A stretch of 64,000 bases of DNA, taken from NCBI GenBank assembly GCA_973895155.1, contig OZ316898.1:1304751-1368750 (forward strand), written 5' to 3'. The translations under genes and the position numbers were made by a program. Source of the stretch: Marsupella aquatica (Eukaryota; Plantae; Marchantiophyta). Under the pieces are notes generated by a model. The model was not told the DNA's origin and did not search any database. It worked only from the letters and a program-made list of their open reading frames with translations. Position 1 is the first letter of the stretch. The number at the start of each line of letters is the position of its first letter. This document shows, piece by piece, positions 1-64,000 of the stretch.

Positions 1-734
1 TTTCTAGCTTAGTGACCTCGTATGACACGCCCGGTCAAGAGTCAATCTCTTCCCCCCAATGACAGCCTTTTTCTCCTTCTGGATTACGATCGGAAACGAC
101 CTACCCAAGACGTGGCTGTGTTCTAGCTGCACGACCTTATCAAGAAGTGGCATCAAGTCACCCGTCATGCTGTCTCTTACCAATTGACAACTTATTGAAG
201 CTCCTGGAGTTTCTATTGACCTAAGAAGCATTTGTGTCGGATTCCGGTCTTTTTATTTGTTCTGCTGACGGATAGATTGTCAGAGGACTGTGGACGACAA
301 CTTTGACAACTCACGCATAGAATTAGTGAATGAATCGATTCTGGAGTCCACAGATCCGCAACTGTGCCACGGACAGAGATCACAAGATGGTATAGCAGTA
401 AAGGTATTGGAAAGCCAAATGCTACGAGAAGGGTAACACAATGAGTAATAGAGCCAACAAATAGGTACTGATTGCTCTCTCTTGTCATGGTTGGAATTAA
501 TGTCGCTACACCTGTCTGCTCTTCTTGGGAACAGAATCTCTCCGCGGATACAGGAAGCCGCTTAAACAGAGATGGGAAGAAGACACTTCACTTTGTGTGT
601 TATAATTCTTGGAAGGACGCTAGCTAAGGAGGGGTAGATCCTGCGTTGGTAAGACGCTCTTATTCTCTGGATGCAAAAGAATTCAACTCGGAGTATCTGA
701 TTTGTCGGGTGTGGTCTTGGCTCTTCAATGGCAG

Positions 735-2445
735 GGAAAGTATCGCACAATTCTATGGCTATCCATCATATACAGCATTGGAAACTGTGTCTTGTCAGCT
801 GCTGCTTTACCCGACACGGACTCGGGCTTTAATTCGCTTGCATTGTGGATGACAACCGCTGGATTGCTTCTCATAGCCCTGGGCACTGGTGGAATCAAGC
901 CCTGCGTCTCGGCATTCGGAGGAGACCAAATTGAGTTAGGCTTGCCGGAGGGACCCATCAAGGAAAGGCTCCAGAGGCAGTTTTTCTCAATGTACTACTT
1001 TGCTGTGAATGCAGGGGCACTCATTTCCACTCTTCTCACCCCAGTGTTGAGAACGGATCTCTCATATTCTGTTGCATTCAGTGTGCCTGCTGCTCTGATG
1101 ATCGTCGCCGTGGTCATATTTTGGGCGGGAAGTCGCCATTACATTGACAGGAAACCGGAGGGCAACGTGTTTGGCCAGGTTGGGAGTGTCATTTATGATG
1201 CTGTGAAATTTAATTTGTTTCCATCAGCTCGAGCAAGAGCGAATTCCCGGGAAATTGACGAAGAAACGCACCTTTTGGAAAACAGCGAAGGTGCAGCAAA
1301 TCATGGAAAATCTATGAAATGGTTAGATCCAGCGAAGCGAACTCAGGGGGCGATTATGGTGGACGATGTCAAGTCTTTACTGGCGGTTGTCGTCGTCCTT
1401 CTGCCTGCTCCTTTGTTCTGGTCTCTCTCTGATCAGCAGTCTTCCAAGTGGGTGTTCCAGGGCAGTAGCATGAATAGGAAAATGCCATGGTGGGTGGGTG
1501 GCGTTGTGGTCGAAGAAGATCAAATGCAGGTATGTAGCTCTAGCATGCCTGCTTTGTAGGTGACAGCAAATATGACAGTCCTATTTATTTGTAGGCTCTG
1601 TCGTTGTTTAAACAGGCAACCTCTTCATATTCCTTGTTTCTGTGATGTGATTTGCAGGCCTTGAATCCAGTTCTTGTTCTGGGCATGATTCCTATCTTTT
1701 ATCAAGTCATCTATCCATTTTTTGAGAGGAGAGGGTGGCCTTTGAAGCCCATTCCTCGCATGTGGCTCGGTATCGTCCTGAGTGCGGTTGCCTTTATTAT
1801 CTCTGCCTTGTTACAAATATGGATAGACCTAGGAGGAGAGGCAATATCTATTTTATGGCAGATACCACAGTATATCATAGTTACGGCAGGGGAGATATTG
1901 TTCAGCATCACAGGTTTAGAATTTGCGTACTCTCAAGCTCCAGAGTCGATGAAGTCGGTGGTCCAGGCCGTGTGGCTCCTCTGTGTGGCTGCGGGTAAGT
2001 ACATATGTCATTAAGCATTGAATTCCGTTGGGAGCAAACTTAGAGCAGCGTTTTCGCTTCCGGTTTGCGTGAAGATAGTTTATACATAAACATGGACGTT
2101 TTGGTTCGAAGTCCTAGGATTTCTCTAGAGCAATTAGTTGAAGTTTAAATCTTCCTGTACACTTCAAGCGATGGAATAAGTTTAGGTGGGAATCTTCTCT
2201 GATGTAGCTCAATGCACTAAAATTTAGGATATGTGCTGTTCTGAACTGCAGGAAATCTGGTCACAGTCATCATCATTGCCATTATTGGGGACAGTCTTTC
2301 AGCAGCGAATGAGTACTTCTTCTTTGCATTTTTGGCTGCAATTGCAACCCTGGTGATGATCTGGCTGGGTTCTGGTTTTGAATACAAGCATGAGGTTGTG
2401 GCAAAACCTTCGTCAGATTTATACGAAACTCCCAAACTTCAATGA
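735..2445 (+). CDS. POT/PTR-family proton-dependent oligopeptide transporter (SLC15/PepT-like), 3' exons only: 735-1529, 1658-1994, 2252-2445; 5' exons not identified in window
   Basis: Motifs GKYRTILWLS, GTGGIKPCVSAFGGDQ, FFSMYYFAVNAGALISTLLTPVLR, WQIPQY and GLEFAYSQAPESMKS. GT-AG introns join the exons in frame. Stop TGA at 2443-2445. Confidence 0.92.
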
Positions 2446-3766
2446 CGTTTTAGATTTCCAATTCATGGAAAGACTTAATCAGACATTTCAACTGCCTTAC
2501 ATCACCAGTGTAGTGTGGTAGGATTTAGTTACCACCCTTGGACAGGCTTCTTGAACTGTCATTATATTGTATTCTTTCAAATTGGGAAAGAATCCCTATG
2601 GCTATAAAGAGTCGAATAAAATGACTTGAATCTCTATCAGTTTAAGCGATGGATGACGTGCAGCAAATGATCACCTGCCCTCCACCACCTTGCCAGGGGG
2701 CAGACCGTTCTCTACTTGTTTGGCCCCAGCATTGTGAACGGTGGCTTGTCTCAGTGTCAGCGTAATTAAAAACGTTGGTGTTAGAAAGTTGTACTGTGGT
2801 GAGCCGATTGTCTTCCCCACGCATCTGGGCACTGAGTAAGTTTGAAACGAGGAATCAGTTTTGCTTTGTAGTACATAATCTAATATTCACCTAAAAGCCT
2901 ATTTCCCTTGCGTCTCTTGACTAGTAGTAGCTGCCATCTAGTCTCATTGCCGTGTGAATTTACACCAGGCTGTATTGAAGCTGTGGTCCAACCACTTTTC
3001 AGTGCAATCTACATCGAACAAAAATTACCACCCTTACCGCATGCCATCACCTTTGCAGTGCTATGTTCATTAAAAATATGTCACTGCATTCCATCTTCTT
3101 CGCGTTCGTTATGCCTCGTCCATTTTACAATCTTATTGGGAGAACAGAATTGTAGTTGTACTGAACCCAAAGACATAAACTTGGAGGCAAAGCTCTTGCC
3201 TCCAACTACACCTTCCAGGTAAAAAAGAAATTGCCATATTTTCTGTCTCAATTGAAGAAGACTTAATATGATTAACAAGCACCCAAATGGTATGTTGCGC
3301 GTCAGGTCTACCATCACAGAATTTGATGATGATAAGCTACCGTCAGGGTCCTGTGATGGCTCTATATCTTCCTAGTTTTGCTTTCAGTAAAGCCGGTTTC
3401 ACACATTTTCCTTCTCCGAACCAGGCAGACGAATTAGTTAAGAATTGTAGACCGTAGCTTTAAACAATTTTACAAATGATGGATTGCAGAAGCTCTGCAA
3501 TATCCAAACTTTATTACTCTCGGCAAAAACATTTTGCAGCAGCTTTTGCTGCACATATCAAAAACTATTAACAGGTATTACCCATAAGGTGTTTATGCTT
3601 AGACAAGCCAACATCTCCAACTGATTGTTCCGAGAAAATCAAGGAGACGGTATCTACATGCCAGCCGTGCAAGCAATCACCATCAGATGGAGAGTATCTT
3701 CAGTGAAACGAATTTCTCCACCTGAAACACGTTTCGAACCAGCTACAAGACAACTCTCTCAACAGT

Positions 3767-5570
3767 TTACAAAGCCCCCGCCTCCTTCAGAAGTGGAACC
3801 AGGTTCCCACTCTTGTTCTTGGCGACGGTCGCTGCATTTGAAGCAATGGAGTAGTTAGATACATCATTCAACCCATCCACCTGAGGTAGAGAATTAAAGT
3901 CAAACTTTTCTCAAGATTTTCAACAGTATTTTGGACAAGTAGGACGTTATAAAAAGCAAGCTGCAAGAATGGTAAATTCATCAGAAGCCCATCACATGCA
4001 TATCTTAATACAAGCTATCGCAAAGATACCCAGTCCAGGCCGATTTCAAATACTTCATGTAGTCTAATCCGCGCACGTACACGCGGAGCAACAGGAAAAA
4101 GACCCATTCAACAAAGTTCGAAGTTTCTCACCGTCGCATCCACCTATGTGCTTCCCTCCAATGAAGACGCTCGGTACAGTTTGCTGTCCGGTCCATCCTG
4201 CGAGAGCGGTCTGGATGTCACTCCCGTCACCTGTCATTAGCAATTTCATCAGACAATAACTGTTAACATCACTTGCAGACGAAGGCCCTCCATTAGTCCT
4301 GTCTGAAATCAGTGGACACTGCCTTCACGAGCTCTAGAAGCTGACTGAAGCGAAAGTAGCCTCCAATCGTCAGAACTGTTTTGCGAGAAACGACATCAGA
4401 ATTTCAGAAGCAAAAGAACAATACACAACTTAAGAGGATAAATATTCCCTACCGTAGTACTCACGATGTACTACGGAGACATTTTCTAACATGAATCACA
4501 GAAATACATGAATCTACAGAAATACAGACAGTGTCACGGAGGTAGTAGCGCATACCTTCAATATCAAGCTCGAGAACTTTTTGCTTGGCGCCCAACTTAG
4601 TCAACAAGTCCTTCACTTTGTGGCAGTAAGGGCAGTAACTCTTGCTGTACAGCATAGACAACGGTGTTTTGTCAGTGTTTGGGCGAAAAGCTGTAAAAGT
4701 GGACTAGATTTCTGTTGAAATGCCGAAACTTTAGCAACTTCCCAACGACGCTAACGGCGGCACACCAAGAGAAAATTAAGCAGCAAGATCACAACACATT
4801 AAGAACTATGCCGAGTTTGTCCGGTTCATTTTAATGAATGCTCATTCCCGAACAATCACAACACATCTAGAAGTCAACTATCACACATCAACTTTCCCTT
4901 CCCTTGAATGCAGATTTCACTGTTTGTTCATTGATTTCCATTTCTTATGCACCCTTAACACACGGCGACCGCTGCAAGTTCTCAGTTACAAAGTGGCCCC
5001 AAGAACACAAGAAGATACGACAGGACAGGAGAGTTAAGTTTTCTCGAAGTGTTCTTTCATTCATTTTGTCTCGTTGACCAGCTGGCCAAAATCGTCACTG
5101 TATGATGGTTTGCGGGATATCTAATGGAACAAAAGCTGAAGCAGCTGTATCCGATCTCATTCTAGGATTATCCCATAAAATCTGTTGTGCATGTGATGAT
5201 CCACCATACTACTTCGTCTATATTGCATCCAAGCAGTTCCTTCAGCAGGATGGGAGAACGTTAGCGATGGGAGAACGTTAGCTCACCAACCACGATTCTC
5301 TTGTAAATAGGTCCATAAACTCCTCACAGCTTCTCTTCCAAACACCAATTCTCTATCCAAGCAAACGAGAAATCCATCCAAAAGTCCACTGTATTCTCCC
5401 ATCTCGAGACCATCATGCAGAACGTATCTTCCAAAAGCTAAACCAACCCGAAGAAGGAAACGAAGGAGAACATCCAGAGCGACCCAAAGCAAGGGAGAGC
5501 GAGAGACTCACCTAAACACAACCACGGGGTTCTCAGAAACCAGAGTCTGAGCCTTCACTAGAGCCGCCAT
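3767..5570 (-). CDS. Class I glutaredoxin (CPYC active site); exons 5570-5512, 4644-4556, 4230-4132, 3831-3767
   Basis: Spliced product MAALVKAQTLVSENPVVVFSKSYCPYCHKVK...TGQQTVPSVFIGGKHIGGCDATVAKNKSGNLVPLLKEAGAL*. Carries CPYC, TVP and GGCD motifs, with canonical GT-AG sites. Confidence 0.95.
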
Positions 5571-7093
5571 CTTCCCGCTCCACTAAAATCTCTCCAAATC
5601 TCTCGTTCCCTCTCGACCAACTCACGAGCTCCGAATTCGTCCCTCAGATCACCTCTTTCGAGCTTCGTCTCCTTCTGCTTCTCCTTCTGCTCGTTCTTCC
5701 TCTTGGCTTCACGATTTCGGAAATTTCGAACGTCGAATTGGAGACAATCGAAGCGTGGCTGCGTCCTTTATAAACAGAGCACTTGCGAAACGAGTGAAGA
5801 ATGAGTAATCAGCAGCGCAGCAGAGCAGCCGTGACGAAGGAAAGGAAGGAGCCTCGGAAGTAGACTAGACGAGACTTGAGAGGCAGACCGAAAGCCGTCA
5901 CTCCAGGGAAGAGAAGAGTAGTCCCCCAAGAAGGGGAGGGGCAGACAGGGTCATGGAACCTGACCCGAGACTTCGAAGAAGGTTCACCCCCAAAGGTTCA
6001 TCCCCCCCCAATGTGACTGCGGCTATCCGTTTGCCCTCTGCTTCGACGGTGATCGGAGGGAGGTAGACGATCACAGCAGGCTGCGGACAGAATACAGACA
6101 CGTGTGAGACAGTCTTCCACAATTGAATTCAAGCAACATAATTTATTTAGTTTAGTTGCACCTTTTTTTAATCCAGTGGATGCAAATAACACCTTGTGTG
6201 CGCAGGAGAAGATGCTAGGAGCGTTCCTTGTTTATTTTTTCCTAGATTGATTCATGATCATCAGATCTTCCTAGGTTTGAGGATGACCATTAGATTTTGG
6301 TTAATGGCGTGTGTGGCCAGGTGGGAAACTGGCTAATGGTAGAAAAGAAACTTAGCCGGTTCCTTCCAAAAAGTGGCTAAGACTTTTAGAAGGTGGAATC
6401 TAGCCAATCGTTGCCACTAAAAAAATGATGAGCTCAAGGATTGTTTTTGTGAGTTAGGGGGAAAAAAGGGGAAAATAACCAAGTCACTGAAAAGGGTCAA
6501 ACTAAGTACAATAGAGTAAAAGCAAAGGAGGTCCAACAAGGAAATTATACCACTCAAATGAAGGGGGCAAATTAATTTCAGCCCCAAAAATCTCAAAAGA
6601 GGAAAACAATGTGAGCACTATCTTGGTAATAAATAGCCAATGTATCTACTTTCAAGGGCGAGGGTCTAGAGTGAAGCCTCTAGACCAGCCTCTAGACCCT
6701 ACCTCCGAGTAAGGACAAAACTGGACTTGGAAAATAAGGACACAAGTAATCTCTAAATAAGGACAAAGTGAGGGTGACTAACAAACGGGGATGCGGCAAT
6801 ATATAAGTGGGAGATAGCATAATTTTAAATTTTTTTCCCAGATTTTTGTTGTTTTAGTCCCTATTTACGTTCAAGGATTGTTGTAATCAGGCTAGTAATA
6901 TGTCATCCTATGTACCTGTATGTGAACAGACGATAAGTTAGTTTTGTCAAGTTAAAGTTTAAACAGTTTCAAGTGCATCTACAAATGTAAATAGCAGGCT
7001 CTAAATATGTTCCCATTTGTAATCTTTGATAACCTAAAATTGAAACTTTATCTCCACCATTCTTTGATTTTTACATAGAGAGTATATACACAC

Positions 7094-8371
7094 TTTTTTT
7101 ATACAAAGGGACCAAACAGAGTACAAAAGAACAAACAAAAGAGGGCCCAAGTGGACAAAACCAAACGAAAAAGAAGTGAGCAAAAGGGAATCACTAAACA
7201 CCAAGAAAGAGGAACTAAAAGTAAGAAATGAGCAATAGGGAACCCCTAAAAACCAAGAAAGAGAGACTAAAACTAACCCAAGCGAACCGAGGTCCTCATC
7301 ATTCCTAGCGAATGTGGCAAAAAGCTAATGGTCCACATCAAGGGTCAAAACTAGATCGGCAAGGGGGATTGGAACATCCTCTAGGGGAGCTAGCCGCTGC
7401 GGAGGCACACTAGCACCCACTGTAAGAGATCAACGATAGATGGCCCGAGCTTGAGCACGCTGTAAGGTGACTGAAATGCGTTGGCGAAAGTGCGTGGTCA
7501 AAATAGAAAGCGGGGGTCCGGAGGGACCCATTCGGCCATGAACATCCCGGGCAGCTTGCCGAAGAAGCCCATCAAACTGAGGATGAAGACGCCCAAATAG
7601 CTCCAGAGCAAGGGGGAGGAAGCTGTCGGATGAAGCTCATGCAGCATATTTGGCCTCCTTCGTTGTTGCCGCACGTGACGCTGCTGCCCTTGCCGTAGTT
7701 GCCGTTGTCCCGATGATGTCTTGGCGCAATGGGTTGGCCACCACTACATCTGCCAAAGTACGTTGACCCTCACGGACCATGGTAAGATCCACCCGTAACC
7801 GCTGTGATGGAGGACCAGGTAACTCGAGTACCACCTCCCGCCGCACGCATACCAAAGAGCCAGAGAGAACCTGAGCAGTCGCATTGCGCACAGCGTCGTG
7901 AACAATAATGGTTTCACCTCCCAAATTGCACCGAAGAAGATGGACACCTGTGGCATCACAAGGCTTCCCACAAGTGCAAGAAGGAGGTAAACCTGCAAGA
8001 AGTGGGTGGGGCAGTCCCATACGAAGACGCATGGCTGTGGAGAACTTCGTTGAAGACATCCGCAAATGAGGAATGACTGGATTGGCTTGAAGCCATCCTC
8101 CTGCGCCCTTCCCTCCGGAAGAAAGAATCCGAGCCCGGTCCGTGTCAGGTGCCTCGGAGAGGATGCTGGAAAGGATGAAAGCGTGCATACGCCCAGCGAG
8201 GTCTGCCTGAAGACGAACGGGATCCAAGGATAAAAACTCTTGAAAAGAAGGTAACGCGGCGCAAATGGGATCTGGTAATAATGACCGCGCTGCGTGCAAA
8301 TGTACCTGAAACGGAAGGAAACCCTCCTCTATCTCCATGAGAGATGAAAGTAAAAAAGGACGATTGGACAC
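7094..8371 (-). mobile_element. 5'-truncated non-LTR retrotransposon with restriction-like endonuclease (CRE/NeSL/R2-type RLE clade), decayed
   Basis: The ORF has GAGGWLQANP, FSTAMRLRMG, a CxC..H..C zinc knuckle (CTCG...HLLRC), HDAVR, RVDL..ADVVV and KEAKY. Past the stop at 7637 the frame continues FLPLALELFGRL...RQRISVTLQRAQA. A short A-tail appears as the T-run at 7094-7100. Confidence 0.8.
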
Positions 8372-9112
8372 AACTCTTGTCCTAGTAAGGAATCCATCAT
8401 CTAGCCAATCTTTGTGCGGCCCTCTGGTTTCTTACCAAAGGTCTTCTGGCCAGGTTATTGAGGTTGAGGTCAAAGGAAAAGATGGGGTTCTATAGCTTTG
8501 ATGTCTAGTTCATTTTTTCCAAAAATTAAAAAACCAACCAGGTCAGCTGTAAGGGAATCTTCTCTAGTTTCTCAACTTTTTGGGAGGAATATTAGGGTAG
8601 TGTTCCTCAAAGCGATTAGCCCCTTAGCTTCCCAGGATCTTGATCTGAGCCATTTGTTATTCCAGGGCATCCCTCAAGTTATGGGCTATGGGCAATAGAA
8701 CTGTCCAGTCTGCTTTTTGTGCTACTTTTTGTGCGCTTCACTGAAACTTAGACTATTTGAGGAGTTCCTGAACTTGGAGGCGGCATTTCCACCCATATCT
8801 TCACTTGTAGCACTGGGAGGACTGAAAATTATGGTTGATTGATTCCAAATGCATCTGAAGAATGTATGACGATATAATGCTCACTTGCAAAACGGAACCG
8901 CCCTCACAAATTCGCTCTCACAAATAGCCAATGGAGACCAATATATTTTTTGTTTAATCGAAATCTCCAGTTTAGTATGACGGTACTTAGGATCTTGGTT
9001 TGCCTGTCCCAGGCCGGTGTGGACTGTCTTCTACTTACAGGGGTTTGACTGCTACAATGATGACAGGAAACATTGTTACTACCTCACTACACGAATTATG
9101 CTTCATACTTGC

Positions 9113-12100
9113 CTATGTACGATTGTACCTACTGGTGTATCCATCCTCCTTATCCTCTTGTCGTTTCTTCATCCTGCAAATTGATCACCATTACAGATAG
9201 GCAGAACCTTAGCTCCTGAAAATTTCCACAATCTCAAGACCCAATAATTTGTAGGAGTTGTTTGACATAATTGCTTGTAGATCATATACTTCACTGTCAG
9301 ACAACAATCACTTGTCTGCATTTGATCGATGAAACTAACCTGGCATTTCGTTCCTCTCTGGCGTCCAGAGCTATTGCTTCTTTATCACTTAGAATTTCAA
9401 TGTGGGGTTCAAAAAGGTCCCACTCATTTCTCCTCCTGCCCATTTTGACGCATGATAAGCATTGGCACGGCCAGAAGCGCAAGACAGGCAGATGATAGGT
9501 CCACATGGTACATCCAAGCCCGAGCGTAAATGACGATACTTTAGATAGCAAGACTTCAATACCTGACTATGCTGATCTTGCTGTTTGGGCGTCTCATCAG
9601 GTTTACAGCAAATGTACCCACAGCGCTACATAAAGAAACAACATAGATATCAACAACTGGAATGCAAGCCTAACCCATAGAAGATGTATTTTCAATTGGG
9701 AGGTCCGGAAATAGTATCAGTGACTGATGTACACAAATCATCACTGTACAAATGAGCTGCACAAAAGGAGTAAATAACATCGGGAGTGAGAAGACCCTGC
9801 AGAAACACTGAAAACAAACCTTGTTGTTGGGATGAAGTCTGATCCCCTGTCCCGCCTTGCTTTCTTGCTAATCCTGGTTTCTCGCCCGGAAGCAATATTC
9901 TGCTTAGCTATCTGTAGGACCGAACACAAACTAAGCAATGATGCATATTGAAAAAGAAAAACGAAACAATGAATCACACTCAATCGTCCAATCTCGCTCA
10001 CTACAGCTGCTGATCTCAGGACACTTATCAAGCAACAAATTTGCTGTAGAGAAATACCTCGTAAAGTTGTTCTCGAATTGAGATCGCAATGGCGGGCTGT
10101 TAAGAAGCAATAGATCACCGTTAGCCCACTTCCTCAAAGCTACTACCTGTCCCAGATACAGTGAACAGTGATCAACGGAGGCAAGTTATTGGAGAGTTGT
10201 GGATGACATGTATGATTAGATGATTGTGATTTAAGAACAATGTATTCTTTCAAAAGATTGTATTCCTCATATCATTCCTTCGACTCAGTTGGTACCATTC
10301 AAGCAAGGGTCTCATTTTTCCACTCATCGTCCAAACCCTCAAGACAATTAGAGTGCGCTATAAACAGCTCCGAGATTAAGCCCTGTTATGGCATACACAA
10401 ATGGCTCGACAGAAATTCACTTGCCTCTGCGATCAGTGGGGGACAAGGCGAAGTGCAGACGTGCTATTTTAGGCCAACCTACTTATTAGATAGAGCGTGC
10501 ACTAACTCATTACAATCAACTAGGAAGATAAGTATCTTATACTTACTGCAACTTCGGCATCTTCTAGCTCAAGGTCCTTACACAGTCCTCTGGCAAATCC
10601 CTCTGGATCGCTGTTAAAATTGTTCACATCCTGCACAGGGTACCTGTAATAGTTAGAAAGCAAACGGAACCTCATCCAATCTAATGAAGGGTCAGCTAAT
10701 GTGACCGTGGATGATGGATGCAGTCCTTCATGGAGGAAGGAAATAAGACACTTTCATGCGCTTAGTGTCCGGCTACCACACACGAGGACCGAAAGAAACG
10801 GAATCAAAGCACAGTTTCGAAATGTACTCAAACAGACTTTCAATCAAGCCTCATAACCCACCCAGAGGAATTGATCGTGAATGACTGTGTTGTTGACTCT
10901 CAAGTCCAACTGCCAAAATCCACAATAGAAAATTACTAATCCAGAAAAACTTGCGAAATATCAGTGACCATCCGCTTGTCACAAACACCTTCCGAGCAAT
11001 AGGGCATGCTTCATTGAAACACTTTCCTTACATCGCACCAATCCAACGTCAATTTGTTTGAGAATTGTTATCCACAGATAGGTGATGTGTCAAGAAAGCT
11101 GATCAAGTCTAAAAGTGGCCTCTTAGTCTAGATTCAAGATATGCTTGGCGAGGCAAATGCGAGGGACGAGACTTGGAGAACTATCGACCATTATATTGGC
11201 CAACACGACCTTTGCTTACCCTCAATGTTTGGACTCGTTCTTCAGTGCTCATCTCTTGCGATTCGAAAGAACGGAACTCAGCTATTTGGGTCTGCAAAAG
11301 ACCGACCACCAAGGAGATATCGTCATTCAGCGTTCATCCGCGGGTATGGCAGCTCGATCTCCTCATCAGGCATCAGAGTTGATTACACTTATCAAATTCA
11401 CAGGCTCAAGAAACAGAACCTAAACTCTCCTCAACTGGATATGACAAGTGTTGACAAACGCAAAGCACTTCAAAATAGACATTGTAATTGTCGCATTCAG
11501 TGAGTCTCATCGATGAAACTGTTTAACAATAGTTACTTGCAAATTAAGTTCTCATCGCTCGGGCTGATTTTGATCGAAAGGCAAAAAGGGACTCAAAAAT
11601 CAATCACCGGGGTCCGAAATGACCTGCATGGCTTGCCCGATAATTGGAGTGAACCCAGCGGGAAGATTTAAGTCTTTCGTCATTCGCCTAACGAAAGGAA
11701 AGACTTCAGTGTCTGGGTCTGCAGAGAAAGCCGATCATCGAGTTTAAGAGAATCTTTTTCTACTCTCAAAAGAATTTGTCATAATCTAAGCACTGACCAA
11801 TAACATCAGCTACAAGTCTCGATAACAGCCAGGACGTCAAACAGGACAGACAAATGTACGTTGAAGAAGTAAGATAGGAGGCGCAAAGCCATCCTGGTGA
11901 ATAAAACTACCCGCCTACCATCAGCGTTCCATGTAAATGCATCCTTCAGCCTACGGTTCTCGAACTCAACGTCTATTCGCATTGGAATCAAGTTTTCTGC
12001 AGAAGGCCTGAGAGCAAAGCACCCAGCTCGTCAAGTTCATGAATATACATGGAATAAAAACGATGAACTCAATTCAACTCAAAACCTTAAAAACTTTGAT

Positions 12101-12565
12101 TAAATTTGAAAAGTTTATTAGTCCTTCCCTACAATTTCAAAGAATTTTGAAAATGAGAATCTCAGCACAGACTGAACTTATGCAGTACACTTTTTGGCAG
12201 CACTTTCATACATAATTTGAACCAGTCACGCTTAAATCGAAGTTGATTAGGACGAGGGCATAGTAACCCCGAAATGCTGCAGCCCTAGTTTTCTTCCCCC
12301 ACTCACAGACCACGCTACAACATACGACAGGGGATCCAAAAGACCTAATCCTGCAGCTCCCAGCTCCCAGCTGCTTACTACCTCCCAACAACCAAGGTAA
12401 GAAAGAAAGAAAATCCACCCGATAAACAATCCTGTTACGCGCTCAGTGCCTGGGTCTCCGAAGAAGACGCCAGCAAGAGAGTAGAGCAAAATGATGCAGA
12501 ACATACATGCGAAACTTGGTGAAGACAGGGCGGGACGTGCCCGGCGGCGTTTGTTTCACCGTCAT
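9113..12565 (-). CDS. BSH: SWI/SNF complex subunit SNF5/BUSHY homolog, multi-exon
   Basis: Exons translate to MTVKQTPPGTSRPVFTKFRM / PSAENLIPMRIDVEFENRRLKDAFTWNAD / PDTEVFPFVRRMTKDLNLP / TQIAEFRSFE / LDLRVNNTVIHDQFLW / DVNNFNSDPEGFARGLCKDLELED / PAIAISIREQLYE / IAKQNIASGRETRISKK / EWDLFEPHIEILSDKEAIALDAREERNAR / MKKRQEDKEDGYTSRYNRT*. This is collinear with plant BSH. Confidence 0.92.
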
Positions 12566-13759
12566 GTCTTCCTCCCGTGCTACCGTCCTCTACAGCAATT
12601 TCGACGCAAACATGTCGAGACTAGAGTAGTAGCGGAACGAAAACCCACATCTCTCTGTCAGTATGTACAGTACCTCGACGGTGCAAGCATTCAACGAAAT
12701 CCACAAATTTCGCAACATTGCTCTCAATCCTTACGGAAAAATACGGGTGCTAAAGTCGAATAGTGGTGACCAGGAGGAGGGTACAGTTCGTCAGTGTGGA
12801 CGACTAAACCCCGGTTCGCGGTTTGCAAAAACCAATGCAGCTCAACCTGGGGTTCCCCTCACACAAATGCTATTCGGTACCACTATCTCCACACTTTAAT
12901 ATGCAATCTGGCCAATTCTCTTCCATACAAAACATAGAAGCGTGGCAACTTGGGTATTCACTATATGAGATTGTTTTGTAATAAGGAGTTTTCCCTAAAG
13001 TTCTGCCTCTCTTGCTTGCGGTGGTTAAATTTCTGGTTTAGCTTCCTTTCTTTGGTTGGTTTCCAGCTCACCCAGTTTTTGGCTGCATGACCTTTGGTCC
13101 TCTGGGGTGCTGACCCCCTTTTGTGGGCCACCCCTGTTATATGTTGGCTTTTCGAATGTAATTCAATTGATTTTTCCTAGGCAAAAAACAGAGTTTCTCC
13201 TGAAAGCATCCCATGAAAAGATGGGCTACTCACCTTGTAACTTTAAATATGGGTTACCTTAAAAATAGAGCATGAAGCCCAGATAGACATGGCTGTGTCT
13301 AGGTCTCAAATGTTGGATTGACTCCTCATTTTCTGTGGGGTTCACAGATTTTCCCTTAAAATTAAAAAAAAATTAGAGCATGAAAATAAGTTTTAGTCAA
13401 AAGTCAGGGGAATGTAACAAAATGATTCAAGGGCAGCAACATCTCGCCCCTCACATGGTCCATGGTGAGGCTCCTTTGCACTATTGCCACTTCTGCTTTG
13501 CTTGACGTCACCCTGCTGCAAGGATTGATACTGCTGCCGGACCTTGCCTTGATGCTCAATGTCTTTGGATGTGAATGCCAACAAGAAAGAGGGTGACCTA
13601 GGTTTGCCACCCTCCAAGTTCATTTTGGCTTTTTTGCCTTGTATTTCACTCTCATATAGCTATATGGTGAACCCACCTTTCAGATTTTGTCTTATTCAAA
13701 GTTTTGGTGTCATATATTTTTATTTCAATGTGCCTTATCAAGGGGCAGCCTGTGTATAA

Positions 13760-15505
13760 TATACATTTTTATCTAATTTATGGACCCCTTTAATTTTAAG
13801 ATTCTAGAGTATTTTGAACTTATTTTGGCAGCCCCCTTATAAATTTTGATGTTTGTGATCTATCAGAGATGAAGGAATGGCTCCACCACTTCAACAAAAT
13901 ATTCTCATGAGTGAGAGAAATGGTTCTGATTGTGTCCTAAGTTCCCCTTATGTCTTTCTTTCCTAAGTGTATGGTTTTTATTGAAATGAGTGTCAGTCTT
14001 TCTTTCCTAAGTGTATGGTTTTTATTGAAATGAGTGTCATTCATGAGGACATTGAATTAAGTGCAGACATAGTAGCATCCTTGATTGTACTTTTCATTGG
14101 TCACTGTGCACCAATCCTTCTAGTTAAATGTTCTCATATTTTATTTACTTTCAAATCACTACAAGACAAAAACTCAAACATGTTCCAGGATGAGCATGCT
14201 ATATCACACAGTGGAATAGCAAAACCGGCTGTTGACCTTGTGAACTCACTCGGTAATAGTCCATTTATGGAAAACTCTACTAGATTTGCCAAAAACTCAC
14301 CCTACACCTTGCCACCACACAGGTGCACCCTTGCTTGGGAGGGGGAGGAGAGAAAGGGGTGAGAGAGGGCAAAAAGAGGAAAAAAACAAAAATAAAACAT
14401 CTCTATTCCTCCTAGGAGACCGCAACTGGACACCAAGAGGCTCTTAGTCCCCCATTTTATTCATCTGCATTTCTTTGTCTCATCTCAATAGCTTCTTTGC
14501 AACTCAAAGACATTAGGTTAATAAACTGTCAAACTATTCCAATGCTCATGGAGGGTGACGGTTGTGGTAAATGATTTTGTTCTTATTATATTGATGGTGC
14601 GGCCCACTGCCATGTATTTGTTGCAAAAGCTATAGATGAGCAAAAGGCAAGCAATCTACATGAGAGAGGTTGGTGGGAGGGGGGGGGGGGGGGGGGGGGG
14701 GTTGGCACTTGGCTGTGCCTGGATCCACAAGGTGTGGCAGCTGGGCATTGGGTGCATTTGTATCTGTGAGGGTGAATGGATTGCATGTGAAGGCAGTGGC
14801 AGGGCTCATAGAGTGGCCAATTGAGGTCATTTTTGAAAACTTTAGTCACAATAAAATGGGCAGTGGAATCCTAGAGCCTGGGTTAATTTGTTGAACCCGC
14901 CCAAATATATGTCATTTGAGAAGGAGTCTCTGAGATGAGGAGAACAGATGGATCTTTTATCAAATTTTGAAGCTGCTATATGGTGAATCCAACTTTCACA
15001 TTTTGTCTTATTGAGATTTTGTGTCAAGTATTTTGATTTTAATGTGCCTTAAGAAAGTGAATCATTTGTATTAATTTTTAACTTTTGTACCCCTTTTAAT
15101 TTTAGTGAATTCATAGTATTTTGAAAGTATTTAGTGAATTCTCTTTTCTCTAATGAAAGGGAGAGAAATGAGTTTGAACAATGTGCACATCTAGTGTACT
15201 AAGTTCCCCTAGTGATCTCCTTTACAAAATTTATGGTTTTAAATGAGTTAACTGTCATTACTTAGAAGGAAGTGAAAATTTGTACTGTATGTGCACAACT
15301 CTTTAGTACTTTCTTGGTCATAATATGTTTTTTTTTGCATGTGTATTTTATGGTTTTGTGTGTTATGGCACTCACTCTTAATTAAGAGATATTAATTTCT
15401 TGGCATATACTTTATATGTACCTAGTTACCTACTTATTTTATCATAAAATTACATATCACTACAAGACAAAAAAAGACATGTTCCAAGATGAACATGCTA
15501 TACTA
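13760..15505. repeat. Degenerate ~450-bp direct duplication (about 13760-14205 and 15040-15505), probably an old non-autonomous element
   Basis: Shared blocks include CTAAGTTCCCCT, TATGGTTTT..ATGAGT and ATCACTACAAGACAAAAA...ACATGTTCCA.GATGA.CATGCTATA (near 14155 and 15456). There is also an exact 44-bp tandem duplication at about 13952-14039 and a poly-G run at about 14678-14701. Confidence 0.55.
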
Positions 15506-17188
15506 TATCAAAGAACCTTAGATTTTGATTTGGATCCATAGAGTGCTGTACATGACTACCACATGAAGATCTAACAAACTCCAAAGACTCTGCTATGTTA
15601 TTTTCCGCATGAAAAGTCATATCGTATTACTACTTAGGGCGTCTCAAAGCTTTAAAGTTGCAGACAATAGCTTGTGGCCATAAGCAAAGGGCCTTGACTT
15701 TATCACAGGGTCATGTCAAATTTTCCTTTTGTTTTTTTTCACTAGTTCTCCAATGACTTATGGTCATGACATATGACCAATTTTGATAGAACCCCATATA
15801 TTTGAGTTAAAGATTTCTGGTCAATGTTATGACCCTCTACTATCTGTATCCCCTGAAAACCTCCCCCAACATCGAAAGCTTCCAGGTCTCGGCATTGAAT
15901 GGCTTGTTCTCCTGGAAAAAAAAGACCAATGATAGTAAGTGAGCTTGAGAAGCTTCTGGACCAGTAGTATCTTTTATTGCAAATAGTTCTGAATTAGAAT
16001 TTTGGAAGTTCAATGAATTATAACTTTTCTACTGGGTACTTAAGCTACTAAGTTAAGGTCCCATCAAATTTGAGGTTGTCAGTAGTCCTACTATATTGAA
16101 GATCAACATAATAAACTACCGTTCACTTGAACATGAGATAAAGATACTATTCTGGTATTTAAACGTTCATGCTGCAGTATGCCAGACTAGAACCGAGTAC
16201 CTTGAAGAAGGTGAGAAATTATGTTCTTGGGTGGGTTCTTGGTCTTTCCCGTTGCCTCGAAAAATTGACGGCATAGATGTGCCCCAAACATCTTGGAGCG
16301 AGTTTTGAGGGCCAGGAACTCTTGATGAGTTCTTGCAATCAATTCCTCCGCTCTGCTCCCCTCTTGCTAAGATCGTTTCCGCCGAGAATCTCGTCGGGGA
16401 AAATGGATACTGTTTTGACAAGACTCTGAAGCTAGAATACCCACAAAGAGAGAAATTTTGATGTTCTGAGTGTCTGGGTAACAGTGAGGTGGGTTCGCCT
16501 AGCAAATGCTTTACTTTAGCAATTTTAGGGTGGGAGCTTCGTCTCGGGGTTGAACGGATTCAGCCAAAGCTTGTAGCTCGCTGCAGAATGACTTCATGAG
16601 ACGAGACAGGTACACATTTTGTGAAAGCTCGTGAGAAAGGACTAATGATTTCACGTGGAGTGATGCTGCAGAGAAAAGATCCAGCTTAGTTTGAATTGGT
16701 GGTGCTTTAAGGCCTCCAGTCCTTCTTGAGAGTACCCGTTCTTGAATTGATTTCTTTGACAAGAGAGCCGAATTCTTTGACGAGAGAGAGACTGTACATT
16801 GAAGATGGGAAGCAAGAGATTGACTGCCACGTGATCCGATCCATATGCTGCAAAGTCGGACTAGTTCGTGGATCACAGTGAAGCAAGGAAAACCAATTCT
16901 GAGTCATTAATTAATTTTCGAAGAGCTTCACGTACCACGGAGATATCGAGCTCCCTGGCCAGGACAGTCAGGGCCCAGACGTTGGGAAACAAGGGAATCA
17001 AAGATTGAGAACATGACATACAATCTCAGGACGAGGCTCCACCAAGGAAGCATTGGAAGGCGTATTGAGACCGAGCGCTTCCAGTGATGAGCCATGTGTG
17101 CATCGCTGGAGTAAAGTAAGATCAGCAGCCGCAAGTTTCACAGAGAGCATTTGATTTCAAGGACGCAGGTCCGCCACAGATCCTTCTG

Positions 17189-20100
17189 ATGGAGACCAGA
17201 CGACAACAGTTGAAGAAGGCGACGATCATGAGAGAGCTTAGTACTGCCATTCAAGTTGGATTGGCAGTGGTGCTGATGGTGGCCACAAGACTATCGCTGA
17301 CCACCGGCGTCAGGTGGAACGCTGGCGTCTCGCCCAACGTCTATATACTTCGTCTGAAAGGAGATTCCGTCCACCAATGGAAGTCGGCCGCTGCGCAGCG
17401 AGAAAACCTTCTTGGCACGGAGAAGTACGTATACGTCCCTGCTGGGGCTCTTCTGTTGTTTAGCCGACCATCTAACTACATTCTGGTGGTCAGATTTGGG
17501 GCATACTTCATGTCACAGTTCATTGGGCGGATTTACTTTGTTTCATACCAAAAGCATATGTGTAGTTATTAAACAATGGATACAGAGCTGTAGTGGGGTC
17601 AATCCATTGGTACTTAGCTAAGCTATGATCTGAGCTGTTCATGGTAAAGGCTGTCTATTTACATTAATAATTTAAATGTCTGAAAGGCATCGGACATCTG
17701 ATTGAACTGAACAGATTTTAGGCTCGTTCTAAAGGCTACCAATGCGAATTGAAGAAAGAAAACAAATCGCAGGTTCATTGTTCGTGTCGACATTATTTCG
17801 GTACCCCTTGATCGTCATTAATGTCGGTCAAATTAAAGATGTTCTTCGCGGAGATGTTAGACCATTTCTGATCGCAATGCTTGCGTTGAATATCTGTGCA
17901 GCATTCAGATTGAATCCGAGAAGTACGCGGATTATCTGAAGAAATCACACGACAGTCTTCTTATGGAAGTGCTTGAACCTAACAGCTATGAGAAGCTTTA
18001 CAGCTACACGTTTCTGCTGAACGCTCTTTCTGTCAAACTCCATCAGAGCACCCCTCAGGTTTGTGTGCAGTGACGCACGCTTGAATTACCGTAATTTTTC
18101 ACATACGGCCAAGATTACTTCCCTGCAGGTCTATTTTCTGTTTGCCAGTGCTCAAGAGCATAATAGCTGCTCAAGAGCATAATAGCGAAGCTCATTCATC
18201 TTCTTCAACCGTAAATGATCGCACTAGCTTATATTAGCATAGAATAGTTTAGTTGGAGGCTCAACTTGCATCAGGTAACACGTCAGGATTGAGATTTAGA
18301 TATTAGTAGTCGACTTCGGTTTCCAGACTCCAATCTTTCATGTAATGTAGCAACTAACCATATTACGGAAAATGCAGAATCTCTGTACTAGTGAGCATTC
18401 ACGAATCTGGACTCACCCAAGAAAGAAAACGAAAAGTCTTTAAGTCCTCTTTTTCGTAAATCCTGTTACAACCTTTTAGAGCTATCCTTTCTTGGACCTG
18501 CGATTTAGATCTTGGCATGGGCTTTCAATTTATTCAAGATATTTGGTGAGCAAATCAGATGATCGAGGAGGATTGTAATACCCAACTCGAAGTACTAAGC
18601 CAGTTATTCTTGCCACTGTCCCAGCAGACGGAGATACTTCGCAGCCATCCGAAAGTAGCGTTCGTCGAGCAAGAAATCGTGTTCCACAAAACCACAACGC
18701 ACACGCCCGATTTTCTTGGTCTGCCGTCTGGTGCGTGGAGACTAGATGGAGGAATAGACCACGCAGGAGAAAATGTGGTGATAGGAATGTTGGACACCGG
18801 CATCAGCCCGAGCCATCCAAGCTTTGCTGGTATGATCAATTCCGACGACAGGAGCTCTTGGACATCATCGTGGAAAGGAAAATGCGCCGTAGCTGAGTCT
18901 TTTCCAGAGGGGTCATGTAATGATAAATTAGTAGGTGCACAGTACTTCGATAAAGGCATAGTTGCGGCCAATCTCTTCAACGAAACCTATGATTTCGCCT
19001 CTCCTCTCGACGGAGATGGTCATGGAACGTAAGTTTACCTTCCTGGCCTAGTATGAATGTTTCTTGATTTAGTATTGATAGCCAATTATACGCCTCTTTG
19101 ATCCAAGAAATCGGGTCACGGTAGAATCTCACTACCATAGGTCTAAAGTTATAGATCTACATATGGAGCTCATCTTTTCTTTTCCACCATCTTCCTTTCA
19201 TTTATACATATTAAGAATGAGTACCAAATTATGATGAAGCCTGGGATAATGAAGCGAGGCTATTCATTGTAGCTAGACGGCGGATGGATTCCAAATGGGT
19301 CCGGGACATAAATTAATTAAGCATACAAGCCAAGAAAGCGTATGATTGGAAAACCAAAGAAAAAGAAAGACAGAAATAACTAGTGTACCAATAAAGAATT
19401 GAAGGCTGAGAAGAGCAAGCTAATGAGTACGTGCCGTCGTACCAAATCGTTTCTTTCTGAATTTGAAGCTGAGTTGCCATTGAAGCTGCTTCAATTTCAG
19501 AAAATTCACTTCAGTGAAAAATTTCACTACAAATCGAGTCCAGAACTTCGTTAATTTATAAGACAGTCAACTTACGCGGGTGCTAGCTTCCCTATGCTAA
19601 TCTTCTTGACACACTTTATTTTTTGTGCATTACCTTCGCGTCACGCATAACTGGCGTTGGTAATGGTTTCTTGATCACCAATTTACTTATACAGGCATAC
19701 AAGTTCAATCGCGGCTGGAAACAATGGCGTCCCAGTGATTGTTCGCGACTACAACTACGGTTTTGCTAGCGGAGTTGCACCACGAGCTCGGTAACGTAAC
19801 TCTGACTAGACATAACTAGCCAGTCTCCCCTTCCGCTGATGGCGTATGTTTTGGAAATATACTCTTAATTAGGAAGTAGCTAAGTTAACAAAGAATTGAT
19901 TATGAAAAATGTTGAGTATCAGTATTGCAATAGGTGCGAATGTAGCATCTCAAGAGCTCTTTTAAGTGCACACTCTCCACTTGATGTAAAGAAACGTTTT
20001 GAAACGATTTCGTTAATCGGCTCAACCCAGGTCCGCAAACCTCGTGTTTTACACGTGCAGGCTGGCAATATATAAGGTCATATACAGAGATGGAGGGTTT

Positions 20101-23100
20101 TTATCTGATGTCCTTGCGGGTATCGATCAGGTCTCTCATCCCTGACTATCAGAGTTCAATAATCTTAATTAAGCAGTGGCTTGAAAATAGTACTTTGGGT
20201 ACTGACCCGTTTATTCCGTAGCAGTCCCTTTCTTCTAAGTAATGAAGAGCTAGCCTAGGACAACTTGACATGGTGCCCGGGGACATCATTCTGCAGGCAG
20301 TCCAAGATGGCGTGGATGTACTGAGCATCTCTCTGGGATCAACGAGCGGGACCTACGGAATACCGAGCTTGAACACCTTCGACATCTCTCTTTTGTTTGC
20401 GGTGAAGGCCGGAGTCGTCGTCGTGCATGCCGCCGGCAACAATGGGCCGTACCCTCTCAGCATGAATTCGTTTGGACCGTGGGTAATCTCTGTTGCAGCT
20501 GGCCTCACTGACCGGTCCTATTCCAATCCCATCATCCTGGGCGACGGGCAGCGCTTCCATGGCTTAGGCTTATCAGGTGTGTTTCTCGCAGGCAGCAAAA
20601 ACAGAGTGCATGCCCAGAATTCACTGATCTTATAGAATTATCAGCAGACTTCGGATACATGCATCACAGAAAATCTACACTTATATTCACACAGTTGTCC
20701 GGATAATTTGGCATTGGCCCTGGCCGACGAGTTCAGAATTCTTTGCCCAAACATTGCATATATTGTCATCATGAATTACAATTAAAGTTTTTGATGACGG
20801 AGAGAAGTCTTGGAACGTTCGATGGCTGACGCGCAGGCATTCTTTTTGTCGCAGCTGGCACGCCGGGAAAATATCTGCACGAACTGATTTACGCCGAGGA
20901 TGCATTTGCAAATGGTACCAGTGCCTACGATGCTGAGTACTTTTCCTACTGCCAGGATTCGGCACCTTTCAAGGCGGGTCTCGTGAAGGGAAAAATCCTG
21001 ATTTGCAACTTTGTAGAGTATTTCTCTGGAGGCGCAGCAGCCCAATTCCAAGCTGCATTGACCACCGCAGAAAAGCTGGAAGCTGCTGGACTTCTGATAC
21101 TGACGGAGGCCAGCGATGGAGGCCGCGAGAAGGGCAGCAGTTTCGATCCCATTCCTTTCTCGCTTCCTGCGAGCTTTGTCTCAGACACCAATGCAGCGAA
21201 GGTACGTAAAATACTTACATTTTCTCTGTTCGAATATTGCTCGCAAACTATATATCAGCGCGTGCGTCTTTGTTTTCGTGACTTCAACAAATCTTCCAGG
21301 TTTCTAGCCTAGCACTAACCTTCTGGTAAGGTTTGAAATCATGTAAGACTGATGCTCGACCATCACTTCATTTCTCTTGCAGTATCGTTTCCTTACTGAT
21401 GGGGGGATTCGTCCGGATGTTAGCTTGATTTATCTCCGAAGCTCATTTCTCAGCCATAGCTGGAAGTTTTGATGGTTGTTGAAACTCTAACACGTGTAAC
21501 CAATTATTAATTTGTGTCAAGCAGCAAATTCTCCAATACTACAGACAGAAAACCAAGAAGGACCATTCTGGGATGGTATATGAGTTCGGAGCTGTGGCAA
21601 GGTTGAAAGACTCGCGCAGGGCTTCATATATGGTGGAGGCACCGCTGGTGTCTTCCTTCTCAGCCCGAGGTCCCATTTACTCCAACACTGTCACCTCCGT
21701 GATTGCCGATGTGCTCAAACCGGATATCATGGCTCCTGGCAGCCAGATTTGGGGCGCTTGGTCTCCTAATGGCATTGACACCAATGGCTACAATGGTAAG
21801 CATGATGCTAACGTTGAGAGCCCAATCATAATTTTGCATTGTGTAGATAAAACCAAATGCAGTTAGCAGTTGAGCAATTGAACAGTGGTTTATTATAAAC
21901 TTGTCACAGGAGAACATCCCACGATATTCGTATACTTCTATTTTCTGATACCGCGGTTCAATGGAAAGGGGACATGGACGCTGCTGCTTGATCGTCAATG
22001 GGCGAAGTGTCACTAGAAATATATTGTTTCGTTTTCGCTTATGTGACTTTCTGAGGATATACGGCTTGACGTCTTTTAAATACATTTGAATGAGTGATGA
22101 AGTGGGTCCTTATACAAAGTCTACAGTAGTTATTTGTGCCTCTATGCATGTATTAGTACTGTTTTGGGTTATTTCTTTTTGTTCGAGAAAAGTTTGATTA
22201 CCCCTGAATATACCTGATTGCAAACATATGCAGGCCAAAGTTTCGCTATGCTGTCTGGAACCAGCATGGCCACACCTCACATAGCTGGAGTAGCCGCTCT
22301 CTTGAAGCAGAAGCATCCCGAATGGGATGTCTCTTCGATCAAATCGGCAATTTTGACAACAGCCGGCCAACGAGACAGTAGAAACCGGCTTCTGCGTGCT
22401 CAGCAACCGTCCATCAATGCCTCCACTACTCTGGGACGCGGCACGTTTTTTGATTACGGCTTTGGTGCTGTCAATGCCACAGCGGCTATGGACCCCGGGC
22501 TGGTTTTCAGAACAGGTATTCTTTATTGCAAACGCCTTACTCTTAAACACTTCTACCTGTCTATCAAAGGGTTGATAGTCTGCTCAGTTCGAGCTGGCTT
22601 CTGTATTAGAGTCTTTTGTATCATATTTGTGCAAGCTACAGTGAAAGTTTATGCTGAGTAAAAGATATGGGGTCATAGATATCATCGAGAGCAATGCCAG
22701 CTACCGAGTCTGATCGCCTTTGGATCATGCAGAATTTCAGGACCACATAAACTTTCTTTGCACATTGCCTGGAGCAGACCCCAACACTGTGCAGGATGCT
22801 ACAGGGGGGACCTGCGAGGCACAAGTCGGGGCGAGAACCTCCGACCTGAACGTGCCATCAATCACCATTGCCAACCTCATCGGCTCTCGAACTGTTCGCC
22901 GAGTTGTCACAAATGTCGGTTTAGAGGAAACATACGTCTCCAAGATCTACGATCCCACTGGAGTTAACGTGACTGTGAGGCCAAGCATCCTCACCATCAA
23001 GGAAAAGCGGACTGCTAGCTTCAAGGTCACACTTACGGCGACCAGTACTGTCCAACAGTTTACTTTTGGAGCTTTGACTTGGGAAGGGAGCAATGGACAT

Positions 23101-23148
23101 GTTGTCTTCATGCCTCTCTCAGTATCAGCCAACTCGGTAAGTGGATAA
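17189..23148 (+). CDS. Subtilisin-like serine protease (plant SBT2-type; signal peptide, I9 propeptide, S8 domain, PA domain, Fn3-like C-terminus), about 10 exons; start at 17189 or 17228
   Basis: I9 exon 17902-18058 (SHDSLL..YEKLYSY). Catalytic motifs GMLDTG, DGDGHGT/HTSSIAAG, AAGNNG and SGTSMATPHIAG. Also KPDIMAPG, DLNVPSITI and FGALTW. Stop at 23148. Confidence 0.95.
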
Positions 23149-24879
23149 GCTGGGCACTCGAGAGTGAGCTCAACTCTTACCGACATGGGTTTGAGCTTTT
23201 CGGACATTTATATGTCAAGAGGCTCACCATGCTTAACGGTAACATATATTGAGTTCTAACTTGGAGAGTTCTCTCTCATCTTAGCTATAAACATTTTTAG
23301 GTTTCATAATACACCCCTTTTTTTGAGGAGGGGATTATACAAAACACCATAAATTTAGTAAAAGTAAAGATTAAATATAATTTTACCATACAAAAAATAA
23401 TTAAATTTAGTCAAGCTCTCAAGATGATAACCAAATTTTATATGGTGATACTAACAAAATATCTATGAATAGAATCTAATATAACTAAAGAACATATATT
23501 TTTGGCCAATTCCATAACAACCATTTCTTGGATGACCCTTTAAATTGAATTTTCTATTTCAAGGATTGATTTTTTCTTGTTTGTTACCGAAAAGTCACTC
23601 AAGTTTTTACGTACATTAATGTCCTAGTTACGGGCATTATGAAAATAATGCACTCAAAACTTGGGCTAGTTCCCTCATTTTTCAGGGCATTATATCCCAC
23701 AATGCCCTCTAACCAGGACATTATCCTATTCTGAAAGAGCCACTGAACGAAGAGACAAGGTGCTATTTGAAAATGATAACTTTTGTGTTTACACAATCAC
23801 TCTGTGGGTTATTGGCCATATTCCCCTGAGTATATCCTGATAACTGGTATCAGGACATGAATACAATCAAAGGACTAAGGTATTTCATATTTCTGCTTTG
23901 GTAAACGCAGGTGAGAAGTTGCATAGGGAGCCCATCCTGTAATGAGCCATCCTAACATTAACGTGCATTATCATTCTACTATAATTTGCAATTCCACCAA
24001 AACTTTTCATAACTCTTGATAGTCTACTCACAAACTTGAAAGTAGGGAACAACATCTAGCCATCAAATGTATCCCATAATTTTTTGTTAGGACTGTGTGC
24101 ATTGGGGTGCCCAATGACGGTCCTAACGAGGGTCTATTATCTCGGGAGGAGAGCTATATTGAAGAAGGTGGGATAAGTGGTACATGTGCAAATTATACCA
24201 TACATGTATGTCAGATATGAGAGTATAGTATAATATACCCTGGGTGTATTTTACTACATAGGAAGCATGCATGTACATATGAAGCATGGGGTGGGAGGTT
24301 TATGATGTGGAAAAGGTTTACATTTTATTTTGATTTTTTGGTCACTATTTTTCCATGCCATTTTTTATTTGTGTTGGAGGGATGAGGGTGGTGTTGTCTT
24401 GTTTTTTGGTTTCCTGTCAAATTCAGGGTCCAAGGTGAATTCGTTGCCCACCCCTCCCACCTGTCATGTTTTTTCTGGAGGTGGACAATTGTGGGCTGGT
24501 GCACAGGGAATTGTTGTTGCATGTGGTTCAATCTGACTTGCACAATTCTTCGTTTTGGCCCTTATTTCATCTTTGTTTCCCATTTAATTTCTTTGCATTG
24601 CCCAACATATTCCTTGTTTGCATGGAGTTTTCTGTATTGCTCTGGCAGTAGAATTTGTTGCCTTCCTTATGGGATGAATTTTCCTTGCAGCCCATTGGCA
24701 TCTAAGCATTCCACATTGACAGTACCTTGCACCCAATTTAGGTGGAGGTGTGGGAGTGGATTGGTCTGGAGAACTGCGGGGAAAGAGAAATAACAAGAGG
24801 GGCCCACTGTACACCCCCTTTTTGCCTGCACCTTGTGCCCATCTGTCGCCTGCACCTTGTGTAGTCTGCCTTCCCTTGT

Positions 24880-24904
24880 ATCACCCTATTAATTAAAACT
24901 GGAA
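24880..24904 (+). repeat. Left terminal inverted repeat
   Basis: 22/25 match to the reverse complement of 37840-37864; preceded by TSD TTGT. Confidence 0.82.
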
Positions 24905-24944
24905 TTTCTCTAGTCCAGAAGTTGACCTTCAAATTTCTTATTTT

Positions 24945-25045
24945 ACCCCCAAAAGTTCTATAACTTGTTCCCCAAAAGCATACATTTTAGTGGCCAAATA
25001 TACACTTTTTGAGGTCTAAAATTACAATTCTAATGCCCAAATTAT
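24945..25045 (+). repeat. Left subterminal repeats (CCCAAA(T/A)-core, ~22-bp period)
   Basis: cccccaaaagttcta / ccccaaaagcataca / gccaaatataca / tctaaaattaca / gcccaaatta at 21-24-bp spacing. Confidence 0.6.
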
Positions 25046-25589
25046 TAATTAAATAATTCAGTTATCAATTATTAATACTTATTAATTAAAAGACATTAAA
25101 GTGTTCTTATTATATACAATATAAACAATGAAAAAATAGAATAAGACAATATAATAAATTGAAATGACCCTGATAACCAAGTTACACAAAGTAACACGGA
25201 AGGTAAACGGACCGGTGATGTATTATAAAAGTAAAAAACCTATTTTTACAGGGTCGAGACCACGTCTGCCCCAATGCAGGCTCTAGATGGTTTTGACCGG
25301 TTGTTGAATGTATATCAATTACTATGTAAAAATCTATGTCAAGATTATCTCGACCCAAATGTAGGGTCCACATAATTTTGACCCGTTGTTGAATCTATAT
25401 CTCTAGCTATTCCCTTTGTAGAGGGTCTAGACCCAAATAACCTTTTTCTGAGAACATATCTACAAGTAAATGAGGATCAACAGCATCTAGACTCAAATGG
25501 ATACTACGCATAGCTTCACTCTTTTTTCGAGTAAGAATATGTATATGTACAACTCACATCGTAACTGTTCAGTGTAGGGTCGAGATAAT

Positions 25590-26864
25590 CTAGACCCAAA
25601 TCTCATGCTCCTCCACCCCGCAGAATTCATTTGAGCAAGTAAACCTAGACCCTGACGGGTCATATTTCATATCGCGATTACAGAAATTGAGAGGCTTTCT
25701 ATTCCAGAACTTTGTTGTGAGGTCCCTACACCTCAAGACTTCCAAAACAAATCCCCGATGATTGTCTCTTTAGGGTCCTGTGTACTGATATCCAATTAAT
25801 GTCTTTGCAAGGTCGTTGATCGCCTCCTCCGTCAATTCCTCCATTGGTGGTAATTGTTGCACTTCATTTTTGATATCCCAGGGAATTTCGTCCGCTGTAA
25901 CATCCAAGACTGTATGGATAACATTGGGAACCCATACCATACTACCCCACCTCTCCGACAACAGAGCATAAATGGCAGCCTGTTGATCCCTGTCCGATAA
26001 AACATTGATCATAGACCACTTTGGATGATTGATAAAAAGATAGTGCTGAAGATTGAAGGCATGATACAATTTCCTGAGCAGAGGCCACAGTATTTCTGGA
26101 AAGAATGTATCATCCATGGAGTGATGCGAAAATGAGGAAGGAAACAACCCACAATTCTCTGGATTTGCAAACGCCTTCATTGGAGTGTCATCAAGAAGGA
26201 GTGTATTAGTTTCGTCGTATAATCCACCATAACATTTCCAAACAACCCTCAAATCCTTCAAAAGAATATTTGCCTTTCCATCGGTAATGTCAGGCCTCTG
26301 GATTCCAGTATCGAATGTATCTTCTTGAGTGAGAATAAACTTGAATTGCTCTCTCTCTTCTTGATTGAAGATCAAATGAATCATTTCATCCGTCCTGGGT
26401 TTCCTTGCACAAGTCCAAATGGCAACATCAAATAATGAAAAAGCTGCGATTAAGAACTCGTGAAGATGGGGTCGCTCAACATACATAAAGTTAAACCCTC
26501 CACGTCTCCCCCAGTGGACACCATTGACACTTGTCGCACTACGGCGCGGTCCGGAACTTGGCGTTTTGACAGAATCCCAGCACATTTTGTTGAGGTCAAG
26601 AATCAATAGCTTCCGTCTGATCGGACCGTGAAGTGGAGGCAAGGGTCCTGCAAAGTACGAACACCAACATTAGAATTGTGGGAGATAAAACAAAGGAATG
26701 CTCGAGACGATCTCGAGCATCACAAGTGAATGAACAACAGTCAACATCATACCTGTTGTTTGTGGAAGGTCAGTAGTTGAAGAAATCTCAGGACATCTTC
26801 GGAGATTATTGTCGACGCACTCCACAATTGGTAAGGGCCCGCCTATTTCTGTGAAGGTAGACAT
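25590..26864 (-). pseudogene. Transposon cargo: FCP1/SCP/NIF-family HAD phosphatase-like protein; exons 26864-26753 and 26647-25590, with a premature TAA at 25770-25772
   Basis: Motifs KLLILDLNK, RPHLHEFL..FDVAIWT, LLKDLRVVW and TNTLLLDDTPMKAFANP. A phase-1 GT-AG intron at 26752-26648 joins the exons in frame. The frame continues about 60 codons past the stop (FCNRDMK...TCSNEFC...WV*). Confidence 0.75.
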
Positions 26865-27101
26865 AATAATTTAGACGGCTGAATTTCCGGACAGTTCAAA
26901 CTAACTTGGGTTTCAACCTCACGTGCTGAAAGACCCAAATTCATCTAGAAGGTTATCTCCTAGTTGGTTTTGGATGTCCAAATTTATCCCTCCGGGAAGG
27001 GTCTCAACAAGAGCTGGCTCAGACCAAACTGGCACTAATTTAAACTTATCCATCCTATACTTTCTAGATCGAATAATCTTCTCAGACTACTCTATAGAGA
27101 C

Positions 27102-30100
27102 TTATTGACCTTTTGACGGTCCATTAGTCCAAACATAATGAGTAGCACTTGCTTTGAGTGATTTGTAACCAGTTCTACCGATTTCAGTCCCCAGTTTCCA
27201 AAAAAAAGGGAGAATTACGGGGCTTCCAGTAGAAGAATCTGTGAAAACAAGCTTATTCTCTGAAGCGCAAAACATTTGGTCCAAGGGAGAGGACGATGCA
27301 CCTGCCTCGTCCTGAGGGGGAGTATGGAAGCCACTAGCTTTCTTAGTAGAGAAAATCTCATCCAGTTGAGGAGGGCTTGGAATTGGTTGGCTAACTGCAT
27401 CCTGCAGGGTGGATTCCCAACCAACATCCAAGGTTGAAGACTGTTGTTCACGTTGTGCATCCCCAAGGCCACCCGATGAAGGAACACTTGGAACATCGAG
27501 ATCATCTCGAGCATCATTTCCAAATTCAGGGAGTATTTCACCCTCCTCTTCCATGTAGCTTGTAATTTTCGGGCCCTCCGTTTTGCGATGCTCTAAATTC
27601 TCCGCAAATACTTTCTCATAAACACTGGCTTCCACTGGAGCTATGTCTGCGGCCGCCTCTTCTATAAGAACGAGGGGACCAGCAGTAATTTCCTCAGATG
27701 GTAACGGCTCCTTGGGTGGCACATATAAAACTTGCTTGTTGTCATGAAGGAGCTGAGCAAAGGCTTCAGTGAATTCCATCTCTTGAGCTGTGTTCGAATA
27801 CACAAAACAATCCCGACCAAGAATGACACAAGCTTTCAATGTCTGTCCTCCAGAGAAGAAATCCAACACTGTATGACCTGGGCACGAGAAATAATCAACA
27901 AGACGCTTTGTCATTCGCAAAGGCTTTGCTCTCGGATTTACAAAGCCACCACGCCGACCGACCATCTCATAAGATGGGGCCATCTTCTCCAAAACATCGA
28001 CATCAACAGTGGATTCATCGAGCTTCTCTTTCCCCTTTGATTGGTCTTTGTTGTTCCCAGTAGGGGCCTTCAAAGGCAAGACTGTGAAGTCTTTGTCCCA
28101 CTTCTCACTGTAGTTCCAGAACGCATAAAAGTCATCAAAGAAAATTTGGGACCAGTCTGGTTCCTCTTCACAACAAATTCCCCCAAAGATGATTGAGTCT
28201 CGAGCTCCAATGAGAAAATCTCCCTCCTCCTTGGGCACCTGATCACGGTAGTAGCTCCCGTACTCCAGCTTCGTGTGCACTTTCTTCTCACGACGAATCT
28301 TTTCAAAGGCACTCTGAATCTGGCCTATCAATGGGCCTTGACGGACAAAAAAGATTACTAAGACCTCCGTTGAGTTCGCCATCTGCAAGCAATACTCCAG
28401 CAAGACAAAAATTTTGGCATCTGTCCACTGCCGTTGTCGAATACGACCAAAATCGACAATGGAGAGTGGACACGTCCTTTGCACCGAGTCAACAACCTCA
28501 GGCTTCATTGTCCTCATCAAATTATCACTAAAAAATGTGCGATAAGGAGTATCCTCCATTGAAGGCAATCCGCCAAATACCTTGCAATATATCTGCTCAA
28601 GCCTCACAATGAGACTTTGCGGAAATGGGTCTTTTGGCCTATTTCTTTTTAGGAGGTTGGAAATCCAAACCTCTCCAGCAAGTTGTCTAAGTTTGGGCAA
28701 CTCACCACGATCCATAAATGCAGGCAACAATTGAGTTAGCTCAAACCAAGTGAGTGAATTGGTAAACCGATCCGGATACTTCAAAACGAAGTACTCCACA
28801 ATTTTACCCTCAGCTTGGTCATGACTTTGAAAGTATGAGCCATATCACTCATTGATTGAATATCAGATTTGTTGGCTTGGTCTTTCTTCAATAAAACCTT
28901 CTGTTGTTGAACGGCAGTAAAAACTTTCAGAATGTCGTCATTACTCAGGTCTCCTTCAAAGCATCTAAACAATGCTGGCGTAATCATTTTTGTTGTCCGG
29001 GCTTTCCCGTTTATTTTTGAACCTAACTCCCCTAGACCATCCGGAAGAAGTCCCTTGACCCAATCGATGCACATTTGTCTCCAAGTTCGGAAGAGGTTCT
29101 CATCCGAAAACAACAACCAAAAAATATTCCTCAGATCGGATTTTCCAGTCGTTATTTTGGCAAGGGCCATAAAATCTTGGTCCAAACAGTACAAAACAAA
29201 TCTGAGGCTCGAGACGATCTCGAGGTAGAATTAAGGAACTATGGTAAAATTTATGGGGAATACATGAAGATAAATCAAATACAGAAACTTGACCTCGAGG
29301 CTCGAGACAATCTCGAGCTCGAAGTGGATTTGAGTTCAAATATACCTGGAACTTTTGATGATCCGTTAGTCTATTGGACCCAATCACGGGTCTCTCCGGA
29401 CGGCCACACTCGTCAAACTGTCGACGCGCATGGACCATAGTATCAAGAAAATAGGACTCATACTCCATTGTCTTATTAACAGCATTTGCCCTTTGTGAGT
29501 GTTGAGCAAGTATTGTCCTTGGAGTTCTGTCCGAAAGAATTCGTGACTTTCGATATTGCAGACTCTTCGCGACCTCCTTCAACTTTGCATCGCTCTTAGC
29601 CCAATCTATGATCCAAACAGCTGCTTTTGCCGAGTGTTGTCCACTGATTGCAAGGAACTGCACCTTCTTATTCTTAACACCCCACTCAAACTCCTTTCGA
29701 TCCTCAGCAGTATTCTCATAATGGAGCAACTGCAAACTCTCTCTTGAATACGGAATTAAATCCGCCACAGCTGGTACCATTCCAGGGTTTCTAACCATGG
29801 ATTTTGCGACCTCCATGGCATGGTCTTTATTGAACATCCTATAAACCAAAACTGCAGATGGCGAATCTATACTGGTGACAGGAATGTCAAAAGTTTCATT
29901 CATGCCAAATGTGTAATACTCCTCAATCTCCTTAAGAACTTCGGCTCCTTCCTTAACGCTCTTTTCTCCCGGAGCATCTCCTGGAGTGCCATCATCATCG
30001 GTATGTGCATTCACACCCGAGGAAGATGCCGGAATGAGATCTACCTTGGGCGATGCGGACTTTTTTGGAGGATGAGCCTTCTTCGATTTGATTTCGGGTT

Positions 30101-30875
30101 TGTCAACCCTCTTCCTCTTTTGAGACACCTTCGCTTCCTTTTTGTCCGAACCGGAGGTCTTGTCTCCTGCAGCTACGGATTTCACTTTACCTGTTTGTCT
30201 CCGATGAGACAACACCCACTTTTTACAAGCATCCTAGTCAAATTCTCCGGCTCCAAACACAAAATCAGGGGATATAGATTCAAACTCCCCCAATTTGGAT
30301 TCCAACATTAGTCTCAAAACCTTCCACGTGAAAGGAGTCGTGAATGCATCATCGCGATCAAGCCCATACTTCCGACAATAAAGGAATCCAAAAATTATGT
30401 CCACTCCAGATATAGGAGTATCTTCTAGCAAATTACTTGTAGTAAAACCCTCGGGGAAGAAACCCATTGATATCACGCTCAGTTGTTTCCTGGCTGCACG
30501 TTCAATGTTAAGATCGCAAGAGTAGTTTTTGGCGTGAAGTCTAATTAGAGCCCACTTCCCTGTTTCGTGGTTCTCCACCGTCAAAACCATGTCCTTACCG
30601 TTACTCGTCACAATAGAAACAACAGGCCCTAGAAGGCTGCACACCAGAGGATCGACTGATGGAGACCTCGTCTTCACACAAATAATAGTTCCTTCCATGT
30701 CTTCAGTTTCAGCAAGCTCAATGGCCCAACAGAATCTAAATAAACTCTGTCCAGGGCAGGAAATCTCAATTGCATGTTCATCTTCGACTACCAAATTAGG
30801 CGATCCCAATTTCGCACCTGGTACAGCAAAAATGTAGCAATTGTCAGGAACATGTACTACAAAACCAAGAAACAA
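27102..30875 (-). pseudogene. Transposon cargo: ~1200-aa multi-domain protein (unknown N-terminus, basic linker, ParB/Srx-like domain, helical region, permuted N6A/N4C DNA-methyltransferase-like domain, acidic tail), disrupted
   Basis: ORFs 30875-30234 and 30215-29100 share a frame, separated by one TAG. The ParB-like segment reads FDIPVTSI...YRMFNKDHAMEVAKSM...FLAISGQHSAKAA. An intron runs from 29345 to about 29177 and a 1-nt frameshift lies near 28800. The MTase-like C-terminal motif is NPRAKPLRMTKRLVDYFSCPGHTVLDFFSGGQTLKACVILGR. Confidence 0.65.
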
Positions 30876-32029
30876 ATAGGTGGCTCGAGATGATCTCGAT
30901 CTTCAGTTTACTATTCAGACATGTTCCAATGCCATTTCATCCGTGGAATTTAAAAAGAGATTTCAAACCCAAGAATCCCAGGAAACACAATAGGCTCGAG
31001 ATGATCTCGAGCCATCATCTGTTTAAAAGAAAAAGATAAGGGCTCGAGATGATCTCGATCCACATATATATCAGTTGAGGCTTTATTCCAACTGGTCCAA
31101 AAGGCAAGCTTGGATCACATTGAAAAGGATATTAGTAATTGAAGTAGACAACAAGGAGTCCTTCCAACTAGAAGAAATTGGCCAAGGGAAACGAATGAAC
31201 ATAAGGGAAGACGGTGTGGGATATATTCGGCTCGAGACAATCTCGAGCCTAACATATCAAATGAGTGATCTGAATATCATATTCAACAATTAACATCATA
31301 TTCAATCAACGATAAAAAATCCACTTTCTCCATTAACTTCTGATACCCACAAACCCGTTCGGATGTCAATGATCAGAACGAGTTGGAGGGCACAGAAGTC
31401 CCTGGAGGAAGGAAATTTTAGATATTTTGGATATGATGTTCAATTTTGAAGGGTAAGGGTTTCCAACTTGAAGAAATCTCACTAGGTCACATGCAGGAAT
31501 TGCATATTGGCTCGAGACGATCTCGAGCCTCATGCCACTTACATCAAATGCAAAATCAATTAATAGATCACAACTTTTGAAACAAAGTATTGGAGAAAAC
31601 ATCAATAGGCTCGAGATGATCTCAAGCCTCAACGGCATCCAAGGAATCCAAAAACAAGTGGACCAATTGAAGCTCGAGACAATCTCGAGTTAAACCTGAA
31701 CAGAACAAAGATGAAGAATTACGTTTAATGGTGCGATGGATCTGATGTGCTGAGTCTAGATGGGTCTGGAGCTCTTCACCAACGGTTGCAAGGTTGTACT
31801 CAGCGAAGTCCTCCTTGGAGAAATCTACAACAGTCGACATGGCTGGTGATGAGAGGAACGTACTACGGGCTGAGAACTTAAAAAAAATCTCGAGCCTAAA
31901 AAGAAAATCTCGACCCTATCGAAGCTCGAGCCTAAACACAAGATCTTGACCCTATAAAATCTCGAGGAAAAAACCTAATCTCGATCCTCTGCAATCTCGA
32001 GGCTAATAGAAGGATCTCGAGGCAAGAGC

Positions 32030-32470
32030 GCGAAACGATCTAGAGGCAAGGAGGCAAGGGACGCGAGGAGGCGAAGAGGCAAAGAGGCGAGGAGGCAAAT
32101 GTGAAAATGGGGAATTCAAAACCCCTGAAGCCACTATAAGCCCCTCGGGGGTCGGCCTTGGCCGTGCCAAGCGTGCCAGGGCTCGTGCAGGCTCAGGCAG
32201 GCTGCCACGCAACCTACTGGGTGCGTACAGTCATTATTACGGTCACACGTGTTGTCATTATTGTTATTCGTATTTCAGCCCTGCCGCAAGTTTAGCCGTG
32301 ACACAAGTTCAACCATTCCGTCTTATTGCCCTTTTTGTCTGTCAGGGTTTTATATATTGCTTCTCCTTGCTCTTCAGCGGGTCATTCTTCTCATTTCATT
32401 TCACCGCTCGCTCGTTTCTTCCTCTACCTCTCTGCTCTCTCTCCCTCTCCCTCTCCCTCTCTCTGGCTCT
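32030..32470. promoter_or_regulatory. Putative bidirectional promoter of the transposon (cargo on -, transposase on +)
   Basis: On the - strand a TATA-like CTTATAG (about 32134-32140) is followed by a CT-rich leader (32045-32100). On the + strand TTTTATATA (about 32348-32356) is followed by a CT-rich leader (32420-32465). A GC-rich core lies between them. Confidence 0.5.
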
Positions 32471-32993
32471 AGATTTGTGCTCTGATCACTTTCTGTTGTT
32501 CTTTTCAAGGGTTTTGGAGTGTACGTTTGTGTTTAGGATATTTCGAGAAATTGTCATTTTAAGCCCCGAAGGAGGTCTAAAATAATTGAGCTCCTATCTT
32601 TTAGAAAACCGAACCTTTTCAGCTTATACTAATGTCGGTCAAAATCCATTTGGAAGCCTTTTCCCTCTATTTGATGGCCTTTTAGAAGCTTTTTCTCAGT
32701 GTCTGGAAGTAAACTGGGAGCCTACTTTCTTAATTGCACCAAATCATTCCTCTAGATCATCTAGAGCCATTTATATGTTCTTATTTTGGGTGGCTTATTA
32801 TTCCTAATAGTTTCTTTGTCAAATACAATGTCCTTTTTGGCTCGAGATCATCTCGAGTCATAAGTTTGGTCCTCAAACTTATTCACTTTCCCCTTCTTTC
32901 TAATGGTGCATTTGGTTTTCCTTCTTATAATAAATGTTTTTAGAGTGTCGGAGGTATAGAATCTTAGTTCGATATTCAGTGAGATTCATATTT

Positions 32994-33222
32994 TACCTCG
33001 AGATCGTCTCGAGCTAAATACTTCTGAATTTTTACATATTGGTGTTTTTGGTCCCTTTTCTACCTCGAGATCATCTCGAGCTAAATACTTCTGAATTTTT
33101 ACATATTGGTTGTTTTGGTCCCTCTTCTACCTCGAGATCGTCTCGAGCTAAATACTTCTGAATTTTGACGTATTGGTGTTTTTGTCCCTCTTCTACCTCG
33201 AGATCGTCTCGAGGTAGAAGAG
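32994..33222 (+). repeat. ~67-bp tandem repeat (3+ units), each carrying one palindrome; ends in a 35-bp hairpin at 33188-33222
   Basis: Unit TACCTCGAGATC(G/A)TCTCGAGCTAAATACTTCTGAATTTTTACATATTGGTGTTTTTGGTCCC...TTC. The last copy extends to CTCTTCTACCTCGAGA-TCG-TCTCGAGGTAGAAGAG. Confidence 0.92.
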
Positions 33223-33345
33223 CTTCTTATTTTCTCTATCACACAATTTTGTGGGATAAACTTCTACACTTGGGTTTTTGTAGTCACTTTACCTCGAGAT
33301 CATCTCGAGGTAACTACATCCAACGGTTTGGGCCACGTTTTCAAA

Positions 33346-36300
33346 ATGGGGAGTTTCTCTCGAGGGGACAAGGTGTGCCTCGTAATCGACGGAGTGGAAG
33401 TTGCTTGTGGGACGGTCCTCAAGGTTGACCCGGGTGACTCAATGCGTAATGTTGATTTGGGAAGTAATCGTATAGGAGTTCTCATTGAGAAGTGCTATGA
33501 GGGATCACGGGAAATTCCTTACCCTTTGCCGCCGATCAGGACCCTGTTTGATGTTGTCAACTCTTGCATTATTTGGGATGCCTCTTTTGCATATTTGAAG
33601 TCACAGTCAACTCCAACGACAACGAAAATGGATGCCTCCTGTTCTACAAAGGATACGGTTCCGGGTTTTGTACCAGAGAAATCGTCGGTGGAAAGTTTTG
33701 GAGACTCGATTGTATCTGGCGATGAAGTCGAGGTCTGGATCGGCAATCAGATTGTGGCTCGTGGATTTGTGTTCAAGACGAATCCCGATGAGACATGTCA
33801 CAATGAAAGACTTGGCACTTCTAGGATTAGTGTGAAAATATGTGAAGTTTTTCAAGGAAGGGAGAGGTTACCCTTTCCTCACAATGGAGCCGATACCGTT
33901 CAGGAAGCATTGGATACTTTTGTATTGTGGAATTTAAAGGATGTTACTCGGAGGAGTTCTTCCCGGGATATGCTAAACAACCTGTCCAGACAGGATGTTT
34001 TTTCAAATTATAATTTCAAGGATTATAGTTTGCGTTCTAATTGGATGACCGAGGAGGTGGAATTGTATGCTGAGGATAATCGGACCAAAGTGGGGGTTGG
34101 CATCATCACAGTTCCTTTCGAGTCAGGTGCAATTGATGATGATGTTCTTGGACCAGATCACATTGGGGTTGCTGTCACACGCGTGATTGACCCTCTATTT
34201 TTCCCAAATATCTCCCCAGGAGTGCCTGGTCTTGTTAGGTGGGCCGTCCGTTCACTTTTGCTGATATCAAGGGGTATTTTTCTTCTGGATCTCATTGAAG
34301 AGGTTTCTCCGAAACCAATTATTGATGGTCGAGATCATCTAGAGGTAGATATGAAAGGTGACACTGAGTTTTTGAAGCGCCCGTATAATTTCATCAAGAG
34401 AACGAAGGTCAACCCAGATGAAAAAAGGAAGAAGCACTTGGAGTCTCGGGCGATACTGAAAATCACAGAGGAGGAAATCGACTCCATCCAAAGAGAAGGT
34501 TGTTGTAAGTTGAAGTGTTGCCTCAGCATGCCGAGAGAAGACCTACAGGAGATAAGGAGAGAATACCATGGGATGTCAAGTGACAACAAAACCAGTCACA
34601 TTCTCACTCTTTTTGGCTGTAGGGAGAAGGAAGTGGAGACAAAAGGATATTTTGTTGTAAGAAGTAGACTTGTTTGCAAGGGTGCATTTAGTAAAATGCA
34701 TGGATTCAGCACTGCCAAGTATTATGATTACAAAAATCAATATGAAGCAGGTTGCACGGTTGGATTCCACGGAAACAAGGGTTCACACAAGACACGGGGA
34801 AGCACCTTGCATGCTTGTGCTTTGTTGGAGTCCATTCTAACCCAAAACGGAGAACCCATGCCACATCTTCCCTATGGAGGGTCTCACGGGACTGACACGG
34901 TTGAGTACAGACTTCCATCTTGTTTCACGAAGAAAGAGATTTTTGAGGAGGTATACTCAAAAATGGAATTAGATGGCTACGTGAAGGTGAGTGAAAACAC
35001 TATGTATAAACTCTGGAGTGAGTCCTTCATGAATTTTGACTTTCACAAGGGAAGTGCATTTGCAAAGTGTACACTTTGCACTGAGTTCAAAGATCAGTTG
35101 ATGCGGGAGAAGAGAAAGAAAGAGCGTTTAGAGATTGAGGAAAGAAGAGCTCGCCATCTTCGTGAGCAAATGTCTAGGAGATATGTTTACTATGCTCATA
35201 GGGTTCTTGCGAAGAAGGATCCTGAGAACTATCTTTGCATTATACATGACAAGATGGACCAGGCCAAGACATGGATCCCTAGGTTGGTCCCCACTCCTAA
35301 ATCATTGTCTGGTAGTGGTCAACCGCTCCCCATTGCGCTCACTGGGATGTTGACCCATGGAAGGGATCCCGGAGTGTATGCTCACTTCAGTTTTACTGGG
35401 CTTTGGCCAGGAGATGCAGACTTCACAGTGACATCATTGACCAAGTGCCTTAGAGATCTGGAGGATTACAAGGGGGACAAATCTGGAGACCTCCTTGAAG
35501 GATTATATTGGGCTGCAACGAGGCCAATTTTTCAATCTCTTTTGGACTTTGAAGCATTTCTCGCAGGTTACTTAGAACCCAAAAAAGTCTCAATTGCTAG
35601 ATTTCAAGGAGCTGAAGATGACCAAGACGACTTTGGTGTTGATCCCAAGGCTACGTCTACCTCTTTCAAACCATTGCCAAGGCACCTGACCTTGCAAATG
35701 GATAATTCAGGGAAAGATAACAAAAACCAGTACGTGATGGCATTTTGCAGTGAGCTTGTTAGTAGAGGGGTTTTTGAAACAGTGCAGATGTCGTTTCTCA
35801 TGGTTGGTCACACCCATGAGGATGTCGATGCATTGTTTTCAAAAGTATCCAACCAAGTGAAGTACAAGGAGGTTTCTACCCTCTTGGGGTTGATGGCTGA
35901 GGTTTGGGAGTGTGAAAGCATTCATCCTGTGCCACGGTTGATCCAAGAGGTTGCAGCTTACAAAGAGTTTTTGAAAAATTTCAAGGTAAAAGACATAGAG
36001 GGTCACTCAAAACCAGTGGCATTTCTTTTCTCTATGAGAGATAATGTTCCAATATATCAATACAAAGCACATGTGAAACAACCTTGGTACCCTCCAACCG
36101 GAAGGTCCATTTGGAGAACTGATTCCAGCACCAATGCTCTCATTTTACCAGAAGGTCAACCGTTTGCAAAACCCATCTCCGGGGATGTACGAGGCAAGGT
36201 TGAAGAAATCATCCCATTCCTTAATCGTTACATTGAGTTTTTGAAGAAGAGCTGTAAGGATGAGACCTCTACAGCATATCGTGAGCGGTTTCCTTTGGTG

Positions 36301-37035
36301 AAATATTGGGAGATGGTGGTGCAAGTATTATCTGGGGAGCTTACAATTGAAGGGGAGGCAGAAATACAGTTAGCATTGACATATGAATTCTGGCCAAAAA
36401 CCAACCACGGAACTGGTTACAAGGTTAATAGTACAGGAACCTCTGAACCATTGGGGGAGCCTAGTAGTAGTACACAGAATCCACAAATGGTGGAGCTTCA
36501 GAATGAGTACCTGGAAGAGATGGAGGATCAAGCTGCAACATTTGTTGGTGCTCGACACGAGCGAGAACTTGCACGTTGGATTCCTCTGCAGGACATTCAA
36601 GAGGGTCACTTTGTATTTCTCCGTCCAGAGGATAAATGGGAAAAGAAGAATGGGAAAGAACGTTTCTGGTTGGTGAGAGCTTTGGGTGTTGTGGACCCAA
36701 ACCATGAGGTTCCTTCAGAAGACTTGCAATGCAATGAGAATTCTCCTACTAGTACACGGTATGCTCCTATGTTCCAAGTGCAATGGTGGAGGCCTAAACA
36801 TGTTAAGCATGATGCACCGGATCATATGCGATATTCACGTTGCTTTCAGACCACTAAGACTTGGGAGGTGGATCCTGGGTTTGACAGTGCCACTGAACGT
36901 TGGCAATTTGCTAATTCTGCTATGTATGGATTCAAGTCACGCTCTAGAGAAGAAAATATAATTGATAGAGGTTTGACCATTCCCAAGAATGTTTTGAAAA
37001 CACTCAAAACCTACATGGAAGGGATTGTTGAGTAA
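33346..37035 (+). CDS. DDE transposase, Sola-like (DUF7869-type core), with three N-terminal Tnp1/En-Spm-like repeats and a C-terminal beta-rich module; intact 1229 aa from ATG 33346
   Basis: Cys clusters CCKLKCC and KCTLC...RARH. Catalytic-type motifs IIHDKMDQAK, LQMDNSGKDNKN and SFLMVGHTHEDVDALFS. No stops or frameshifts. Lies between TIRs with a 4-bp TSD. Confidence 0.82.
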   Translation: MGSFSRGDKVCLVIDGVEVACGTVLKVDPGDSMRNVDLGSNRIGVLIEKCYEGSREIPYPLPPIRTLFDVVNSCIIWDASFAYLKSQSTPTTTKMDASCSTKDTVPGFVPEKSSVESFGDSIVSGDEVEVWIGNQIVARGFVFKTNPDETCHNERLGTSRISVKICEVFQGRERLPFPHNGADTVQEALDTFVLWNLKDVTRRSSSRDMLNNLSRQDVFSNYNFKDYSLRSNWMTEEVELYAEDNRTKVGVGIITVPFESGAIDDDVLGPDHIGVAVTRVIDPLFFPNISPGVPGLVRWAVRSLLLISRGIFLLDLIEEVSPKPIIDGRDHLEVDMKGDTEFLKRPYNFIKRTKVNPDEKRKKHLESRAILKITEEEIDSIQREGCCKLKCCLSMPREDLQEIRREYHGMSSDNKTSHILTLFGCREKEVETKGYFVVRSRLVCKGAFSKMHGFSTAKYYDYKNQYEAGCTVGFHGNKGSHKTRGSTLHACALLESILTQNGEPMPHLPYGGSHGTDTVEYRLPSCFTKKEIFEEVYSKMELDGYVKVSENTMYKLWSESFMNFDFHKGSAFAKCTLCTEFKDQLMREKRKKERLEIEERRARHLREQMSRRYVYYAHRVLAKKDPENYLCIIHDKMDQAKTWIPRLVPTPKSLSGSGQPLPIALTGMLTHGRDPGVYAHFSFTGLWPGDADFTVTSLTKCLRDLEDYKGDKSGDLLEGLYWAATRPIFQSLLDFEAFLAGYLEPKKVSIARFQGAEDDQDDFGVDPKATSTSFKPLPRHLTLQMDNSGKDNKNQYVMAFCSELVSRGVFETVQMSFLMVGHTHEDVDALFSKVSNQVKYKEVSTLLGLMAEVWECESIHPVPRLIQEVAAYKEFLKNFKVKDIEGHSKPVAFLFSMRDNVPIYQYKAHVKQPWYPPTGRSIWRTDSSTNALILPEGQPFAKPISGDVRGKVEEIIPFLNRYIEFLKKSCKDETSTAYRERFPLVKYWEMVVQVLSGELTIEGEAEIQLALTYEFWPKTNHGTGYKVNSTGTSEPLGEPSSSTQNPQMVELQNEYLEEMEDQAATFVGARHERELARWIPLQDIQEGHFVFLRPEDKWEKKNGKERFWLVRALGVVDPNHEVPSEDLQCNENSPTSTRYAPMFQVQWWRPKHVKHDAPDHMRYSRCFQTTKTWEVDPGFDSATERWQFANSAMYGFKSRSREENIIDRGLTIPKNVLKTLKTYMEGIVE

Positions 37036-37060
37036 GTCAAATGTTTTTTAGTAGTCACTC

Positions 37061-37583
37061 TGTCAGAGTGAGGGAGTCTAGTATGTCAATTAGTTTGGAA
37101 TTAGACATGTCAGAGTGAGGGAGTCTATGTCAATTAGTTTGGAATCAGACATGTCTTTAGTACTTACTGAGTGTTGGTTAGTACTAAGTACTAGTATATC
37201 TATTTAAGGAACTAATTATTATAATATTTTGGGATACTAGTTTGAATAGGTGGAGGTAATTGGACTTGGATACCTTTATAATTGCTTCAATTAATTATTA
37301 TATCAATACAGACTATATATTACATGAAGTCTTAATATCCATGATAGGATGTGAGTGCCTCTTAGTACTGTCTAGTAAACCTTAGTTTCAACTCGAGTTG
37401 CTTAGAATGTACTAACAAATTACTTGTTTGAATGGATATTTAAACTAAACCCTAAGTAGAAGGTTAATTTAGCTAGCTAAGGGTAGAGATCATATTGAAG
37501 CTTTACTAGTTATATGGGTAGAGATCATATTATTTGAAGCTTTACTAGTTATATGGGTAGAGATCATATTGAAGCTTTACTAG
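37061..37583 (+). repeat. Short tandem duplications in the transposase 3' region
   Basis: TGTCAGAGTGAGGGAGTCTA..TGTCAATTAGTTTGGAAT x2 (37061-37150) and GGGTAGAGATCATATT(ATTT)GAAGCTTTACTAG x3 (37481-37583). Confidence 0.85.
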
Positions 37584-37659
37584 ACACTTATATTCTATTA
37601 GTCAAATTGAATCAATGTAAATAAATTCTACTTCTTATCCAACATATTTTACATTATTA

Positions 37660-37822
37660 TCACCCAAATGTTTTTCTTTAGAATCCAAATTAATATTTCA
37701 TTTTCTCCTATGTACAATCTTGATCCCCCAAATGTACAACATCTGGTGCCCAAATGTACAACTCCCACTGCCCAAATGTACAATTCTTGTGCCCAAATAT
37801 ATATTTTTTGGTGCCTAAATGT
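37660..37822 (+). repeat. Right subterminal repeats ((G/C)CCCAAATGTACAA core, 21-22-bp period)
   Basis: CCCAAATGTACAA x3 plus degenerate copies (CCCAAATATATA, CCTAAATGTCC, CCCAAATGTTT). Confidence 0.8.
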
Positions 37823-37839
37823 CCAAAGATCAAAGAATT

Positions 37840-37864
37840 TTCCAGTTTTAATGAATAGACTGAT
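37840..37864 (-). repeat. Right terminal inverted repeat
   Basis: TTCCAGTTTTAATGAATAGACTGAT followed by TSD TTGT. Confidence 0.82.
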
Positions 37865-38720
37865 TTGTGCCTTGCCCTCGACCACTGCCTCCAGCACATG
37901 GAGACGGGGAGGAGAGAAGGGGAGAGGAGGCAGAAAAAGGGGTAAATGGCATGACCCCGGGACAACCCTGTTTGGACACAATGTAGCTGGCAACCCACCT
38001 TGCACAGTGTTGCCCCTGCACACTTGCCCTCCCAAACAACATCACTTTTATAATAACAGCATTAACCAAATTGATGACATTGCTGCATGGTCAACAACCA
38101 TGCACCCAACCAAAATGACACTTTTGCAACCACATTCATTTGAACATGACTACATAGATGACATGGCTGGAATGACAACACTTTTGCAATAATCATACAA
38201 CCCCAATGACAACCCAATTGAAACTGCAATTGACTTTCATAACCATGACACAATCACAGTGACAGCCATACTAGTAGCACAACATTGTTGCAATGATAAC
38301 TCAGTCTGCAATGCATGGCAGGGAGCTCAAAGTATGCCTTGTCCCACAACACTCTTTTCCTCAATAATTTCCACCAGAACATCTTTTTGCAAAGACATCT
38401 TGAAGGCAATGATATCATTAATGCCTCCTCTCATGCAATGCCACCTTTTACATAATGACCACTTTTACAAGAGATATCCGTAATGGACCTCCAAATGAAA
38501 CTTCCTTACTTAACCAACCAGAACATGCATCTTTTTGTCCAGTGTAAATTGGGACCCATCACAGACCTGTACCATTTCAAGTCACTTAATCTTCTAACGG
38601 AATTTGCAGTCCTTAAAGCACAAGAATGTCACTATAAAATGCAGCATGTTCTACTATTCTTTGGTGTCACCGAATGCGATCGACTACGACCATAGTGTCG
38701 AATGAGCTAATTCATTGACA

Positions 38721-38951
38721 TTGTACACATTGATACCAATGCATACACATCCCACAGTGTCAAATGAACCATTCGCCGTGTGACTGGGCACGACACTGGG
38801 GCACGGCACAGAGCATCGCAGTTAGATCTTGTATACGTTGACAAAATGTATGGACAGATCTCAGTGTCAAATGAACCAGGCGTCGTGCAAACACAATACA
38901 ATACAGAGCGCTGTAGTGAGATTTTGTACACACAGACATCAATGTGTACAA
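38721..38951. mobile_element. Possible small MITE-like element
   Basis: 14-bp inverted repeat TTGTACACATTGAT ... ATCAATGTGTACAA and an internal direct repeat CAGTGTCAAATGAACCA. Confidence 0.35.
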
Positions 38952-41900
38952 CATGTATTAGATATGTCAGAGGACTTAGGGTTTAGTATAAACCGGAGAA
39001 CACACGCATAAAATCAAAAATGATATGCATTTATTTTGATTTGTTTTCTAACTAAGTGTGAACTGTGCATACAACATGCATCATGTTTACATCACAATCT
39101 AACTTCTATGTTGAATATGCCATGGTTTTGTCCATTTAAGCAGGCTCAAAGTCAAGTGTCTTTGTGAATTTGGGGGCATGATTATTTTTTCTTGCTATGA
39201 ACATTGAATACAATGTGTACCTTGCACCCCGGAGACACATGGTTCTCTTTTCAACATTGCATGCATGGCTGGTGTATCTTGAATAACTAGAGCTGCAATG
39301 TATTCTAAAAAGCTGAGAGGCCAGAGCACGATGGTGTAGGCTTGCTTTGATGCTGCTGCAAGCCCCTTAGTTAATAGATTTGTAGTTATAATACAATAAC
39401 CTTATTGTATCTAACCAAACTAGGAAGCCCGGTGCTTCATTGCGGCCAGGGCCACGGTGCTTACGTGATCTATGCGCTGCATAGTTATCATTGGCATTAC
39501 TACACATGCCCATCCACGGTATCCTACGGCTACATAGTAAGCTTGAATTGTGTGGTGAACCCTTTCACAAGAACATTGTTGTATCAAGTGAACATTGTTG
39601 TATCGAGGTCCAGACACTGGGAGGGAATCTGCATATTTGGGTCCATTGGGCAAAATTCTGCATATTTGGGTCCAGTTAGTAAAAAATTGTGTTTGGAGGT
39701 CCATTAAGTATATCTCTCCCACTTTTACAAACAAAATGTTTTCTGAGTTCTTTTATGCAATAATATCTTTGTGTGCAACACACAAATATAAAGCTAGTTC
39801 CTTTATAGGCACCAGGGAAAATCACTAAGGGCATTAGAGCAGAAAGTACCCAACAAAACACTCTTTTAAAATGATTGGTGTGTGTTGTTTATCGAAGTAT
39901 CTTATCATGTGTTATGGATTATAGGAATTTCAGTTTCGCTCAATCATGATGTGGACATAATTACGGTGAGAACTGTGGTCGTTAAAAGTCATCATTCATT
40001 CCACAATCCACAGTTCCACACCCACCACTTGCCCGGTTTAAGAAGTCCTTCTGATGAGGCTTGGAAAATGGTCATCACTCCCTTGGCAACCTGACTTGAA
40101 GATCTAGTGCATCTTTGCACATGGGCTAATGTGTACTTGCGGCAGAAATTCTACGGCTGTTAAAACCACAGCTGGCATAAAGGTAGTTTTTAAGATCTAG
40201 TACAGATAATTCCCTGAGGTTGCTGTAGGTGATTCCATAGTAGGGCTTTTGTTTCTCTGTTGCTGTACAGGACTCTTGGACTTTTTGGCTCTTGGCCTTC
40301 AAAGAGGGTTTGTGCTATTGGGTCTATTCTCCCCATATCCTGTGGGATTTGGCTCTTGTTGTTCTGGGCCTATACCTCTTGGTTTGGCGTTTTTTGTTCG
40401 TTGGCATCGTAATGTACTAATTTAGCACTGCTCCGGGTTTAACGCTCTTTATGCTTTGGCATTTTTGATTCATTATCGCTGGAATTAGTCGAATGGGAAC
40501 GAAGTTCCTTGTCTTTCTCTCAGTGTAGCATGTGAGCTAGACGGACGCAGAGCTCGAATGGAACGAAGTCCCTTGTCTTCTTCTCTGTGAAGCATGTGCG
40601 CGAGAGTGAATTGCGACAGAAAAAACTGAGATCTGATTTACTCTTCCACATGCATGATTCGCCTCTTTCAATCATAACGACACTGTAGTTTGCTAGCTGA
40701 GGATCTCTACAGTTCTATCCTGTGGCAACGAACAGTTGCCACTCGCCAGCCGTCCACACCGCGATCCATGAGCAGTGGCGACCGACACAGCCGTGCTGCG
40801 GTGCTGGGGACGGAGAGGATAGGACTTGAGTAGGACTGGAGTCCAGGCATGCCACCGTCCTACTTTTTTAACAAAAACAAAACGGTTGAGAAAGCGGAAG
40901 CGGCATGCAAGTTTCTTTTCGGTTCATGATCAGCTAGCTCAGCCCGGGGCTCAGCTGAAATTTAGATGCGAATTGGCAAACTGGATTTCGGTGCGCGAAG
41001 AGGATGCAAGTTCACGGCACATGCGTTAACCTCAGAGCCCCAGTTGTCAGATTCCTCCCGTCGATATTTCTTCTCTAGCGGGACTGTGGTACTTTTGTTC
41101 CTAATAATCTCTTGAAACAAACTTGAACTCCAAACGAAACGAAAGCGAGCGAACGATAATTCACTACACATCTGTCACAGACCCCATTTGTCATTCGCTT
41201 GTGCGTCAAGTTCTCTGCCCTTTGACATTTCTGTCGATAAATTTCGGCGAAATCGCTGCTTTGGGGACAAAATTAATGAGATTCTCGAGCTTACCAGGCT
41301 TTTCAATTGACTAGTGAGGTAGGGTTGCTAGTGTGGTCCCATATATACAGTGGGTCCGTGATAAAAGGGAAACACTCTATAGTCTAACAGTAGTGCAGTC
41401 TCTAAACGCCATTCTGGAGGACTCTCTGGTTTTTGGCTAAATTAATGGCCTTCCTGGGATTTGTGGTTGTTTTCTCCAATGTATTAGGTCCCTGCCTTTG
41501 GAATTCTATCTCCAGGTTTTACTCTTTCTGCTCTTTGGTGGTGTGACAGATATTTCCTTTCCACTTTGACACAACTAGATTGTGCAACAATTATAATCTG
41601 AAGGAGATACACTTCTCAAATCAGGACCGTCAACATCCTAGGCAAATGCAGTGTTCACTCCCTGGGGCGCTTAGAGTGTTTTGAGCTTGGATTGACAAGG
41701 GATTGCAATCCACCAAGCTTTGGAGCAAATTTCATGCTATATTGATGTAATGATGTACCTGAAACAATTGAAGCGAGATGTTGCTCTCATAGTGATTTGG
41801 AGTGTGCGAGGGTGGCTTTACAAGACTGGGGGGTCATTATTTCTTTTTATTCCCTCTCAGATTAAATCCAAATATATGATAATTAGAAACTGTTACAGTT

Positions 41901-42744
41901 AGCTTTACAAGCACTCAGGGATCCAATCAGGTATGTTGTGTACAAACCCTACATGGCAAGGAGTGGGCCCAAGTAAATATTGATGTGTCCAAGTGCTGAT
42001 TTTGCCTATAATTTTACACCTTGGCTAGAACATTTTCAAATTTTGGCCCCTTCATTCAAAGGATTTGCATCTAGTGAACTACATTCCAAAAGATTCATGG
42101 TCCACATTCTATGTTTAGAACAAGACCCTCCAGTTTGCTTTGGGAAAAAGTCACGAACCAGCCTTATCCTCTAGTAGTGAAATATTGAATCTTGATCAGG
42201 TATGGACTGATGTGATCTACCCCAAATTGGCTGTATTCCCAGTTGCCACACTCGGGGGTTTCACTTCCACAAAAATGGTATATCACGTGCGACGAAGGAT
42301 AGGGTCATTTTATTGGTTGTAAGGGAAGACTTAAGAATTTTTGTAAAAGAACAATAGGGTCTTTTAAATTCAATTTTGAGACTTATAAGAACATTAGAGC
42401 CTTTGTAATCCAATTTTTGGAATATTCCAAAAATATTCTAACTTTATATGGGTTAAAAAATAATATTTTTTTCTTACATTTTAGGGGATCCAAGGTCTAA
42501 AAACGTCGCAGGTGATGGGGAGGTCCCCATGTAGTGAGACCCCCGAGTTGCCACAGAAAACTATAGCTGTTTGAGCCGGGTGGAGATCAGGAGCCAAGTG
42601 GGTAACTAGGAATTCTCATTGGTTCCTCCCCTCATCAATTTAGGACTAGCTGCATGTCAAAAACCAGAGGAGGGTGGCTTTCACCTGACCTAATTCAGAG
42701 AGCCCACTTTGGGTGCAATTTAGCCCTTCAACCAATGTCAAATG

Positions 42745-42895
42745 ATTGCTAGTCAGGGAATCAAGTCATGTGACACTGTGAAATTTAGTTTGGGACATAG
42801 TTGAATATCTGAGCTGGTAATTGCTAGTTAGGGAATAGAGTCATGGGATTGGGACACTGTGAAATTTGGTTTTGAACATAGTTGAATATCTGAGA
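42745..42895 (+). repeat. ~75-bp tandem duplication
   Basis: ATTGCTAGT.AGGGAAT..AGTCATG...GACACTGTGAAATTT.GTTT...ACATAGTTGAATATCTGAG x2. Confidence 0.75.
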
Positions 42896-45277
42896 GCTGG
42901 ATTGCAATCTACAGTAGTGAATATCTAGTAAGCTGTCTAAGATGACAAGTAGGTTTATGTTGCAAGGTGAAGGATGATATAAGGCTGGCTTTACACAACA
43001 AGCAGGGCAATCTGGTCATTTTTTGCCTCCAGATCAAACACGTACCAGTCAAGGAGATTGGTGGTAGACTCAAAAATTCCTGGTTTGCTTGAGATACAAA
43101 TCTGTTGAGTCAATTGAGGTTGACATCAGTCCCCACCCCAGTCCAGCTAGGACTGGGGGGTCTCAAACACGGAAGTGCCTTGCTGGTCATGTCATGCCAA
43201 CTGCATCCAATTGCTCCATTTATCAGTGCTGAATTGCTGTGGTTTTTTCACCACTAAGAATGCGCAAAGTGCTCCTGCACTAGTTTATGTTACAAAGAAG
43301 CTCTAAGTAGAGCCATCTTGAATGCAAAGTTGGGTGCAAAGTCAGGCCTAATCATCAGGGTGGAACAATCAACATGTGTGTTCCCCTTTCTGTTGTCACA
43401 GCCTTCTGTAGACAGCGGGTTTTGCTTCCCTGAAGAGAACCCAGGTGCTTACCAGTATTCTTGGGGGGTGCATGCAGCAGTTGGATTTAGGACCTCTAGT
43501 CAGCTTCCTCTTCTGGACCTTTCAATTGGTTTATCTAGCCTGGAGCTTTACAAGACTTTTTGATTTGCCAATAAGTGGGGTTGTAGGTTTTTGGTTTAGG
43601 TTTTCCCTCTTCATTGGGTTTTCTGGACTTTGAGATCATGTGGTATGGCACCTCTTGTTTTCTAGTAATTGTGTGAATAACGTCATGATAACACATGGTA
43701 GTGTATATATATCATGATAACACCCTGAATGATGGTTATGCTCTTCATCGTTTTCTTTGTATTTGTCTTGCTCTCAATGGTGATGCTTGAGGGCCAGGCT
43801 GGCTCGTCTTCCCAGTCACGATGATAATGTGAGACAAACAAACTTGACAAAACTTACAACAATATCCTTTTATGATGGTTCGGGCTGACCTTACATTCGC
43901 TGCGAGCACAAATACAACAAAAACCGACTAAGAGATATTTTGATGTACATATGGGAAAAAACAAGAGACGTTTAGTCGGTTGTGAAACCTATTGCTGGAC
44001 TTTAGGTTCCTTTGACCCTTTTGGAGGTTCCTAGCCTATGTGAATGATTGCCATGTATCACAGTGCAAAAGAACAAAAGCTAACGAACCCAGAGGGCCAG
44101 ACACACAACAAAGAGGGGATTGTTGATTGGGTGAAACATTGTACTTTGCTTCCTTGGAGCCAATGAATTCTGACACAATCTAAACAGGCCACCATTTGCA
44201 GGGAGAACTAGGTTCTTTTCAGCTTTTTCCAAAATGAGCCTACACCCAGTTCAAAGAGTACAGTAGCTATGAGGGAAAAGCATTTCATTGGCCTAGAATA
44301 GTGGAATCTGTAGGGCATATATCTGAACTCCCCACAAAAAGCGACTAGAACTCTTTTTGGCCAGGAGTGGGAAAATGAGAAGCAAACACTAGGGAGTCTC
44401 AAAGCTTCACGGACCTTAACTTAGTAGTTGAGATTAGGGACAGAAAGAGCTATGAACTACCAAATTCAGATCCCATAAATTTCGCTATTGGTAGTATGCC
44501 ATGACCATAAGCCACTGTTTATAGCCAAAGTCATAGTTAGCATCTTTGAACTTTGAGACACCCTATTGTTTCTTTTGGTCCCTTAATTTTATGTTTGTAT
44601 TGAAGAATTCCATCCTAAGTTCAGTTCTGTCTCGCACTGATAAAGGAGACAAGAGCTCCGTCAGGAGCTTAGATTACTCATCGACTTCGAATGACAGTCA
44701 ATTTCTACGTTGTAGGTTTGCAAAAAGGCTCACTAGTCCTTCGTGGCATGGGGGTTTGGCTGGTCTCACTGTTGTCTTCACTGCCTCCTAAATTTGCGGA
44801 AATTTCCTTCATTCACTATGCTCCGCTCCCTACATTCACATTGCGTCCACACCACACCTTTTTGGTGCAATCATGAGAAGATTTGTCAGACCTTTTCCCA
44901 GTAGATATTATCCTTCTTTCATGACTTCGTGGGTGCTCCCCAATTCATACAGTTTAGATAATATCCATTGCAACCTCATCGCCAGACTTTATCCTCATAG
45001 TCATGAAGGGACGCTCATCCAAGACGTCCAACGTTTGTCTTGTAGTGATCCATTAATCATCTACAATATCTTAGAAAGGAAAATTTTAATTCTTAAGTAA
45101 TTATGGCTTGAAAAGGGTACGCCGATTGCGTGGGTGCAGCAAGACAAACTTAAAAGTCAGTCTTGTCGTGTATCACTTGTCCTTCTGCTATATTGTCCCT
45201 TGTGCTATCATTATAAAATCTAATATTCGAAATAAAGTACTATTAAAATTTAAATATAACATATATGTTAATATGTA

Positions 45278-45643
45278 CATTGTTCACCATAATTAGTGTT
45301 ATGCAAGAAAAAGTGTTAGTACAAAATTAGTGTTATTTTGATAAAAATGATTTTGAGTTCAAATAACACTAATTTTTGTCAAAACAAAATTTTGTCAGTT
45401 TAATTTAAATTTCTTGTAAAAAATGGATGATCTCTAGGTCCAAAGTAACACTAATTATTGTGGATTTTTTTAAATAGTTTTTTTCTTTGTATTTTTCCAC
45501 TTTTAAGACCATAGTAACACTAATTCATGTGCGCAAAAATAGTGTTAGCACAAAATTAGTGTGACTAACACTAATTCGCGAGTAGACCCTGAAAATGGGC
45601 GCTCTTGAATTAGTGTTAGTCACACTAATTACGGTGAACAGTG
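45278..45643. mobile_element. MITE with TA target-site duplication (Tc1/mariner-type non-autonomous element)
   Basis: TIRs CATTGTTCACCATAATTAGTGT and ACACTAATTACGGTGAACAGTG, with TA on both sides. Many internal AATTAGTGTTA/TAACACTAATT motifs. An adjacent duplicate of the flank shows the empty site. Confidence 0.88.
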
Positions 45644-46899
45644 TAGATACATTCCTATCTCTATGAATATTTTGTCCCTTGTGCTATCATTATAAAATCT
45701 AATATTTAAAATAAAGTACTATTAAAATTTAAATACAACGTATACATTAATACGTAGATACATTCCTGTCTCTATGAATATTTTTGAATAATATATGTAT
45801 CTTCCAGTAGGTTATGGTCTGCCAGTAATCACGCATCAAATGTGATAATATAGTGTACACTTATTACATGCCAAGAATGGAGCAAATGATCTCAAAAAAT
45901 CTCAAAATTTGTGAGATAATAGATTGGACATGAGCCAACATGGTACAGAAATTTGAGATTAAAGAAACATACAAATTTTGCCAAAACCAACAGTTGACAG
46001 TTACTCAGGGTGCCTGAAGAATACTAGAGACAAACTTAGCAAATGTGAAGTGTACTTCCAAAAGTAGTTAGTCAATTTTCTAGTGTAAATTGACTAATGA
46101 CTTTACTTATTGTGGGGGAAGCATAACAAACACCTTGGTCCATCCAGGCTTGAAATTTCAAAAAAAAAAGGAGAACAAAAATAAAAAAAGATTATTAAAA
46201 ACTGGAGGTATAACAAAACTCAAACTCATAGAAAATACAAAAGATCAATCCCAGATAAGGCACACTTCAAGTTTAATAAGCTTTAAGTTGGATCCCTTGA
46301 TCGAGCAAGTCATAAGGGATTCTCTACAAGCCAAAGCCAGACTTGTCTCATACATCCACATCATAAGCCTTCATTTATTTCATACTTTCTTGTAGGTGTT
46401 TTCCCATCTTGTACACATTCTAGTTCTAGTTTTAATTTCATTCTGTGTGAATCCCACAGATAGGGGTACTAGTTAGCAGGCCAATGCAAGCATAACAATG
46501 CCCAGTAGGGTGAGACAGGCCAAAGCAGCTGAAAAAAGAAAAGAAAACAGGGCGGCTCAGCCAGACCCACACCCAAAGAGTGAAAACATACTTCATACAC
46601 CATCTTCACAGCCTTGCATACAAGAGCAATTACGAGGGGATTGACTCCTCAACTCAATGTCATAGAAATTTGGCAGTGGGCAATTAGAAGCAAGTGTTTC
46701 AAATAAGTCACCAACTGACATCCTAAATGATTAAGCCTTCAAGCCAGGCCCGCATAGTGTGAAAGAGTACATTTTTTGCTTTTTAACACTTTCTCTTAAT
46801 ATGTCAATTTTTTTGGCTGGAGTGATTGAGTGGCCTTGGACTGCCTTGCCAAGTTGCCATCAACAAGGTCTTTGGTAGACTGTCATCACAACTGGACCT

Positions 46900-47090
46900 T
46901 ATTCGAGATGCATGACCTTCATTTTAGGAGTTTTTGTCCCTTAGTTGGCCTTGTTTGACTTCAGGCTGACCTAGACGGGCTATCCAGCATCCTTGCAAAT
47001 GCATCTGTCATGGACCAAGTCCAAATTCTCTCTTTAGAAGGGCAAGTCACAGGGGGCTGGCTTCAAGCCAATCCAACTTACCCTCAAATG
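46900..47090 (+). mobile_element. Degenerate fragment related to the RLE non-LTR retrotransposon at 7094-8371
   Basis: TGGCTTCAAGCCAATCCA (WLQANP) and CTTCAGGC(T/A)GACCT match the reverse complement of about 8078-8095 and 8200-8213. Confidence 0.55.
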
Positions 47091-49528
47091 TAACATGATC
47101 TCATTTGTGGATGTCTTTGCCGGGTCTTTAGAGTAGTTCTCAATTACTTTGAACCTCTTCACTCTGTCTAGACTCTGTTAGTATCTCTTCTAACTTCTCA
47201 CCATAGAAGGTATCCAGTCAGAAGCCCAATGGGTGATTGAGTAAGGTTTGGAGTATGTTATGTAATTACTTGGGATACTGCTTGAGCAACCATATGGCCC
47301 AGCTATATTTGAGCTGGCTGGAGCAACAGAGTTGAACCAGCTCCTGAAATGCACTTTGGTTTAATTAGGTGTTTAACTAAGAGATATGGGCACTGGTGAG
47401 CACCTCCTAGAGCAATGGAGTGATGAAATGGCTATTGTGGTTGCAAGTGTACTATCAAGTTTCACTGGCAGTGTTTCCAGCCAAAATTAGTGACTTACAA
47501 GTCATTGGAGGCGTGCCCCTCCTTCCATGGCTTGTTTAGCTGTAGTGGTAGTTTTAGAGCCAAGTTGCATGTTATGGGCCCTTGAATTTCTGGCCCTTAT
47601 TATTCCAAAAGATGCTGGCAAAGAGCAGATTGCACTTGCCCAGGCCAGAAAAATTGTGTAAATGCGACTAATGTGTGTACTGCTTGTCATTTGCAACTAA
47701 AGATTATACAGGGCATTGCAACAAGTTGCTGCTCCTCTTTGCAAATTGTTTTTTGTGCCTTTGCTGAATTCAGCAGGACCGCAAGGGCCAGAAAGTTTAC
47801 AGTCCTTGCCTTTGGAAATGCTAAATTTATGCCATCATGAGGGGGTTCATGCTGGTTGCTCTTGCTCAGTGATAGGGTGGTGTGTGCTCACATGCGCATG
47901 TTAGCACTACTAGTTACTTGTTTTTCATATCCTACCCCTCCTCCTGGGGCCTCCCTCTCTCTGTATTTTGTCTCTTCTTATGGCATTAAAAACCCAACCT
48001 ATTAGCAAGCCTACTCGGTCACAATAGATTAAATTTGAGCACAGGGTATCGTATATGGTTTCAAATAATTTTCTACAGTCGGATGGTTGCCCAGGGATGG
48101 TTGCCCACAATAACATTCTGGGGCCATTTTAGGGCCCCATCACTTTTATTGACCTTTGTTCTTCAAGGCAAGAACAATCTTTCTAAAGATAGTGCCATCA
48201 TTACTTTGTTTGGTTCTTTTTCTAGAACTTATGGTTTTACTTTCATTAGACTTGATCCTTCGTTTTTAATTGAGCACTGCTCTCTATAGAGACAAACAGT
48301 ACGAAAAACCTTTGTCTCAACTATAATTATCCCCAAACAAACCAATCGTCCTCAATCCTCATGGTGTATGAAGCGAGAGCCTCGAAGGGAAAAGCTCCAC
48401 ACTTTGGCACTCGTTCCTATTCTTAGGGTCCCTCAGCCAGGCTCCATCATTCTGAACCCGTGGCCCTCGTTAGTCAATGAAGAAATGATCATTTTATTTC
48501 ATTGGAAAGCTAATCTGAATGTGATTATCGTTTGTGTAGATTTATTACTTTGTTAGACAATACCTTTTTAGGGTGTGATTGCCCTTTTTCTCCAATTATT
48601 AGCTTTTCGACTGTGATCTGACTCGTTTCCTATCCAGGGCAGATTGGAAAGGACCATCGTACTAAAAAAAGGGACAAACAAAGTACCAGCTAGTGTTCCT
48701 GTGGCAAATCTAAGGACAGCCAGGCAGGATCATTATCCAGCAATCTTTAAGCAATCATTATTTTTTACAGCCAGATTTTTTTGGGGATGATTGGGTGATC
48801 TGGCCAAAAATGGAATTCCAGTAGTGTCATAGGAATTTGAGGGGTCTCAGATTTGGTCACTAGGTCAATCAAAATTTCAAATGAAATAATATATCCCCAA
48901 ATCTAAAGTATCTTTGGTTCCGTGCAGGTTTTCATTTCATGATCAATGCCACTTCAGCCACTTGTTCTTTGTGTGCTTTCTGCAATAAATTTTTTCGTGT
49001 CGTGGAGTGTTCATCTCAATAGGCTTTTGGGCCACTTGTTTTTGTTGTCACTGTTTTCCAAGCTACATTTGATGAGCTTTCTCTCACGCGACCTGCTGCC
49101 AGTTGCTGCTTGACTAAGGGGCCCCCTTGCATGTAGTTGGCCTCAGTTTTGTGGCTCTTGATTTTACCATAACTGTCAGGAGAAAGCCATGAGGGATACA
49201 CCCCAACAATTTATGCTGCTGCTACGCGGCCAGAGACCTTGAATGGCAAGTATAAAGGGAGTCAATGTGTTTGATACAAGTTTCACAGGTTGAGACCGGA
49301 TCTCAAGGGTTAGAAAGTTTCCTGCCTTTGCCCTTCAGTCTCACTTTAACTACCGGAAAGCCTGGCTAATGAGGGCGCTCATGCATGAAATTCTCCATAG
49401 TATGACGCCAGACATTCATGACAAGACCTGTTGGATCCACCAGGTTTCACCATTAATAATAACTTGAACTGAAATAGTGGAATGACCTCACAGGGTAGAG
49501 GAAGGAGTGAGTGGAATCTGGGAAAAGG

Positions 49529-49590
49529 GCACTGGACACTTTCTCCGTGTGTGTGACCGCACTGGACACTTTCTCCGTGTGTGTGACCGC
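49529..49590 (+). repeat. 30-bp exact tandem duplication
   Basis: GCACTGGACACTTTCTCCGTGTGTGTGACC x2. Confidence 0.9.
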
Positions 49591-50956
49591 GGTCTAAGGT
49601 CACATTCAAAGCTGAGTGCCAACTACATGCAACACAATTCTAAGGTGGAGTTTCTCATGATCAATTCAGTGAACCCCTCATGTATTATTTTCTAGCCTGG
49701 ATAGGGGCTCATGAGACTTTGAGCACCAACTAGACCTGGTCAGCCTAGCTGGGGTTATGACACATATGTGAAACTGTATAGTGTCTCTAGACCATGGGCA
49801 ATAGAGCAAACTAGATAATATAATTGGCAATCCAAGTCTAGTGTTCATGACTTACTGTAAAGAGTGAAACCATTTGGCCGCAACTGATGTGGTGACAGAA
49901 TCATTTGATATTTAAACTATGATTGTAATTTGGAACTGGCACATCTGGTTAAGGGAGCCCTTCCTGGGCATATGCATGGGGAGGTGGCTGGGTAGGTGGG
50001 CTACTTAGAGTTACATTCCATCTCCACGCTGTAAACCTTAGGTTAAGTAACTCCCTGTAACCTCTCCTTGCAATGTCCCCTCAAAAAACATGAAAGGTCT
50101 AATTAATCTGCAGATTTCTTGAAACTCCATATTTCTTTCTTGTGGCATGCTCTGGTTTATGCCTGACACCAGTTACATGGGTACCAATACCATGCCAGCA
50201 AGCAGGACATATTTTTCTTTTGCAAGGGAAAAATTCCCCGCAAAGCTATACTTTTTCTCATATGAGGAAAAAACTCTAAATATCTAGGTACAGCTTTGTT
50301 AGCAAACGTAGTATCTTGGTAGCCAAAACTTGCTTTCGAGTACCTTAAATATTGTGTCATATTTTCATGAGACCCAATTAGAAGGCTCACTAGCCACATT
50401 CATGAAGTACGTACTAGAAATGCACTAGAAATATGCTGCCAAATTACAGAATGTGCCTAGTAAGCAGGAGACAGGACCGAGGACAGGATTCCAAAGACTG
50501 GAGACCCTATATAGTCTGGACATAATTTACAAGTGGGAGAGAACTAGGGAAAACCCAACAAGATAGAAAAGCCAAAAAGCTCAATAGTCCCCAACCATAG
50601 CAAAAGAACTAAAGCTTTACTCGGCAACTAACTAAAATGCCTAGTATAGCTAGGAGTAAACTGCATGGAAGGGTCAGAGAGGAATTTGTCAATATTAAGC
50701 CCTAAAACCACCAAGGCTAGTGGAGCAAAGTCTAGTAGAGCTAGGGAGTAAACTGGATAGGAGGCTCTGAGAGAGGAATTTGTCAGTAAGCCCTAAAACC
50801 ATCAAGCCTAATCGAGCTCAGGCCTAAATTACATAATAGGGGTCCAGAGGGGATTTTATCTAGAAGTCCTTGAACCAACTCCCCTGAGTACTACCGAAAT
50901 CCAAAAACTCATCAGCCATATATAGAGAACCCCTCTTGTTTGCCATACTCGCATCT

Positions 50957-51301
50957 TAAATTCCTCTTGTCACACTGTTTTGCAACAAGTCTCGCATGGT
51001 TAAAATCCTATTGTCACACTGGTTTGCAACAAGTCTGGCATGGTTAGAATCCTATCGTCACACTGGTTTGCAACAAGTCTAGCATGGTTAAAATCCTCTT
51101 GTCACACTGGTTTGCAACAAGTCTAGCATGGTTAAAATCCTCTTGCATTGTCACGCTGGTTTGCAACAAGTCTAGCATGCTTAAAATTCTCTTGCATTGT
51201 CACACTGGTTTGCAACAAGTCTAGCATGGCTAAAATCCTCTTGCATTGTCACACTGGTTTGCAACAAGTCTAGCATGGTTAAAATGCTCTTGTCACACTG
51301 G
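50957..51301 (+). repeat. Minisatellite, ~44-49-bp unit, about 7 copies
   Basis: TTGTCACACTGGTTTGCAACAAGTCTAGCATGGTTAAAATCCTC(TTGCA) repeated head to tail. Confidence 0.95.
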
Positions 51302-51582
51302 GGACTCGCATCGTACAATGCCTCCAGTTGCACACGAGGTTGTTGCTAAGAGTTGCATCCCCATGGGCCCAGGGCCGAAAAGGCCACCGAGCGAGCGTCA
51401 CGATCGCCTGCAACGGACCAGCTCAGGCAGGTTCAACAAAATCTTTTGGAGCTCGAACGCCGGGAGCAGACGGGCGGGGCGGGGCCCCGCCTCTTTATCT
51501 ATGGAGAGGTTACAGGCAGTTGGCCGCGCCCAGGGCCCCGCCTCTTTAATTACCCATTTCCTCGTTGTCTTCCCCTTCATCT

Positions 51583-51660
51583 GTGTGTGTGTGTGTGTCG
51601 CTCTCTCTCTCTCTCTCTAGCTCGCAGTCTCTCATCTCGTCTCCTCTCATCTCATCTCGC
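51583..51660 (+). repeat. (GT)n/(CT)n microsatellite and CTCAT-type repeats in a GC-rich, 5'-UTR-like island
   Basis: gtgtgtgtgtgtgtgt, ctctctctctctctctct and ctcatctc repeats, preceded by GGCCCCGCCTCTTTA x2. Confidence 0.8.
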
Positions 51661-54600
51661 ATCCACACTCTACCGTCAATTGTCAAGGATGTGCTCGTGT
51701 CCACTCCGTTCGCCTCCCCTGCCAGCATGCAGCTCGCCGCATTCAGGAGGCTTGGGCTGCTCCTGCTCTAATGGTGATTATTTGCCAATTCCCTCGGTAC
51801 CGACCTTTCCAGTGGACAGCATTCCTGCATGTGGCTATTAAACCTGCTTGTAGCTTCTAGACCGGAGTTTTTCCCTTCATTTGTGTGCTACAGATTGCTA
51901 GAGTGTTCTGTAGCTCTCGCGTAGACGTTACCTGAGTCGATTCTCATTCGTTAGCTTGCGGTAATGCGTTAGAGATGTACGGCACATTCGTACGACACTT
52001 ATTCTACCGGTCACTTTTAAGCAGTGCCTTGAGTCCGGGCTCGTCTGCATGAAATCAAAGCCTCGGGGCCAGATTTCTACGGTGCGGTTGATGCTGATGC
52101 TGATGCTGATGCAAATGAATTGATCGATCAGGTACTTCTCGACCAATTTGGTTTGAGAAACTGAATGAAAAACTCGGCTGCTAATAGTGATTATTTAACC
52201 TTGGTTGAACAGTACAGCTATTATATATTATACTCAGCGTTTCCTGACTTTCAGTTTTATTTTGTTTATGATGTTTGTTACTGCATCAGAAAGATTCACT
52301 GGTACAGCCTGGTTGTCATGTCATGGCCTGGCAGCTATGTCTGATAAAGCGCGACTTCCGTGTCTCACAAGAAGCTGGCAGTTTCGGCAGGAGATACTTC
52401 CGTGGAAAGAAAGTAATTGGTCGGTAGCCGTGGGTATAAGTATACAGAGCTCCTTCTATATCGTTGTGTAGAAGCTGGTACAATGTTGCGCTTCAAGCTC
52501 TGTGGCTTCAATTTCTCACAGATATCACTGCTTCCTCAGTCTTTCCCCCTTGACTTCTCTGTGGACATTGAGTTGATTCATCCGTTGATTCCTTCAAAGC
52601 CGGACTGGATATCCTTTTTTGGTGCATACGAACACTAGGTCGAGAGTACGTTGTGACTCTGCTAAATCAATGGTGAAAGTTCTGGTTTATCAATCCTGAT
52701 CGATAGCAATCTAACTGACTTGTATAGGTTCCTTTAAACGGAGCGCGGACTTCATTCAAACGCAGAACGGACTTCACATGGTCGATGCAGCGCAAGCTTT
52801 AGCTATCGTGTAGCGAGGCAACCGTCCACATCGAGATCAAAGGGAGCATATCTTGCACATGCAAGCGATGTGGATGCAACTAGCAGATATTGCAACTGAC
52901 CAGCGATGAAACTACGACCTTATATCATCCACCGCATGTTCCTACTGGCAAGCTGCGTCTTGTCTCATCAATAGTCCGGGTGATTTGTGCCGTCACCCGA
53001 CTGATGAGGCAAGACGTGGCTTCCTAGAAGATTACACGCTCATGGCGTTTGTCAGAAATAGGGAATGAAATGTCATGGGTACCAATTGATCGAAGTGTGT
53101 AGAGATGTACTTTGGAGTCGATCAAACCGATGCAGATCGAACATCTAGCTTAGAGGAAGGACGTCCCCGTCAGAATTTAATTTGCTGTCAAAATCAGGTG
53201 ACTTCATTTCCTTAGTTTCATTCATTCGCCATGTGCTTAGTGACCTCTCTGCAGGCACCAGTTGTCAAGAATACGTAAATTTTGTATAACTGTGTGTATG
53301 CAGGACTTCTAGCTGCTTGAAACAATTTTTCAAACCTGATTTACATTGCAAACACACATAAAGTCGTGGATAGCCGACGATGTCCAACTGCCCATTTCGT
53401 AAGACATTTGAATACTTATTACATCAATCTCTAAGAGTCCATAATTGGCAGAAAGAAAATTGTTGTTATTTTTAATTAATCATCATAACTATTTTACTCA
53501 AAATATGATAACAACAATAAAGATTTATTTTCCACAGTATGGTCCAGATAAAACTCGTATTGACTTGTGGGATTTGGGAATGTAGTCATATATAATAGAG
53601 GAGATATGGTGGAAAGAAACTGTAAGTGATAGTTTATCATAATAGATCTTTGAGCTCAGCTGTTTTCAAACATTCCCGGCGGCAACTTAGAGACTGTTCA
53701 CTAGTGCCCTGTCTTGATTCTAGCCTTGAGTCGGTCGCTTCCTCTCAGACGTAAAAGTCTTGTCCGATTTGAAACACATGACCAGGTCAAACAAGGAGAT
53801 GAAGAAATCAACTGCCTAAGATTATACTTGGCATATTCTGAACGCTGGCAAACTGTCCGAGGAAGAATCTGATGGAATGGTTGCTCTCTCGTTACTTTGC
53901 GATGAAAGCACGTGAATTGACGTATCGATCAGTGGCTAAATACTTGCCCGAACTGCGTGGGTGCGTCGGCATTGTCATTCAAGCATACAACCGCAATTTA
54001 GTTAACTGCTTGCTAGTTTGCTCTGAAGAGGCCTGTCGTTGTCGTAAATTGAAATATTTGAGACGGATAGACATACTGCACAGCTAAGTAAATCCATTTC
54101 TCGTTCAGTTGAGTGCAATTTTGCTGCAATCAGTGCAAGGAGGTCTGATCAATCTCAGGAATCACGGTGTTTGTAGGTGCCGACTTGCTCTCGAGTCACC
54201 TTCCGCTGAATCGGGAGCCTTTTCATCACGTGAACCACACGTGCATGGTGAACGGGTATAATCAAGTAGAATTTGTCATGCCGCGATTTTCTGACGTTGG
54301 CGCTTACGACGAGAATTAACATTCGGTGTCATCAGTCATCAGTTCGTCTCCCATGTGGCCATTTAGAGGAAGCGCATGACAAGGTTTGACTGCGTTCATT
54401 TGACAGTAGTATGTTCTGTGGTGTGCTTGCGTCCTGATCCAATCGGATAGGCTCATCGGCTGCTGCCCGAGAAATTCTCGATGAGTTTTCTCGGGCTCTG
54501 AAAAATGCTGGTCCCGCCATTCATTGTTGCCTGTGTTGTATATTGCCGGCTGCCTTTTGCACATATAAATGGTGTACCGTATGTCTTCACGTTTCTCAAT

Positions 54601-57435
54601 GTTATGATGTGTAGATTCGCTGAAGGGTGGATCTTACTCAACTTTAGTTATCCCGGCCTGCCTCTTTCGTAGATGTAGTAATCATCATGGTGGCAAGTGA
54701 GGTTGTGGAAAACTTTGGCACAAACCCGTTCACAAAGTAAGTTCATCAAAGCCCTTGGAACACGCTAGACTTGACACTTAGAAAACTTAAAGATCCCTCT
54801 TGAGTCTTGAGCTTATATACCAACTACCGGAAATGGGCAGGGAGCATATAATCATGGGACCGAAAAGGTTCAAAGGAACCATTGGCCTAAATCCCGAAAA
54901 TGGTGCTACAATTTGGAGCTTCAGAAAATCAATCATGAATGTCACCGCCTTTAGGTCTCGTTCGTGAGTCAGAATCGACGTCATCCTTTCAGCAATCGCC
55001 ATGTCTTTATGTCCGAATAGGTTGCAGTTCAATTTTTAGAGAGATCCTGTAAAGTGCCACTCCGTCAGGACTAGTAGGCCGCAATTTCATGGGACGGGTC
55101 AAACTAGTCCCGAGTCCTGCGCCAGCCGACGCGTCTCTCGGTGTGCTCTGGTGGTCTAGTTCTCCTATGGCACGCACCCGACTCCGTGCCTGCCGGCAAA
55201 AAACAAAATCATGTTCACCAAATAGTACCAAGACCTGCACTGAGTTCTATCTTTGCAACCCTTCCTCTCCGACATTCCATGCAAAGTCACATGTTGCTGT
55301 GGGTAGTCTTGGGCTCCCCGGTTGTCTATCACTGGCTGTCTGGCTTTGGTTCATGAAAGACCGATTCTCCCTTTCTGTCATAACTATTCATCCCCGTCAT
55401 CTTTTGGAACCATAGACTATTGGTCGTGCTGTTGGACGGTTTTGTGCCTCCTGCAAAATGAACGGTGTCGCATTGCTGACTCGTATTGAACTTTCTTACA
55501 GCTCATCCCTCGTCCGGTGCTACTGCTTTGTAGGTTTGGCCACGTCTAATTTTTGATATACTCAAATACATCGAGGCGTCACAATGTTGGCAACTACAAC
55601 ATTGCAAGCTCTTAAGTGACGACGACATAAACATAGCATCTCATCCAGTATCAAACTATCCATAAGTATCAGGTCACAATGTTGAGTTCTGCAACACTGC
55701 AAGCTCTTCAGCTACTACCACATTAACATAATATCTCAACAAGTAACACAGGAGCAATATACATGAGTACTCACGTACTCACGTCTCAGTTATGATCATG
55801 AGTATTAGACTAGTAGTATCCATATCCACAATTCAGTTTGATCAGTATCTATAATTTGTTTGTATCAGTGACTCAAGTTAATATCCACACTTAGCTTTTG
55901 ATAAGTGATAAATGATGTTTCATGTCTCTAATATAATATTTTAATTAATATCAAAATAAATATATATATAAATATGTATATCTCAATATAAATATTAAAA
56001 TAATATTACATATATTTTTAATAAAAAATTTAATCAATATCAAATATAATTAAATTAAATATATATATATTATAATCATATGAGAATAAATATATTTATA
56101 TAATATTATATTTTTTATTTATATTTTAAAAAATAAATTTATTTTTCAAAAAAAATATAAAAAATTATTTTCTTCTGAAAAATTAGTGAATAAAATAAAA
56201 AACCATAAGAACAAAAGACAAAATGTCATGAATAGTGTGTTTGAAGTTGCTTTTGGGCCAGTGTTATCTCTCTGACAAGATATCTATTGAAAAGATTCAC
56301 TCTGGACAAAGGAGTATTGGTAAAGGGCAAACTCCAGACTACATGGTACCTTGAACATTTGGTTCCCAAGTGAATCTTGAGACAATGGCATCCTCTCTAA
56401 GCATTCATTCAAGAGACTCATCGTTGGCAATAAATAATGGAGGAGGAAGTGACTGTAGAGATGAAAGAACAGAAAAGTCAGGGACGGCGAAGCGGATGCA
56501 GAGGTAGAGAATCGCGAGTCAGACTGATTTGGTCGCAAGCTTTTCAAAATGGGCCGCGAGCGAGGAAGAAGAAATCGGGGAGGTCGGGAATAGGCATCGG
56601 GTGCTCGAAGGTGATAAGTTGTCGACTCGATCGCGAGCTCGTAGGGAATCAAGGAGCTCGCGAGGTGTGGAGGTCGATGATCAAGCCGCGAACGGAAGGA
56701 GTACGTCGACGATCACCTCCATGTTTAGAGTTGCCCTCACTGCCGGACCCCGTGCAGGACGTCACTCATCAACAGAATGGCTGCGATTCTGGAAAGGGCT
56801 TAGAGCGAACGAACAAAAATGAGGCGCGAAATCGCCGACCTTGAAGTCCAATTGGCCCGACCGGAAAAAGCCAAAGCACCGTCAGAGCACCTGTCCAACG
56901 AGTTATTGGCCGTGGCGAAGCAGAGATGTTCGCCGGAGTCGCAAGAACGTAGGAAGAAACTAGAGGAGTCGGAGCAGCGAAGGTTGATGGAGTCGGAAGA
57001 AACGAGGAAGAGAGTCGAGGAGTGTGGACTGAGATCTCGGCAGTGGCCTCTTACTACTCCGGTCATAAGGGTGCTGTGTTTTTATACATGGCATTAAGTC
57101 TACACCCGCGTAGAAGCTGCAGGCCCAACAAGTAGGTTTGTGCTTCGCAACTTATACCTAGAATGCTGCAGATCTTTCAAATAAACTGCCATGGCATCTC
57201 ACTCAAGAGCTGCAAGTCCAGCAAGTAGGTTGTGTCTCGCATCTGACTTATCTTATAACTAGAATGTTGCAGGCCTACCGAAGAAACAGTGGCTTACGCA
57301 AGACCTGCGCAATGCAAATTAAACCGTCACTTTGGAATGTGACCTCGGCTACGTGGTGATAATCTTGAGTGTATATATTCAGAGACAGTAAAGGAATGGA
57401 AGCATTTCGAGAGGGAGTCGCTGGATGATACAGAA

Positions 57436-57558
57436 TGAGAGCCACTTGAAATGAGAGCCACTTGATCCTGCTGATATTCAATCGTTCTTAGCGTGCAATG
57501 AGAGCTGAGAGCCACTTGATCCTGCTGATATTCAATCGTTCTTACCGTGCAATGAGCC
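57436..57558 (+). repeat. ~55-bp tandem duplication
   Basis: GAGAGCCACTTGATCCTGCTGATATTCAATCGTTCTTA.CGTGCAATGAG x2. Confidence 0.85.
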
Positions 57559-59454
57559 CACAATTAGAATGATTTTGAGGAAGTTCTACGTGCTTTTCTA
57601 GACACTCACCCATGGAAGGATTATAACTAAAGATGATGTATTTGTCCTCACTTACTACTTGCAATAACGTAAGTAAGGGTCTAACGGTGTGAGTTCAGGA
57701 GAAGCATTCCATTGTCGTATATATGGCACCCTGACCAGAACTCAAGGGAAATAAAAAAACCTATCAATTTTAGAGAGTCTGCGCAAGCCAGGTTCCTGAC
57801 CTCGTGATATTATACCAGAATTGATTTGCTGCTGGATGACGTGCGTATGGAGACCGTCCCTGAGTTTGTCAAGAACGTGGATGACTTCAAGCTTTCTTGA
57901 CACCTAATATTATCGACTTTTGACGTCACATATTTCTGCGTCTGCAATAGTGTATTGAAGCTAAGTAACAGTTTTGTCCACCTCGAGAGGCTGCTGGAGG
58001 GCTCATCTTGCCTTGAGTGATTTAGGTCTACAATTTATTATAGATGTTAGTATTGTTGCGACATTCTACATCACTTTCCAATGATTTCTTTTGGAAAATA
58101 TTCTAAGGGTTATTATCTACACTATCTGACTCTCTGTTGTCGTGTGATGATTGCATTCGTCACAAAAAGTAACCACTAAGGATTCTTATCATTTATTATT
58201 ATGTTCTTTTATGTTGCTAATGATTGGAGTATAAGTTAAACAATAATTCTCCAAGTTAACATAAATTATAAAAATCATATCTCATACAAAAAGTTATTTA
58301 TCCAGACTAACATAAAGTATAAAAATTATATTTCACATGAAAAAGTGATATTCATACACAAAAAATTACTTATCCAGATTAACATAAATTATAAAAATTA
58401 TATCTCACATAAAAAGATGATATTCATGATATTCATGCAGTTATTTTTTGATATCTCCAGAAGAGTCTAGAACTCCAACTCTTTTTGATTTCATGCAAAA
58501 ATATATGATTAATATTATTAATAAGAATGTCAATCTCATAGAAAAGTTAATACTAGCAAACTTGACTCTTCATAAAAAAAATTGACGATCATAATCTTTT
58601 GATGATGAAAAATGTTTATTTTATCTCAAATATAATTATCATGAAAATATGTGTTATTACCATAAACATCAATTATGATAAATATATTCAAAATAATATA
58701 CAATTATTTCAATATTGACTTTGTTTGGGAATATTTTAAAGAAATATTTTTTGATTTGGTCCTTGCTTGAGTTTTTGGTGGTACTCATTCAACTACATCC
58801 AAGGAGTAAATTAATATTTCTTGAAAATTTCATCCAACAAAAATAATTATAGAGATATTTGTATTTTATTTTGAATATGTTTATTAAATATAAAGTTTAT
58901 AGTAATAACTCATGCAATTTGTGATAAAAATGTTATAGATATATTAGGTGAATATTTTCCATTATCAAGAGATGTCTTGACTATTAAATTTTTTTATAAA
59001 AAACCAAATTCAATCATTAGTTTTTTTATATATTAAAATACTTATATCATATCAAGTGAATAGTGTACCTAGTTAGCTAGACAGTTGTAAGATGGTTTTT
59101 TTGTATATTAAAATATTTATATCGCGGCAAGTGAATAGTGCACCTAGCTAGCTAGGGTGGGCTCCCCCTTTTCTCCCATAGAGCTTTGTGAACACAATGC
59201 AACCTTTATGTAAGTTCATGATGTTATTTTTCTAACTTGTATTGGCTTAACTTGTATTGGCTCAGACTAACATTCCTCTGGGATATGTTGCAATCATCAC
59301 AAAAGAATCTGATACTGAAGATTGAGATAGGGAGCCTTTGTACTTCCTCCAAAAAAATCACTAGAGAATGATGTGTACTATTCATCAATAGCAGCCAGAA
59401 TAGTGAGAGAACAAATATGATGAGATCTAGATTGTTTTCGGAAATCACTGAAGG

Positions 59455-59900
59455 CATATTGCATAAGCCCATCAGTGGGACAAAACTGTTCTCAATTAAA
59501 GGCAAATTGCATAAGCCCTTCAGTGGGACAAAACTGTTCCTCAAGCGAACTCTCGTATATAAACAAATTGTGAGTAGATCTCAATTCTTGTCTCAATTGT
59601 GCTGGTGTGATTGAATGTGCTCTAGGCAGGGCTCTGCGTTTGGCCTGAGAAGCAGTTGTTGCGTGTCATAAAGTGGCTCATCAAACCCAAGAATAGCTTT
59701 CCAGATGGTTAGGTGGACTGAAGCCTAAAATGTGGCTTTCATGATTTGCAAAATTCCGATTTGGTCCCAATCTTCTCAAGACGGATTTTTTGCGTCTTTT
59801 ACGAGCTTTCGGTGGACTGACGCCTAAACTGTGGCTTTCATGATTTGCAGAATTTTGATTTGGTCCCAATCTTTTTGAGAAGGGTTTTTTGCGTCTTTTA
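59455..59900 (+). repeat. Two tandem duplications (~49 bp at 59459-59545; ~100 bp at 59712-59900)
   Basis: TTGCATAAGCCC.TCAGTGGGACAAAACTGTTC x2, and GGTGGACTGA.GCCTAAA.TGTGGCTTTCATGATTTGCA...GATTTGGTCCCAATCTT...TTTTTGCGTCTTTTAC x2. Confidence 0.85.
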
Positions 59901-60933
59901 CAAGCGTATGATGGGCTTTCTGCCCTTCATTAGCTTTCCTCTGGTCGCTATCATCATTACTTGGCAAGCTGGTGTCCGCTCGTGAGGGATCCAAAAAGAG
60001 CCCTCATAAATGAAGTAGACAAGCATGTGTCAACGTCCACACTCAACTCATAGTTTAATTTGTCAGGGGGCGGGTATTTTGGGGATGACAAGAACTTTGC
60101 GATTAGCTACACAAAATCACGGCCGAGCAACATGGATGACGAGCACTAGCTGGGAGCAAGAGGTAGGGCTCCTTGTGATTTTGTGAAGTGATGGTGGTGG
60201 AAACCTACCTCTGCGTTCATTGTCTATCGGGCTGGAACAAGAGGAATCCCAGAAAATATGGTGAGCCGCGTACATAGAGGATTGAGAAACAAGCAGGGGA
60301 ATGAGTTAGTCTGGAACAAAGCCAATCCACAAGTGAAGAACAAGAGCTCCTCACGTTGGGTTCTTGCTTGAGGTTGGTGGAGACATACGTGATTCACAAA
60401 CAATCAACCTGAAAGCTAGGGCGACATTGCAAAGTACATCTGCTATAGCTAGTATGCAGATGGAGTCTCTTAGTGGAGACTCTGAATTCTTAATGGGGAC
60501 TCTGAATTTTTTCATGCACAGCAACAATTTAAATTGATGTTGGAAAGGGACGTGCAATTATGAGCGAATCAAACCACGAGGGGTCGATCCGCTGATACAA
60601 AGTTCTGCACTGTCCTAACAGTGTAACCTCACTGTCTGATGTTTGAGCTATTTGATCACAATAAAACTTACTCCAACCTGATGTAGAACTGATCACAATC
60701 CGCAAAATCTAGTAGATTTAAGCTGGCCATTATCTTGCTCACTCAGTGCAATTGTTGTTCTCATCTCGTCTATATGCAACCGGTGCTTGATTTGCAACTT
60801 CTGCATCTGCATGCATCGCTTTTCAGTGTGACCATCATACCGTCTGTAGGTAGCAGTTTTTAGCTTTATTTCTTATCAACACTACATACAACAGCTGGTT
60901 TAGTAATTTAAGCCATTACAGTACGTGTACCAT

Positions 60934-61463
60934 TGTCGTGACATATAGTATCGTAGCCATAGTGTATCGAAAACATACAAGTCACCGGCAAGGCATATGT
61001 GCAAGCTGCTAGCAACCAACATGCATAGAAAAAGTCCAATCACATTCACAAGTGCCAAGAAAAAGCAAATGAAGTGGTATGTACGTAGTGGAGGTGTAAA
61101 CCTCTGTATATAAAAGGCGTAAGAGAATCGTACTGAAATCGAATCAAAAACCGGCGGGATGCCAAGATCGGCCGGGAGCATCTAACGAATCATTGTGTGA
61201 ATCCCGTGTATGGAACCGACGAGCACTGTCTGAGCTCTGTCAACAGCGATTCAAGAAGAACTAAAAACCCACAAAGAAAGACATGCCCTAAGCAAGCAAA
61301 GTCCTGGCGTCACACTAACAAGCACATTTGCTTCAAGAACGGCCCAGTCTTGCTACAAGAACATGTCGCTAACTCAGGTAGTACACTAGCCCTAACTACA
61401 TACCTAGCGGGCAGGCGAGGGACATGCCAATGTGCATAAGAGGCACTGTCCCTCAGCATGACA
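60934..61463 (-). repeat. 530-bp LTR (TGTCATG...CACGACA on - strand)
   Basis: TG...CA ends with a 6/7 terminal inverted match. Its terminal 176 bp (60934-61109) are duplicated at 61466-61641, next to a G7 polypurine tract (61642-61648). Confidence 0.75.
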
Positions 61464-61680
61464 GTTGTCGTGACATATAGTATCGTAGCCATAGTGTATC
61501 GAAAACATACAAGTCACCAGCAAGGCATATGTGCAAGCTGCTAGCAACCAACATGCATAGAAAAAGTCCAATCACATTCACAAGTGCCAAGAAAAAGAAA
61601 ATGAAGTGGTATGTACGTAGTGGAGGTGTAAACCTCTGTATCCCCCCCAGACCACAGCCAAAAGGAGGGCTGAAGAAAAT

Positions 61681-63978
61681 TCAGGTAGCACGTGGAGCAC
61701 AGGAAGGGCAAAACCATAACCCTTCTGGCACCTAGGTAAGTTCAGGCCGAAGGCAGAAAAGATGGTACCCTCCATTGCAATTGTCACACAGCAGCATCTG
61801 GTCAGCATCATCAACTTGCAAACACACTTTGCAAGGGTAGTCCACAGGTGGAATCCAGGTAGAAGTCACAATGGTGGGATCCAGGTTAGGCAGATGACAA
61901 GGGGCGCAATTCTTGGCATTGTCAGCAATTGTGCGCCCATCTGCCCCTTGTAACTCTAGCACTCCAGACGGTCGAATAGCTTTAACCCTGAGAATAGTAC
62001 GACTGGTAGAGGTGTCGTTAGCTTGCCGTTGCAAGTACACAAAATCTCCCACTTCAAACTTCCTGACCTTTGGCTGAAAAGTGCCCCCTCGTGTGTGTGC
62101 ATAACACAGTGTGTCCCTGTGCTGTGCGATGGCCAAATTCTCCATGGCCATGGGCATAACCCTCCTGAATAGGGCAGCCCTCTCAGAGATCACATCAGAC
62201 CAAGTCACAGCTGAATCCAAGTCTACCACCTGAAGCATGTGAGCAGCAATAGCAGAAGGTGGAACTGGGTGACGACCAAACAACAAGAAGTAGGGAGAAA
62301 AGTTAGACAGTGATGCATGTCTGGACATCCTATACCCCATGGCAATGTAGGGTAAGGCCAGGTCCCAATCCTCCTTGTTTTTGGTGAGGCAAATCTTCCG
62401 GAGACCCTTCTTGCATGTCTGAACCATGCGCTCTGCCAAGCCATCTGCCTGTGGGTGATCTCGTGATGTTCGGCGATGATCAATGAGGGCCTGATCAAGC
62501 AGCTCCTGGAACTCTCCTCTAAACTCTGAGCCCTGGTCAGTGAGACATTCTGCACAAGCTCCAAACTGACTGAGAACTTGTTGCAGGAATGCCTGGCTGG
62601 TGCTATGAGAGGTCTTATCCGGCAATGCCACAAGTTCTATCCACTTGAATGGAGAAATGCTCTATCATGATCATGATGTAGAGATTACCCCGAGACGTGA
62701 GGGGTAATTCTCTAGCCAAATCACATGACCAGCGATAAAACATGCCCTGAATAGGGAGTGGATGAAGTGTGGGTTGCCGAGATGTGAAAGAAGTCCTCAC
62801 CCTATCACACTGTTCACACCAGGCAATAACATCTCGAACCTGGCCATGCATGTCTCTCCAATGATAATGAGGGACCAAGAGGCTGTAAGTCCTCTTAACG
62901 CCTAAATGACCAAGCTCAGAATGTACCTTACGGATAAGGCCAACCCTCTCATGAATGGGTGGAACCACCACTTCCCTGTCTGGCAAGCAGCGCACGAGAT
63001 GATCTCCCTTCCACGAGTAACGCTTGGACCTTTGCTGAATTCGGTCTCTCTGGGCAGCAGTAACATGTATGGGGTACTCCCCATGCTGCAAAAATCTCAG
63101 AGTGTCGTTGTCCTCCCATATGTCCACCACAGGTTGGTCAACAACGTAGCATGGCAGCAAAGCAAGATAGGTAGATGCATGAAATGTAGGTAGGATGGAA
63201 ACCTGGTCAAAATCCTGCCGTGCATCTGAGGAATCATCAGAGGCAATCAAAGGGCTGCGGGACATAGTGTCAGCATTTTGATGTGTCACACCAGGCCTAT
63301 GAATTATCTCAAAATCATACTCCCGGAGTATGAGCGCCCAACGAGCAAGCTTGCCAGTAAGCTTTCGTTGGTCATCAACCACTTCAAGGGCTGATGGTCG
63401 GTATAGAGAACAAACCTGGTCCCATAGAGGTAGGGCCTGTAATGTATGATAGCCCACACAACAGCAAGGCATTCACCCTCATAAGAAGAATAATGACTCT
63501 CTGCCTGATTGTTGCTCCTGGATGCATAGGCAATGACGTACTCTTTACCTTCCTCATCATGTTGGCCCAGAATGGCACCAATCCCAAGGGCACTCTAATC
63601 TGTGTGTAACACAAAGACCTTGCTGAAATCAGGTCTTCTCAGCACCGGGTATTCTGAGAGCTTCTCCTTCAAAGTGGCAAATGCTGCCTCAGCATCTGTA
63701 CTCCATGTCCAAGTCACATTCTTTTTCAACAAAGCAGACAATGGGTGTGCAATGGTACTGAAATCTTTGATGTAGATCCGGTAGTAATTGCACAACCCAA
63801 TAAAACTCCTCAAAGTGTGAACATCGGTAGGAGTGGGCATTTCCAAGATGGATACCACCTTGGCCCAGTGAGCCATGGTTCCATTTGGAAGAATGCGATG
63901 CCCAAGATATACTACTGATCTGAAAGCAAATTCACACTTCTTGGGGTGTATCTTTAGGTTCACCTTCTTAAGCCTCAT
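61681..63978 (-). pseudogene. Gypsy pol remnant with C-terminal PHD finger
   Basis: Several frameshifts. The PHD reads CKVC..MLLCDNCNGGYHLFC..(TAG at 61732)..VPEGLWFCPSC. Confidence 0.85.
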
Positions 63979-64000
63979 GAATAGCTCCTCAAGGTCAAGT

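Follow-up and report, generated by a model that had tools for sequence, protein, structure and literature searches.

What do repeated short palindromes do for the transposon that carries them? This question is raised by a 13-kb element in the liverwort Marsupella aquatica, in which a transposase gene lies opposite an accessory unit with bacterial-type domains, and in which one palindrome recurs in the non-coding DNA. We studied the element within a window of 64 kb (the whole stretch of DNA that was analysed), and compared it with related elements, mainly in Riccia sorocarpa.

Structure of the transposon copy

Positions 24880-37864 of the window (12,985 bp) are a single copy of a liverwort DNA transposon of the cut-and-paste kind, which is present in high copy number. 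Its terminal inverted repeats of 25 nt, at 24880-24904 (plus strand) and 37840-37864 (minus strand), are complementary at 22 of 25 positions (88%). They are flanked by matching target-site duplications of the sequence TTGT, read at 24876-24879 on the left and at 37865-37868 on the right, each abutting the outer edge of its arm. These data confirm the boundaries given in a preliminary description of this DNA. Copies of the family were found as thousands of contig pieces, 90-100% alike, in runs labelled with two organisms. The right subterminal region contains five copies of a 22-bp repeat (TGTACATTTGGGC-like; 37710-37825, minus strand), which is unlike the palindrome.

Two divergent units leave a common central spacer, with the transposase on the plus strand and the accessory unit on the minus strand. 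The spacer (32000-32480) is GC-rich and, judged from its sequence, is a putative bidirectional promoter region.

The transposase was correctly described as intact. Its ORF (33328-37035, plus strand) has 1235 codons with the first ATG at 33346, matches Pfam DUF7869 (2.7e-44), and can be aligned over the full length with a homologue of 1250 aa. Three N-terminal repeats of ~110 aa each are followed by the DUF7869 catalytic core, and the conserved residues are D641, D792-N and the stretch H829-T-H-E-D-x-D, including its E/D. Sola transposons are defined by a 4-bp target-site duplication flanking the terminal inverted repeats (PMC10741241), and TTGT was indeed found on either side of the 25-nt arms. 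The label 'Sola-like' therefore fits in its 4-bp duplication and in its motif order, CCx3C, FxxCxxCxxxK and D-x3-Q as in the transposase of Sola1-1_Ec32 (PMC12477816), the latter being a comparison by eye of a protein for which DUF7869 was the sole Pfam match.

The accessory unit and its enzyme-like domains

The conserved accessory (cargo) unit comprises a single large protein and, after it, a NIF/FCP1-like ORF. In the large protein an N-terminal domain precedes a ParB/Srx (DndB-like) fold, after which come a conserved domain of 120 aa and a methyltransferase fold of the beta class. Its gene is made up of two coding blocks on the minus strand. The 5' block (29343-30839) was aligned with P0001 (residues 2-509) and encodes the N-terminal domain, which is conserved, a basic linker and the ParB/Srx-fold domain. 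The 3' block (26922-29179), delimited by tblastn with P0017, P0021, P0024 and P0128 and by reading the frames, encodes the 'exon-3' domain (28806-29179), the methyltransferase-like domain and an acidic tail. Between the two blocks lies an intron (29180-29342, minus strand), where homologue alignments break off and resume. Homology searches were run piece by piece on the separate exons as they stand in the sequence, and for the N-terminal and exon-3 domains Pfam, PADLOC, PDB profiles and the ESM Atlas gave no matches. Because P0024 and P0128 each run from the ParB end through exon 3 into the methyltransferase part, and because a gene model of Riccia, P0074, joins this last part to NIF, these parts appear to form one fused accessory protein.

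The preliminary description was right that this unit is divergent and spliced, but missed that the gene is broken in this copy. The ParB motif that it quoted lies in an ORF at 29100-30215 and its methyltransferase motif in an ORF at 27102-28799 (both minus strand). We found three in-frame stops (30234-30236, 27102-27104 and 27087-27089) and one frameshift near 28801, where 1 bp is missing and other copies read an additional T. The accessory gene of the window copy is a pseudogene, and hence any function of its protein would have to come in trans from intact copies.

Structural models supported both folds that had been suggested for the large protein. The ParB/Srx-fold domain (29343-29969, minus strand; motif FLAISGQHSAKAA) was modelled with a pLDDT of 80, and VIA aligned 95 of its residues with M. 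xanthus ParB (7bnk_B; Z 9.4, rmsd 2.4). Rows 1-29 of the VIA results were all ParB, Noc, KorB, PadC, SbnI, SerK or Srx. Sequence searches with this domain (Pfam, NCBIfam, PADLOC, PDB profiles) gave nothing significant; it was recognised by fold comparison alone. Weak matches to Pfam DndB occurred in three of 16 family members (best E 0.0048). The GERRxR arginine patch, which binds CTP in canonical ParB, is absent, and the family has an invariant SGQHS instead, a motif closer to the DGQHR/DndB type. Searches of Pfam, PADLOC, PDB profiles and the ESM Atlas revealed no helix-turn-helix or known DNA-binding domain beside the ParB-like domain.

The methyltransferase-like domain (27720-28556, minus strand; AlphaFold pLDDT 85.7) has the PF01555 fold with the permuted motif order. 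Foldseek matched its model to M.BceJIV, CcrM and M.RsrI (E 6e-9, probability 1.00), VIA aligned 214 residues with CcrM (6pbd_B) at Z 18.0, and the family profile matched M.RsrI at 3.7e-12. The Pfam PF01555 score was 27.9 bits, against a cut-off of 26.7. In the profile comparison with a canonical bacterial methylase the C-terminal half alone aligns, and the position of motif IV was equated from the predicted model. The strand at this position is followed by VDF[GSA]R in ~20 family members (VDFGR in the window copy), and the motif (D/N/S)PP(Y/F/W) is lost. The candidate SAM-binding motif I, VLDFFSG-GQ in the window copy, is conserved, yet one residue shorter than the canonical DxFxGSG.

The NIF/FCP1-like (HAD) ORF (25770-26642, minus strand) matches Pfam NIF at 1.2e-16, over profile positions 1-155 of 160, and NCBIfam HAD-IIID at 2.5e-13. 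In L001, L002, L004, L005 and L011, too, this ORF comes after the methyltransferase-like gene. It represents either the last exon of the cargo gene or a separate, second accessory gene; we looked for conservation in the spacer ahead of it and found none. Its DxDx(T/V) motif is not intact: the window copy and L002 have ILDLNKM, and Riccia has ILD[VI]EG. Motif I retains the Asp that acts as nucleophile and has lost Asp+2 (D-x-N/E instead of DxDxT), and the Thr of motif II, the Lys of motif III and the Asp of motif IV are kept.

All three enzyme-like domains thus have active sites that are conserved but non-canonical throughout the family (SGQHS, VDF[GSA]R and D-x-N/E). For this reason we expect from their sequences that they serve mainly as binding or scaffold modules, rather than as a canonical N6A/N4C methylase and CTD phosphatase. 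The earlier suggestion that the cargo protein marks its own element by methylation is doubtful on the same grounds, with DPPY replaced by VDF[GSA]R family-wide.

Distribution of the palindromes

We scanned the 64 kb for CTCGAGANNNTCTCGAG, allowing up to two mismatches. The palindrome CTCGAGA-N3-TCTCGAG had 20 matches, in line with the 'about 20' reported before: 19 lie within the element (26701-34344) and one weak match with two mismatches lies outside, at 54466. Shuffled sequences gave a chance expectation of 0.16 matches on average and 1 at most. The core CTCGAG alone occurred 39 times inside the element versus 8 times outside. The 19 palindromes, of 17 bp each, start at 26701, 27495, 29208, 29301, 30884, 30995, 31043, 31231, 31511, 31610, 31673, 32750, 32841, 32997, 33064, 33131, 33197, 33293 and 34328, with those at 29208 and 29301 inside the intron of the cargo gene.

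Non-coding DNA contains 17 of the 19 palindromes. With ~64% of the element coding, the binomial probability of two or fewer in coding DNA is ~2e-6. The 600 bp upstream of the transposase ATG hold seven palindromes, of which four are in a tandem array of a 67-bp repeat (32994-33213, plus strand; 3.3 copies, one palindrome each) directly upstream of the ATG. On the other side, a run of 7-8 direct ATCTCGAG-like half-sites (31887-32030, plus strand) lies just upstream of the cargo leader. The 3-nt spacer of the palindrome reads T[CT][AG] along the sense strand of the local gene in 18 of 19 cases, and flips at the central spacer.

Related elements in Riccia sorocarpa have the same layout. A DUF7869 transposase is divergent from a ParB-like cargo at five loci (L001, L005, L008, L009 and L010), four of which also have methyltransferase-like pieces, while L009 runs off the locus edge; a NIF ORF is present at L001 and L005. 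The Riccia proteins are only 22-56% identical to those of the window. Terminal inverted repeats were not found at the decayed element L001.

Different lineages within the single Riccia genome use different palindromes. L001, L005 and L008 have TCGGGAYGCRTCCCGA, with TAGCGA- or TGGCGA-type variants; L009 has GCGATGCATCGC; and L010 has GCTGGCGGAAAAGTAAGGAC..., roughly 45 bp long and in ~50 copies. A further lineage, L003, has CATCGAGATCATCTCGATG. The intron between the ParB exon and exon 3 contains the palindrome of its own lineage in six lineages (window, L001, L003, L008, L010 and L011). These differences between lineages, even at the same intron, imply that the sites are under selection and that the cargo is no one-off capture, a possibility that the recurrent layout also excludes. 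Among copies, the arm sequence itself is kept, beyond mere pairing ability. The idea that cargo-less elements lack arrays, suggested for L006, L007 and L011 by a scan for 6-nt arms with a spacer of at most 6, was dropped after a k-mer scan, which detected widely spaced inverted GCGGAAAAG motifs in L006 and L011 and none in L007.

The 17-bp palindromes are lineage-specific cis elements, retained in promoter-leader regions and introns and kept out of coding DNA.

Candidate roles and related systems

VANDAL elements, which are Arabidopsis MULEs, encode the anti-silencing protein VANC, which binds short motifs amplified in their own non-coding DNA and causes loss of methylation. To our knowledge, experiments have demonstrated self-recognition by accessory proteins of transposons only for these VANDAL elements of flowering plants. 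The window element resembles them, by pattern alone, in its accessory protein, in the amplification of an own motif and in the logic of element-specific self-recognition. Its cargo domains are of bacterial type, unlike VANC. Related prokaryotic systems are ParB-parS of bacteria and phages, DndB-like DGQHR proteins and ParB-methylase fusions. The window element shares with them the ParB/Srx fold, multicopy palindromes of 16-17 bp and the fusion to a beta-class methylase fold. It differs in that SGQHS replaces GERRxR, no helix-turn-helix was identified, the gene is eukaryotic with introns and methylase motif IV is lost.

We propose that the palindromes are self-recognition sites for the ParB-like accessory protein, with a probability of roughly 0.5. 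As candidate docking sites they would be bound by a protein that the element encodes, most probably a dimer of the ParB-like protein, like ParB on parS. The bound protein may let the family recognise its members and control transcription or chromatin at these copies, and could thereby act as an anti-silencing or licensing factor. Sites that are restricted to the element, specific to the lineage and placed at homologous non-coding positions are expected if they co-evolve with an element-encoded binder. To this extent the earlier suggestion that the cargo protein recognises the palindromes agrees with our data, but arrays are also kept at the cargo-less locus L006. Two further observations count against the proposal: the polarity of the 3-nt spacer is unexpected for a symmetric dimer site, and the ParB-like domain has neither an identified helix-turn-helix nor the ParB arginine motif.

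It is possible, though unlikely, that the palindromes are instead sites of the transposase itself. Its three N-terminal repeats would then bind them, either for autoregulation at the bidirectional promoter or to assist the assembly of the transposition complex, and the role of the cargo would be unrelated. L006, with no ParB-like or methyltransferase-like sequence within 10 kb, has 18 inverted GCGGAAAAG motifs in dense arrays directly upstream of its transposase. Hence the arrays do not depend on a cargo in cis, and they could be sites of the transposase. The seven sites in front of the transposase ATG in the window point in the same direction, as does the finding that palindrome type tracks transposase clades; lineage specificity cannot separate cargo from transposase, however, since both are inherited together. 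In contrast, the sites in the window are not subterminal. None is located less than 1.8 kb from the left end or less than 3.5 kb from the right end, where the subterminal region has the 22-bp repeat instead. Moreover, sites are conserved within introns of the cargo gene, and the motif of L006 is the same as that of the cargo-bearing L010, to whose transposase that of L006 is 59% identical, so that supply in trans is possible.

An improbable alternative is that the palindromes act in transcription or at the RNA level, as hairpins, cruciforms or host-factor sites that tune expression, splicing or small-RNA production. Their placement in the non-coding parts of both gene units, with two exceptions, would suit such a role, and so would a spacer that follows the direction of the local gene; furthermore, the very long palindromes of the relatives would fold strongly. 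Yet a stem of 7 bp closed by a loop of 3 nt makes a weak hairpin, the conservation of arm sequence exceeds what pairing requires, and the differing sequences among lineages of one Riccia genome argue against a single host factor. That the arrays are neutral by-products where selection is weak (slippage-prone palindromic repeats or tiny foldback insertions) is very improbable: local tandem duplication did make some copies in the 67-bp array, and any neutral insertion would avoid coding DNA, but 19 copies far exceed the chance expectation, 51 kb of flanks hold one weak match at most, and a palindrome is kept at the same intron in six lineages despite its different sequence.

The preliminary description regarded the locus as a candidate new system. 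However, the same design and the idea of self-binding have already been published for brown and red algae, where the ParB-methylase class was noticed in 2025 (PMC12477816; 10.1101/2025.02.11.637652). The liverwort element is a well-documented land-plant variant of this design. Sola1-1_Ec32 of Ectocarpus is likewise a giant transposon with terminal inverted repeats and a 4-bp target duplication, and has a divergent accessory gene opposite the transposase that encodes a ~1100-aa protein with ParB-like and N4C/N6A-type methylase parts (PMC12477816). For this protein, too, binding to its own element and modification of that element have been proposed (PMC12477816). The window has the same combination, a ParB-like and DNA-methylase protein inside a DNA transposon and opposite the transposase, a likeness drawn from the published description and from motifs compared by eye. 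The two differ in host, here a land plant, and in size, 13 kb versus 21.5 kb (PMC12477816). In addition, the window family has the NIF/FCP1-like ORF after the fusion gene, a degenerate methylase catalytic motif, and dispersed lineage-private palindromes in introns and leaders; such palindromes are not described for Ec32 (PMC12477816).

In red-algal Plavaka elements, a ParB-like gene is paired with inverted-repeat arrays (10.1101/2025.02.11.637652). The Bostrychia proteins PAG2, with a PF01555 methylase domain, and PAG3, with a ParB-like domain, are transposon accessory proteins as in the window; the arrays adjoin the ParB-like gene, and the cassette occurs in several transposon superfamilies (10.1101/2025.02.11.637652). 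Unlike in the window, one gene joins the ParB-like domain to a 2OG oxygenase and another joins the methylase to a SET domain, the transposase belongs to the EnSpm/Plavaka type, and the repeats form tandem arrays beside the gene, whereas the window sites are spread across introns and both leaders (10.1101/2025.02.11.637652).

A broader and rather doubtful proposal is that the ParB-like, pseudo-methylase and pseudo-CTD-phosphatase parts, together with the private palindromes, form a self-licensing module that is portable. The element's own palindromes in promoter, leaders and introns would be docking sites for the ParB-like part, and the FCP1-like part, with its binding residues kept and its general acid lost, would hold RNA polymerase II by the CTD. 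Transcription would then continue in the face of host silencing, but for copies of the own lineage only, and the sense-strand polarity of the spacer would reflect the link to transcription. Such a module would travel among superfamilies, Sola-type here and Plavaka, Mutator and Zisupton in red algae.

As an example from land plants, the liverwort family offers many copies and, within one genome, several diverged lineages, and it adds a conserved third partner, the CTD-phosphatase-like ORF. The loss of the catalytic motif throughout the family calls for caution in assuming that ParB-methylase accessory proteins methylate DNA. With its short private palindromes at homologous introns, the family supplies clear candidate sites and makes the palindrome-binding hypothesis directly testable.

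The transposon and its transposase

The stretch 24880-37864 is indeed a transposon: its borders are clear, it exists in multiple copies and its accessory unit is conserved. The preliminary description had drawn its ends from terminal repeats and a target duplication, and both are present: the TIR arms (24880-24904 and 37840-37864, 25 nt each) are complementary at 22 of 25 positions, a quality for which our own arithmetic gives about 0.005 chance pairs in the window, and both are directly flanked on the outside by TTGT. Next to the right TIR, on its inner side (37710-37825), a 22-bp repeat (TGTACATTTGGGC-like) is present five times, and the left end has no more than one or two weak counterparts; the right-end repeats are candidate subterminal sites for the transposase. 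A k-mer scan also found tandem repetition outside the element and unrelated to it: at 50979-51260, some seven units with a period of roughly 44-49 bp contain ACTTGTTGCAAA.

The claim of an intact plus-strand transposase was borne out. Its ORF (33328-37035, first ATG at 33346) has 1235 codons, aligns end to end with a 1250-aa homologue and matches Pfam DUF7869 (2.7e-44). Three repeats of ~110 aa form the N-terminus, where one Riccia paralogue has Pfam PF03017. Across 15 homologues, D641 (nearly invariant), Q790-x-D792-N, N798-K and G827-H-T-H-E-D-x-D834 are conserved, a residue pattern that would fit a DDD/E catalytic core. The liverwort Riccia sorocarpa has more than 20 paralogues; more remote homologues are present in amphioxus and, as listed by the ESM Atlas, in oomycetes and echinoderms.

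What defines Sola elements, which a moss is known to harbour, is a DDD transposase together with target duplications of 4 bp (PMC10741241). The 4-bp duplication of the element agrees with this definition. Furthermore, the motifs CCx3C, FxxCxxCxxxK and D-x3-Q follow the same order in its transposase and in that of the Ectocarpus transposon Sola1-1_Ec32 (compared by eye, PMC12477816 supplement). On duplication and motif order, the name 'Sola1-like' is plausible, not proven.

An accessory gene with altered catalytic motifs

The minus-strand cargo pieces were searched singly, unjoined. One homologous protein (P0001) spans the N-terminal and ParB-like domains, two others (P0024, P0128) connect the ParB-like domain's end via 'exon 3' with the methyltransferase-like part, and a Riccia gene model (P0074) combines the methyltransferase-like part and the NIF domain. 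The homologues thus bridge the pieces, which are therefore parts of one protein. Their alignments place coding blocks at 30839-29343 and 29179-26922, an intron at 29180-29342 between them, and the NIF ORF, its start putative, thereafter at 26642-25770. The divergent, spliced layout proposed earlier stands. In this copy the accessory gene is broken and the transposase intact. In-frame stops were read at 30234-30236, 27102-27104 and 27087-27089, the C-terminus beyond the latter two being otherwise conserved. One base is lost near 28801, where contigs of other copies have an extra T that would bring both ORFs into a single frame.

DNA contig pieces, thousands of them and 90-100% alike, span the entire cargo region; they come from four public runs of three studies, under two organism labels. 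At five Riccia sorocarpa loci (L001, L005, L008, L009, L010), a DUF7869 transposase lies divergent from ParB-like cargo. Four of them (L001, L005, L008, L010) also yielded methyltransferase-like pieces, and two (L001, L005) the NIF ORF; L009 and L010 extend beyond the locus edge. These contigs and loci rule out a one-off capture. Protein identity between the Riccia loci and the window is just 22-56%, and two further relative loci (L004, L011) have the same cargo gene order. The cargo family is rare: the methyltransferase-like ORF had only 70 matches among 1.84 billion representative proteins, and all named matches to the family were liverwort proteins.

At 30900-31700, which holds the cargo-side leader and palindromes, summed contig depth was 10-50x below that of the cargo coding parts (run X1), which suggests related subfamilies with common genes and a different non-coding region. 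On a Logan contig of SRR18067462 (L002), from another organism, exon 3 and the methyltransferase-like part form an uninterrupted ORF of 901 aa (191-2896), followed after ~350 nt by a NIF ORF (3246-4154); the contig has no palindromes. It could be used in experiments as a natural source of intact accessory protein.

Sequence searches with the ParB-like domain, Pfam among them, gave no significant match. Its predicted model (pLDDT 80) recovered the proposed ParB/Srx-like fold (Z 9.4, rmsd 2.4 Å over 95 residues against a ParB N-terminal domain), and the top 29 rows of the structure comparison all belonged to the ParB/Srx superfamily. An invariant SGQHS stands where CTP-binding ParB has GERRxR, and weak Pfam DndB matches in 3 of 16 members point to the DGQHR branch.

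The beta-class assignment of the methyltransferase-like part holds for the fold (pLDDT 85.7; Z 18.0 over 214 residues against CcrM), and the family profile found M.RsrI (3.7e-12). The motifs differ: VDF[GSA]R stands at the modelled DPPY position in ~20 family members, and motif I lacks one residue. TSPPY is retained in liverwort host enzymes belonging to this Pfam family, which do make 4mC, Marchantia DN4MT1a/b being active beta-class N4C methylases with TSPPY (bioRxiv 10.1101/2021.02.12.428880); do DN4MT1a/b and the transposon-borne family have a common origin?

The supposed FCP1/NIF phosphatase matches NIF in Pfam (1.2e-16) and retains the nucleophile Asp, Thr, Lys and last Asp, but its DxDxT is non-canonical, with N or E at the second Asp position. 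All three enzyme-like domains are thus conserved, with a canonical active site in none. Self-methylation of the element is the weakest part of the earlier idea.

Private palindromes and their putative reader

With up to two mismatches, CTCGAGANNNTCTCGAG had 20 matches in the 64-kb window, of which 19 (11 exact) lie at 26701-34344; shuffled sequence gave a mean of 0.16 and a maximum of 1. The preliminary count of about 20 inside the element is thus sound, while its 'none outside' gives way to one weak match at 54466. Of the hexamer CTCGAG, the element has 39 copies and the remaining 51 kb has 8. Seventeen of the 19 palindromes are non-coding, in an element that is ~64% coding, and the outermost 1.8 kb (left) and 3.5 kb (right) are palindrome-free; the 22-bp repeat of the right end is a different motif. 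Read along the local gene's sense strand, the 3-nt spacer is T[CT][AG] at all palindromes except that at 27495, and its polarity reverses between the divergent genes, at the central spacer. This polarity would not be accounted for by a symmetric dimer, whose site would not need asymmetry. These private palindromes look functional.

Each lineage compared has its own palindrome: TCGGGAYGCRTCCCGA in L001, L005 and L008 (TAGCGA- or TGGCGA-type variants), GCGATGCATCGC in L009, a palindrome of roughly 45 bp based on GGCGGAAAAGTAAGGAC in ~50 copies in L010, and CATCGAGATCATCTCGATG, near the window's motif, in L003. The intron between ParB exon and exon 3 contains the own-lineage palindrome in the window, L001, L003, L008, L010 and L011. 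The position is kept and the sequence changed, as is typical of a cis site co-evolving with an element-encoded putative binder.

L001 has two related 16-bp palindromes with a common core GAYGCRTC, TAGCGAYGCRTCGCTA in the central spacer (8197-9654) and TCGGGAYGCRTCCCGA elsewhere (1942-6148, 13716-14351); one palindrome in L008 is a hybrid of both arm types. A GGCGGAAAA core is common to the inverted motifs of L006 (8586-9867), L010 (450-9920) and L011 (13047-13898), otherwise different loci of a single Riccia sorocarpa genome. The longer GGCGGAAAAGTAAGGAC is common to L006 and L010, whose transposases are just 59% identical.

ParB-type proteins bind palindromes, and because the arrays lie inside the cargo gene, our analysis favours the accessory protein as the putative binder. 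The transposase is also a candidate reader: for L006, even profile searches over 10 kb revealed nothing ParB-like or methyltransferase-like, and still 18 GCGGAAAAG motifs in inverted orientation lie upstream of the L006 transposase. Alternatively, the L006 arrays may be served in trans by L010-type elements. An initial view that arrays are missing from cargo-less elements, the product of an overly narrow scan, was dropped; in L007, both cargo and arrays are absent. Self-recognition via the ParB-like accessory protein is plausible, with a probability of about 0.5.

Relation to algal transposons

The element had been proposed as a new system, but its design is already published for algae. Sola1-1_Ec32 (21.5 kb) shares with it the 4-bp duplication and a ParB-like and DNA-methylase protein (1104 aa) encoded opposite the transposase (Ectocarpus TE survey, PMC12477816). 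The Plavaka accessory genes of the red alga Bostrychia include PAG2, a PF01555 methylase, and PAG3, which has a ParB-like domain and is adjoined by tandem inverted repeats; this cassette passes between transposon superfamilies (10.1101/2025.02.11.637652). The literature searched contained no report of such elements in liverworts or other land plants. The element is a land-plant version of a type that was first reported from algae in 2025; new are its NIF-like partner, the loss of canonical catalytic motifs throughout the family, and dispersed sites that are conserved at introns.
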